A DNA stretch of 64,000 nt, taken from Basidiobolus meristosporus CBS 931.73 (lineage: Eukaryota > Fungi > Basidiobolomycota). Under the pieces are notes generated by a model, which was given only the letters and a program-made list of their open reading frames with translations, made no database searches and had not been told where the DNA came from. The stretch spans positions 1 through 64,000 of the forward strand of contig MCFE01000178.1 in assembly GCA_002104905.1 (NCBI GenBank). The letters run 5' to 3'. Both the position numbers and the translations under genes were made by a program. This document shows positions 1-64,000 of the stretch, piece after piece (within the stretch, counting starts at the first letter, position 1; each line of letters starts with the position of its first letter).

Positions 1-1015
1 GATATGTATTTATTCAAGTGGTGTTCAGAAGGCATTCCTACCAAGAGTACATTAGATGCATTGGAAGTCATATGTGGACATTGTAGGAATATTTATCCAG
101 AAGTGAATCACCAATGCCAACTTGATGTATCTACAGCTGTTGTGTGAGGAGTTTGTGATGAGGTTTGAGCGGTTATACTACAAACATAAAGCTGAACACA
201 TAGATCTTTGCCACCACTGTATTCATTCTCCACTCCATGTTGCATGGTGTGTGAAGAATATTGGGGCTTGCTTCACCTTTTGGGAGTTTCCTATGGAGCA
301 GATGTGTGTGAAGATAGGAAGATGAGTCAAGTTGCAGGTACTACCATATCCCAATCTCATCAAGATTATTACCTTCAAGTCTGTCATGGATGTGATGAGT
401 TGGCACATAGAGGACAGCCACAAAGAGTTGGAAAATACTGAGGACAAATGTGCGCATAGAAACACCTATGCCTATGGCATTAAGAAGCTAAGCAGCCTCA
501 ATGCATGGGTAATCAGTTCAGTAATGCAAAGTTGGGTTGGGTGCAATAAGCAACTAATATTTATCAGGAAAACTCCACCAAGATATGCCAGATTTCTAGT
601 GGTCACAAGCCAACTTCTACACCATTAAATACAGAATTCAAACAAACAAAAGCCAGAGCGCACCTGTAAGGGGGACTAGAATCCAGCAGGGAGAAGGAAT
701 ATAGTGGCTAAATACCAAGAAGTTCTTTGCCAATATTCAGGAGGTATTCATGGCAGAAGTGGCAACAACCAAGCATATGTTTGCAAAATGTATATGCTAC
801 CAGCAGTACAAGGTATATGGCAACTTTGCAAGTATCACACTAAAAAGCCGTAAAGTTGAGGTGATAGAAGTATGTCAATTGCAGCAGGTGTATGCGTTTG
901 TAGGGGTTAGTACGCAGGAGGCCATAGTTTTTTTGATTCAAACTATACGTGGAATACCCAAAGTAGTAGTGGGTAAGCAAATAAAGGAAGGTGATTCTAC
1001 AGTGGAATATATAAA
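1..1015 (+). pseudogene. CMC/CACTA transposase 3' part (DUF4218-like region and C-terminus), degraded
   Basis: ORF 122-325 has HSPLHVAWCVKNIGACFTFWEFPMEQMC, the fungal EnSpm 'H..LH....i...GP....W.FpmEr.c' motif; continues through stops and frameshifts to ORF 750-1100; homologous to other copies here. Confidence 0.8.
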
Positions 1016-1020
1016 TTGCC

Positions 1021-1109
1021 AGGTGTTATTACACCCAGTGAACATCCCATACACAAAACACTTGAGAAGTGTTGGATGTATCTCTCCCTTGGACTTATAA
1101 ACCACCACA
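1021..1109 (+). repeat. 3' end of LTR family D
   Basis: Matches 57775-57862 (acccagtgaac...gagaagtgttggatgtatctctccctt...accaccaCA); right flank atgt. Confidence 0.75.
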
Positions 1110-1555
1110 ATGTATTATGCACTCATCCTGTTTCTGGACTATTTCCTGATTTCTCTGTGCCATTGCATTTATCCTTTCAGCCACTGCAGCTAATTGCCTC
1201 ACTAATGCTTAGGTATGAGCTGGCACATACTTGCTAATATGTGAGGTGGTGATGTTATGATGACCACTTGCTGGCCTTCAACTCATGGTACCGCTATTGC
1301 TACATCATCATCCACCTCAGCAATATGGTCAGCTTATGGCCTTGCAGAAATTCCCAGTTGCCTACTTGACTGAGAGCCTGAGGAGTCTGCAGTGTTACCT
1401 TCAGTGGGCACACTGTCAACATGGCCTTTTTAGGATGTAGCCCTGCTTGTTGCACTGAATGTCAAAGCAAGCTGTTGTCCAACTGTTTCTCTGCTGCCAT
1501 CAGTAGTGGGGTTGGATTGGGAAGCAGACAACTTTGACGTATTTTTTGGCAGCAT
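1110..1555 (-). pseudogene. CMC partner gene, 5' fragment
   Basis: Reverse complement aligns to the + strand copy starting at 22562; starts ATG CTG CCA AAA (MLPK..SKLS..QQLALTFSATSRA), the same frame as ORFs 33114-33305 and 11262-11639. Confidence 0.65.
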
Positions 1556-1774
1556 ATATATGGAAGTGAGTCAAACCAAAGGGTAAATGGTGTCACATAT
1601 GTGTGTATGTAGTGCCACAACTTTATCTTTAGTGCTTACTATGGCAGGTCATCATTGAATCTTACATTCATGGAGGTGCAATGTCTCAAACACAAGACTG
1701 TCTTAAATTCACATGGGTATGGCCTAAAAGTGGTATAATAGCATTATGTTGTTGAAGGACTAACTGTTTGCCCC
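1556..1774. promoter_or_regulatory. Putative bidirectional promoter between the CMC partner gene (-) and transposase (+)
   Basis: About 220-bp spacer between two divergent ATGs; conserved at ~11740-11952, ~22350-22561, ~29770-29880 and ~33260-33440; TATA-like ccatatatATG next to the partner start. Confidence 0.5.
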
Positions 1775-3600
1775 ATGGACAAGACTACTTTGACTCAATG
1801 CTGTTAGAGAAGAGAAAAAGGACCATGCAGCTACTGTGGCAAGCCTGTCAGCCATGAAGTACACGGACAGCATAGGAAGCATTACAAGAATTACGGCCAG
1901 TTTTTTCCATACAAGTCATATCTAATCATTCATCAGTCACAACTGTACCAACATTATCTTGCCAGTCAGTTGATACTTCTATATTGGCACCTGGCTGTCT
2001 CTATCATCTTGCTAAAACTGAGTCAGGTGAGTTTGTGATGCCTTTAGGCTCACCTCAGCCTTCTGAATATGGCATGCAGAGTGATAGCTCTGAAAATGAA
2101 GGTCCAGTGATGGATTTTGAGCCTATCTCCCAATAACAACAAGACCACATATGAGCCTTGTCAAATACCTATATGAGATGAGACAACACCTGTGAAAGCA
2201 AATGCCAAGGATACTTTATGGAGCCAAGTGAGTCCAATAATTGATCTACTGGTGAATGATGTATTGGTGTGGCTAGAGAAGTGGCGCATTTCCACTAATA
2301 TCAGAAATGGGGGCTTTGAGGATTTAATACTATTTCTTGCCACTATCATACTGGGATGCAATGCAAGATGTACATAGTACAAGTGGACAACTATCAGGCA
2401 GCTGAAAACATATGATCCAGAGACTGTCCTGATTCCAGCATATGTCAACAATTGCATGGCATTCACATCCAAAAATGTTACTAATTATAACATGTCCAAA
2501 TTGTCAGGAATCCACCACCATTGAGGGAAAATATTGTTTATACCCCAGATATATTCCAGTCATACCCCATTTGAGGAAGCTGATGCAGTCCAACAAATAT
2601 TGCAAAGCTATACAGTACCACACTCAGTATCAGTCAAGTGCAAACAGATTTAATATATAAAATGGTAAACATTTTGAACAGCTAAGAATCAAGTGCTACT
2701 TTGAAGCTATGTATGACCAGGCCTTTGCCTTAGCACTAGATGGATTTTCATTAAACAAGTACTGTACCAGCAAATCCTGCTGGCCACTGATTCTCATCAA
2801 TCTGAATCTGCCACCCATCTTATGGTATCAGAGCAATAATCTGATGGTAGTCTTACAGGTATCTTGGCCTAAATCACCGTCCAACCTGGATAGCTACCTG
2901 TATCCATTGCTGGATGAGCTTTGTATGCTTTTCAGTGCAATAGCAGTAAATGGCCATCAGACTTGTTCCAATGTACCCTGCCAGGGCATGTGGTGCAATC
3001 CAGAGTCTCCAAGAGCAATTGGGTGTGATATTGTAGCTACCTGTAGGCAGGATTACTCTTGGACATTTTGCACCATGTGGGAAATTCATGCACACTATGG
3101 CACAATCTGGCACAATGAGGCTGGCACAAATGATTGCACCCACTTGTAATGTTTGCATCACGTGCACAATTGGATACTTCTATTATGGTAGTTAAAATTC
3201 AGTATTTAGATATGTTTCTTTAATGTAAATGGAAATAAATGCATATGACATTCTAAACTACACTGATACTTATCATTTTGCTTACCATCACTCCAATTGG
3301 ATGGTATCTCAATGATTTATTGGTCTAAAAGTATCCTGAATCTGTCAGCCCCCAATTGACTCTTCAACCAATACACAAGATATTTAGTGCAAATCAGATC
3401 AAATGGCTGCACTGGTGCCACAGATGATGTATCCATATGCAAGGTGTTTATTTATAGGGGCCCTGTCTCAAATATGAGACAACCTTCATATTGCTTATAT
3501 CAAAGATTTAGTGATCACTGATTTGCAATGGCTTGATACAGATTGCAAAAAAATGCGTTGTTTGGACCATTACAAATAATAGCAATTCAATGCAATTGCA

Positions 3601-4843
3601 TCATCTTCTCCTAGGCTTTTTTCTCACAGGGATTACTACTGAAGCATTTGGTAGTGATTCACTTTGCACACCCAAACTACTTTCTTGTTGACTATCCTCT
3701 TGGCTACTAGTGTATTTGTAGTCAGTATTTGCCTCCTAGTTGATGAGTGCAATGCTGCAGCTTAGCCGCGCTGAATTGCTCTGGATGCAACTGAGCCGGC
3801 CTGCAGTGCTACGCGCTGACACATTCTTTTACTTGCTAAGGGCTCTGGTGGTGGAGGCCCCTCATGTGGGTCATCATCAGTCAGTTCACCAGAAGAAACT
3901 TGCTGATAGTCAGGTGTAATGGCATGTGCAGACACAACTTGATGCACCGGTATGGCCCTTGGCTGAGTTCAATGTGATGCCGCTTGTTGATGCTACTTGG
4001 CCCGCTCCAATGGACTTATGTCTTTTTGAGTAGTTTGGTGGGTTCTGCTGGTTTTACTCTGAAGCGCACATGTTGACCCAATACGTATTGAGTTAATGTG
4101 CGGTGCTCTTGTGAAGGGTGTTGCGTAGTTTGGACTGATGTGTGCTGGTGTGCTGAAGTTGCAAGGGATGGTGGGAAATCCAGCAAGGAGTGCTGGCACA
4201 ATCTAGACAATGTTGCTTGCAGTCTGCATTCTTCCTCTTGAAGCTCACCTTCTGATTCCTCACTGTATTCACTTACCCTCTGTCTAATACTTTGGAACTG
4301 TTGCCTGGATGGGTCCTGGGTATATTGCTCTCAGAAGCCACTTAGCTCTACTAATATATAACGTAATACATCAGTCCTTTGAGGCAAAAACTCCTTCAAA
4401 ATCTCTTTAGTTCCCAAAGTCAAGGCACAAACGGATGTGTCCGGCCTGTACTAAGCAAATTGCGCTTAAAATTGTTCCTGTGCAGCTTCCTCATCAAATC
4501 CCCTCACTCTCAGCTCATTCTTGACTTCAATACTTGTCTTGTTAAATATCCTTTGACATATATCTGCTGGCATCTTGATGTAGAGCTCATGCCACAGCTT
4601 TCTACTCAGGTTCTTCCATCTCTGTTGACTCTCCAAGGTATCTAGTTCTGCTAGATTAATGAGTAGTGCCCAAATATCTGTATGAAGGCTCATCAAAGAC
4701 ACTTGGGCCATACTGAAACCATTTGGCAAGAACTCAAATAGATCTGACATCACCTTTTCTGGTCTGGACCATGCTTTTGAGCTGGGGGATGGGTTTTGTC
4801 TGCATTGAACTAAAGATGAGTTAATACTTGGTACAGGGACCAT
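3601..4843 (-). pseudogene. PHIS element second gene (possible Myb/SANT-like DNA-binding partner), interrupted
   Basis: ORFs 4466-4843 and 4016-4210 share a frame across a few stops; W-spaced motif AWSRPEK..DIW..QRWKNLSRK; a downstream frame ends VRKKPRRR*; the ATG region is conserved at 63784. Confidence 0.5.
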
Positions 4844-5202
4844 AGTGACAGATTTGGATACTTTATCAATGGTGTACTGGCATCAACCCGGTCTTATATG
4901 AAATATATACAAAAACTAATGTGATTGTTGAATTTTCCATATATTATGCATGATGCATCTTGGATTGCATTGACATGGATCAGATCACATCAATTGCAGA
5001 TGTCCTATTTGATTATAGACTTGTGGGTAAAACATCAATAAAAACACCCAGCCATTGTTTGAGGATGATTCTTGCAACATAATGATGGGATACATGTCAA
5101 TTGATGGAGATTTAATCATAATGCATGAAAAATCAGATAAATAAAGCTGATTGCACCAAATTGATTCAAATCACCTCAGCCTAATCCTCCAGCAATTTTA
5201 GT

Positions 5203-6051
5203 ATGACTTACTCATCTGAACAGTCTTTTCTCATCAATCCCCTTACTACCACTGGATTTCCTTTTGACACACTCAAGAAGATCTGTACAAAGTACTGTGG
5301 TCCATCTACCCCAATCTACTCAAGGAGATCCCTTGTTAAGCTTCCCTGCTATCACAAGAACTATTGCCCTACAAGGTTTCATCCCACCATTCATGGCAAC
5401 AAAAGTCCAAGAAGCTTTCATTCCTAGCTGACAGCAATGGAGAACCACCTTGCAGAGGGTATGATTGGCTTAGAGCAAGCATGGAGTACTAGGTTCAGAA
5501 GTTCCAATAGACTTCCATATCCCAGAGTGTTTAGTAACAGGTTCCATATAAGGAATATTGTGGATACCTTCCCAGTCAGGATTAACAGACCTTCTAGAGG
5601 GCAGAGGCACTTTTATTCTGGCAAATGCAAGGCACACTGTGTGAAGCTTCAAGCACTGTCTGACATTGAGGGTAAGATCATCTGGTTTAGTGGGCCATTT
5701 GCTGGAAGTAGGCATGACAATGCACTCTGGGTAGAGAATCATCCAGAATACAGTAGAGGGGAGAAATATGCGGCAGACTTAACATATATTGGAGAGGAGT
5801 GTCAGAGATTAGGATGTATTACAGCTTATAGGAAGCCAAGGAATGGTGTGCTTTGCAGTGAGCAGAAGCCCTACAATGAGATATTTAATCATTTCAGAGT
5901 GAGGGTAGAGCATACACTTGGATATCTGAAAAGATTCAACATATTGGCCGGTAAATACAGAGGAAAGTTATATATAGGAGAAAACAGCAGAATAGGTAAA
6001 TAAGTCAAGATACTTATCAATGCACAGTATACTCATACAAGAACACATTAA
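5203..6051 (+). pseudogene. DDE transposase, IS5/ISL2/Harbinger-like (DDE_Tnp_4-like), with in-frame stops at 5425 and probably 6001
   Basis: ORFs 5203-5427 and 5437-6003 are in one frame; motifs IVDTFP.RINRP, FYSGK..H..KLQ, GPFAGSRHD, AADLTYIG, RVRVEHTLG supply D-D-E. Confidence 0.85.
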
Positions 6052-7117
6052 CTGAGAGATATGTGTCTGGAGCGTTATGAAGAGTGAATAAAGCAAGGAA
6101 AGCACTACTCTGATTAACATAAGTAAGATTGAGTAAAACTACTAGTAACTATATCCTACCTCTGGCATTATAGTAGAAATCGTAGTGCCAGATGGTACAA
6201 GATCAATCCGGCACTATAAACAGGCTAGCACTATATGGCCCTATCCAATGGAATAACTCTATCAAGTAAAAGCACAATTTATTATCTGCATTGGAGATGC
6301 CCTGGCCATCAGCAAGTTAGCAGGTTATTCTGGGCACAGTGGATGGTATTACTGTCAAATGTCTGAGATACAGGGGATTTATTCCATAACTCAATACTAA
6401 GAAATTCTTTGTGGATATTCAGGAGGTATTCATGAAAGAATTGGTGTCAACCAAGTATATGTTTGCAAGATGTATATGTTGCCAGCAGTACAAGGTATAT
6501 GGCAACTATGCAAGTATCACACTCAAAAGCTGTAAAGTTGAGGTGATAGAAGTACGTCAAATGTGGCTGGTGTGAGTGTTTGTAGAGGTTAGTATGCAGG
6601 AGGCCTTAGTTTTTTTTTATTTAAACTATATGTAGAATACCCAAGGTAGTAATGGGTAAGCAAATAAAGAAGGGCAATTCTACTGTGGAATACAGGGATT
6701 GTGCAAGAGGAGGTAGAAGAAGAGAATACCATTTAGTAAATTGACATATCAGCATTATTCAGAACTGCTCTAGGCTCTCATACTGCCAGTATAATGCCAT
6801 CAGAGTCTTGTTGTGAGGCTGCTAAGATACTATCAAGTTTCTTGCCAAATAAGACAATTGGATGTCCTGACCAGTTGGATCCACTTTTAATAGTTATAGA
6901 GCACAAAAAGACCGCAAAAATACCATGCAATTTATGTCACAGCACCAATCAAATCTTGTCCAGTCTTATCTCTTTAAATGGTAGTCAAAATAGGAAAACA
7001 TTGTTGTAATCCTGTGGTAAGACTGTTAGAGGGTCACTAGTTCCAAGCTGGTGGTATTTTGACGGTTTCTAAACAGGATCCTGATGGCTAATCTGGATTG
7101 GATCCACCTGTGGGACC

Positions 7118-7134
7118 AAGTTATTTTTTATGGG
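7118..7134 (-). repeat. CMC terminal inverted repeat, transposase-side end
   Basis: aagttattttttatggg (rc CCCATAAAAAATAACTT) resembles the 10756-10772 end and the left ends at 11387, 31492, 43299 and 58069. Confidence 0.55.
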
Positions 7135-8508
7135 GTCTGTTTCAAGAGTGTTTGTGACACCTTAAGGCTCACCCTAGCCTTTTGAATATGGCAGGCAGAG
7201 TGATAGCTCCAAAGAAGCAGGCTCACTGATGGATTGTTAGCCTATCCTCCTTAGCAACAGTACCCTACATGAGTCCTGCAAAATGTTATTATGCAAGGAG
7301 ACAACACCTGTGGAAAAAAATGCCAAGGATACTTTATGGAATCAAGTGAGCCCAGTAATTCATCTATTGGTGAATGATGTGAAAAACATTGTTCACACTT
7401 GGGATATATTCCAGTACTATCACATGTAAAGAAGCTCATGCAGTCCAACATATATTGTTAAGCTACAAAGCACCGCACTTAGTATCAATCAGGTGCAAAC
7501 ATATCCAATATACTTGATGGCCTACATTGAAATAGTTGAGAAGCAAGGGCTACTTTAAAGGTTTGTATGACCATGCCTTTGCTTTGGCTCTTGATGAATT
7601 CTTGTTAAACAGGTACTCTACCAGCTTATCTGGCTGGCCACTGTATCTCATTGGCCTGAAAATGCTACCTATCTTATGGTATCAGAGCCAAAATATATTG
7701 GGAGTTTCACTGGTATATGGGCCTAAATCACCATCCAACCTGGATAGCTACTGTATTCATTGCTGGATGAGTTTTGTATGCTTTACAGCATGATAACAGT
7801 AAATGTAGGTCATGTAAAGCTCATATGATTATCTGCACTGGAGATACCCCAGCCATTGGCAGGATAGGTGGCTTTTCTGGGTCCAATGAAGAGTATTGCT
7901 GTCAGATGCATGAGATCCAAGGTACTTATACCACAACTGACACACATTAGTACTACCCAAATACCAACATTAAGTACATTGTCTTTCCATGGAGAGAATG
8001 TACAGAGGTCATCATGCCAATCCAGCTAAGTTGGCAAGCTATAGGCCATTTGACAGATAAAGAGTTAGCAAGAAACCAGAGATATTTGGGATAGAGGGTA
8101 TTTGTTGGAGCAAAAGCTTTCCACTGGGAGCAATACACTTGCTTTTCAACAATGTTTAAAGCTGATTACCAAGTTGTACATGGGGCATCTCAATCTAAAT
8201 GAGTTCTTTGAGATACCAGAGAAATTTGAAAGAATAGGCACACCATATTTTAGAGTATTGGCTATTCTAAGTACTTCTCACAGGCTCTAATCAGCATTCA
8301 TACACATGTGCAGCAATAGAAGTGGAAGGACTGGAGAAGCTGGGTATGTATTTCTTCAAGTTGTATTCTGAAGCCATTTATACAAAGAGTAGATTGACAA
8401 CATCCCTATACTGATGACCTAGTTGTACATGAAGCATTTCAAGTTAAACTTGCCCTTTGAGATACTGGAGAAATTTGAAAGAATTGGCAAGATATATCTT
8501 AGAGTATT

Positions 8509-9242
8509 AGACTAGTTCTGTTGGATAGTGCCACATTGAGCCATGAGTGCCAAATGGTGCCATTGAATGACAGAAAGGCATAGTGGACCTAAACTTGGCC
8601 TCAGATTGTGATATATAGCTCTTCATCCTCATGCAAAGCAGCCCTTGTGTTTCATCTATTGTGCTGGAGAAAAATCCATTTTTTGACCTTTTTTTTTGGA
8701 TCAGTGTTGCACAGGATGTGTAAGAGAACAGAAGGAATGAAGACATGCATCTGGTACTCAATACCCATGGCACTCTGAACCTAGCTCCTGTGGCTTGTAT
8801 GATGTCACAAAAATGCATGGCACTATCTTAGGACACTGCTCCTATCAGGCACTATATTTAAATATTAGCCCTAAAGTAAAGCCTATATAAAGCACTTATA
8901 GTGCCAGATAGTACCAGTGGAACAAGATAGTGCCATACATTTTTGTGACTTGATACAAGCTACTAAAGATAGTTTCAGAGTGTCATGGGTATTGAGTACC
9001 AGATGTATGCCTTCATTTCTTTTGTGCTCTTATACATACTACACAACATTGATTCAAAAAAAAGGTCAAAAAATAGATTTTCTCCAGTACAATGAGTGAA
9101 ACAGAGGGGCTGCTCTGCATAAAGATTCAGAACTATGTTTCACACTCAGTGGGCAAGTATAGGCATACTTGGCCTCCCTAGCACACTATGGCATCATTTG
9201 GCACTCATGGCTCAATGCGGCATCATCCAATGGAACATGTCT
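8509..9242. mobile_element. 734-bp foldback MITE, TSD ATT
   Basis: Ends agactagttctg and gaacatgtct; ATT on both flanks; empty site agagtATTggct seen at ~8250. Confidence 0.9.
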
Positions 9243-9730
9243 ATTGGCTATTGTAGGTACTTCTCACAGGCTCCAACCAATATTCTTATGCATGTTCAAC
9301 AATACAAATACAAAGACTGGATGAAGTGGATATGTATTTATTCAAGTGGTGTTCTGAAGCAATTCCTACAAAGTGTACAAAGGAAACATTGAGAGTCACA
9401 TGTGGGCATTGTAGGAATATTTATCCAAAAGCAGATCATCAATGCCAATTTTACACATCTACAGCTTTTATGCAAAGAGCTTGAGATGGGATTTGAGCAG
9501 CTATACTACAACCATAAAGCTGAACAAGTATATTTCTGCAACTATTGTGTCCATTTCCTACTCCATCTTGCTTGGTGTGTGGAGAATATTGGGCCTTACT
9601 TCACCTTCTGGGAGTCTGCTATGGAGCAGAATTGTGATGAGACAGGAAGACAACTCAAGTCTCAGGTACTGCCATACCTAATATCATCAACAATATTGCC
9701 TTCAAGTCTGTCATGGCTGTGATGAGCTGG

Positions 9731-10098
9731 TGTTATAATCTGCCGCTTGAATGTTTAAGTTAGATCAGTTTTTAGTCAAATCAATTAGTATATGCTTAGG
9801 TTATCAGTATATCATTATTATCTATGAAATCAGTAGCATTAGTCAGCACATGAATCAGCAGATCCTTATCAGACAGAAATAGATATATTAAGTAGGATCT
9901 TATTGGGTGATGATGATGCAATCAAATGAGTCATCAGCCCCAACCTACATTAGGAAATACAATTAGTCAGCAATTGATCTGGCAAAATGTATATAAGGAG
10001 CTGCTGGAACCTCAATAAAAATCAGTTCAAGTTTTAGTGAATACAATACTAGCTAAACTCCCTATTCCTCTACAACTCTTATACCAAGACTTGTAACA
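9731..10098 (+). mobile_element. Solo LTR, Gypsy family B, 4-bp TSD CTGG
   Basis: TG...CA, 368 bp; homologous to LTRs at 52900, 53479 and 58882; ctgg on both flanks. Confidence 0.9.
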
Positions 10099-10808
10099 CT
10101 GGCACACTGAGGACAGCCAAAAAGATGTGAAAAATATTGAAGACTGATGTGCACATGGAAAAACCTATGCCTATGACATTAAGAAGCTAAACTGCCCCAA
10201 TGCATGGGTAATTCATTAAGTAATGCACAGTTAGGCTGGGTGCAGCAAGCAACTAATTTTTATTAGGAAAACTCTACCAAGATATGCTGGATTTCTCATG
10301 GTCACAAGCCAATTTCAACACCATTTAATAGGGAATTCACACAAACAAGAGCCTGAATGCACTTATAAGGGGGACTAGTATTCAGCAGCAAAAAGGAATA
10401 TATTGGCCAAATGCCAAAAAGTTCTTTGCAGATATACAGGAAGTATTGATAGTAGAAGTGTCAGTGACCAAGCATAAGCTTGCAAGATGTATATGTTACC
10501 AGCAATACAAGGTATATGGCAATGTTGCAAGCATGACACTAAAAAGCTGTACAGTTGAGGTGGTAGAAGTAAGTTGATTGTGGCTGATGTACAAATTTGT
10601 AGAGGGTAGTAAGCAGGAGGCCATAGTATTTTTGATTCAAGCTATATGTGTAATACCCAAGATAGTAGTGGGTAAGTAAATCAAGAGGGGTGATTCTACA
10701 GTGAAATATGTAAATTGCACCAGTGGAGGGAGAAAAAGGAAGTACCACTTGACCAAATTATTTTTCATAGGGTTCAGGAGGGAGATAGCTGATTATTGCT
10801 GCTACCAA

Positions 10809-10945
10809 TGTTACAATTCTTGGTTTAAAGGTTGTAGAGGAATAGGCAGTGTAGCTAGTATTGTATTCACTAAAACTTGAACACATTTTATTGAGGCTGC
10901 AGCAGCTCATTATATACATTCTGCCAGATCAATTGCTGACTAATG
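10809..10945 (-). repeat. Partial LTR, family B
   Basis: Reverse complement of the 3' ~135 bp of LTR-B. Confidence 0.75.
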
Positions 10946-10949
10946 ATGA

Positions 10950-11386
10950 TCTCCGGATAAAATTAGTTGCTTGTTGCACCCAACCCAATTTTGCATTACA
11001 TAACTATTAGCCTATGCATGGGGGCTGCTTGGCTTCTTAGTGCCAAAGGCATAGGTGTCTCCATGTGCACATCTGTCCTCAGTATATTCCAACTCTTCCT
11101 GACTGCCCCCCATGTGCCAACTTGCCACTCCATGACAGACTTAAATGTAATATTGTTGCTGAGATTGGGATATGGTGGTACCTGCCACTTGACTTGTATT
11201 TTTATCTCACAACAAGTTTTCTCCATAGGAAACTCCTAAAAGACAAAGCAAGACCCAATATTCACCACATACCAAGCAAAATGGAGTATATAATTGATAC
11301 TGTAGTGGCAGAGAAATAAACCTTCAGCTTTATGTATGGAGTATAACTACTCAATCCCATCAAACACTCTTTGCACAAAAGCTGTA
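10950..11386 (-). pseudogene. CMC transposase fragment (DUF4218-like)
   Basis: ORF 10996-11226 MEKTC..QVPPYPNLSNNITFK; interrupted at 11387 by another CMC left end. Confidence 0.7.
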
Positions 11387-12998
11387 ACCTATGAGAAATT
11401 ATTGTGATGTTCACATAAAAAGGCCATTGCAAATTCTTACCCATGTAACTATGACGTATTGATTCCATCAGAACACCATGCAAGGACTGTAAAACAATAA
11501 TTGAATCCAAAATATCATAAAAAATTGTGTCAAAATTTTTCAGCACAACAATACAAAGAGTCTGCATTTTTCCTTCAGTGAGCACGCTTTCCCCTACACC
11601 TTTTTTGGTTGTAGCCCTGCTTGTTGCACTGAATGTCAAAGCAAGTTGTTGTCCAACTATTCTTCTGCTGCTGTCAGTGGTGGGGTGTGGTTTGGAACCA
11701 GATGGCTTTGCTTTATCTTTTTGGTGGCATATATATGGAATTGAGTAAAACTAAAGGGGAGATGGCATTACATATGCATGGGTATGTGGCGCCAAAACTT
11801 TGTTTATAATGTGTACTATGGCAGGTCATCATTGAATTTGACATTCATGCAGGTGCAATGTCTCATGTACAAGACTGGCTTATATTTGCATGAGTATTGC
11901 CAAAAAAGTGATGTAATAGAGTTAAGTTGTTGAGTGTCTTACTGTTTGCCCCATGAACAAGACTACTTTCACTCAACACCCTAAGAGAAGAGAAAAAAGA
12001 CCATGTAGCCATTGTAGTAAGCCTCACAGCAATGAATCATACCAGCAGCATTCAAAGCATCACAAGGATCATGGCAAGTGTTTTGCTACACAAGTTATAC
12101 TTGACCACTCACTAGTTGTTACTGTACAAACAATGTCTTGCCAGCCACCTGATACTTCTGTTGCAGCATCTGGATGTACTTGTCAGCTTGTGCAAACTGA
12201 GTCAGGAGAGTTTGTGACACCTTTAAGCTCACCCCAGCCTTCTGCATATTGCATGCAGAGTGATAGCTCTGAAGAAGCAGGCTCACTGGTGGATTGTGAG
12301 CCTATCTTCCCTAACAAGAGTACCTGGCATGAGTGCAGCAAAATCCCATTATGCAAGAGACCACATCATTTGAAAAAAATGTCAAGGATACTTTATGGAA
12401 TCAAGTGAGCCCAGTAATCCATCTACTGATGATTGATGTGATCTTGTGGCTAGAGAAGTGACATGCTTTCACTAATATCAGTAATGGGGGCTCTGAGGAT
12501 TTACTCCTACTTATTGCCAAATTCATTCTAATACGCAACTTGTTCATGGTATTAATTGAAAATTGTAATGCAGCTGGCAACCTATAGCCCAGAGACTGTC
12601 CTGCTTCATGCATGTGTCAAAAATTGTATAGCGTTCACATCGCAATATTCCTCCATTGTAAGGTGTCCAACTTGTCAGGAATCCACAACCATTGGGGGAA
12701 AACATTTGAAGTAGCTAAGAAGCAAGGGCTACTTTGAAGGTATGTATTACCCTGCCTTTGCCTTGGATCTTGATGCATTCTCAAGAAACAAGTACTCTAC
12801 CAGCAAATCCTGCTGGCCACTGATTATCATCAGCCTGGATCTGTTGCCTATCTTTTAGTATCAGAGCCAAAATCTGATGGTAGTCTCACTGGTGTCTGTG
12901 CCTAAATCACTGTCCAACCTGCATAGCTACCTGTTTCTATTGCTGGATGAATTTATGTACTTTCCAGTGCAATAACTGTAAATGGCCGTCATGGGAAA
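11387..12998 (+). mobile_element. CMC copy: left TIR, partner gene mostly deleted, transposase 5' half
   Basis: Starts (a)cctatgagaaatt; ORF 11953-12408 is the transposase N-terminus; cut by the Gypsy-A LTR. Confidence 0.7.
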
Positions 12999-14240
12999 TG
13001 TTGTGTTGTATGATGATTAGTTTGGGGCTTGTTCTACAATGTAGAGGCTAATCAGCAATATACAGCAACTTGCAGTATGCTAATACTGAAATAGTTTATT
13101 GGGAGTTTGATATACCATTAGAAGAAATAACTTTCACTAATTTCCTCAATCTTGGGCTCAAAGTATACTCTAGGCAGTGTTTATCACTTCTACAGCAGTG
13201 TTCTGACCTTCTGTCAACTAATGGGCTTATTTACTTTTATAGTAACTTTTCCTTATTTGGAAGTCACTTTCCTTTCTGAGAAAATATTTCCTAATATGGA
13301 AATTCTGAACTCCCCTTTAACCTAAAGGGGTGTGTTGTAAAAGTCTCTAAAGGGGTCTTTAGACCTAAAGGGGTGTCTAAAGGGGTGTCTTTAGAGTAAA
13401 GGGGCTTCTTGTAGTGGTCTCTAAAGTGGACTTTACACTAAAGGGGTGCCTAAAGGGGCTTCTTTAGAGTAAAGGGGTTTCTTAAAGGGGTCTCTAAAGG
13501 GGTTTTTAGACTAAAGGGGTGTCTAAAGGGTGTCTTTAGAGTAAAGGGGTTTCTTAGAGGGGATTTTTCCAACAGAAAAGTGGTAGTTTCTTGTAGAACT
13601 TAGATTGGATTCTTGTGAGCTTTGCAGTCTCTTTACTGATGTAGTACCAATCAAAGTCAGAATACTCAACAGTGCAAGTGATGCAGGGGAAGTCTTATAA
13701 CCTTTAAACTTGTAATTGTAGTGTGGAGATTCTGGAAAGAGAGGCTCTCCCTTTATTTTTCAGCTGGGGAAGTCATATATATGAAAATTTTGAAGGATCA
13801 AAGTTTTTGGGTGATTGCGCAAGCAATACACATGATACAAAGCTAAAATTTTGCAGTGGCGCAGATTGGACATAGGCGCAGCACCTGTGAGAACTTCACG
13901 TGATTTGACAGGCTGGTTCAAAAGTTACACGCAATCAAAGTCACCATAGTAATCCTAGCAATAAGGCATAGTATATATAATAGTTGGACTCTTTTGGTCA
14001 TAACTCCTTAAGTACTGCTTCAAATGAGCTGTAATTTGAAACATGTGTTGGCTACTATGTGTTCTGTATGACATAATATTCTTGGGTGGATTGCTTGTCA
14101 GGGTCTGGAGCATTTGTTCTTCAAAGTTGGAAATTCTTGATCTTTCACTTGTGTGTTACAATAGCAAAAAGCAAAATAAAGAAATGAGTGCAATATTGGT
14201 TTAGAGATATTGTAGTAATGGAATACTTTCCATTACCACA
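12999..14240 (-). repeat. Gypsy-A 3' LTR (1242 bp)
   Basis: TG...CA; about 97% identical to 19257-20467 by hand alignment. Confidence 0.95.
13321..13562 (+). repeat. TAAAGGGG array inside LTR-A (second copy ~19579-19790)
   Basis: 12 perfect and 3 variant units in the left LTR; the right LTR lacks one 30-bp block. Confidence 0.9.
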
Positions 14241-14248
14241 AGTCTCCC

Positions 14249-17200
14249 TTAACTTTGAGAAATAATGCCCTCATTATTGCTTCTGATATGGAACTTCTTC
14301 AATCTGTTACCAGATTGTGTCAGTGCAAGTGGTGTACCGTCAAGTTCTGCTAGTTTGTAAGATCCATTTTTGTTTGCATGTATGATCATGTAGGGACCTT
14401 GCCATTGCATATCCAGCTTGGATGCCTTGTTTCTTTGGCTTTTTGTGTTGTGAAGTAGTATCAACTTACCTACTTCTAACAATGTTTTTCTTGGGCATTT
14501 TTGAGCGTCAAAGTTCTCCTTGCCAGCTATTCTGGATTTCTTCAGGTTTTCTGTTGCATTCTGTTGCAGAGTGTGTGCTTGTTGAATCTGTTGTACTCTT
14601 GCTAGCAATAGCTCTGATGTTGTCATGGTTGGTTTCCATGGGAGCGTAAGCTAATTCTCAAAAGATATGTCTATTGGCAAAACAGCTTCATGTCCATATA
14701 TTAAAAAAAATGGTGTATACCCTGTACTTCTTTTAACCTTAACTCTATCAGCCCAAATTGCTGCATGAAAGTTATTTGCCCACTTGTTGGGTTCTTCATA
14801 GCTAAGCTTTGCTAATGTGTTTGCAAAAGCAGAATGTCCACGTTCAACTGGTGAATTTGCTTGTGGGTGGTATGGCGTAGTATATATAAGCTTGGTTCCA
14901 TGCTTTGTTGCTAGTGCTTGTGTTTCATAAGATCCACATTCTCCATTGTCTGCAATAAGGGTGCCAACTGAACCATGTCTGAGATATACATCTTCTTTGA
15001 GAAATCTTGCTACTGCTTTTGCATTGGCTTGCTTCAGCATTCTAGCCTCTATCCAACCAGTAAAGTTATCACAACAGTCCACCACATACTTATACCCAGC
15101 TGTTGCCCTTGGTAAATGTATAATATCTACATGTGCAATTTGCCAAGCATAAAATGTGTATATACTGTGAAGTGGTTCATGCATCTTTTGGTTGTCTCTT
15201 CTTTGACATGGAATACATGACTTCACATATTCTTTTGTGTTGGTGTACAGCATTGGCCAAAAATACCGTAAAGAGATTTTTGCATATGTTGATGTAATTC
15301 CCTTATGACCTCCTGATTCAGACTCATGCAATTCTTGAATGATCTTCTCTTGATCATGCTTGTTATGTATATACCGTCAAGGAACTCCATGTTTGCTTTT
15401 TCTGAAAAGTGTGCCGTCATGCAGTACAAACTTCAGAGACTTCTTTTTAAAATTTGTGTGTTGATTTGTGGGAATATCAGCAGGAACTTTGAGTGATGTA
15501 AGAAACTCCTTGATTTGTTGATAATTGCTTTGTATCATATGTCTGAATGAGAATCCAAGACTAGTGTTTTCAAGGAACTCATCAATCTCATCATCATCAG
15601 TTAAGTACGGTGAATTTGGTTGCTTTCTAGATAAGGCATCAGGTCCTTTGTGATTGGCTCCTGGTATGTGTTGCAGCGTAAAGTCAAAGATCTGGATGTA
15701 TGATATCCACTGTGCTAGAATAGGATCAGGCAAAAGCTCCAACTTATTCAACATTCCTAATAATGGCTTGGCATCAACTTCCAGTGTGAAGTGTACTCCT
15801 AATAAGTATGGCTTTAGCTTTTTGAGTACATAGAGTACTCCCAGTGCTTCTTTCTTGATAGACAGTTAGTTAAGCTCATTCCCTTTGAATAGTCCACTAA
15901 GATATTTGCAAGGTTGTTGATGATGATCTTTTGAAACTTGAATCATGATTCCACCAACCCCAATTCCAGAGCTATCAACTGATACAATGATTGGTTGTGA
16001 ATCAATAACACTGTAGTCTATAGCTGCTAAGACAGGTGGCTTTGATAATGACTCAAGCAATGTCAACATAGCATTTGCCTGTTCTTCATGCCATTCAAAT
16101 TTCTGGTTTTTCTGTAATAACTGAGTCAGTGGCTTAGCAATTTGAGCATAGTTCTTGATCCAGATTCTGAATAGACCAGTAAGTCCTAATAATTGTCTGA
16201 CTTGATGAATATTCCTTGGTGGCTTCCAATTCAGTGCCAATGAAAGTTTTGCAGGATCAGGCAATCTCCCTTTTTCAGTAACAAGTTCACCTAGAATGAT
16301 TGCTTTGTCGTAGCCAAACTTGCATTTGGCTCCTGATACAGTCAGACCAGAAGCTTGAAGTTTCTTCATGACCCTCTCAACAGTGCATATGTGATCATAA
16401 ACTTATCTTCTTACTTGAGGTAAGACATGCAATGTATCTTTTTCTCTGGACTTATTCTTAACTGCAATGTCATCAAGAAATAGTCGGCATATTTCAGGGA
16501 AACAGTCATCCAAAACTCAAATCATTGCACGTTGATAATTTTGGACAGAGTTTGTCCATCCTTGAGGAATTCTTGTCATCCTTATGAGTCCTATTGGTGT
16601 ATCCATAGCGGTGAAATCTCTTGAGGTAGGATCCAGAAGTATTTGGTCATATCCTGAATAAAGATCCAATGTTGTAATCAGAGGATATCCAGTATAATGA
16701 CTCAATATACTCATGTCTGTATGGGTGGTTGCATAGCATCTTTGATGGTGACCTTATTCAAATGCTGTACGTCTTGAATAAACCGTAGACTTCCATTTTT
16801 CTTCAACTGGTGTAAACCAGGGATTGCGATAAGGTCCATAGCTATATTCAATGACTCCACTTTGAAATCTTGATTGTAGCATTTCAATTACTTTGTTCAG
16901 TAATCTTGAGGGAATAGGATATGATCTCAGTGTCCATGGTGTATGTTCAACGGTATGGATCTTAACTGGTGGAAATAGCTCTGTGGATAAACATCCTCTT
17001 TGTGCATCATTAAATGCAAAGACATTGTCATAGCATTGTAGCATAGTCAAAAAGAGACTTCTCTCCTCAGTGGAAAGAGTAGTCCCAATAGCCAACTCCT
17101 TGAGCTTCTCTTCTGTGAGTCTGATTTTGTCATATTTGTGCAAAGGCTCCATTTGAGGATTGTCGTGGGCAGATGGTGAGATTCCAGTAGATACTGGCTT

Positions 17201-17371
17201 TGCTTTCAATGCAACTGGCTTATACTTAGTATTTGTCTTACTTGTTGTCGATGGAATGAAGTGTTGATCATAAAACAAAATATCCTTATGAACCTGTATG
17301 TTTTTTACTGGAATGGTGTCTGCATTTCTTGGATTATTCTCTTCTGCTGCACAAAAGGTTGCCCTTCTTTT
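14249..17371 (-). pseudogene. pol: Gypsy-A pol (RT, RNase H, integrase) with frameshifts
   Basis: KYKPVALKAKPV; LDLYSGYDQ..PQGWTNSV; FLDDI; SVDSSGIGVG; integrase AHVDII..DNFTGWIEA..LIADNG..PQANSPVERGH; no chromodomain seen. Confidence 0.9.
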
Positions 17372-19189
17372 TCAATCGTCAGATGTGATTGTCAGCCATA
17401 AGCTTCCATCAGGTCTATTATCAGCTTGTAGAAGAGACTTTCTCTCATATGGTCGTCCCAACAATACCTCAAAAGTGGGTCCATTGGCAACAATGAAAAA
17501 GGGAGAAGTAACCCTGATTCCTCCAATTTCAATTGGTACAGAGTGACAAAGTCCAAGCATCTTCTCTGTTGCACCTGTAGCAGTTCTCATATTCCAGTCA
17601 ACTTCTGTCAATGGCAATTTGATTTTTTCAAAAGTCATAGTGGTGATAGCATTGATTTCTGATCCAGAATCAAAAACACATTCCACTTCAACATTGTTGA
17701 TTGTAGCAGCATAGCTTCCTGTTGTTATAGAGTAAAAGGCTTTTTCTACTTCAAATTGTAGTTGTTCACTTGATAACGTTGTTGATGACTGTTCTTGATA
17801 ATTCTTCAGGATATCTTTGTTCATAGGCTTAACCATTTCTGGTAGTAGTTGACTGAGATTGTTGATGGCGGTGAACATTTCTTGATTTGTAAGTTGTGGA
17901 AATGGAGATTTCCAGAATTTGTCAATAACTTTCTGTGTAATTGCAGTAGTGTCATACTTAGATTGAGGTTGCAAGTGTTCTTTTTGGATTTTTGATGTTT
18001 CTGGCTGTACTGGTATTTCAACAATTGGCTGATTTCTTTTGTCGTTACACACTTTTTTAGGATTGTTCTCTGTAGAAACATACTTTCTCTTATCAATAAG
18101 GCAATTAAACTCTTCAACTTCCTCTTTTTCCATTAGATATTCTTGGACCTGCCCTGATGGATCTGATATTGTGAGTACGTAACGTTCATTGCTTGGAATT
18201 TCTGCAGTCTTTTGGATTTGTATGAAATTTGATGTCTTGGTGCTTTTACTTGATTCTTCTTGAGCAAGTACATAGGACCTCATTCCACCATAACCTCTGT
18301 TGATAGGCAAGGGGTTTCCAGCAATATCACAGATCTTCCCATAACAATCAATCATAACCTTATGACTGTCAATATCAATATTAAATATTTGACAACCATA
18401 ACGGCTATGCTCAGCAGATTCACAGTACACACAATATTTGGTTTGCTGTGGATAATTACTGGTTGTTTTGGGATTTTCTGGTCTTGCCTTGTTGAGGCTT
18501 GATGATGGTACACTTTGAGAGTCCAACTTAGGCGTCAGCTTTCCTAATGCATCAATTAATTCATTAACCTGATCACTTTGTGTGTTATTTGTACGATGAA
18601 GAATTTGTTTAGCTGGAGTGGAAATCTTCATTTGAATATTAATGGAATCCATGACTTGTCTCCCTGATTGATAGTTTAACACCATTTGTTTAACATTGTT
18701 GTAGGAGCTTGTAGCCTGAACTTGGTGGCTAATGGCATTACGTATTTCAGGAGGCATATTCATCAGAAAATAGTTTCTTTGATAAAATCTTGGAATTCCA
18801 ATAGCTGCTTCAACATGCCTTGCTTTTGACTCAAACTTTTGAATGTACTTCTGCAAGGGTTGGGTCTTGTTGTAAGGCATTTCTAGCTCATTTAGTGTAA
18901 CAAACTGTGCTTCTTTTTGGTATTCAGCTAAAATAGCTTGTTGAGCAGTGTCCCAGTTATAGTTAGCGCCAACAGATATCTTAAATGGGTCCAAACTTTG
19001 TAAGAATCTTGATACTTCAACTTCACAGAGAAAGGGAAACAATTGGATTTTGTTCTTGTGTGATAGCTCAAATGCTGCAGCTATATTGTTAAACTCTTCT
19101 AGAAACTCAGTAACATTCTCTCCTGAGAATTTTACTGGAATGGCACCTTTAAAAGTGGCTATTAACTCTGGGAGTGGTGTATCAGTCAT
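17372..19189 (-). CDS. gag: Gypsy-A Gag plus aspartic protease, 605 aa open
   Basis: Zinc knuckle CVYCESAEHSRYGC; protease CVFDSGSEIN; in frame with the downstream pol ORF 16754-17278 across one TGA. Confidence 0.9.
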   Translation of the reverse strand: MTDTPLPELIATFKGAIPVKFSGENVTEFLEEFNNIAAAFELSHKNKIQLFPFLCEVEVSRFLQSLDPFKISVGANYNWDTAQQAILAEYQKEAQFVTLNELEMPYNKTQPLQKYIQKFESKARHVEAAIGIPRFYQRNYFLMNMPPEIRNAISHQVQATSSYNNVKQMVLNYQSGRQVMDSINIQMKISTPAKQILHRTNNTQSDQVNELIDALGKLTPKLDSQSVPSSSLNKARPENPKTTSNYPQQTKYCVYCESAEHSRYGCQIFNIDIDSHKVMIDCYGKICDIAGNPLPINRGYGGMRSYVLAQEESSKSTKTSNFIQIQKTAEIPSNERYVLTISDPSGQVQEYLMEKEEVEEFNCLIDKRKYVSTENNPKKVCNDKRNQPIVEIPVQPETSKIQKEHLQPQSKYDTTAITQKVIDKFWKSPFPQLTNQEMFTAINNLSQLLPEMVKPMNKDILKNYQEQSSTTLSSEQLQFEVEKAFYSITTGSYAATINNVEVECVFDSGSEINAITTMTFEKIKLPLTEVDWNMRTATGATEKMLGLCHSVPIEIGGIRVTSPFFIVANGPTFEVLLGRPYERKSLLQADNRPDGSLWLTITSDD

Positions 19190-19232
19190 TCTTGTAACGT
19201 TTCTTGATGCTTGTATAGTGAAAGGTTCAAAC

Positions 19233-19250
19233 TACCCAGGTCCTCCACCA
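19233..19250 (-). promoter_or_regulatory. Primer-binding site, probably tRNA-Ala
   Basis: Sense TGGTGGAGGACC, 6 nt from the 5' LTR, complements a tRNA end ...UCCACCA (U70 C71 C72 A73 CCA, the tRNA-Ala acceptor end). Confidence 0.6.
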
Positions 19251-19256
19251 AATACT

Positions 19257-20467
19257 TGTTATGTTGTATTATGATTAGTTTGGGGCTTGTTCTACAATGT
19301 AGAGGCTAATCAACAATATACAACAACTTCCAGTATGTTAATACTGAAATAGTTTATTGGGAGTTTGATATACCGATAGAAGATATAACTTTCACTAATT
19401 TCCTCAATCTTGGGCTCAAAATATACTGTAGGCAGTGTTTATCACTTCTACAGCAGTGTTCTGACCTTCTGTCGACTAATGGGCTTATTTACTTTTATAG
19501 TAACTTTTCCTTATTTGGAAGTCACTTTCCTTTCTGAGAAAATATTTCCTAATATGGAAATTCTGAACTCCCCTTTAACCTAAAGGGGTGTGTTGTAGAA
19601 GTCTCTAAAGGGGTCTTTAGACCTAAAGGGGTGTCTAAAGGGGTGTCTTTAGAGTAAAGGGGCTTCTTGTAGTGGTCTCTAAAGTGGACTTTACACTAAA
19701 GGGGTGCCTAAAGGGGCTTCTTTAGAGTAAAGGGGTTTCTTAAAGGGGTCTCTAAAGGGGTCTTTAGACTAAAGGGGTGTCTTAGAGGGGACTTTTCCAA
19801 CAGAAAAGTGGTAGTTTCTTGTAGAACTTAGATTGGATTCTTGTGAGCTTTGCAGTCTCTTTACTGATGTAGTACTGATCAAAGTCAGAATACTCAACAG
19901 TGCAAGTGATGCAGGGGAAGTCTTATAACCTTTAAACTTGTAATCGTAGTGTGGAGATTCTGGAAAGAGAGGCTCTCTCTTTATTTTTCAGCTGGGGAAG
20001 TCATATACATGAAAATTTTGAAGGATCAAAGTTTTTGGGCGATTGCGCAAGCAATACACGTGTTACGAAGCTAAAATTTTGCAGTGGCACAGATCGGACA
20101 TAGGCGCAGCACCTGTGAAAATTTCACGTGATTTGATTGGCTGGTTCGAAAGTTACACGCGATCAAAGTCACCATAGTAATCCTAGCAATAAGGCATAGT
20201 ATATATAATAGTTGACTCTTTTGGTCATAACTCCTTAAGTACTGCTTCAAATGAGCTGTAATTTGAAACATGTGTTGGCTACTATGTGTTCTGTATGACA
20301 TAATATTCTTGGGTGGATTGCTTGTCAGGGTCTGGAGCATTTGCTCTTCAAAGTTGGAAATTCTTGATCTTTCTCTTGTGAGTTACAATAGCAAAAAGCA
20401 AAATAAAGAAATGAGTGCAATATTGGTTTAGAGATATTGTAGTAATGGAATACTTTCCATTACCACA
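19257..20467 (-). repeat. Gypsy-A 5' LTR (1211 bp)
   Basis: TG...CA; TATA-like tatatataat at ~20190; adjacent PBS. Confidence 0.95.
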
Positions 20468-22345
20468 ATTCTCCACACAACATTTAAGACAGAGTAGAGA
20501 ATGGATACAGTAGTGGCAGAGATCTACGCATTCAGCTTTATGCTTGTAGTGTAGCTGCTCAAATCCTGTCACAAACTCCTCACACAACAGCTGTAGATGT
20601 GTCAAGTTGGCATTGGTGATCTGCTTCTGGATAAATATTCCTACAATGTCCACATATGACTCCCAATGCTTGCAATGTACTTTTGGTAGGGATGGCTTCA
20701 GAACACCACTTGAATAAGTACATATCCAGTTCATCCAGTCTTTTCATATGTATTGTTGCATATGCATGTGGATATTAATTGGAGCCCATGAGAAGTAATT
20801 AGGGTTGCGGATACTCTATAATATCTTGCCAATTCTTTCAAATTTCTCCGGTATCTCAAAGGGCTCATTTAGCTCACAATGCCCCATGTGCAACTTGGTC
20901 ATCAGTATAGCAATATTGTTGAAAAGCAATTGCATTGCTCCCAGTGGAAAGCTATTGCTCCAACAGATACCCTCTATCTTAAGTATATCTTGTTTCCAAT
21001 TGATTCCATATTCTGGCCAATGGCTTATAGCTTGCCAACTTTGCTGCAATTTCATGCTTACTTCTGTACATTCTCTTTGTGGAAAGATGATGTTCCTAGT
21101 GCTGGTATTTGGGTAATAATAATGTGTGTGAGTTATGAAGTAAATCCCCAGGATCTCACACATTTGACAGCAGCACTGTTCATTGTGCCCAGAAAAACCT
21201 GCTATCTTGCTGATGACTGGGGTACCTCCAATGCAGATAATAATATGCGCTTTTACACAATCACCATTTACTGTTATCTGCTGGAAAGCATACAAAATTC
21301 ATCCAGCAATGGATACAGGTAGCTATCCAGGTTGGACAGTGATTTAGGCCCAGATACCAGTGAGACTACCATCAGATTATTGCTCTGATACCATAAGATG
21401 GTCATACATACCTTCAAAGTAGCTCTTGCTTTTTAGCTGTTTGCGATGTTTGCCATCAAATATATTGGATATGTTTGCACATGATTGATACTGAGTGCAG
21501 TACTGTATAGCTGTGTAATACTTGTTAGACTGTATCAGCTTCCTCAGACAGGGTACAATCAGAATATATCTGGAGTGTGAACAATGTTTTCCCTCAATGG
21601 TGGTGGATTCCTGAAAATTTGGACACATTGCAATGGTAGCATTTTTGGATGTGAATGCCATGCAGCTGTTAACACATACTGGAATCAGGACAGTCTCTGG
21701 ATCATATGTTGCCAGCTGCATAACGGTTTCCTACTTGTACCATGTACATGGTAAGTTGCATCCAGTATCACTTTGGCAAGAAGTATTAATAGATCCTCAT
21801 AGCCCCCATTACTGATATTAGTGGAAATGCACCACTTCTCCAGCCACAACATTATATCATTCACCAGTAGATGGATTATTGGGCTCACTTGGCTCCATAA
21901 AGTATTCTTGGCATTTGTTTCAATGGGTGTTGTCTCATGGCATATAGGAATTTGACTGGGCTCATATGTGGTACTGTTGTTAGGAGCAATAGGCTCAAAA
22001 TCCATTAGTGAACCTTCTTTGTCAGAGCTATCACTCTGCATGCCATATTTGGAAGGCTGAGGTCAGCCTAAAGGTGTCACAAGCTCACCTGACTCCAATT
22101 GCGCAAGGTGACTAAGTTGGCCAGGTGCTAATATAGAAGTATCAACTGGCCAGCAAGATAATGTTGGTACAGTAGTGACCAATGAGTGGTCAAATATGAC
22201 TTGGGTGGCAAAACACTAGCTGTGATCCTTGTAATAGTTCCTATGCTGTCTGCATGCTTCATGGCTGAGAGGCTTGCCACAATAGCCACATGGTCTTTTT
22301 TCTCTTCTCTTACGGTGTGAGTCAAAGTAGTCTTGTCCCTGGGCA
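20468..22345 (-). pseudogene. CMC transposase, 5' two-thirds
   Basis: ORFs 20348-20734, 20816-21295, 21377-21721 and 21685-22041 carry the same motifs as the + strand copies. Confidence 0.85.
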
Positions 22346-22615
22346 ACCAGTTTGACCTTTAACAATGTAATGTTATTAAATCACTTTTTGGTCAATACTC
22401 ATGTGAACTTAAGACAGTCTTGTATTTGAGACATTGCACCTACATGACTGTAAGATTCAATGATGACCTGCCATAGTAAGCATTATAAATAAAGTTGTGG
22501 CACCACATACATACGTGTATTTAACACTGTTTCCCCTTTGGTTTGACTCACTTCCATATATATGTTGCCAAAATATAAAGCAAAGTCATTGGGTTCTCAA
22601 CCAAGCCCCACTGCT

Positions 22616-23291
22616 TGTTGTATCCAAGAGAAAAGTGAAATAAAACTCTTGAATGAGTTAACTGAACCTAAGTGACAGCTAAGTGCAGAGTCTTAAAATT
22701 GTCAAGAGTGCCAGAAATATTAGCAGAGAGGTTCTGGTCTAATATTGGTCTTATATATAGCTGAGTTGGGCTATAAAGGCAACAGAGTAGGTTTGCTATG
22801 TAGGCTAGGCTTGGTGTTCTTGAGAGTGCTAGATATGCTAAACTTGGGTTGAAACTAGAATGGATTTGTTGAATTCTTAATTTTGTTGAGACACACACTA
22901 AACCAAAAGGTTCAGTAAGCTTTATTTATACTTTTCTGATTGAGTTGCATAAGTAAGCGCCAAGAGACTGGACTAATTGAAATCTGTTGGGGTGTTGATA
23001 GGTGCATAAAATAAATGAACAATTGCCTCATTAATCAGCTGATGTCTTGGCAACTGCTAAGTGGTTGGATAAATCTCAGATGACTAATCACTTGGAAAGG
23101 CTTAGCAGATAGGTTGAGGACATAATGACCACATGAGAATTGATCAGGCATGACAGCTAAAAATAGATTCTGAGAAGTGATAAAAAAACCATAACAGGGA
23201 TTTGTTATGTTTGGGTTAGGGAAAATCAGTTAGGGTACTAGATCTTCTAACGGAGTGAAATTGGCCAAGTTTTAAATGTTGAAGCACAACA
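22616..23291. mobile_element. Solo LTR, family F, 5-bp TSD CTGCT
   Basis: TG...CA, 676 bp; ctgct on both flanks; second copy at 30400. Confidence 0.85.
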
Positions 23292-23462
23292 CTGCTGACA
23301 GCAACAGAAGAACAGTTGGACAACAGCTTGCTTTGACATTCAGTGCGACAAGCAGGGCTACATCCATAAAAGGCCCTGTGAACAGTGTGCCCATTGAAGG
23401 TAATAATGCAGACTCCTCAGGCTCTCAGTCAAGTAGGTAATTGAGAACCTCTGTGGAGCCAC

Positions 23463-24541
23463 TGTGGTGGTGTATAAGTCCAAAGGGCAAAATATGGCCA
23501 ACACTTCTCAAGTGTGAATGTGTGTGGGGTGTTCACTGGGTGCAATAACCTCTGGCAAAAGCTTGCTAGGAATACTGGGTCTTTTGTCTAATCTAATGTG
23601 AAGGGGGATAAAGCCTCAAGCTTGTCAAGGGAAAACTATTGGGCTACAATCCCCTACTTAGTTGGTGTCTTAACAAAAGTTTATAATGGCTTCAACATCC
23701 TTTGAGATGACAGTGTACTAAAGCTTCCAAAGTCAAAACAACTGTAAACTCCACCAACAGGGACTTGATAAGAATGCAGCTTTGACCAAGAGTTACAAAG
23801 ACTGAAAAGTATCTTTGCCTGTACACAAACAAATTTGGGAAAACATTTAAATAAAATAAAATATACCTACTCTGAGTATTCCTCACAAGTAGTGCCTCCA
23901 AGGTCAGTTGGCTGTCAGCACGGTTTCCTGGGAGTATTGTCAGGTCTGTGTCAGAAAGTAGTGTTAATAGGCAGCAGTAATCTCACTAATCAATAAGCTG
24001 GAATATTGGAAGAGGGATGATTTATTTGTAAGGGATAGCCTCCCCTATATATTTTTTTTGCTGCTCAAATTCTTGCTAGAAAATACTTTCCAGAAGTTTA
24101 CAGAAGGTAGTAGACAGCCAATCATGTTGTTGTGTACTAAAAATAGCTCAAATTCTTGGCAGACTGTTGCATGAGACATAGTAGTACCTAGCCAATCAGA
24201 TAGTGGTAATTTGAAACCTCTGTGTCATGTAGTTACCTCATATGGTAGTAGGATAGGAGGGTTATGAAGCCAGAATGGTCACATGACATAGGCACTGTTG
24301 GGGTACTTGCCATATATGGCAACTATCTTATCTTGGCATCTTGGTAAGGAATAGGAATAGCTTGTGCAACAGGTTAATAGTGACAAATGGTTTGCCAGGT
24401 CACATAGTGAAAATCACATAGACAGATAGAAAATATTGCAATTTGGGATGATACTAATATAGGGGGGGTAATCCTTTTTAGGGAAGTGAACCTATGGGAG
24501 TGAGCACATCTGCCTGTGGGTGTCACTGTGACCCCACTACA
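23463..24541 (-). mobile_element. Solo LTR, family D, TSD ccac/ccgc
   Basis: TG...CA; reverse complement of 56793-57862; flanks differ by one CpG transition. Confidence 0.85.
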
Positions 24542-24619
24542 CCGCAAGCTGACCATTATGCTTAGGCAGATGAGAATGTAGCAAATGCAGTACCCTCAGT
24601 TGAAGATTAGCAAGCGGCC

Positions 24620-25558
24620 ATGTTAACATCACCACCACACATATTAGCAAGTATGTTGTCAGCTCATACCAAAGCTTTAATGAAGCACTTAGGTGCAGTG
24701 GCTGATAGGATAGATGCAATGGCCCAGAGAAATCAGGAAATAGTCCAGAGACAAGAAGAGCAGATAGTATATGTAGAGCAATCAATATCCCAGGTAGCAA
24801 ATGTAGTATCTTTGCTGCAAAGAAGGAATCTAGGTAGCTCAATGTTGCAGCCAAGAATTGAGCCATCTTCCAATGTAACAGCAGAGGAACACAGTACAGT
24901 CTTCAAAGTGCAACAACAGTGCCCAAAGATAAAGCTCACAGAAAAGCCTATCACAGCATTGGAGGGAGACAATGTGGTGTTTATACCCAAGCCTAAAAAT
25001 CATAAGACATTGAAGATCTGCAAAGCTGTGGAGTGTAATAATGAAAAATGGGCAAATATACAAGAGGCCATCAGAAGTCTAGCATGCCATCACCTTAAGG
25101 CTAGCATACCATGGGATCATCAGGAACTCAAGGCCAAGAACAATGTACTTGACTTGTTCCATGAGCTTTATCCTGGATTCAAACAGGCAAACAAATTTTG
25201 GGCCAGCATTGGTATGCTAAGAAAGTATATTAAGAATAATAGAAACTATCAACAACAGAAGAATGAGGATGCCATGGCTAAAAACCAGCAGCTTCCTCAA
25301 GAACCTGTTACAAGCAGGGCCAAAATCTCCAGACAAGTGTCAAAGAGATATCAGATAGCTGGAAGAGTGCCAATTAGGGACAAGCAGGCAGACATGGATG
25401 TACCAGCACAATATTTATCAAGGAAAAAGCGTAGTACCACTCAAGAAGCACCCAGTGAAAGTAGCAGTGAAAGACCTGGCAGTGATAAAAGCCAGCCACT
25501 TTCACAGGAGCCCAGAGGCAGAGAGGCATGCAAAAGAACAGCAGTTTTTGCCAATTAA
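24620..25558 (+). CDS. Open 312-aa middle section of the CMC partner protein (coiled coil plus W-rich helical domain), function unknown
   Basis: Longest open piece of the partner gene; upstream in-frame TAG at 24608 corresponds to CAG in other copies. Confidence 0.6.
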   Translation: MLTSPPHILASMLSAHTKALMKHLGAVADRIDAMAQRNQEIVQRQEEQIVYVEQSISQVANVVSLLQRRNLGSSMLQPRIEPSSNVTAEEHSTVFKVQQQCPKIKLTEKPITALEGDNVVFIPKPKNHKTLKICKAVECNNEKWANIQEAIRSLACHHLKASIPWDHQELKAKNNVLDLFHELYPGFKQANKFWASIGMLRKYIKNNRNYQQQKNEDAMAKNQQLPQEPVTSRAKISRQVSKRYQIAGRVPIRDKQADMDVPAQYLSRKKRSTTQEAPSESSSERPGSDKSQPLSQEPRGREACKRTAVFAN

Positions 25559-25958
25559 TGCTGCAAGCCAGGAACAGACTGAATGCCAACATAGCCAAGA
25601 AGAATTACCAACAAGAAAACAGCTGTTTTCACAATAGTTGGAAGTGCAGCCAGTTGAGCTACACTCCAGCAAAGTAGATGAGTTTGCTGAAAAAGGCAAT
25701 TTGTTTACCACAGTCTCCACAGCCTCCACATCTTCCATTGTTGATAGAGTGGAGATCCCACTGACAGACAAGGCTACAATGTCAAGAGCTTGAAAGACTA
25801 TTACAAGGCCATCAGTGGAGTTTTGGAACATCAATAGTCACACCAATAGGTTGCAGCACTTCATCAAGAGCAGTGCTCAAGAGAATCCATTGTCATATTT
25901 CAAGGATTGATTGTAAAGACTGGCGGATGAGGAGCTGTTGTGTTGTATTGTGATTAGT

Positions 25959-26019
25959 CACACTATGGCATCATTTGGCACTCATGGCTCAATGTGGCAC
26001 TATCCAACAGAACAAGTCT
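25959..26019. repeat. Foldback MITE terminal fragment
   Basis: ggcactcatggctcaatgtggcactatccaacagaacaagtct followed by att. Confidence 0.85.
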
Positions 26020-26070
26020 ATTACATTTGCACACATTGATTGACAAATGCCTCTTTTACTTGCTCCTTAC

Positions 26071-26591
26071 TGTCATGATCACATGACATCCCTGGTCTCC
26101 AATAATCTAGCCAAACCAAGTCAGTGAAGAAATCCCAGCTCCTTCTAGAATGTTCTACTACATTCTAGCAACTTCTTGAAAGTCAATGTTATAAAACACA
26201 ACGTTCTATGGAAACTTCCCATTAAAGTTTATGTAGTCCCATGCCATATATAGTAACTACATGTCTCATGACCTAGTCACATGATCAGCTGACCCCTGAT
26301 ATATCTCCATGTGATATTCCAGTCTGTTCTTTAGTATATTCTATCTTGGCACACTCACTGTGCCGCACCCCAGAACCCCATCAGTATTAGCCAATATCTC
26401 TTAGCATCCATATTGCCAAAAAGTGTATATAGTCCTATCCCCCCTTATGTATTCCTCAGTCTGATAAATGCAGGTCTTGAATTAACAGCCTTGTCTTGGA
26501 AATCCACCTTGCCTTGTTGATCCACACCTAAGTCCTTTCCTGGTCCTGCCTTACCTAGCCCTACTCTCCTGCCTTGTGTCTACTCATAACA
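26071..26591 (+). mobile_element. Solo LTR, Gypsy family C, 5-bp TSD CTTAC
   Basis: tgtcatgatc...cataaca, 521 bp; cttac on both flanks. Confidence 0.9.
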
Positions 26592-26732
26592 CTTACTTCC
26601 TAACTGAACCAAACACTTAATTTTAATACATACCATTTGGTTTATTTCAGCTGCAACTTTAAAAGTGCTATGCTTTCTTGTTGATGAATGCTGCAGTGGT
26701 GCATCCATTAATGCCTGCTTGAACCTTACCAG

Positions 26733-28539
26733 TGTGGTGATGTTTAAATCCAAGGGAGAGATAGGTCATCACTTCTCAAGTGTTAAGCATGTGGGGCATT
26801 CACTGGGTGCAATAGACTTGTTCCGTTGGATAGTGCCACATTGAGCCATGAGTGCCAAATGATCCCATAGTGTGCCAGAGAGGCCAATTGAGCCTCTACC
26901 TGGCCATAGGGTGTGAAACATAGCTCTGCATCTTCATGCAAGGCAGCCCCTGTGTTTCACCCATTGTGTTGGAGAAAATCCATTTTTTGACCTTTTTTTT
27001 TGGATCAACGTTGTGCAGGATATGTTAGGGCACAAGCAGATTGAAGATATGCATCTGGTACTCAATACCCATGGCACTCTGAATCTAGCTCCAGTAGCTT
27101 GTATCATGTCACAAAAATGAATGGCACTATCTTGGTCCACTGGTACTATCTGGCACTATAAGTGCTTTGTATAGATCCTACTTTAGGGCTAATATTTAAA
27201 TATAGTGCCAGATAGTACCAGTGGACCAAGATAGTGCCATTCATTTTTGTGACATGATACAAGCTACTGGAGCTAGAATCAGAGTGCCATGGGTATTGAG
27301 TACCAGATGCATATCCTCAGCTCTCCTGTGCTCTTACACATCCTGAGCTACATTGATCCACAAAAAAAGGTCAAAAAATGGATTTTCTCCTGCGCAATGG
27401 GTGAAACACAGGGGCTGCTTTACATGAAGATGCAGAGCTATGTTTCACACTCTGTGGCCAAGTGTAGGCTCACTTGACCTCTCTGGCACACTATGGCATC
27501 ATTTGGCACTCATGGCTCAATGTGGCACTATCCAACGGAACAAGTCTAATAACTTCTGGCAAAAGCTTGCTAGGAATACTTGAGTTCTATCTCTAATCTA
27601 ATGTGATGGGGAAAAAAGCCACAAGCTTGTCAAGCAAAAACTATTGAGCTTCAATCCCCAACTTAGTTAGTGTCATAGCAAAAGTATGTGCAGGGTTCAG
27701 CACCCTTTGAGATGACTATGTACTAGAGCTTCCAAAGTCAAAACAACTGTAAACTCCACCAGCAGGGACTTGATAAGAGTGAAGCTGTGGTCAATAGTAA
27801 CAAAGACAGAAAAGTATCTTTGCCTGTGCAAGAACAAACATGGGAAAGAATCAAATATAATGAAGGATACCTACTCTGAGTATTCCTCACAAGTAGTGCC
27901 TCCAAGGTCAGTTGGCTGTCAGTGCAGTTGCTGGGAAGTGTCCTGTGGTCTGGGATTGGAGGTTCAGGTAGCAGCAGGTAGCAGTGACTGCACTAGTGAA
28001 CAAGTCAGTATATTGATAAAAGGGATGCCAATTTATTGTTGAGCAATTGCCCCCCTTATACACTTTTCTCACTGGCAAAGTGATTACAAATCATGATGTT
28101 CCAGAAGGTCCTGGTGGTCAAATAGGAATCTTAATGCCATCAGAATGAGCTAAGAATGCTCTAGGTAGGTGCCAGAAGGTTATAAAAGGCACAGCATACC
28201 CAACCAACCAGGGATCAGTATTCCAAAGGCAGTGTAACATAGGGATGCTGTATATACTATGAAAATGGTAAGGATGGTAATGCAGTGTTGTCATGTAATA
28301 CAGGTTCTGATGCAGGTACCTGCCTAATGTAGACTCACTTATATCAAGCAATCTTACATAAAGTGAGGGATAATGTATGTAATAAGGTAAGCAGGTGTGA
28401 TAGTAAGCCAGCTTATGGGATAGTACTGATTAAGTAAGACAGGTAGGATAAAACTAATATAAGGGTAGTAACAAATAGGGAAGTAGAAAATATGGGAATG
28501 AGCACATCTGCCAGTGGGTGTCAATGTAACCTCACTACA
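26733..28539 (-). mobile_element. Solo LTR, family D, with an inserted MITE; flanks ccag/cctg
   Basis: TG...CA; collinear with 23463-24541 once 26814-27547 is removed. Confidence 0.8.
26814..27547. mobile_element. 734-bp foldback MITE, TSD AAT
   Basis: AGACTTGTTCCGTTGG...CCAACGGAACAAGTCT; ~345-bp inverted arms around a ~40-bp spacer; empty site gggtgcAATaac at ~23540. Confidence 0.95.
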
Positions 28540-29884
28540 CCTGCACTCTTCTGACTACCTGATATTTGAGCTCTCCACCCTGTTTGTGACAGGCTCCTGA
28601 GAAAGTCATGAATTTACCACTGCCGGACCCTTCACTACTACTGTGGCTGAGTGCTTCTGGTATTGATCTATATTTTTTCCTTAATAAATACTGTACTTGT
28701 CATCTGTTTCTGCTTGCTTGCTCCTTACAGAACTCTTCTGGCTACTCAGTTTTTCTTTGCCACTTATATGGAGCTTTCAGCCATGTTTACAACAAGCACT
28801 TTAGGGAGCTGCAGCTTTTAGTTATGGCACCTTTGCTCTTCTGCCTGAGGTAGTGACTGCTATTCTTGAGTTACCTTTTAACATATCAATGCTGGCCCAA
28901 AATCTGCTTGCCTGCTTGAATCCAGGATACTGTTGATGAAACAAATCAAGTGCATTCTGCTTGGCCTTAGGTTCCTTATAGTTCAATGATATACTGGCCC
29001 CAAGGTAATGTCAAGCTAGACTTCCAACAGCTTCCCAGATATTAGCCCATTCTTCTTCTATGTACTCAACTACTTTATAGATCTTCAATGTCTTTTGATT
29101 CTTAGGCTTGAGTATTAAGATTACAGTCTCTCCCTCTAATGCTGCAATAGTTTTTCTGTGGGCTTCATCTTTGGGCACTGTTGTTAGGCTTAGAAGAATT
29201 TAAGGTGCACCTCTTCTGTCACATTGAGATATGGCACAGATCTAGCCTGCAACATTCAGATACTGGCGCACTTTCATTTTGACAAAGATACTGCATGCCC
29301 TACCTGGGATAATGATTGCACTACAAATATTGTCTACACATCCTGCTTGGACTATTTCCTGATTTCTCTGGGCCATCACATCAGTCTTATTAGCCACTGC
29401 ACCTGATTGTTTCATTGATGAGTTAGTATGATATGACAACATACTGCTAATACTAGTGGTGCTGAGGCTATGATAGTCACTAATAGGTCCTTTACAGGAG
29501 GTATAGCATTTTCTACACTCTAATTTGCAAGTGCATTATAGCAAGCTTGCAGCTGCACCAAGATTCTCAATTGCCTACTTAACTGAGAGCCTGAGAGGTG
29601 TTCATCACTACCATCAGTTGACCACACTGACAACATGGCTGTTTTTGATGTATCCCTGCTTGTTACACTGAGTGTCTAAGCAAGCTTTTGTCAAACAATT
29701 GTTTGAGGTGGTATTTGATTGGCAACCAGACAACTTGCTTTTGTTCTTTGGCATCATATAAATGGGAGTCAAGCCAAAGGGGAAATAGTGATGCAAGTAT
29801 ATTTACATATGATGCCAGTGCTTTGCTTTAAATGCTAACAAAGGTAGGTCATCATTAAATGTTACATTAACATGGGTGCAAAAC

Positions 29885-30170
29885 ACCTGTTCTGTTGGAT
29901 ATTGCCACATTCAGCCATGAGTGCCAAATAATGCCATAGTGTGCCAGAGTGGCCTTGGATGAATGTTGTGCAGGATGTGTAAGATTGCAGAAGGACTAAA
30001 GTGATGCATTTGGTACTCAATAGTCATAGCACTCTAATTCAGGCTCAAGAGGCTTTTAACATGTCAAAAAACGCATGGCAATATCTTGGTCCACAGGTAC
30101 TATCTAGCACCATATTTAGATATTAGTCCTGAAGTGAACCTATACAAAGCACTTATAGTGCTCCACTATA
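29885..30170. repeat. Degenerate, internally deleted MITE (left arm and centre)
   Basis: acacctgttctgttggatattgccacattcagccatgagtgcc... plus the central spacer. Confidence 0.7.
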
Positions 30171-30250
30171 CCAGACCCAGGCTTAAAGCCAAGAGGAGGG
30201 TGGATGCAGTGGGGGCAATCTACACCAACCCCCCTCACAGTGCACTGCAC

Positions 30251-31400
30251 TTTGGTGGGAGCTTAGTAAGCCCCACTGAAAGATGAGATCATTCTCCTAT
30301 TCTCTACTTCCCTATTTTAGTTTTATCTCATTTGTCTTATCTGATCAGAGCTATCTCATAAGCTGGCTAGCTATGACACCTGCTTATTTTATTGCAAACT
30401 GCAGTATCCAAGAGAAAAATGCACTAAAACTCTTGAATGAGCTAACTAAACCTAAGTGACCACTAAGTGCAGAATTTTAGAATTGTCAAGAGTGTCAGAA
30501 ATATTAGCAGAGAGATTCTGGTCAAATATTGGGCTTACATATAGCTGAGTTGGGCTATAAAGGCAACAGAGTAGGTTTGCTATGCAGGCTAGCCTTAGTG
30601 TTCTTGAGAGTGCTAGATATACTAAGCTTGGGTAGAAACTAGAATGGATTTGTTGAATTCTTAATTTTGTTGAGACACACACTAAACCAAAAGGTTCAGT
30701 AAGCTTTACTTATACTTTTCTGATTGAGTTGCATTAGTAAGCACCAAGTTACTGGACTAATTGAAATCTGTTGGGGTGTTGATAGGTGCATAAGATAAAT
30801 GAAAAGTTGCATTATTAATCAGCTGCTGTCTTGGCAACTGCTAAGTGGTTGCATAAATCTCAGATGACTAATCACTTGGAATGGCTAGCAGATCAGTTGA
30901 GGATGTAATGCCTACATGAAAATTGATCAGGTGTGACAGCTAAAAATAGATTCTGAGAAGTGATAAAATAAACCATAACAGGGATTAGTTATGTTTGGGT
31001 TAGGGAAAATCAGTTAGGGTGCTGGATTTTTTGATGGAGTGAAATTGACCAAGTTTTAAATTTTGATGCACAACACATATGCTATTCCTCACTTAATGCA
31101 AGATTATTAGACTTAAGTGCTTCTACATTATGCTAGTACCAGCACCAGTACCTGTGACACAAGACCAACATGTGTCACCATCCCTATCAATTCATCCCTT
31201 TTATGGTATCGGCTTGTAACACATGCTTTAGAATACTGCTTCCTGATTGGTTGAGTGTGCTGTGCCACTTCAAATCTTCCAGCATATACATAGTGCATTC
31301 TTGGTTCATTCTGATGTCATCATGGTATATATTGATCTCTGAAACCTTCTGGAACTCCAGACTTAGTAATCAAGTAGCCTGTGAGAATAGTAGCCATGTT
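30251..31400 (+). repeat. Degenerate 5' part of LTR-D, interrupted by LTR-F
   Basis: Aligns to 56793-57250 on both sides of 30400-31075; left flank gcac. Confidence 0.65.
30400..31075. mobile_element. Solo LTR, family F
   Basis: Same length as and collinear with 22616-23291; flanks caaac/catat (degenerate TSD). Confidence 0.85.
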
Positions 31401-33814
31401 TAGAAGGATGGTATAACTTTGAGCCATGAGTGCTAAAAAATGCCATGGTATGCAAGAGAGGCAAAGCAGACCTACACTGGGCCATTGAGTGCCCTATGAA
31501 GAGTAATTGTGATGATCCTGTCATAAGGTGATTACAAAATCAAAGTCCTGCAGCTGCAAAGTATTGATCCTGTCAGGACACTGTGCAATAAGCATTGAAA
31601 AATAGTACATCCCAGATTTCACAAAAAACTGAGTCAAAATTTCCCATTGCAACAATACCCTAGTGGCTTTTGATTGGTCCTCTAGTATTTCTCTCACTTT
31701 CTGATCCCAGACACTCAATCAACTCCTACATTTATCTATATTGATTGGCTACTGCCTCTTTTACACACTCCTTATTTACTGACTCAGCCAATTCTCTTAC
31801 TTTTCTTGCACACAAATTGATTTACTCCTGTTGAAACTTCAGTTTACCTCAATTGCCATTTGTATTGACCTACACAAGTCTCTATGCCCAGCACTTACAT
31901 TGAGCCCAACCCCACACCCAACAAGTAGCTCCATTGAGATCCATCATTCTATAAGTATTTATACTATAACACCCTTTTCTCATGACTATGGCAGGAACCC
32001 TGCAGCTTTATGCCACTGTCCATTCCCTGGTTCCCATATATCCTGGTCATCATCCGGCACTGCCAGGTCTAGCAACACATCTCCCAGTCTTTGATATAAG
32101 TCCTTGCGATATTCAAAGGCATTTCTTGCACACTGCCCTTGAGGAAGTGCTGCAATCTCCTGGTGTGCTTATTTATAATCCAAAATTCCATTGTAGGCAT
32201 AGTGCTAGTCTTTTGAGTACTTGATGATGTTGTTTTGTCTGTTAGTGGGATCTTCACTCTGTATAAAATAGAGAATATGGAGGCAGTGGTAGATAAGTTT
32301 CTTTTCTCTGAAAGTTCATCTACCTCACTGGAATGTAGCTCTGCTTGTTAGAATTCTAACACTTGCAAGAGCAACTGAGAAATTGTTTGTAATTCTCTAC
32401 GAAACAGTAGGATTCAGCCTATTCTGGGACTGACATCATTAATTGGTGAGACCAGCAGCTTTTTTCTCAATCTTCCCTATCTCTGGCTGTGATACATCTT
32501 TTTCACCTAACTTTTTCCTGTTTCACTGCCAGGTTTTTCTCTGCCACTTTGAATGAGTGAATTTTATATTGTACTCTGTTCTCTCCTTGATTAATACTGC
32601 ACTGGTGCATCCATTTTTGCCTGCTTGTGCCTGCTGGCACTTTGCTACCAATGTGACACTGCTTTGCCACTTGCTTAGAACCATCAGCCCTGCAAGTGAC
32701 AGGCTCCTGAAAAAGCCACAGGCTTTTATCAATGTTGAATCCTTTGTTGCTACTGTTAGCAGGTGCTTCTTGTATTGTACTTTGCTTTTTCCATAATGAA
32801 AGCTGCTCTAGTGCCTCAGTTTGTGCCTGCCAGTCCCTTGCCAGAACTCTCCAGTGAACCTGACATTTCTTTGCTGCTTGTGTAGAACTTCCTGCTCTGT
32901 CTGTAACAGGCTTCTGAGAAAGTTGCAGGATCTTACCACTGTTAAGTGGTGATGTATGATGGCCACTTGCTGGTCTTCAGCCAAGGTACTGCTTTTACTA
33001 CATCCTGATTTGCACTAACATAATGGTGAGCTTGCAGCTTCACAGGTATTCTTGCTTGACTACTTGACTGAGAGCCTGAGGAGTGTGCATTATCACCTTA
33101 TGTGGGCACACTGTTAACATGGTCTTTTTTGGATGTAGTCTTGCTTTTTTGCACTGAATGTCAAAGCAAGCTGTTGCACAACTGTTCTTTGGCTGCTCTC
33201 AACAGTAGAGCTTAGTTGGGAACCAGAAAGCTTTGTATTATTTGTTGGCAGCATATATATGGAAGTGAGCCAAACCAAAGAGGAAATAGTATTGAATATA
33301 CACATGCTTGTTATGCCACAACTTCATTTATTATGCTTACTCTGGCAGCTCAGCAATGAATCTTACATTCATGTAGGTATAATATTTCAAATACAAGGCT
33401 GTCTTGCACTCACATGAGTATTTATAAAAAAGTGATGCAATAGACTGGTTCCATTGGATAGTGACACGTTGGGCCATGAGTGCAAAATGATGCCTTAGTG
33501 AGCCAGGGAGGCCAAGTGGACCTATACTTGGCCACCAAGTGTGAAATATAGTTATTCATCTTCTTGCAAGCAGCCCCTATATTTCATCCATTGTGCAGAA
33601 GAAAATCCTTTTTTAACCATTTTTTTGGGATGAGTGTTGTCCATGATCTGTAGGAGGACTGAAGGACTGAAAAAACACATCCAATACTCAATATCTGTGG
33701 CACTCTGAATCTAGCTCCTGTGGCTAGTAACATGTCACTAAAATGCAATGCACAATCTTGGTTCACTGGCACTATCTGGAACTATATAAGTGCTTTGCAT
33801 AGGTTTTACTTTAT

Positions 33815-34548
33815 AGACTTGTTCCGTTGGATAGTGCCACATTGAGCCATGAGTGCCAAATAGTGCCATAGTGTGCCTGAGAGTCATAGCAGACCTAAAC
33901 TTGGCCACAGAGTGTAACATATAGTTCTGCATATTCATGCAAAGCAGCCCCTGTGTTTCACCTACTGTGTGGGAGAAAATCAATTTCTTAACCTTTTTTT
34001 TGGGATCAAAATTGTGCATGACGTAAAAGAGCACAGACAGACTGAAGATATGCATCTGGTACATTATACCCATGGCACTCTAAATCTAGCCCCACAGGCT
34101 TGTAGCATGTCACAAATATGCATGGCACTATCTTGGTCCACTGGTACTATCTGGCACTATATTTAAATATTAGCCCTAAAGTAGAACCTATACAAAGCAC
34201 TTATAGTGCCAGATAGTACCAGTGGACCAAGATAGTGACATGCATATTTGTGACATGCTACAAGCCTGTGGGGCTAGATTTAGAGTGCCATGGGTATTAT
34301 GTACCAGATGCATATCTTCAGTCTGTCTGTGCTCTTTTATGTCATGCACAATTTTGATCCCAAAAAAAAGGTTAAAAAATTGATTTTCTCCCACACAGTA
34401 GGTGAAACACAGGGGTTGCTTTGCATGAATATGGAGAACTATATGCCACACTTTGTGGCCAAGTTTAGGTCTGCTATGACTCTCAGGCACACTATGGCAC
34501 TATTTGGCACTCATGGCTCAATGTGGCACTATCCAACGGAACAAGTCT
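33815..34548. mobile_element. 734-bp foldback MITE, TSD TAT, inserted in the host MITE's central spacer
   Basis: Intact termini with CpG retained; tat at 33812-33814 and 34549-34551. Confidence 0.95.
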
Positions 34549-34761
34549 TATGACTAATACTCAGATCTAATGCCAGATTGTATCAGTGGACCAAGATGGT
34601 GCTTTGCATTTGGTGACAAGTTACTAGCAACAGGAGATAGACTCAGAATGCCAAGGGTATTGAGTACCAGATGCATGTTCCAGTCCTTCTGTGCTCTTAC
34701 ACATCATACACAATATTGATCATAAATGAAAGGGCAACAAGTGAATTTTCTCCAGCACAAT

Positions 34762-35269
34762 AGACTTGTTCTGTTGGAGAGTGCCACATTAAGGCATCAG
34801 TGCCAACTGATGCCATAGTGTGCCAGGGAGGTCAAGTTAGCCTATACTTGGCCACAGTGTGTGAAACATAACTCTGCATCTTCATGCAAAGCAGCCACTG
34901 TGTTTCACCCATTGTGTTGGGGAAAATCCATTTTTTGATTAATTTTTTTGGATCAATGTTGTGCAGGATGTGTAAGAGCACAGAAGAACTGAAGACATGC
35001 ATCTGGTACTCAATACCCATAGCACTCTGGATCAAGCTCCTGTGGCTAGTACAATGTCACAAAAATGAATGGAACTATCTTGGTCCACTGGTACTGTCTG
35101 GCACTATAAGCGCAATATATAGGTCTTACTTTAAGGCTGCTTTGCCCAAAGATGCAGAGCTATGTTTCACACTCTGTGGCCAAGTATAGGCTCACTTGAC
35201 CTCCCTAGCAAACTATGGCATCATTTGGCACTCATGGCTCAATGTGGCACTATCCAACAGAACAAGTCT
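34762..35269. mobile_element. 508-bp internally deleted MITE, TSD AAT, inserted in the host MITE's right arm
   Basis: Both termini present; aat at 34759-34761 and 35270-35272; flanks rejoin as ttctccagcacAATgtgtg. Confidence 0.9.
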
Positions 35270-36199
35270 AATGTGTGGAACACAGGGGCTGCCTTGTAAA
35301 AAGATGAACTTTTATGTTTCTCACTCTGTGGCCAAGTATACTTCCACTACACCTCCCTGGCACACTAAGGCACCATTTACACTCCCTGCTCAATATGGGA
35401 CTATCCAGCAGAACAAGTCTAATAGCATTAAGTTGTTGTCAAATTGTTTTCCCCATTTAGAAGATTACTAAGATTCAATGCCTTAAGAGAAGAGAAAAAA
35501 GCCAATATGGCTATTGTATCAAGCTGCTCAGCCATGCATTATGCAGATAGCATAGGAAGTATTACAAGGATCACACACAGTGTTGTGCCACACATGTCAT
35601 ATGTGATCATTCATAAGTCACTATTGCACCAACAATTTCTTCCTGGCCACTTCATACTAATATGAATAGACACAAGACAGGACAGTTGGGCTAGGCAAGC
35701 CAGGACCAGGAAAGGACTTAAGTGTGGATCAATAAGGCAAGGCTGTCTATTCAGGACCTCTGTTAATCAGACTGAGGAATGCATAAGGCTGGATAGGACT
35801 ATATATACTTTTTGGCAATATGGATGCCAAGAGATATTGGCTAATGCTGATGGGGTTCTGGGGTGAGGCACAGTAAGTGTGCCTAGATAGCAATATACTG
35901 AAGAACAAACTAGAATATCATATGGGGATATGTCAGGGGTTGGCTGATCATGCAACCAGGTCATAGGACATATTATTACTATATAGAGTATGGAACTACA
36001 TAAATTCCAATGGGATGCTTCCATAGAATGTTCCATTATGTAATGTGGACCTGGAGCTTTCAAGAAGCTGCTAGAATGTAGTAGACTATCTTGAAGGAAC
36101 TTGGATTTCTTTATTGACTTGATTTGGCTTGATAATTGGTGGCCAGGGATGTCATGTTGTCATGACCCTATTCTCTTCTTTTGAGGGGCTCTCCTCAAA

Positions 36200-39100
36200 C
36201 TTTTGGCTTTGGCTTGTAGGGGTATGTCTTGTGAAATAGTGCAACTAGGTCTTAGCAGTTTGCTAGGTTTGCTGCTGGTTCCCAACTTTGATCATTTGAG
36301 TTGTGACTCACACAGTCTACCAGATAGTGAAGTTGGGGTCCAATGTATTTTGAATCCAACACTTACAGAACTTCAAACTCTTGGTACTTGTTTACTTGGA
36401 TGATGGGGGGATTAGCTGGGTGCTACTTGGGTAGAGTACAGTCATGCAATGGTTCTAGTAGGGATACATGGAATGTGTCATGGATTTTCATACTTGGTGG
36501 CAACTGTAGTTAGTATACAATTGGACTAATCCTCTTCTTGATCTTGAATGGCCCTAGTTTCTTGTAGTCTAATTTGTCACAAGGGTGGCTGGTAACAATG
36601 TTTCTTCTCAAGTACCATACTACAACTCCTTCATTAAGCTTGGGGCTAACCTGCTCTTTGTTGTCTGCAAACTTCTTGTACCCCTCATGGGCTAAGAATA
36701 GTTCTTTCTTCAGTGTTTCTGAGATTTCTAGAATTGTTGACACATGTTTAGCTGCCAGGGCACTCACAGGGCTTGTTGGAATCTGAATATCAAATTGCAA
36801 ATGAAAACTATAATTTGCATAGAATGGTGTGAGACCAGTTGCACTATGACATGAGTTGTTGTAGGCAAATTCTGCAAGTGGTAGCAACTGGGTCCAGTTT
36901 TCTTGCTGATAGTTGACATAGCACCGGAGGTGTTGCTCAAGGATCTGGTTTACTCTCTCTATCTGACCATCTGACTGAGGATGAGAAATAGTTGAGTGCT
37001 TGACTTGCACACCAAAATATGGAATGAAGTATTTTTAGAATTTTGATACAAACTGGGGTCCTTGATTAGATACAATATCACTAGGGATACTATGGAGCTG
37101 GAAAATGTTCTTGCTTACTAGGTGGGCAGTCTCCTTGGCATCTATATTCTTGGAGCAGGAAATGAAGTGAGCCATTTTTGTGAGTCTATACGTCACTACC
37201 AGGACTGAATAAATTTAGTTGGACTTTGGGAGGTTGGTTATGAAGTCCATTGAAGCTGACTTCCATTGCTGGTCAGGAATTAGCAAGGGTTGAAGAAGTA
37301 CTTATGGCTGGTGTCTGGCAGATTTTGCACAGTTACATATGTCACAGGACTGGAGGTACTCCTTGACAAGGGATATCAGCTTGGGCCACCAGAAGTCTCT
37401 CTTGATTGCATTCATTTTTATGGCAGTACCAAAATGTCCTGCAGCCATTGCATCTTGGCAAGAGTGGATGATATCTAACTGGGTATCAAGGTCTGGGACA
37501 AACAGTTGGTGCTGGTGATTGATGATGCTGTTGACTAGAAGTAGGTGCTGGAGGTTTGGGAACCTGTGTGGTGGGTCAGTGGGAGGCTTTAATATTTCTT
37601 CACTGTTGCTGCTGTGGAGTTGGTGGCTTGGCTGGTCTTGACTGTCTTAAGGAGAAGAGCAGCTATAATACTGGAGGACTGGGTTGCATGATGCTCAATT
37701 TGCCAACAGGCATCATCCCCTTCTTCAAGCAAATAGAATGCAATAGGGTGTTGCACATTCTTGTCACCATACTAGGAAAGGATGGCACCAAGGGCAAAGT
37801 CAGAGGCATCAGTTTCTATGATAAAAGGCATCTCAAGGTCAGGGTGGGCAAGCAATGGGGCACACAGGAAGGATTTCTTGAAAGAATCAAAGGACTCAGA
37901 CTGTTCTTTATTCCGGGCAAAGGGCAGATTCTTTTGGGTGAGCTTTGTCAAGGGAGGGCCTATCTTGGAGTAGTTATAAAGAATCTGCTGTAGAAGTTGG
38001 CAAATCCAAGGAAGGATTGGACTTCTTTTAAAGAGCAGGGAGTTTGCCAGGATTGGATGGCTTCTACCTTCTTGGGGTCTATTCTTGCTCCATTTGGGCT
38101 TATACAATAACCCAGGAACTCAACTTTGTTCCAGCCTAACTCAAAGTTTTCCTGTTTGGCATAGAGGCCTGCAGTGTGGTGGTGTAGAGGTACTCCTGGG
38201 TGAAACTACACAACTGAAGGTGTGTGAGGTGTCTGATGGGTGCAATAGCCTCTGGGTCTAAACTGCTGGTGTCTTTGTCAATATGTCACTATGGTAAAAG
38301 CTCCTGCTTCTCTAGCTTCCTAGGTGCTCCAAGTGTCTCTAAAGGCCTTGTGTGACTTGTGCACTACCCTGAACAGCTCCTGGATGGAAGGTCTGAGATG
38401 TATTGTTGAAGGCAGGGACAGTGATCAATTGCTAATCAGTAAGGGAAAGTGTTAATGACAGAAGGGATGATTCATTGATGAGGGATTGCCTTCCCTTAAA
38501 TACTTTTCCTGATTGCCAATTGATTACTAATGAGAAGGCTCAAGAAGATCCCAGGCACCAGTGGAATTCTTGATGACATCACTATAAGCTAAAAATATGC
38601 CAAGAATGTCCTGGAAGGTTCTCAAAGGCACAGCACATCCAGCCAACCAGGGATCAGTAGTCTGAAACCTGTGCAACATAGAGATACAATATATGGTATT
38701 TAAATGATAGGGATGGGAACACAGACCTAGGTCACGTGTCACAGGTACTGACGCAGGTACTTGCCTAATGTAGACACATATATTGATCAGAAAGCTGAAT
38801 AACATCTGGGGTAACTAATGCTAATAACTAATCAGGGTAAACATCATATGGGGACAATACTAATAATATGCGCAAAAGAAGAGTGGGATAATACTGATAA
38901 GATAAAATATAGACAAGTACATCATAATAGCTATGTGAGTAAACTTGTCAGTGGGAGGTATGTTTACCCTACCACAGTGGTGTCAAGCTAAGTCAAGAAT
39001 TTCTACCCAATGGAATTATATCCTTCTTAAGTCTTGGAGTAGATCATGATATCATCAAGATAGATAACCACAAATTGGTAAAGGTACTCCCCAAATTTAT

Positions 39101-40400
39101 CATTCATCCGGTGTTGAAAGACAGCTGGGGCATTGGTGAGGCCAAGTGGCATTACTTTACATTCAAAGTGACCATATCTTGTTCTGTAGGCAGTTTCCAC
39201 TCATTGCCAGGCTTGATCCTGAAAGTATTATAAGCTCCTCTGAGGTCAGTTTTGGTTAATACTTTGGCAGCAAAGAGTTGATCCAACAGGGTATTGATTA
39301 GAGGCAAAAGGTACCTGTTCTTGATTGCAATCTTATTCAGTGCATGGTAATCTACACACATTCTTAGGGTACCATCCTTTTTTTTGACAAAGAGGATTGG
39401 GGTGCCAACTGGGGACTTAGAGTGCTGAATAAAACCTTTCTGGAGGTATTCCTGGATATAGCCATGAAGTTCCTTCAACTCAGGTTGTAAGAGGTTATAG
39501 ATAGGGCCAAAAGGTGGGGTTTTTCCATCTTAAAGGTAAATGTGAAAGTCATAGGGTCTGTGTGCTGGGAGTAGTTCAGCTTACTTCTTATCAAAGACAT
39601 GGGCAAACTCATGGTACTTGGCAGGTATACCATTGGAGGGGGTTCCTTTAGTGATGCTTGGTTCTTGTGTCTGGGGTAGCTTGGGGAAAGATACTTCTTC
39701 ACCTGAGAAGCCAGATGCTTTCATGGAGTTGACCTGATGGACTCTGGGAAATGTCAGGGTTTTCGGCATCCAGTTGATAGCTGGGTTATGGTGACTAAGC
39801 CATGAGCTTGCAGGGACTATGGAGCAGTGGGGAGAGTTGATGATGTTAAAGGCCAGTGTCTTGTGATGAGCAGTACTGGACAGCTGGAGTGGACATGTCT
39901 CATGGGTAACAGCGCCAGAGGAGAGGGATCTTCCATCAATAGCTTCTACTTTGGCAGGAGAGAATTTCAGGATAGTGGGCATCTTGTGCTTCTGGACAAA
40001 CAACTGGCCAATGAAACTGGAGGAAGCATCAGAATCTATGAGGGCAATGACATGCACAGGACTGGATTCAGGGATATAGATATTGACAGGCATTCTTAAG
40101 GACTGCATGGACTTGGTAGAGTATGATGTTACTTGAATGTAATGAATTTTCATTGGAGGGTCCAGTTGCAAGCCTGCCATTGTAACTGGACCCTGGAGTT
40201 TCCCAGCAAATTTGGACAAGGTTGTTCATTTGATGATTGCCGTAGTCTGAAGCTGGACTTCTTGTTGGGACAAGACATGGCAAAATGGCCTGGTTAGCCC
40301 CAGTAGAGGTAGAGGTTTGCCTGTTGACATCTGGTTCTTGTATTTGGCACTGTCAATTTGCATAGGATCATCAGGCTTAGTACTGGGTGACTAGATTACT
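36200..40400 (-). pseudogene. pol: Gypsy-C pol with C-terminal chromodomain
   Basis: Protease ALIDSDASSSFI; [18 protein letters not shown]; RNase H IETDASDFALGAIL; integrase HPQSDGQIERVNQ; chromodomain EFEVL.VLDSK...LHYLVD...SWEP at ~36210-36400. Confidence 0.85.
38175..38976 (-). mobile_element. Solo LTR, family D-related subfamily; flanks gcag/gtgg
   Basis: tgtggtggtgta...ctaccaca; shares the U3 block with LTR-D; inserted in the Gypsy-C RT at ..TAGLYAK.. Confidence 0.75.
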
Positions 40401-40423
40401 GGGAAGGAGGTTGGCTAATAAGT

Positions 40424-40818
40424 AGACTTGTTCTGTTGGATAGTGCCACATTGAGCCATGAGTGCCAAGTGATGCCATAGTGTGCCCAGGAGGCCAAGAG
40501 GAGCCTATACTTGGCCACAGAGTGTGAGACATAGCTCTCCATCACCATGCAAGGCAGCCCCTGTGTTTCACCTATGATGCAGGAGAAAATTCATTTTTTG
40601 AAGTTTTTTTGTGAATCAATATGGTGCAGGATGTGTAATAGAACAGAAGAACTGAAGACATGCATCAGGTACTCAATACCTATGGCACTCTGAATCTAGC
40701 TACGGTGGCTGGTAACATGTAAGAAAAATGTATGGCACTATCTTGGTCCACTGGTACTATCTGGCCCTATAAGTGCTTTGTATAGATCTTACTTTAGGGC
40801 TAATAATTAAATATAGTA
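40424..40818. repeat. Half MITE (left arm and spacer); left flank AGT
   Basis: agacttgttctgttggatagtgcc through the central spacer. Confidence 0.85.
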
Positions 40819-43298
40819 TAACTTCCAATGCTGTAGCAGTTGTAAACTACACCAGCAGGGTAATAAAGTGAATGCAGCTTGGGCTAATAACTTTACACAG
40901 ATAAAGTATCCTTGCCTTCAGAGAGCAGGACTAGGGAAAGACTCAGAGTGATACCTACAGTGGGTATTCCTTTACAAGTTCTTCTCAAGCACTTTGGGTA
41001 GAAGGCAGAGGTCCACAGGCAAGTTAACAGCAGTTTGATTAAGCTGCTATGAATAGACACAAGGCAGGAGTGTAGGGCTAGGCAAGCCAGGACTAGGTAG
41101 GGACTTAGGTGTGGATCAACAAGGCAAGGCGTGTTTCCAAGGCAAGGCTGTTTATTCAAGACTTGTGCCTATCAGACTGAGGAATACACAAGGCGGGATA
41201 AGACTATATATACTTTTTAGCAATATCAATGCCCAGAGATATTGGCTAATGCTGATGGGTTCTAGGGTGAGGCACAGTAAGTGTGCCAAGATAGAGATGT
41301 ACTGAAGAACAAACTAGAATATCACATGGGGATATGTCAGGGGTTGGCTGATCATGCAACCAGGTCTTATGACGTAATATTACCATATAGAGTATGGGGC
41401 TACATAAACTCCAATGGGAAGCTTCCATATGATGTTCCATTGTGTAAAGTTGACTTGTAGCTTTCAAAAAGTTGCTAGAATGTAATAGAACTCTCCAGAA
41501 GGAACTTGGATTTTTTTACTGACTTGATTTGGCTTGATAATTGGAGGCCAGGGATGTCATGGAATTATGACACCTACCGCTATTACAACATCTGGCCATA
41601 CTTGTAACCATATGCAAACTGAGTCAGGTGAGTTTGTGACATCTTTAGGCTCCCCTCAGCATTCTGAATATGGCATGCAGAGTGATGGCTCTGAAGAAGA
41701 AGGCTCACTGCTGGATTGTGAGACTATTTCCCCTAACAACAGTACCCTGAATCAGACTGTCCAGATCCCAATACAAATAACACAACACCCATAGAAAAAA
41801 TTCTATGGATATTTATGGAGGCAAGTGACCAAGTAAGCCATCTACTGGCAAATGATGTAATGCTGCAGCGAGAGAGGTGGCATGTGGCAACAAACATCCG
41901 CAATGGGGGCTTTGAGTATTTGCTACTACTCCTTGCCAGTATCAATCCCATATGCAACTCATCATGTACATGAAATAAGGGGACAACCATCATGTGGCTG
42001 GCACCATATGCTGCTGTAGCTATCCCAGTACAAGTATGTGTTAACAGTTGCCTGGCATTTGCATGAGAGAATACCACTATTGCAAGGTATCCAACTTTTA
42101 AAGAATCTACCACTGCTGGAGGAAAACATTGCTCACATGCCAGATAGATTCTGGTAATATCCCATCTAAAGAAGCCTATGCAATGCAGCATATATTGTGA
42201 AGTTATAATGTACTGCACCCAGTAACAATCAAGTACAAATATTCTCAATATATTTGATGGCAAACATTACAAACAGCCCTGAAGCAAGGGCTGCTTTGAG
42301 GGTATGTATGACTATGCCTTTGCCTTAGCACTTGATGGATTCTATTTAAACATGTGTTTTACCAGCAAAACCTGCTGGCCTCTGATTCTCATTGGCCATA
42401 ATAAGCTGTCTATCTTGTGGTACCAGAGCAGCAATCTGACAATAGTTTCACTGGTATCTTGGCCTGAATTACTATCCATCCTGGATGGCTACCTGTAATC
42501 ATTGCTGGATGAATTTTGGATGCTTTCCAGCAGAATACTACTTAATGGTTATGATATCAAAGTGCATATCATCATCTGCATTAGAGATACCCCAGCATCA
42601 GCAAGATAGCTGGCTTTTCTGGGCACAATGTATGATATTGCTGTTGAATGTGTGAGATCCAGGGGATTTACTCCACAACTCACACACATGATACTTATCC
42701 AAACACCAATGCTACAAACATCATCTTCTCATAAAGGCAACATACAGACATCAGCATGCAATAGCAGCAAAGTTGGCAAGCTATAAGCCATCTGCAGGAA
42801 TATGGATTACTTGGTAACTGGATATACCTGAGATAGAGAGTATCTTTAAGAGCAAAACCTTTCTACCATGAGCAATGTATTTGCTTTTTGGCAATACCCC
42901 TGTGCTAATAATCAAGTTATACATGCAGCTTTTTAAGTTAAGTGAGCACTTTGACATACTAGAAATATTTAAAAGAATGGCAAGATACTACAGAGTATAT
43001 TCTACCCAAGGCACTGCTCACAGCTTCAAATCAAAATTCATTCATATATGTAACATTACAAATTCAAGGACTGGATAGACTTGATATGTAGTTATTCATG
43101 TGGCCTTCTGAAGCCATATCTATTAGGAGTACATTGTAAGCATTGCAAGTCATATGTTGAAGTTGTAGGAATATCTATCCAGAAGAGGATCCTTAGTGCC
43201 AACTTGATGCATATACAACTTTTGTGCAAGGTTTTTGCAACAGGATATGATAGCTTATGCTTCAAGTATAAAGCTGGATATGTAGATCTCTGTTGCTA

Positions 43299-45430
43299 CA
43301 CTGTGAAAAATTATAGTGATGATCTCATAAAAAGGCAGTCTCAGATTTTATGCCCCATGATTAAGAGGTATTGCTCCCATCAAGATACTGCACAAAGAGA
43401 GTCACAAATTATTTCACCCTGCATTTCACAAAAAACTTGGTCAATATTTCTTATCACAACAATACAAAAGTGGCATTTGATTGGTTCTCTGCCAATCTTC
43501 CCTCTTTCTGATCCCAGACACTCTACCACCTCCTACAGTGGTGTGTATTGATTGGCTATTGCCACTTTTTCTCACTACTTACTTCCAAACTCATTCATCT
43601 CTCTTATATTGATTGCTTACAAACTGATTTATTTCTGCTGAAACTTCAGTTGCACCACAATTGCCAATTTTATTGACCTATGCAAGGCCCTATACCCAAC
43701 ACTGACATTAAGCCCAACTCCACACTCAGCAAGTAATTCCATTAAAATTCACCACTCATTATGTAATTCTGCTGTAATTCTCTGCTTCCATGACTTTGGT
43801 AGGAGCCCCATGTCTTTAAGCCACTGTTCTTTTACTGGTTCACATACATCCTGGTGATCAACCTGCACAGCAAGGTCTAGCACCTTATCTGCCAGTCTTT
43901 GCAATAACTACATGCAATATTTGAGTGTGTTTTCTGGAGCACTTCCCTTAAAGAAGTGCTGCAACCTCTTAGTTTGCTTAGTTATGTTCCAAGATTCCAC
44001 TAGAGGTACTGTGATAGTATTTTGAGTTCTTGATACTGATACTTTGTCTGCCAGTGGGATCTCCACTCTGTCATCAGTGCAGGCTGTGGAGGCTGTGGTA
44101 GACAAGTTTCCTTTCTCTGCAAACACATCTTCCTCACTGAAGTGTATCTCAACTGACTGTGCTTCCAGCTCTTGCAAAAAAGCTGTTTTCTTGTTAGTAA
44201 TTCTTCTTGACTATTATGGGATTCAGCCTGTTCTGGGCTTATGGCATTGAATGGCAAGAACTGCAGCTTTTTCTTGTACCTTCCTGTCTCTGGCTTAGGT
44301 AGACATTTTTCCCTATATCACTGCCAGGTTTTCAAAGCTACTGAGAAATTCTTCTATTGAACCACATTGCTCCTTAATAAATGCTGCTCTGATGCATCTG
44401 TTTTGGCCCACTTGTCCTGGGCTGCCACTCTGCAGGTAACCAGATGCTTCTTTTCCAACTTTTCTGAGCTTGCAGCCCATGTTCTGATATGCTCATGAGG
44501 TAGCCACTTGTTTATATCACTGTCAGGTCCTTGACTGCTACTTAGACTGTGTGCTTCTTGAGTAGACCTACACTTTTTCCTTGAAGAATGTAGCGCTGAT
44601 GCTGCTGTGTCTGCCTGCTTCCCCTTATCAGCATTTTTCCATCTACTGGATTTTTTTTTGACCCTTGTTTGAATCTTTTGGCCCAGCTAGTAACAGGCTA
44701 TTGAGGAAGCTGCCGGTTTTTAGCTCTTGCACCCGTGTTCTTCCGCCTTTGATAGTTTCTGCTATTATTCTGATACAGTCTTGGCAAACCAATTCTGGCC
44801 TAAAATCTGCTTGCTTGTTTGAGTCCAGGATAATGCTCATGGGGCAAGTCAAGCACATTCTGTTTGGCCTTGAGTATGTGATGGTCCCATGGTATGCTGG
44901 CCTTAAAGTGCTGGTATGCTAGACTTCAAACAGCTACTTAAATATTGGCCCACTCTTCATCATTGCAGTCAACAGCTTCAGGGATCTAAAATGCCATTTT
45001 ATTTGTAGTATTTGGTATAAACAGTATATCTTCTCCCTCCCATGCAGTGATGGGCTTTTCTGTGTGCATTATCTTTTGGTACTGTTGTTGTGCTTTAACA
45101 ACTCTATAGTATTCCTCTGCTGTTACATTATGAAATGGCTTAATTCTTAGCTGTGACATTGAGCTACTTGAGCTCCTTCTTTGCAGCAAAGATACTGCTT
45201 GATCTATCTGGGATATTGATTGCTCTACATCTTTAATCCACTCATCCTGTTTCTGGACTATTTCCTGCTCTATCTGGGCCATTACATTTATTCTGTCAGT
45301 CACTACACCAAATGCCTCACTAATGCTTTGGTATGAGCTGACAACATACTTCCTAATATAGGGGGTGGTGATGTTATGATGACTACATGCTGGTCTTCAG
45401 CTGAAGGAACTGCTATTGCTACATTTGCAT
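43299..45430 (+). mobile_element. CMC copy: left TIR plus partner gene (-)
   Basis: Starts CACTGTGAAAAATT; ORFs 43908-44177 and 44986-45303 are homologous to the partner protein. Confidence 0.7.
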
Positions 45431-45469
45431 CTGTCTGTGCATTATAGTCAGCTTGCAGCTCTGCAGAGA

Positions 45470-47680
45470 TCCTCAATCACTTACTTTGCATACACTCTGT
45501 AATATCATGCCAATTTTCACCATGCACCATGTACAACTTGGTCATTACTATAGGGATGTTGCTGAAAAGCAAATGCATAACTCCCAGTGGAAAGCTTTTG
45601 CTCCAACAGAAGCCCTCTATCTTAAGTATCTTGCCAACTTTGCTGCAACTATATACAGACTTCTGCATGCTCTTTTTGCAAGAATATGGTTCTCTTAGTG
45701 CTGGTATTTGGGTAATAATATTATATGTGAGTTATGGACTAAGTACCCTGGCTCTCACACTTTCCACAGACGCAGTCTCATTTGCTGATGGCCTGGTATC
45801 TCCAATGCAGATAATAAAAAGTGCTTTGACATGATGGACATTTGCTGTTATCTTGCTGAAAAGCAAATAGAACTCATCCAGCAATGGATACAGGTAGCTT
45901 TCCAGGTTGAACAGTGATTTTGGCCCAGATACAAGTGTGACAACCATCATATTCCTGCCCTGATACTGTAAGATAGGTGGCAGATTCAGGTTGATGAGAA
46001 TCAGTGGCCAGCAGGATTGGCAGGCAGAGTACTTGTTGATGAGAATCCATCAAGTGCTAAGGCATAGGCATGGTCAGGCATACCTTCAAAGTAGAGCTTA
46101 CTTCCTAGCTCTATGTAATATTTGCCATCAGATATGTTGGATATGTTTGTGCTTCACTGATACTGTGTGCATACCTAGAAGCTTCACAATATTTGTTGGA
46201 TTGCAAGAGCATTCTTAGTTAGGGTGTACCAAAGTATATCACATGTGTAAACAATTTTTCCCTAATGGTATGGAATCTTGAAAAGTAGGAAACCTTGCAA
46301 TAGTGGCATTTTTTGATGTGAATGCCACTCAACTGTTGACACAGGCTGGTGATGGGATGGTCTTTGGTTCATATGTTACCAGCCACATGATAGTGGTTCA
46401 TTTATACCATGTACATGGCAAGTTACATCCCAGGATGATTCTGGCAAGAGTTTGTAGTAAATCCTTAAGTACTTTGTTGCTTCCCAATCTTTGCCAGACT
46501 GAATGAGTTACTTTAGACAGGGTATCAATGAATGATATCCTGAGAGTGAGCAACCTTTTCCCCCAATGGTGGTGGATTGATGACAAGTAGGGTCATTAGT
46601 TGCCAGCTGCATGATGGTTGTCCACTTATACCATGTGCATGGCAGGTTGCATCTCAGGATGATTTTGGCAAGATGTAGTGGGTAAATCCTCAAAGCCACC
46701 ATCTCTTGGCATTATTTCTATAGATGTTGTCTCATTGCAAATTGTGATTTTACCAGGTTCAAGCAGGGTACTGCTATCAGTGTTTGGCTAATTTTACTGC
46801 CAAATAAAGTTAAGATACATCATAGTGTTTAGGCAGTATTTTGCGGTCTTAGTGCACTCTATAACTATTAGAGTAGGCCTAACTTGCTTGTTCATCCAAT
46901 TGCCTAATATTGCAAAAGACTGACAGTGATTTGATGCCTTCATTGTAGCCTCTGATTGCATTGTTATGGCAATATGGTGGTCTACAACTAGTTCTGTATA
47001 ATTCTGCCATGCCAATATGCCATATAGCACTTACTCTTTATACCTCCCCTTGTGCAATTCATATATATTCTACTGTGGAGTCACCCCTGTTTATTTGCTT
47101 ATCCACTCCTACCTTGGGTATTTCACATATTTATTGAATCCAAAAATACTATGGTTTAATGCTTATTGATCTCCATAAATATGCACACCTGCTGCAAATC
47201 ATTTACTTATATTACTGCAACCTTACTGATTTCTCTATCTCCTCACACATCCACTCTGCAGGAAACTCCCCCAAGGGGAAGTATGGCCCAATATTCCCAA
47301 TGCACCCAGCAAGTTGGAGTAGAGCATGGGCACAGTAGTGGCAGAGATCTATATGTTCAGCTTTATGTTTGTTATATAGCCATTCAAATATCATCACAAA
47401 TTCCTTGCACCCAGTTTGTAGATACTTCAAGTTGGCTTTGATGATCTGCTTCTGGATAAATATTCCTAAAATATCCACATATGACTCCCAATGCTTCCAA
47501 TACACTCTTTGTAGAAATGCCTTCAGGAGGCCACTTGAATACATATATATCCAGTCCATCCAGTCCTTGCACATGTGTTGTTGCATATGCTTATCAATTT
47601 GCTTGGAGCCCATGAAAGGTACTTAGGATGGCAGATACTCTGTAATATCTTGCTAATTCTTTCAAATATCTCTAGTATCA
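45470..47680 (-). pseudogene. Two CMC transposase fragments (45470-46790 core; 46790-47680 DUF4218-like and 3' flank)
   Basis: ORF 45732-45950 GPKSLFNLESYLYPLLDE; ORF 47212-47613 HALLQLAGCIGNIGPYF..EFPAEWMC. Confidence 0.75.
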
Positions 47681-48969
47681 TGAGGTTCCCATTTTGCTTA
47701 AAATGCCGCCTGTATAACTAAGATGCAGATCCACCTTGAGGAAAGGAAGCCTTAGACTATAGTAACAGGAAAATAAGTAGAGCCCAAAAGAACAGCAGAA
47801 GAAGTGGAGATTTCTCAAGAGAAGGAGAGAAAGGTCTTTAATGCCACATATATCAATGTGCAAGATTACTTCATTGGACAAATCCATGCCTCAAATACTG
47901 CCAAAGCAGCATGGGGATCCTGAGAGAAGATCTCTAGAGCAAAGTCAGTATCAAGCAAGCTTTATTTAAAAGATATTTCTTCAATATGAGGAAGAAGCAG
48001 GATGATGACATGCTACAACTCATTACCAGAATGGAGACACTTGCAGAAGAGCTTGACAGTATTAATGCTGATGTAAATGATGAAGAAAAGATACTTTGTG
48101 TGCTTTGCAGCCTACCAGACAAGTATGAGCAACTCATACTTTCTTTTGAAAGCAAAGAAGATAATTTGACTTTAGACTATGTGAAATGAAGACTTTTCCA
48201 TGAAGTACGCAGATGTAATGATCAAGCTGAAAAGATTGAAGATAATGCTTCATCCAGTTCGGACAGGCACTCAGAAAAGAAGGGAAAGCAGCATAATCAA
48301 AAAAAACCTGGATGCTGTAACTACTGTAAAAAGCCAGCACACTGGGCAAGAGAATGCAAGAAGAAATAAGCAGACAAAAAACAGAAACTAGAGCAGGCAA
48401 ACTATAAAACTACAAATGAACAGTTATTTGTAACTATACAAAAGAGTACAAGTAACCAAAGTAATGAAAGGTATTTTGACTCTGGAGCATCACCACATAT
48501 TGGTGGTATTAAGGAGTGGTTCAGCAACTTAAGACTATTCCCTTAAGAAAGGTTTATCTGGGAGATAACTCTGCTCTGGAGGCTACCACTAGTGGGTCTT
48601 TACAACTAAATAAAAGCAATAGCTCAGGGGCAACAACAGCAAGACCAACTGACGTACTCTATGTATCCAGAATAGCTATGAACCTACTCTCAGTCAGTAG
48701 AGCAGCTGCTCAGGGACTGAAATTTGTTTTTACAAAGATAAGCTGCTCAATATTGAGTGAAAATGGACAAAAATTAGCTTCAGGAATCAAAGATCACAAT
48801 ATGTACAAGTTACAGTGCAAGATCATTGTACCTGAGTGTGCCAACATTGCTGAAACTGATGAAACCAACTAGGAGATGTGGCCAAGGCTAGGACACATTG
48901 GGGAACAGAAAATGAGCCAACTGGTGAAAAATCAGCTTGTTTTGGGCCTAAAATACTCAATTCCAATCA

Positions 48970-51900
48970 TATTGAATAAGAATGCAAGAAGAAAGGACTT
49001 TGCTTCAATTGCCACCAGCAGGGACATATTGCAAAGTACTGCCCTCAGAGAAGAAATGGACACCAGCCATCAAGAACCTTTAACTGTATTGAGGCCATGG
49101 AGCATAGTAACATGAAGGATGAACTTGAAGAAGACTCAGAACTCACCTTCCACATGTCAGAAGAATACCTATCCCAGATGACCTCAAACTCAGGAAAGCT
49201 ATTATACTTGAATGGAGTAATTAATGGAGTACCTGCCAAGATCATGATTGACTCAGGAACATTGCATGAGTACATGTCAGAGCAATTTGCCTTGAAAGCT
49301 GGAATCAACTTGGAACCTACCAAATCAACTTCTGTCTCAACAGCTGATGTGAACTCTCACATAATCAACCGTATTACCCAGCCAGTAAGAATGAAGATCA
49401 ATGACTATGAAGAAGACCTATAGGCCTATATATTTGGGAACTGCAAGTTTGACCTTGTACTTGGAAAAACCTGGCTATTTTGTTGTAATCCATCAATCAA
49501 CTGGAGAACCCATGCTACTCAGATCCAAAAGGACAACAAGACCTATGAGCTATTGCCGTCAGGCTGGATTTCAACTTGGTCAATTCCAATATGTGTGAGA
49601 TAAGTGAACTTAGCAAGACCCAGTTCTGTAGAGCACTTAGAGAAGGTACTTAGATGTTCCTCATGGCAGTGTTACAGTGATATTCCTCTACCCAGCACCC
49701 CAGCAGGTCCAGACTCACTTGAAGAAGTACTCACATGTGTTTCCAGATGAGCTTGTAAGCCTACCACCAGTCAGAGACTTGGATCATGCCATTGACACAG
49801 GAGATAGCCCTCCAGTAAGCAAGACACCTTACAGAATGAGTCCATTGGAATTGGAGGAAATGAAGAGACAAATTGATCAGCTGTTGGAGCAAGGATATAT
49901 CAGGCTCAGCAAGTCACCCTGTGGAGCACCAGTGCTTTTTGTGAAAAAGGAGGATGGAACACTTAGGATGTGCATTGACTACAGATGTCATGATCACATG
50001 ACAACCATGAACACCCATGCCAAGTTTCAGCTTCCTAGCTCAATTTCTAAGAGATTCCTTCTGGAACCTTCTACCACCTTCCAGAAAGTTCCTGACCATT
50101 CCAAACCATTGTTACACAATGGAACATTCCATGGAAGCTTTCCATTGTATTTTTTATAGTCCAGTACCATATATGGAAATACCAGGTCACATGACTTAGT
50201 CACATGATCAGGTGACCCAATCTATTTCCCCATCCTGTCTCAGTGCCGTGTCACCTATGTCATTATCCCCAGCACCATTGCTATGCCTCACCCCACAACC
50301 CCATTAGTATTAGCTAATATCTATTGGCATCAATATAGCCAAAAAGTATATATAGTCCTATCCCCCCTTAAGTATTCCTCAGTCTGATAAACACAGGTCT
50401 TGAATAAACAGCCTTGCCTTGAATCCTGCCTTGCCTTGATGGTCCACACCTAAGTCCTTTCCTGCCGTGCCTAGCTTTTACTCCTGCCTTGTGTCTATTC
50501 ATAACAACAGAGCCCTGAACTCAGTTACTGTCCAGAATAAGTACCCCATACCTCTTATTGATGAGCTTTTGGACCAACTTAATGGAGCTACTACTTTCAG
50601 CAAGATTGACCTCATGTCAGGATACAACCAGATTAGGGTGAAACCAGAAGATATCCCTAAGACAACATTCAGGACCAGATATGGACATTACAAGTACTTA
50701 GTGATGAGTTTTGGCCTCACTAATGCCCCTGCAACATTCATGATGCTGATGCAGACTGTCTTACAGGAGTACTTAGACAAGTTTGTGATAATCTACCTGG
50801 ATGACATATTGATATACAGCAAGACAGAAGAGGATCACTTGGTGCACATTGAAAAGGTCCTGAAGAAGCTAAGAGAGAGCAAGCTTTATGGCAAGCTACC
50901 CAAGTGTGAACTCTTCACAGAACACGTTGAATATCTGGGACACATAGTGGCTAGCTCAGGAGTAACCTTAGACCCCAAGAAGGTGGAGGTAATCAAGAAT
51001 CTGAAACAGCCCCATAGCATATCAGAGGTCAGATCATTCCTTGGAATGGTTTCCTATTATCGGAGATTTGTCAAGTTATTTGCAAGTATTGCAGCCCCTT
51101 TTACTGATATCCTCAAGAAAGATAATACCTCAAACGGGACATAGCATGTGAGACTGCCTTCCAGATGCTCAAGAATGAACTTGCTAACCTGCCAAGCTTG
51201 AGAATACCAGACTTCAGAAAAGAGTTCACTCTGTGCACATATGCTTCAGATTATGCAATTGGTGGAGTGCTGAGCCAAGAACACAAGGGAAAGGACTACC
51301 ATGTTGCCTTTGAATCCAAGAAACTGAACTCAGCAGAACAAAACTATCCAGTACATGAGAAGGAGATGCTTGCTATAATACACTGTTTGAGGACATGGAG
51401 ATGCTATATTGAAGGAGTCAAATGTACTGTGAAGACTGATCATTCCTCCCTCAAGTATATATTTACTCAGTAGGTACTCTCTAGAAGAATGCCAAGATGG
51501 AGTGAATACATTCAGCAATTTGACTTGGAGATTGTCTACTGCCCTGGAAAAAACAACACAGTGGCTGATGCCTTATCAAAATTAGTTCAAGTTGCACAAC
51601 TCAACTTGGTGCATGAATCAGATTGGCCTAGCCTATTATCAGAGTACTTGGAGGACCAAGCCATTCCTAATGAGGTGGATGAAGAGATAAAGAAGATAAT
51701 CCAGGAAGAAGCCAGCAAATTTGTTGTACAGGATGAAGCACTCTACCAAATTGTTGATGGAAGTCCTATTGCCGATTGTCCTTATGTTTCTTGCCTGGAT
51801 TTAATACATAAGCTGCACAATGGACATGAACATCTTGGAATCAAAGGAACCTATAGACTTGTCAGAGCCAGAGCATGGTGACCCAGAATGAAACAAGATA

Positions 51901-53267
51901 TTGAGAAGCTAGTGAAAACATGCCCAAACTACCAAATCAATCAAGGCCAGCCACAAAGAATTGCCAAACTCTTCCCTTTGGAGCCTGTAAGACTGTTTGA
52001 GAGATGGGGAATTGACTTTACTGGAAGACTGCCAACTACCAGGAAATGCAACCGTTGGATCCTAGTAGCAATTGACCATGCCACTAAATGGCCAGTTGCT
52101 ACAGCTGTACCAATAGCCAGTGAACAAGAAGTTGCAAGTTTCATTTACCATGAGATACTGATGAAGTTTTGATGACCTGTGGAGATCTTATCTGATAGAG
52201 GAGCAAACCTTATGGCAAAGACATTAGAGGCTTACCTGAAAATGCAGCAGATCAGACACCTGAAAACCTTGGCATGTCACCCCAGAGCTAATGGAGTCAC
52301 TGAGCGGTTTAATGGATTATTTGGAAAAATGCTGACCAAGTATGCAAATGGAGCTGTCAGTAGATGGGATGAGTATATAGACCAAGCACTCTTTGCATGC
52401 AGAATCAGAGTACACAACACCACCCAGCAATCACCATTTTACTTAGTGTATGGATGTGAACCAAGGATTCCAGGAGATCTCACACAACCCAAGCTTACAG
52501 ATGCCTTAGAAGATGAACTTAGTCAGCCAAGTAGAAACCAGGAACTGTAACAAAGACATCAAGAGGCACAGACCAAAGTATCTCAAAGTGCAGAAAAGAT
52601 GAAGCAGAGATTTGACAAGACTTTAGCACCAGAAGCATTAACAGTTGCAAACTTTGTATTGATAAGAAACAATACTTGGAAGAAGTTTGAGCCACAATGG
52701 ACAGGACCATTCAAGATCATCAGAGAATGTCCATTTGCAACTTACCAACTGGTGGACAAACAAGGTAATATCTGGGAAGACTTAGTGCATAGGGACAGAC
52801 TCAAGCTTGCAAGACTTGCTGATAATACTGAACCATCAAGATGTTGGTATCACAAGAAAAGAGATTCAGGAAAACCATCTCAACTTTAGTAGGGGAGAAT
52901 GTTATGATCTGCTGCTTGAATGTTTAAGTTAGATAAGTCTTTAGTCAAATCAATTAGTATATGATTAGGTTATCAATATATCAGTATTATCTATGAAATC
53001 AGTAGCATTAGTCAGCAAATGAATCAGCAGATCCTTATCAGACAGAAATAGATATATTAAGTAAGATCTTATTGGGTGATGATGATGCAATCAAATGAGT
53101 CATCAGCCACAACCTACATTAGGAAATACAGTTAGTCAGCAATTGATCTGGCAAAATGTATATAAGGAGCTGCTGGAATCTCAATAAAGATCAGTTCAAG
53201 TTTTAGTGAATACAATACTAGCTAAACTCCCTGTTCCTCTACAACTCTTATACCAAGACTTGCAACA
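48970..53267 (+). mobile_element. Ty3/Gypsy family B, 5'-truncated (gag zinc knuckle to 3' LTR 52900-53267)
   Basis: CFNCHQQGHIAKYCP; IMIDSGT; RT ORF 50467-51144 YLDDILIYS; RNase H; integrase WGIDF..ILSDRG..HPRANGVTERFN; PPT aggggagaa. Confidence 0.9.
49986..50506 (+). mobile_element. Solo LTR, family C, 5-bp TSD ACAGA, inserted in the Gypsy-B RT
   Basis: TG...CA, 521 bp; acaga on both flanks; splits CIDYR/ALNSV. Confidence 0.92.
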
Positions 53268-53846
53268 GAGCCACAATGGACAGGACCATTGAAGACCATT
53301 AGAGAATATCAATTTGCAACTTACCAACTGGTGGACAAACAAGCCAATATCTGGGAAGACTTAGTGTATAGGAACAGACTCAAGCTTGCAACACTTGCTG
53401 ATAACACTCTACCATCAGGATATTGGTATCACAAGAAAAGAGATTCAGGAGAACCCTCTCAACCTTAACATGGGAGAATGTTATTATCTGCCACTTGAAT
53501 GTTTAAGTTAGATCAGCTTTTAGTCAAATCAATTAGTATAAGTTTAGGTTATCAGTATATCAGTATTATCTATCAAATCAGTAGTATTAGTCAGAAAATG
53601 AATCAGCAGATCCTTATCAAACAGAAATAAATGTATTAGGTAGGATCTTATAGGGTGATGATGATGCAATCAAATGAGTCATCAGCCAAAACCTATATTA
53701 GGAAATACAGTTAGTCAGCAATTGATCTGGCAAAATGTATATAAGGAGCTGCTGGAATCTCAATAAAGATCAGTTGAAGTTTTTGTGAATACAATACTAG
53801 CTAAACTCCCTATTCCTCTACAACTCTTATATCAAGACTTGTAACA
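53268..53846 (+). repeat. Second Gypsy-B 3' end (integrase tail, PPT, LTR 53479-53846)
   Basis: Repeats 52689-53267 but with diagnostic differences. Confidence 0.9.
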
Positions 53847-54989
53847 GAAGCACTAGAGATGTTTAAGCACTTCAAGAACATGGCAGAAACACAAACTGGG
53901 TGTAGATTGAAGATACTACAAAGCAACAATGGAGGAGAATACTGTTAAAAGGAGTCTACAAAATACTGATCATCTACTGGTATACTTCAACCAACCACTG
54001 TTCCTCATACTCCATAGCAAGAAGGAGTAGCAGAACATGCAAATAGAATAACAGTAGAGATAGTAAGATCTATGCCACATGATACGGCAATGGACTACAG
54101 GTTTTGGGCTGAATTTGTTACTACCATGGTATAAAACAAGAACAGATGCCTAACAATAGCACTACAAGATTCTACAACCTTTGAAGCATACACAGGCAAA
54201 AAACCAGGTCTCCAACACCTCAAAATCTTTGGCAGTGATGTTTTTTATCACATCCCTGACAAAAATGCTCAAAGTTGGAATCACAGAGTAGGAAAGGGAT
54301 CTTTCTTGGGTATTGTGAAGATACTAAAGGGTATAGAGTGTATGATGGCAAAATTCAGAAGCTGGTCAAGTGCTAGGACACTGTATTTGAGGAGGATTCA
54401 GATAACAAAGCCACTGAAGATACGTACCTAACTCAGCCAGATGCGGATGATAATTCTACCAGTTCCAGATCAGAGCAGATTATCCCAGTTAGGATATCTA
54501 CCAGAATAAGAAATGCCCCTGGATCCTGGTGGCAGACATCCAATGATCATGAAGAAGCTTATCTTGCCTTATGTGCCAAACCTCAAAATCTGGAGCAAGC
54601 AATGCAAAGTCCATATGCTACTATGTGGCAACTAGCCATGCAGGAGGAGTACCAATCACTGCTAAAGGAAAAAATGTTGGAACTGGTAGATTTACCTAAT
54701 GGGAGAAAGCCAATAGGATATAGAGAGGTCTACAAGATCAAGATAACTACAAATGGAGCTATTGATAAGTACAAGGCTAGATTGGTGGCTAAACGCTATT
54801 CCCAGTTTTGGGGACTAGACATTAAGGAAACATTTGCTCAGGTGGCCAAGTTTAACTCAATTGGGACAGTTCTGGCTTGGCAGCTGTACACAGTCTAGAT
54901 CCACACCAAATGGACGTCAAAACAGCCTTTCCAGATGGGATTTGCAAGAAACTATATATATGGAGCAACCAGAAGGTTTTAACAATCCA

Positions 54990-57900
54990 AAAGACCCCCA
55001 CTATTGAGTGCAATGATGAAGAGTGTGCTAATACTCAAGAGGATGTTAGAAGTCTAGTACACCAACACCTTAAGGCCAATCAGAATGCTCTTGACTTGAT
55101 CCATGAGCATTATCCTGTATTCAAACATGCAAACAGATTTTGTGCCCTCATTGGTATGCTAAAGAGTATCTCAAGAGTAGCAGAAGCTATCAATGGCAGA
55201 AGCTACCAATGGCAGAAAAGCAAGAGCACCATATAGTCTTTGAAGCATAATCACAGTGCTCAAGGATAAACCCCACAGAAAAACCCATCACAGTATGGCA
55301 GGGAGAAGCTGCAGTGCTAATACCAAAGCCTAAATATCAATAGACTCTGAAGCTGTTGAGTGCAATGATGAAGAGTGGGCTAATACTCAAGAGGCTGTTA
55401 AAAGTCTAGCATACCAATTCCTTAAGGCCAAGTAGAATGCTCTTTACTTAATCAATTAGCATTATCCTGGACTCAAACAAGCAAACAGATTGGAGGCCTG
55501 CATTGATATGCCAAGAGAGTATCCCAAGAATAGCAGAAGCTACCAGTGGAAGAACAAGGGTTTCATGTCTGAAAAGCAGTGGCTTCCTCAAGATCCCAAC
55601 ACAAGCAGGGTCAAAGGCTCCAAACAACCACTAATGAGACATCAGGTAGGCAAGATAGTGCCCATAAGGCAAAAGCAGGCAGACACAGATGCATCAGCTC
55701 AACTCTTCAAGGAAAAATCATAGATACAACCAGGTAGCACTCATTCATAGTAGCAGTCAAGAACCTGGCAGTGAAAAGTACCAATAGCTGCCACAGGAGC
55801 CTGTTACAGCATGGGTTGAGAGCTCAAAACAAGCAGAAAAGAAGCTTCAGGTTGTCAGCAGAGTGCCTGCAAGGGACAAGCTGGCCACAACAACTACATC
55901 AGGGCAGCATTTATCAGGGAGAAAACATAGTTCAATACAAAAAGCTCTCAGACAAAGTAGCAGTGAAAGGCCTGACAGTGATAAAGTATAAGGTAAAGGG
56001 AAAATGTCTACCTAAGTCAGAGACAGGGGAGTATGAGAGAAAAGTTGCGTTCCTTACAATTGACTCTGTTGGCCTTGAACAAGCTGAATTCCATGTAGCC
56101 AAGAAGAATTACTATTAAGAAAGCAGCTGTTTTCACAAGTGCTGGAAGCACAGCAGTTGAGCTACACTCCTGTGTAGTAGATGAGTTAGCATTTGTCTAC
56201 CACAGCCTCCATATCTTCTATTGCTGCCAGAGGGGATATCTCACCAACAGACAAAGTAGCAATGTCAATTACTGAATAATTTTTGTAATGCCTCAGTGGA
56301 GCTTGCAAACATTAATAGGCACATCAAGAGGTTGTAGCACTTCTTCTAGAGCAGTGCTCAAGAAAATGCTCCTGAATATTGTAGGGATTTATTGCAAAGA
56401 CTGACAGTTGATGTCCTGGACCTTGCAGTGCCAGCTGAACACCAGGACATATGGAAACCAGTGAATGAGCATTGGCATAAAGCTCTAGGGTTCCAGGCAA
56501 TCTCATGGCAATGGAGCATTACAGCAGGAATACTTATTGAGTGGTGGATTTCAATGGAGTTTCTTGTTGAGTGTGGAGTTTGGCTTAATGTTAATGTAGG
56601 GTATAGGGCCTTGCATAGGTCAATATAATTGGCAATTGGGGTACAACTGAAGTTTCAGAGAAAATAAATCAGTTTGAATACATGAGAAGTAAGATAAGCA
56701 GTCAAGTCAGGAAGTAAGAAGTGTGAAAAAGAGGCAATAGCTATTAATGAACACAAATGTAGGAGGTGATGGATTGTCAAGGATCAGAGCGCTGTAGTGG
56801 GGTGACAGTGACACCCACTGACAGATGTGCTCATTCCCTCATTTTCTACTTCACTATATCTCTACTACATTTATTTTAGTTTTATCCCATTTGTCTTACC
56901 CAATCAGTACAATCCCATAAGCTGGTTGACCATCACACCTGCTTACCTTATTGCATAAGTTACCCCTCACTTTATGTAGATTACTAGCTGTAAGTGCTTC
57001 TATATTAGGCAAGTACCCGCCCCATTACCCATGACACATGATCAACCCGTGTCACCATCCCTACCATTTCCATACCATATATGGTATCCCTATGTTACAC
57101 AGGTTTCAGAATACTGATTCCTGGTTGGTTGGATGTGCTGTGCCTCTTAGAACCTTCTGGCACCTACTTACAACATTCTTAGGTCATTCTGATGTCATTC
57201 AGATTTCTATTGATATCCGGAACCTTCTGGAACACCATGATTAGTAATCACTTAGCCAGTAAGAAAAGTATATAAGGGAGGCTATCCCTCAACAATAAAT
57301 CATCATCCCTTTTATCAATATTCCGACTTGTTGATTAGTGTGATCACTGCTACCTGCTGCCACCTGAACTTCCAACCCCAGACCACAGGACGCTCCCAGG
57401 AAACCGCGCTGACAACCAACTGACCTTGGAGGCACTACTTGTGAGGAATACTCAGAGTTGGTATCTTTTATTATATTTGAATCTTTCCCAAGTTTGTTCT
57501 TGTACAGGCAAAGATACTTTTCTGTCTTTGTAACTATTGATCACAGCTGCATTCTTATCAAGTCCCTGCAGGTGGAGTTTACAGTTGTTTTGACTTTGGA
57601 AGCTTTAGTACATTGTCATTTCAAAGGACGCTGAACCCAGCACATACTTTTGTTAAGACGCCAACTAAGTTGGGGATTGTAGCTCATTAGTTTTCCCTTG
57701 ACAAGCTTGTGGCTTTATTCCTCTTCACATTAGATTAGAGACAGAACCGAAGTATTCCTAGCAAGCTTTTGTCAGAGGTTATTGCACCCAGTGAACACCC
57801 CACACACAGAACACTTGAGAAGTGTTGGATGTATCTCTCCCTTTGACTTATACACCACCACAGCGCATGAGAACTTGCAGAGAACCAATCAAAGGCAACT

Positions 57901-58069
57901 GTTGCTACAATGTGATGAAGAATTTTGATTAAGTCTTTTGTTGGATTTGGGGTGCAATTTATTTGACAGTTTTAGCATGGTGTCTTGATGGGAAGTATAC
58001 CTCTTAGTTGAAGTACTTTTAATATATGATGGGCCTTTGATGGAATCATCACTTCAATTTCTCATAGGC
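54990..58069 (-). mobile_element. CMC copy in reverse orientation: partner gene (+, W-rich domain duplicated) running out to the TIR at 58069
   Basis: ORFs 54877-55236, 55490-55723 and 55771-56118; 57870-58069 is the rc of 43299-43500, ending aatttctcatagg. Confidence 0.7.
56793..57862 (+). mobile_element. Solo LTR, family D, 4-bp TSD GCGC
   Basis: TGTAGTGGGG...CCACCACA, 1070 bp; TATA gtatataagg at ~57267; aataaa at ~57295; gcgc on both flanks. Confidence 0.92.
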
Positions 58070-58179
58070 AGCACCTAGGAAGCTCAAAAAGCCAAGCTTT
58101 GACAGTAGAGATGTAGTGATAGAGACACCAGCAGTTAGGACCCAAAGGGTATTGCACCTATCAGTTACCTCACACTCCT

Positions 58180-58480
58180 TAAGTTGTGTAGCTTCTCCCA
58201 GGTGTATTCTACACCACCACATTGCCAATAAATAATCTATTAGCTGCAATGGGTAGGACCACAACATCTTGGTGTATAATCAGGTTACTAAGCTAGATGG
58301 GGCAATTAGGTACTACACTTACTTTTGTGTCTAATTGGTCATTTTCTAGCTGTACTCAAATGGTGCTGTTGGGCACTATACCTATATTTAGGTGTTTTGC
58401 TAACAATTTGAACTGATCAAGATAGAGAATCTGTATAAATGGGGGCAAGAAACTCCTTGCTCTTTGTAAGTACCTTTACA
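58180..58480 (-). pseudogene. Old retroviral-type aspartic protease remnant
   Basis: APIYTDS (possibly decayed ALIDTGS), then after a frameshift LAKHLNIGIV..VQLEN..VVPNCPI.L..L..HQDVVVLP...LFIG. Confidence 0.4.
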
Positions 58481-58663
58481 TTTGGCTTTTGTAAGACCAT
58501 CAGGTGGACATGGAAGGTTGCACTTTCCTTTAATACCTCAGAAATTTTTTTTACTAGAGCTGGGGCAAGTCCCAGTAAATTGGTTTGTGCCAAGGTTGCC
58601 TTGATTTGCTCTAGTACTGGCATTATGAGAAATAGGCCATGAGAAGACACACTTGCATTCTTG

Positions 58664-61600
58664 AGACCTGCTCAGCTATATAATACCATATAAAGCCAGC
58701 ATGTTTATAGCACTGGATTGATCTGGTACTCTACCTCCAACCAGGATGCCAGTGGTGGGGTACAGTTACTATTAGCTTTACTCAATCTTGCCTATGTTGC
58801 TCAGAACAGTGTCTTTCTTGCTTTTTTACTCTTCATTATGCTGTAGACAAATTTCTCTACTTGGATGTCAACTTGTATGGATGTTACAAGTCTTGGTATA
58901 TGAGTTGTAGAGGAATAGGGAGTTTAGCTAGTATTGTATTCACTAAAACTTCAACTGATCTTTATTGAGATTCCAGCAGCTCCTTATATAACTTTGCCCG
59001 ATCAATTGCTAACTAGTTGTATTTCCCAATGTAGGCTGTGGCTGATGACTCATTTAATTGCATCATCATCACCCAATAAGATCTTACCTAATATATTTAC
59101 TTCTGTCTGATAAGGATCTGCTGATTCATTTGCTGACTAATGCTACTGATTTGATAGATAATACCGGTACACCAATAACCTAGACATTTGACTAATTAAT
59201 TTTACTAAAAACTGATCTAACTTAAACATCCAAGTGGCAGATCATAACATTCTCCCCTACTAAAGTTGAGAGAGTTCTCATGAATCTCTTTTCTTATGAT
59301 ACCAATATCCTTATGGTAGAGTATTATCAGCAAGTCTTGCAAGCTTGAGTCTGTCCCTATGCACTAAGTCTTCCCAGATATTGGCTTGTTTGTCCACCAG
59401 TTGGTAAGTTGCAAATGAACATTCTCTGATGATCTTGAATGGTCCTGTCCATTGTGGCTCAAACTTCTTCCTAGTGTTGTTTCTTAGCAATACAAAGTTC
59501 CCCACTGTCAATGCTTCTGGTGCTATAGTCTTATCAAATCTCTGCTTCATCTTTTCTGCACCTTGAGATACTTTGGTCTGTGCCTCCTGACATCTTTGTT
59601 CCAGTTGCTAGTGTCTACTTGGCTAACTGAGTTCATCTTCTAAGGCTTCTGTAAGCTTGGGTTGTGTGAGATCTCCTGGAATCCTTGGTTCACATCCATA
59701 CACTAAGTAAAATGGCAATTGCTGGGTGGTGTTGTGTACTCTGACTCTGTATGCAAAGAGTGCTTGGTCTATATAATCATCCCATCTACTGACAACTCCA
59801 TTTGCATACTTGGTCAGCATTTTTCCAAATAATCCATCAAACCATTCAGTGACTCCATTAGTTCTGGGGTGATATGCCAAGGTTTTCAAGTGTTTGATTT
59901 GCTGCATTTCCAGGTAAGCTTCCAATATCTTTGCCACAAAGTTTGCACCACTATTGGATAGAGTCTCTACAGGGCATCCAAACTTCAATAAAGATCTCAT
60001 GGTAGATGAATCTTGCAAGTTCTTGCTCACTGGCTATTGGCACAGCTTTAGCCACTAGCCATTTAGTGGCATGGTCAATTGCTACTAGGATCTAACAGTT
60101 GCATTTCCTGATAGTTGGCAGTCTTCCAATAAAGTCAATTCTCCATCTTTCAAATTGTCTTAAAGGCTCCAACAGAAAGAGTTGAGCAGTTCTCTGTGGT
60201 TGGCCCTGGCTGATTTGGCAATTTGGGCATGCTTTCACTAGCTTCTCAATGTCATGTTTTATTCTGGGCCACCATGCCCTGGCATCCACAAGGCTATAGG
60301 TTCCTTGAATTCTAAGATGTCCATATCCATTGTGTAGCTGATGGATTAAATCCAGGTGAGGAACATAAGGGCAATAGGCAATAGGGCTTCCATCAACAAT
60401 TTGGTAGAGTGTTTCATCCTGTACTACAAATTTGCTGGCCTCATCCCGGAATATCTTCTTGATATCTTCATCCACCTCATTAGGAATGGCTTGGCCCTCC
60501 AAGTACTTTGGTAATGGGCTAAGCCAATCTGATTCATGTGCCAAGTTGAGTTGTGCAACCTGATCTAATCAGGAGAAGGCATCAGCAACTGTGTTGTTTT
60601 TTCCAGCGCTGTAGACAATCTCCAAGTCAAGTTGCTGAATGTATTCACTCCATCTTGTCATTCTTCTAGAGAGTACCTTCTGAGTAAACATATACTTGAG
60701 GGAGGCATGATCAGGCTTTACAGTGCATTTGACTCCTTCAATATAGCATCTCCATCTCTTCAAACAGTGTATTATAGCAAGCATTGCCTTCTCATGCACT
60801 GGTTAGTTTTGTTCTGCTGAGTTCAGTTTCTTGGATTCAAACGCAAAAGGGAAGTTCTTTCCCTTGTGTTCTTGGCTAAACACTCCACCAATTGAATAAT
60901 CAGAAGCATATGTGCACAGAGTAAACTCTTTTCTGAAGTCAGGTATTCTTAAGCTTGGCAGCAAAGCAAGTTCATTCTTGAGTGTCTGGAAGGCAGTTTC
61001 ATAAGCTATGTCCCTCTTGTAGGTATTCTCTTTCTTGAGGATATCAGTTAAAGGGGCTGCAATACTTGAAAAGTACTTGACAAATCTCTAATAATAAGAA
61101 ACCATTCCAAGGAATGATCTGAGCTCTAATATGCTATGGGGATGCTTCAGATTCTTGATAACTTCAACCTTCTTAGGGTCTAAGGTTACTCCTGTGCCAG
61201 TCACTATGTGTCCCAGATATTCAGCATGTTCCTTGAAGAATTCACACTTGGGTAGCTGCCATAAAGCTTGTTCTCTCTTAGCTTCTTCAAGACCTTTTCA
61301 ATGTGCACCAAGTGATCCTCTTCTATCTTGCTGTGTATCAATATATCACCAAGGTAAATTATGACAAACTTGTCTAAGTACTCTTGGAACACAGTCTGCA
61401 TCAGGGTCATGAATGTTGCAGGGGCATTGGTGAGGCCAAAACTCATGACTAAGTTCCTGTAATATCCATATCTGGTCCTCAATGCTCTCTTAGGGATGTC
61501 TTCTGGCTGCACCCTAATCTGGTTGTATCCTGACATGAGGTCAATCTTGCTTGAAATAGTGGCTACATTGAGTTAGTCCAAGAGCTCATCAATCCAAGGT

Positions 61601-64000
61601 ATGGGGTACTTATTCTTCATGGTAACTGTATTGAGGGCTTTGTAGTGAATGCACATTCTAAGTGTTCCATTCTTCTTCACAAAAAGTACTGGTGCTCCCC
61701 AAGGTGACTTGCTGGGTCTGATATATCCTTGCTCCAGTAGCTGATCTATTTGTCTCTTGATCTCTTCCCAACTCCAATGGACTCATTTTGTAAGGTGTCT
61801 TACTCACTGGTGGGCTATCTCCTGTTTCAATGGCATGATCCATGTCTCTGACTGGTGGTAGGCTTACAAGCTTTTCTGGAAATATGTCTGAATACTCCTT
61901 CAAAAGAGTCTGGACCTTCTGGGGTACTGGAGTCAAGGAATCCTCCTGTAATACTGCCATGAGGAACATCTGGGTGCCTTTTCTAGTGCTCTACAGAACT
62001 TTGTCTTGCTAAGTTCACTTGTCTCACACACACTGGAATTGACCAAGTTAAAATCCTGTCTGGCAGGTAATAGCTCATTGTTCCTGTTGTCCTTCTGGAT
62101 CTGAGTAGCATGGGTTCTCCAGTCAATTGATGGATTACAAAAAAATAGCCAGGTTTTCCCAAGTACAAGGTCAAACTTGCAGCTCCCAAATATATAGGCC
62201 TGTAGATCTTCTTCATAGTCATTGATTGTCATCCTTACTAACTGAGTAATACAGTAAGTTATGTGAGAGTTCCCATCAGCTATTGCGGCTGATGTTGATT
62301 TGGTGGGTTATGAGTTATTTTCAACTTTCAAAGCAAATTTCTCTGACATGTACTCATGCAATGCTCCTGAGTCAATCATGATCTTGTCAGGTACTCCACT
62401 GATTACTCTATTCAGTATAATAGCTTTCCTGAGTTTGAGACCATCTGGGATAGGTATTCTTCTGTCATGCGGAAGGTGAGTTCTGAGTATTCTTCAAGTT
62501 CATCCTCCATGTTACTATGCTCCATGGCCTCTATATGGTTATAGGTTCTTGATGGCTGGTATTCATTTCTTCTCTAAGGGCAGTACTTTGCAATATGTCC
62601 TTGCTGGTGGCAATTGAAGCAAAGTCCTTTCTTGTTACATTCTTCTGAGTTAGGATTCTTCTGCATAGAGTCTATTTCCATTTGCACTGCTTCTGAATGT
62701 CTTCTTTCATAGTGATTGTAGCCTTTCTGATTAGTCACTGTGGGCTTCCCAACTCCAAACATAGCAAAGTCCTAGTCAATGGCAATTTTGATGATTTCTT
62801 CAATAGTCTGAGGCCTTTAATAATTCACTTCTTTACAGGTTCTTTCTTTCAACCCACCAATATACCTTGGCTTTCTATGAGCCAAAATACATCCTAAAAT
62901 CTGAAAATATCTCCTACATAAGCTAAGTCTGCCAAACATTTGTCTCCTCTACTGAATTCTGGATCTTTCTCTACCAAGAGTGCTTTGTCATGCCTACTTC
63001 CAGGCAATGGCCTACTAAGTAAGAGGATATTACCCTGAATGTCAGACAGTGCTTGCAACTTCACACACTACGTCCTGTATATGCCGGAATAAAAGTGCCT
63101 CTGCCTTCTAGAAGGTTTGTTAATCCTACCTAGAACCAAATATTCCAAGCTTGCTCTAAGCCATTGATACCCTCTGCAGGGTGGTTGTCCATTGCTTTCA
63201 GCTGGGAATAAGTATTTCTAGGACTTTTATTGCGGTGGATGATGGGATGAAACCTTGTAGGGCAATAGTTCCTGGAATAGCAAAGAAGCTTAGAAAGGGA
63301 TATCCTTGAGTAGATTGGGGTAGATAGTCCACAGAAAATGGTATGAAACTCCTCTAATATGTCAAAAGAAAATTTACTGGTAGTGTTGGATAGATGAGCA
63401 AAGACCTTTCAGATGGGTCAGTCATATCAAAATTAGTATATCATTGAGTAGAGGTGATACATATTGATATGGCACATCCAGCTTAATTTATCTGATTTTT
63501 CATGCATTATAAATGAATCTTCATCAAATGCTGTGTATGCCATCCTTTTGTCACAAAAATCATACTCATACAATAACTTGGTGATGTTATTGATGAATTA
63601 CTCATGGGTATTTATCAAATAAGAAATCTGCAATGGTTGTGATCTAGTCCACGTTAATGCAATTCAAGATACATCATCAATGATATATGTAAAATTCAAC
63701 AATCACATTAGTTTTAATATAGAATTGATATAAGAACTGGTTGATGCCGATAAAATAATGTTTGATAATCCAAATCTATCACCATGGACCCTATACCAAG
63801 TCTTAAACTAGGTGTCTTCAAGAGAAATAAACACAGGACTCATCAAAGCACCAGTTCTAAAGTATCAGACAGAGGGTAAGTAAATAGCCTGAGGAATCAA
63901 AAGGTGAGCTTCAAAAGGAAAAATACTGACCACAAGCAACTATGTTGAAATTGCTTCAGCATACCTTGTTAGACTCCTAACTGTCCCCTGCAATGCCAGC
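58664..64000 (-). mobile_element. Second, diverged PHIS copy split by Gypsy-B (58664-58881 and ~62840 to beyond the window end)
   Basis: 58664-58881 is the rc of ~6040-6260 with a degenerate TIR (17/25 to the MITE end); 62840-63810 is the rc of ~4820-5840; an ~80-bp deletion removes the first catalytic D. Confidence 0.85.
58882..62830 (-). mobile_element. Ty3/Gypsy family B, 5'-truncated, 3' LTR 58882-59249
   Basis: Inverted homologue of 48970-53267 (ORFs 59311-62762). Confidence 0.9.

Follow-up and report, generated by a model that had tools for sequence, protein, structure and literature searches.

A decayed, probably Pangu-type DNA transposon and the foldback MITEs that share its ends in Basidiobolus meristosporus

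Introduction

Large PIF-Harbinger expansions have been reported in Basidiobolus (PMC5751038), and a 64,000-nucleotide stretch of the Basidiobolus meristosporus CBS 931.73 genome (assembly GCA_002104905.1, contig MCFE01000178.1, positions 1 to 64,000; hereafter the window) raises the question of which transposon group a 3302-bp element at 2959-6260 represents, and how it is related to the 734-bp foldback MITEs found in the same window. A preliminary description took the element to be a two-gene member of the PHIS superfamily that formed an autonomous/non-autonomous pair with the MITEs, possibly in an uncharacterised fungal lineage.

The group of most direct relevance is Pangu, named Harbinger2 in Repbase (PMC12730594). 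As described by Han et al. (Han 2015, PMC4482050), Pangu elements have a mean length of about 3.5 kb, an ANT target site duplication (TSD) and terminal inverted repeats (TIRs) of 11-40 bp starting with AG or GG, and they carry two ORFs, one for a transposase without other domains and one for a partner that usually has no known motif. The same authors place Pangu beside IS5, which has the same ANT target, and list Pangu families for Melampsora, Puccinia (a MITE), Talaromyces, Tremella and Tuber, with Pangu_Tsti of Talaromyces being 2567 bp long and encoding a 268-aa transposase (PMC4482050). The preliminary description was correct in associating the ANT duplication with Pangu, of which it is a defining feature (PMC4482050), but its suggestion of an uncharacterised fungal lineage was too strong, given that the group is already listed for five fungal species.

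Boundaries and ends of the element

The element, read on the plus strand, is inserted within a Transposase_21-type transposon and is flanked by two copies of the trinucleotide ATC, at 2956-2958 and 6261-6263. When both flanks were joined through one ATC and used as a query, the match ran without gaps over the junction in four paralogues of the host transposon (21129-21401, 7663-7938, 42412-42682 and 45782-45982, the last with a single ATC at the empty site), and in one paralogue the insertion site reads ...TCC ATC ATG...; in a fifth copy (12847-12991) only the left flank was matched, with the match ending at the junction. Since the host paralogues are continuous over the junction, the boundaries of the element are exact, and the length and ATC duplication first proposed for it are upheld.

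The left TIR (2959-2973, plus strand; tip AGACTTGTTCC) matches the right end at 12 of 15 nt, and the right TIR (6246-6260, minus strand) has the tip AGAGTTATTCC, so that both the length and the AG/GG start expected of Pangu TIRs are found. The left subterminus contains three TGGCACAA repeats (3098-3130, plus strand) that form a candidate protein-binding array, while in the right subterminus the 11-nt motif TAGTGCCRGAT occurs as an inverted pair (6183-6216); it is also carried in the tail of L001, an independently sampled relative. At up to one mismatch this motif occurs 23 times, against 2.1 expected, nearly always in the element subtermini and the MITEs. A 16-nt motif, described at the outset as common to element and MITEs, is indeed so, with 10 matches at up to two mismatches against 0.07 expected. 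The statement that GGCAC/GTGCC repeats "fill both" was overstated: one 734-bp MITE has 13 of them, but the element carries three in its left and two in its right subterminus.

Coding capacity

The transposase pseudogene (5203-6084, plus strand) is an intronless frame of about 293 codons, with an HTH_Tnp_4-like N-terminus, which aligns with the HTH_Tnp_4 region of the protein P0002, and a DDE_Tnp_4 core recognised by Pfam (E 5e-20, residues encoded by 5437-6003; DDE_Tnp_1 at 4e-8). This IS5-like DDE core, as expected of the PHIS superfamily, aligns across the catalytic region, and all three catalytic residues (D, D and E) can be seen in the family alignment. The broken frames were left unrepaired and unjoined and their pieces were searched separately, the through-reading resting on tblastn with P0001, an intact colinear relative of 294 aa, which aligned with 5227-6081 over 285 residues at 57% identity and without gaps. 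This alignment crosses three in-frame stops (TAG 5425-5427, TAA 6001-6003 and TAA 6046-6048) and no frameshift. A compact intronless DDE transposase with a YSGK motif had been noted beforehand, and this part stands; of the stops, only the TAG at 5425 had been seen.

Because a word-based protein search with the transposase piece gave only two matches, the exhaustive HMMER search was performed with P0001, which comes from sample SRR949943; no mention of this sample was found in the literature. No match was obtained when bacterial and archaeal genome contigs were scanned with the 188-aa transposase piece, nor did any solved structure match the transposase by sequence.

The partner frame lies divergently at 4016-4843 (minus strand), with 125 open codons (4466-4843) followed by in-frame stops at 4466, 4451 and 4331 and the frame end at 4016. 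The divergent second gene claimed earlier is present as a 125-aa ORF, and together with the DDE_Tnp_4 frame it supports the view of a two-gene PHIS element, both frames being broken in this copy. The partner ORF gave no Pfam match even at E values up to 10, no Atlas features and no hits in word-based searches, no detectable homology to Myb/SANT families, and no significant BLASTP match to the partner ORFs of the related loci L002 and L004; its single-sequence AlphaFold model is all-helical, with a pLDDT of 55, too weak for a fold search. As homology to the partners of related loci or to Myb/SANT proteins was not detected, a role is ascribed to it by analogy. The 359 bp between the two genes (4844-5202) presumably act as a bidirectional promoter, and the divergent pair of L004 has exactly the same spacing.

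The two-gene element occurs a second time in a more degraded form (62862-63993, minus strand), which is 77-82% identical, has an internal deletion and runs toward the window end. The right-end piece of this copy, with a degenerate terminus (58664-58879, minus strand), is separated from the remainder by an LTR-retrotransposon insertion.

The foldback MITEs and their target sites

The MITEs of the window comprise three full copies, a composite with two nested insertions, an internally deleted copy and fragments. The full copies, each of 734 bp and flanked by perfect 3-bp duplications, are M1 (8509-9242; TSD ATT; arms 80% complementary), M2 (26814-27547; AAT; 92.5%) and M3 (33815-34548; TAT; 97.4%). 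M3 is nested in the loop of an old copy, M4 (TSD AAT), whose right arm is in turn interrupted by M5, a 508-bp internally deleted MITE (34762-35269; TSD AAT), the whole composite occupying 33442-35420; removal of M3 and M5, with one TSD copy each, closes M4 to 730 bp. The remainder consists of the truncated M6 (40424-40817), which retains one arm and the loop with a left flank AGT, a 61-bp terminal fragment (25959-26019) with a flank ATT, and a rearranged fragment (29885-30161). The structure consists of 347-bp arms around a 40-bp loop, is non-coding, and has TIRs that show no mismatch over at least 47 nt. In being shorter than about 800 bp, non-coding and multicopy, with TIRs, TSDs and ends in common with a transposase-encoding family, these sequences have the properties of foldback MITEs.

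The correspondence of the ends, already pointed out in the preliminary description, amounts to an identical 11-nt tip on the left and 23 of 28 nt on the right, with no similarity between the MITEs and the interior of the element. The possibility that the MITE arose by deletion from 2959-6260 was rejected on this basis. Since no internal match exists, the MITEs would have been moved in trans by intact relatives and not by this copy; their true parent subfamily was not found within the window.

Flank reading reproduced exactly the list of duplications first drawn up, that is, eight readable TSDs or flanks in this one window: ATC, ATT, AAT three times, TAT, and the single flanks AGT and ATT. In this small, one-window sample, six of the eight (AAT three times, ATT twice and AGT) follow the 5'-ANT-3' rule of Pangu, against a trinucleotide background of 8.8% in the window (P about 1e-5), and none is TWA (TAA or TTA). 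The two exceptions, ATC at the element and TAT at one MITE, indicate that the ANT target rule is a loose one. A shift of the boundaries by one base abolishes the duplications.

Comparison with known groups

Judged by its TSD, TIRs, length and ORFs, 2959-6260 is very probably a dead cut-and-paste copy from Pangu (Repbase Harbinger2), a group within the PHIS superfamily, and its family would be a new one within this already described group. It shares with Pangu the 3-bp, mostly ANT duplications, the short TIRs starting with AG, a size of about 3.3 kb, and two ORFs of which one encodes a DDE_Tnp_4 transposase without extra domains and the other a motif-less partner. It departs from the listed families in its host lineage, which is new, in the two of eight flanks (ATC and TAT) that are not ANT, and in being accompanied by near-perfect foldback MITEs of 734 bp instead of short ones.

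Canonical PIF/Harbinger elements with Tourist-like MITEs (such as Ping/Pong and mPing) are similar in pairing a transposase with a DNA-binding partner, in their 3-bp TSDs and in mobilising in trans non-autonomous elements whose likeness to them is limited to ends and subterminal motifs; they differ, however, in their TWA target, as opposed to ANT here. Their partner carries a recognisable Myb/SANT or MADF domain, none of which was detected by Pfam in the present one. ISL2EU elements have a 2-bp AT duplication, a YqaJ-type partner and a THAP domain in their transposase, whereas the duplications described here are 3 bp long, as fixed by empty sites, and no YqaJ or THAP domain was matched in the element by Pfam. 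Spy elements produce no TSD and have a single gene, in contrast to the 3-bp TSDs and two frames found here. Foldback-type MITEs in general resemble those of the window in that a long, non-coding inverted repeat makes up almost the entire element, which moves as a unit with duplications, but here the tips and the target bias link them to a Pangu-type transposase.

Most contigs behind the top transposase matches are short pieces of metagenome or transcript sequence. The 23 closest clusters (E <=1e-30) have the complete N-terminus in common with P0001, and the three inspected contigs that contain a whole element or gene pair (L002, L004 and L006) either look eukaryotic or have two genes in the same arrangement. 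In L004, a 272-aa ORF lies divergently to a 286-aa transposase within about 3.05 kb, with short subterminal repeats, and the tip falls in an A-run so that TIR and TSD are not fixed there; L002 has a divergent pair of 332 and 332 aa, with its left end off the contig, and L003 showed no clear terminus.

Bacterial IS5-like elements constitute the other set of relatives. Insertion sequences of about 1 kb on pNPUN02 of Nostoc punctiforme and pLBX of Leptolyngbya boryana have the tips AGACTTGT / AGAGTTGT and AAT duplications, and the fungal family shares with the Nostoc element an 8-nt tip, including the C (left) versus G (right) difference, as well as the AAT duplication. Together with the metagenome locus L007, which has perfect TIRs and no matching flanks, they resemble the fungal element in their tips and in encoding HTH_Tnp_4 and DDE_Tnp_4 in about 300 aa, with AAT duplications in two of the three; they differ in having a single gene without a partner in 1.0 kb, prokaryotic hosts and only about 30% identity over the transposase core. 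A rather doubtful conjecture is that both sides kept the terminal octamer and the AAT/ANT target through this divergence. In that case, end recognition and target choice may have stayed unchanged from a time before the bacterial and eukaryotic branches of this lineage parted, or else the family may have reached an ancestor of this fungus from bacteria at a fairly recent date and acquired its partner gene afterwards.

Alternative explanations

The copy at 2959-6260 could itself be taken for the autonomous element by which the 734-bp MITEs are mobilised, as its 11-nt tip, 16-nt motif and 3-bp duplications recur in them, and its transposase frame shows no frameshift and retains the catalytic residues. 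This is very unlikely, however, in view of the stops at 5425, 6001 and 6046 in the transposase and of the three in the partner frame, because of which the copy is not an autonomous partner and the pair initially proposed does not hold; moreover, similarity to the MITEs is limited to the very ends, and the L001 tail (...GGCACTATAAAACGGAA) fits the MITE terminus better than 2959-6260 does. It is also very unlikely that an unrelated transposase moved the MITEs and the common termini are coincidental. The dissimilarity of the MITE arms to the element interior would be in line with it, but the shared tip, the 23 of 28 nt, the 11- and 16-nt motifs and the length and bias of the TSDs are jointly very unlikely to arise by chance, no other DDE_Tnp_4 gene occurs in the window, and no other element with such tips was present among the tip matches.

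As to the classification, a DDE_Tnp_4-type transposase with two divergent genes would suit a canonical, TWA-targeting PIF/Harbinger element whose ANT pattern resulted from AT-rich surroundings or mis-set boundaries. There is very little probability of this: neither TAA nor TTA occurs among the eight flanks, the enrichment of ANT was calculated from the trinucleotide frequencies of the window itself, and empty sites together with nested insertions fix the boundaries. Another improbable alternative is a lineage separate from Pangu and merely like it, descended from a compact bacterial IS5-like element that was acquired by the ancestor of this fungus and gained its partner later. The transposase is of bacterial size (about 294 aa versus 297-309 aa), the clusters nearest to it by language model are prokaryotic, transpos_IS5_4 is the NCBIfam model that fits best, below its cut-off, both here and for the cyanobacterial insertion sequences, and the octamer and duplication shared with the Nostoc element point in the same direction. 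Against this stand the low core identity to bacterial transposases, the conservation of the complete P0001 N-terminus in the closest clusters and the eukaryotic or two-gene character of L002, L004 and L006. Furthermore, since Pangu is placed beside IS5 with the same ANT target (PMC4482050), resemblance to IS5 is to be expected of any Pangu member.

Proposed mechanism and significance

Under the Pangu assignment, the element would belong to a family abundant in the TE-rich Basidiobolus genome. By analogy with PIF/Harbinger, an intact member would encode, as a divergent pair, a transposase of about 294 aa (HTH plus DDE_Tnp_4) and a fast-evolving partner, both of which may recognise the tips, AGA(C/G)TT(G/A)TTCC, as well as the TAGTGCCRGAT / TGGCAC repeats of the subtermini; excision would be followed by reinsertion at 3-bp, mostly A-N-T sites, which become duplicated thereby. 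We infer these protein-motif pairs, as well as the source of the transposase: the 734-bp MITEs would be gene-less, non-autonomous riders mobilised by intact relatives at other genomic sites, with the copy at 2959-6260 inactivated by its nonsense mutations and matching them over the terminal 11-28 nt only.

These findings leave the known working of such transposons unchanged. They provide a well-defined case of a probable Pangu-type family together with its non-autonomous foldback derivatives in Basidiobolus, useful for repeat annotation of this genome, and single out TAGTGCCRGAT as a candidate cis-motif for binding studies. The octamer and AAT target held in common with cyanobacterial insertion sequences provide, in addition, sequence-level support, beyond the transposase tree, for the published view of Pangu as the eukaryotic counterpart of ANT-targeting IS5.

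Boundaries of the Element and Coding Capacity

The decayed two-gene transposon occupies 2959-6260, the position first assigned to it, both ends and an ATC on either side having been recovered (left end at 2959, AGACTTGTTCC; right end at 6260 in reverse complement, AGAGTTATTCC). It interrupts an ORF matching Pfam Transposase_21, that is, another DNA transposon, which surrounds the insertion at 2664-2958 and 6261-6420. Since this host is present as several paralogues in the window, the boundaries of the element could be tested. An empty-site query, in which the 150 bp on the left, one ATC included, were followed by the sequence beyond the right ATC, aligned with no gap over the junction in four paralogues (21129-21401, 7663-7938, 42412-42682 and 45782-45982), and in a fifth (12847-12991) the left flank alone matched, up to the junction. 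One host paralogue carries a single ATC at the insertion site, which together with the ungapped alignments means that the insertion comprises precisely 3302 bp and a 3-bp duplication. The host belongs to a Transposase_21 (CMC/EnSpm-like) family with at least five more decayed copies in the window, the paralogues lying at 7518-7938, 12697-12991, 21129-21401, 42259-42682 and 45782-45982.

The transposase frame starts at 5203 on the plus strand and matches Pfam DDE_Tnp_4 (E 5e-20, over a 188-aa open piece). An intact relative of 294 aa (P0001), encoded on a Logan contig of 1250 bp (L001), emerged from a word-based search; by tblastn its residues 10-294 align with 5227-6081 of the window, with no gap and with 57% identity. 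This gapless alignment makes an intron unnecessary, as the preliminary description had held, and indicates that a frameshift is absent. That description had also noticed the in-frame TAG at 5425; the stop is indeed present but is not alone, TAA 6001 and TAA 6046 having been missed. In the family alignment both catalytic aspartates and the glutamate are kept, and the first 120 residues can be aligned to the HTH_Tnp_4 region of a more distant relative (P0002), the first stop being located within this helix-turn-helix region.

The partner gene is divergent, on the minus strand, with 125 open codons (4466-4843) and a continuation in the same frame to 4016 that is broken by stops at 4466, 4451 and 4331. 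It produced no Pfam match even at E 10, no Atlas match and no relative in the word-based search, and its single-sequence AlphaFold model was helical and unreliable (pLDDT 55). Given the stops in the two frames, both genes of the 2959-6260 copy are dead. A second, more degraded and inverted copy lies at 62862-63993, its right-end piece (about 58664-58879) being parted from the rest by a gypsy-type LTR retrotransposon (58880-62861).

The window contains 204 CpG dinucleotides against about 2620 expected (O/E 0.08), with GpC at a normal level (3018). There are three CpG in the 882 bp of the transposase frame and one in the 885 bp of the intact relative on L001. This extreme depletion is consistent with methylation-driven decay of repeats. 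Other repeats include a minus-strand Ty3/gypsy retrotransposon at 12999-20053, with protease, RNase H and integrase ORFs and 96% identical LTRs holding a CTAAAGGGG-rich tandem repeat of 73-74 bp, and the gypsy-type element at 58880-62861, which is paired in kilobase-long inverted repeats (49200-53200 versus 59190-62660, 88-91%) with a related copy about 7 kb away.

Foldback MITEs and Target Choice

Copies of the foldback MITE were located by BLAST within the window, one MITE serving as query, and by inspection of their flanks. Three full 734-bp copies were found, M1 (8509-9242, flanked by ATT on both sides), M2 (26814-27547, AAT on both sides) and M3 (33815-34548, TAT on both sides). The last lies in the loop of M4, an older composite copy (33442-35420, AAT on both sides) whose right arm contains M5, an internally deleted copy of 508 bp (34762-35269, AAT on both sides). 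In addition, M6 (40424-40817, AGT) is truncated to the loop and one arm, and a 61-bp terminal piece is found at 25959-26019 (ATT). The BLAST coordinates of the M4 pieces flanking M5 overlap by exactly the three duplicated bases, and removal of M3 and M5, each with one copy of its target site duplication, leaves 730 bp. With its nested copies taken out M4 thus closes up, and these internal empty sites prove that the MITE moves as one unit and duplicates 3 bp.

The MITE is nearly all hairpin, a loop of 40 bp joining two arms of 347 bp. The arms are 80% complementary in M1, 92.5% in M2 and 97.4% in M3. The nest at 33442-35420 holds a young MITE (arms 97% complementary) and a deleted one inside an older one. 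Arms are 92-97% alike within a copy versus 75-83% between copies; either near-perfect palindromes were inserted from different masters, or the arms were homogenised.

The eight readable flanks of the element and the MITEs are ATC, ATT, AAT, TAT, AAT, AAT, AGT and ATT. Six of them follow A-N-T, a trinucleotide class that makes up 8.8% of the window (P about 1e-5 for at least six of eight), and neither TAA nor TTA occurs among the eight.

Relationship Between the Element and the MITEs

Over 11 nt the tip of the MITE agrees exactly with the left tip of the element, and 23 of 28 nt match at the right end; between the MITE arms and the rest of the element nothing rose above shuffled controls. The 16-nt motif previously said to be common to both was borne out, with 10 matches (up to two mismatches) against 0.07 expected. 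The 11-nt core of this motif, TAGTGCCRGAT, was matched 23 times in the window (up to one mismatch) against 2.1 expected, nearly all in the two subtermini of the element or, within the MITEs, beside the tips and at the inner arm ends, with an inverted pair in the element's right subterminus (6183-6216). The core is also present on L001, downstream of the intact transposase. Its retention across elements so diverged, with L001 just 58% identical in protein, suggests a candidate protein-binding site. The further claim that GGCAC/GTGCC repeats fill element and MITE alike holds for the latter (13 in one 734-bp copy, versus 2.3 per kb on average over the window) but not for the former, which has three in its left and two in its right subterminus.

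The same sequences bear on whether the element could be the autonomous partner of the MITEs, as had been proposed. With five mismatches in 28 nt at the right end and divergence after 11 nt at the left, the element appears to be a member of a cousin subfamily and not the MITE parent; the terminus on L001 (...GGCACTATAAAACGGAA) is closer to the MITE end than is that of the 2959-6260 copy. As its two genes are dead, the autonomous role is discarded, and this copy would be at most a passive substrate. PIF/Harbinger systems require the partner protein as well as the transposase. By analogy, intact family members would supply the two proteins, the tips and subterminal motif arrays would serve as recognition sites, and any DNA with two such ends, including a foldback of two similar arms, could be mobilised in trans.

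Proposed Assignment to Pangu and Bacterial Counterparts

Pangu, a group of the PHIS superfamily, was defined by its 5'-ANT-3' duplication (Han et al. 2015, PMC4482050), in agreement with the preliminary description, and is equivalent to Repbase Harbinger2 (Kojima 2025, PMC12730594). Its members have a mean length of about 3.5 kb, TIRs of 11-40 bp usually starting with AG or GG, and two ORFs, the partner mostly without known motif (PMC4482050). The defining features checked, namely duplication, TIRs and ORF content, were all found in the element and its MITEs taken together, as judged against this published description of the group. The proposal of an uncharacterised fungal PHIS lineage goes too far, because fungal Pangu families from Melampsora, Puccinia, Talaromyces, Tremella and Tuber are already listed in Table S3 of the same study, with duplications recorded as ANT, AWT or ATT; that of Puccinia is a 199-bp MITE and that of Talaromyces measures 2567 bp and encodes a 268-aa transposase. 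We therefore assign the element, on its sequence features, to a new family of this known group; the original observation is confirmed and its interpretation partly supported. Transposase_21 and DDE_Tnp_4 elements occur together in the window, in agreement with the very large PIF-Harbinger and CMC-EnSpm expansions described in Basidiobolus genomes (Muszewska et al. 2017, PMC5751038).

In an exhaustive HMMER search with P0001, the cluster representatives numbered 1671 at E <=1e-3, of which 23 reached E <=1e-30, the best matches spanning the whole length including the N-terminus. One metagenomic relative (L004, 153-3206) reproduces the layout of the element, with a 286-aa transposase separated by 359 bp from a divergent ORF of unknown type (272 aa), all within about 3.05 kb; its short subterminal GGATGC repeats have opposite orientation at the two ends, and a 724-aa ORF of unknown function lies immediately outside it. 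Another locus (L002) has a divergent pair of 332 + 332 aa and a right end reading ...CAAGCACAAGTCT, followed by ATT. Pairwise comparison detected no similarity among the partner ORFs of L002, L004 and the element, which agrees with a putative fast-evolving accessory protein. On a 15-kb metagenome contig (L006), an 842-aa ORF (2175-4703) adjoins the transposase relative, its C-terminal half resembling, by eye, a Tc1/mariner-type DDE transposase.

Three bacterial counterparts are IS5-related ISs of about 1 kb with tips AGACTTGT / AGAGTTGT, which PGAP labels just "transposase family protein". In a metagenome locus of bacterial-looking context (L007), a 1017-bp IS (4131-5147) encodes a transposase of 309 aa with HTH_Tnp_4 and DDE_Tnp_4 and is bounded by perfect TIRs that start with AGACTTGTAGCG. 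Among its plasmid relatives, those of Nostoc punctiforme pNPUN02 (L015, 430-1432; 1003 bp; ends AGACTTGTCGGG and AGAGTTGTCGGG) and Leptolyngbya boryana pLBX (L014, 325-1333; 1009 bp; AGAGTTGTTGGG at both ends) are flanked by AAT duplications, that is, two of the three. Against NCBIfam transpos_IS5_4, bacterial ISs and fungal proteins alike stay below the cut-off. The bacterial ISs have the terminal octamer AGA(C/G)TTGT in common with L002, the fungal element and its MITEs, the right end of the element departing from it at one position (AGAGTTAT), and the target, where readable, is the same as well.

Pangu has been described as adjoining bacterial IS5, with the ANT target common to both (PMC4482050). 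The common octamer and target fit the published view that sees in Pangu the counterpart, among eukaryotes, of IS5 elements with an ANT target, and their apparent conservation, with AAT as target, between the fungal family and cyanobacterial IS5-like elements goes slightly beyond the literature consulted.
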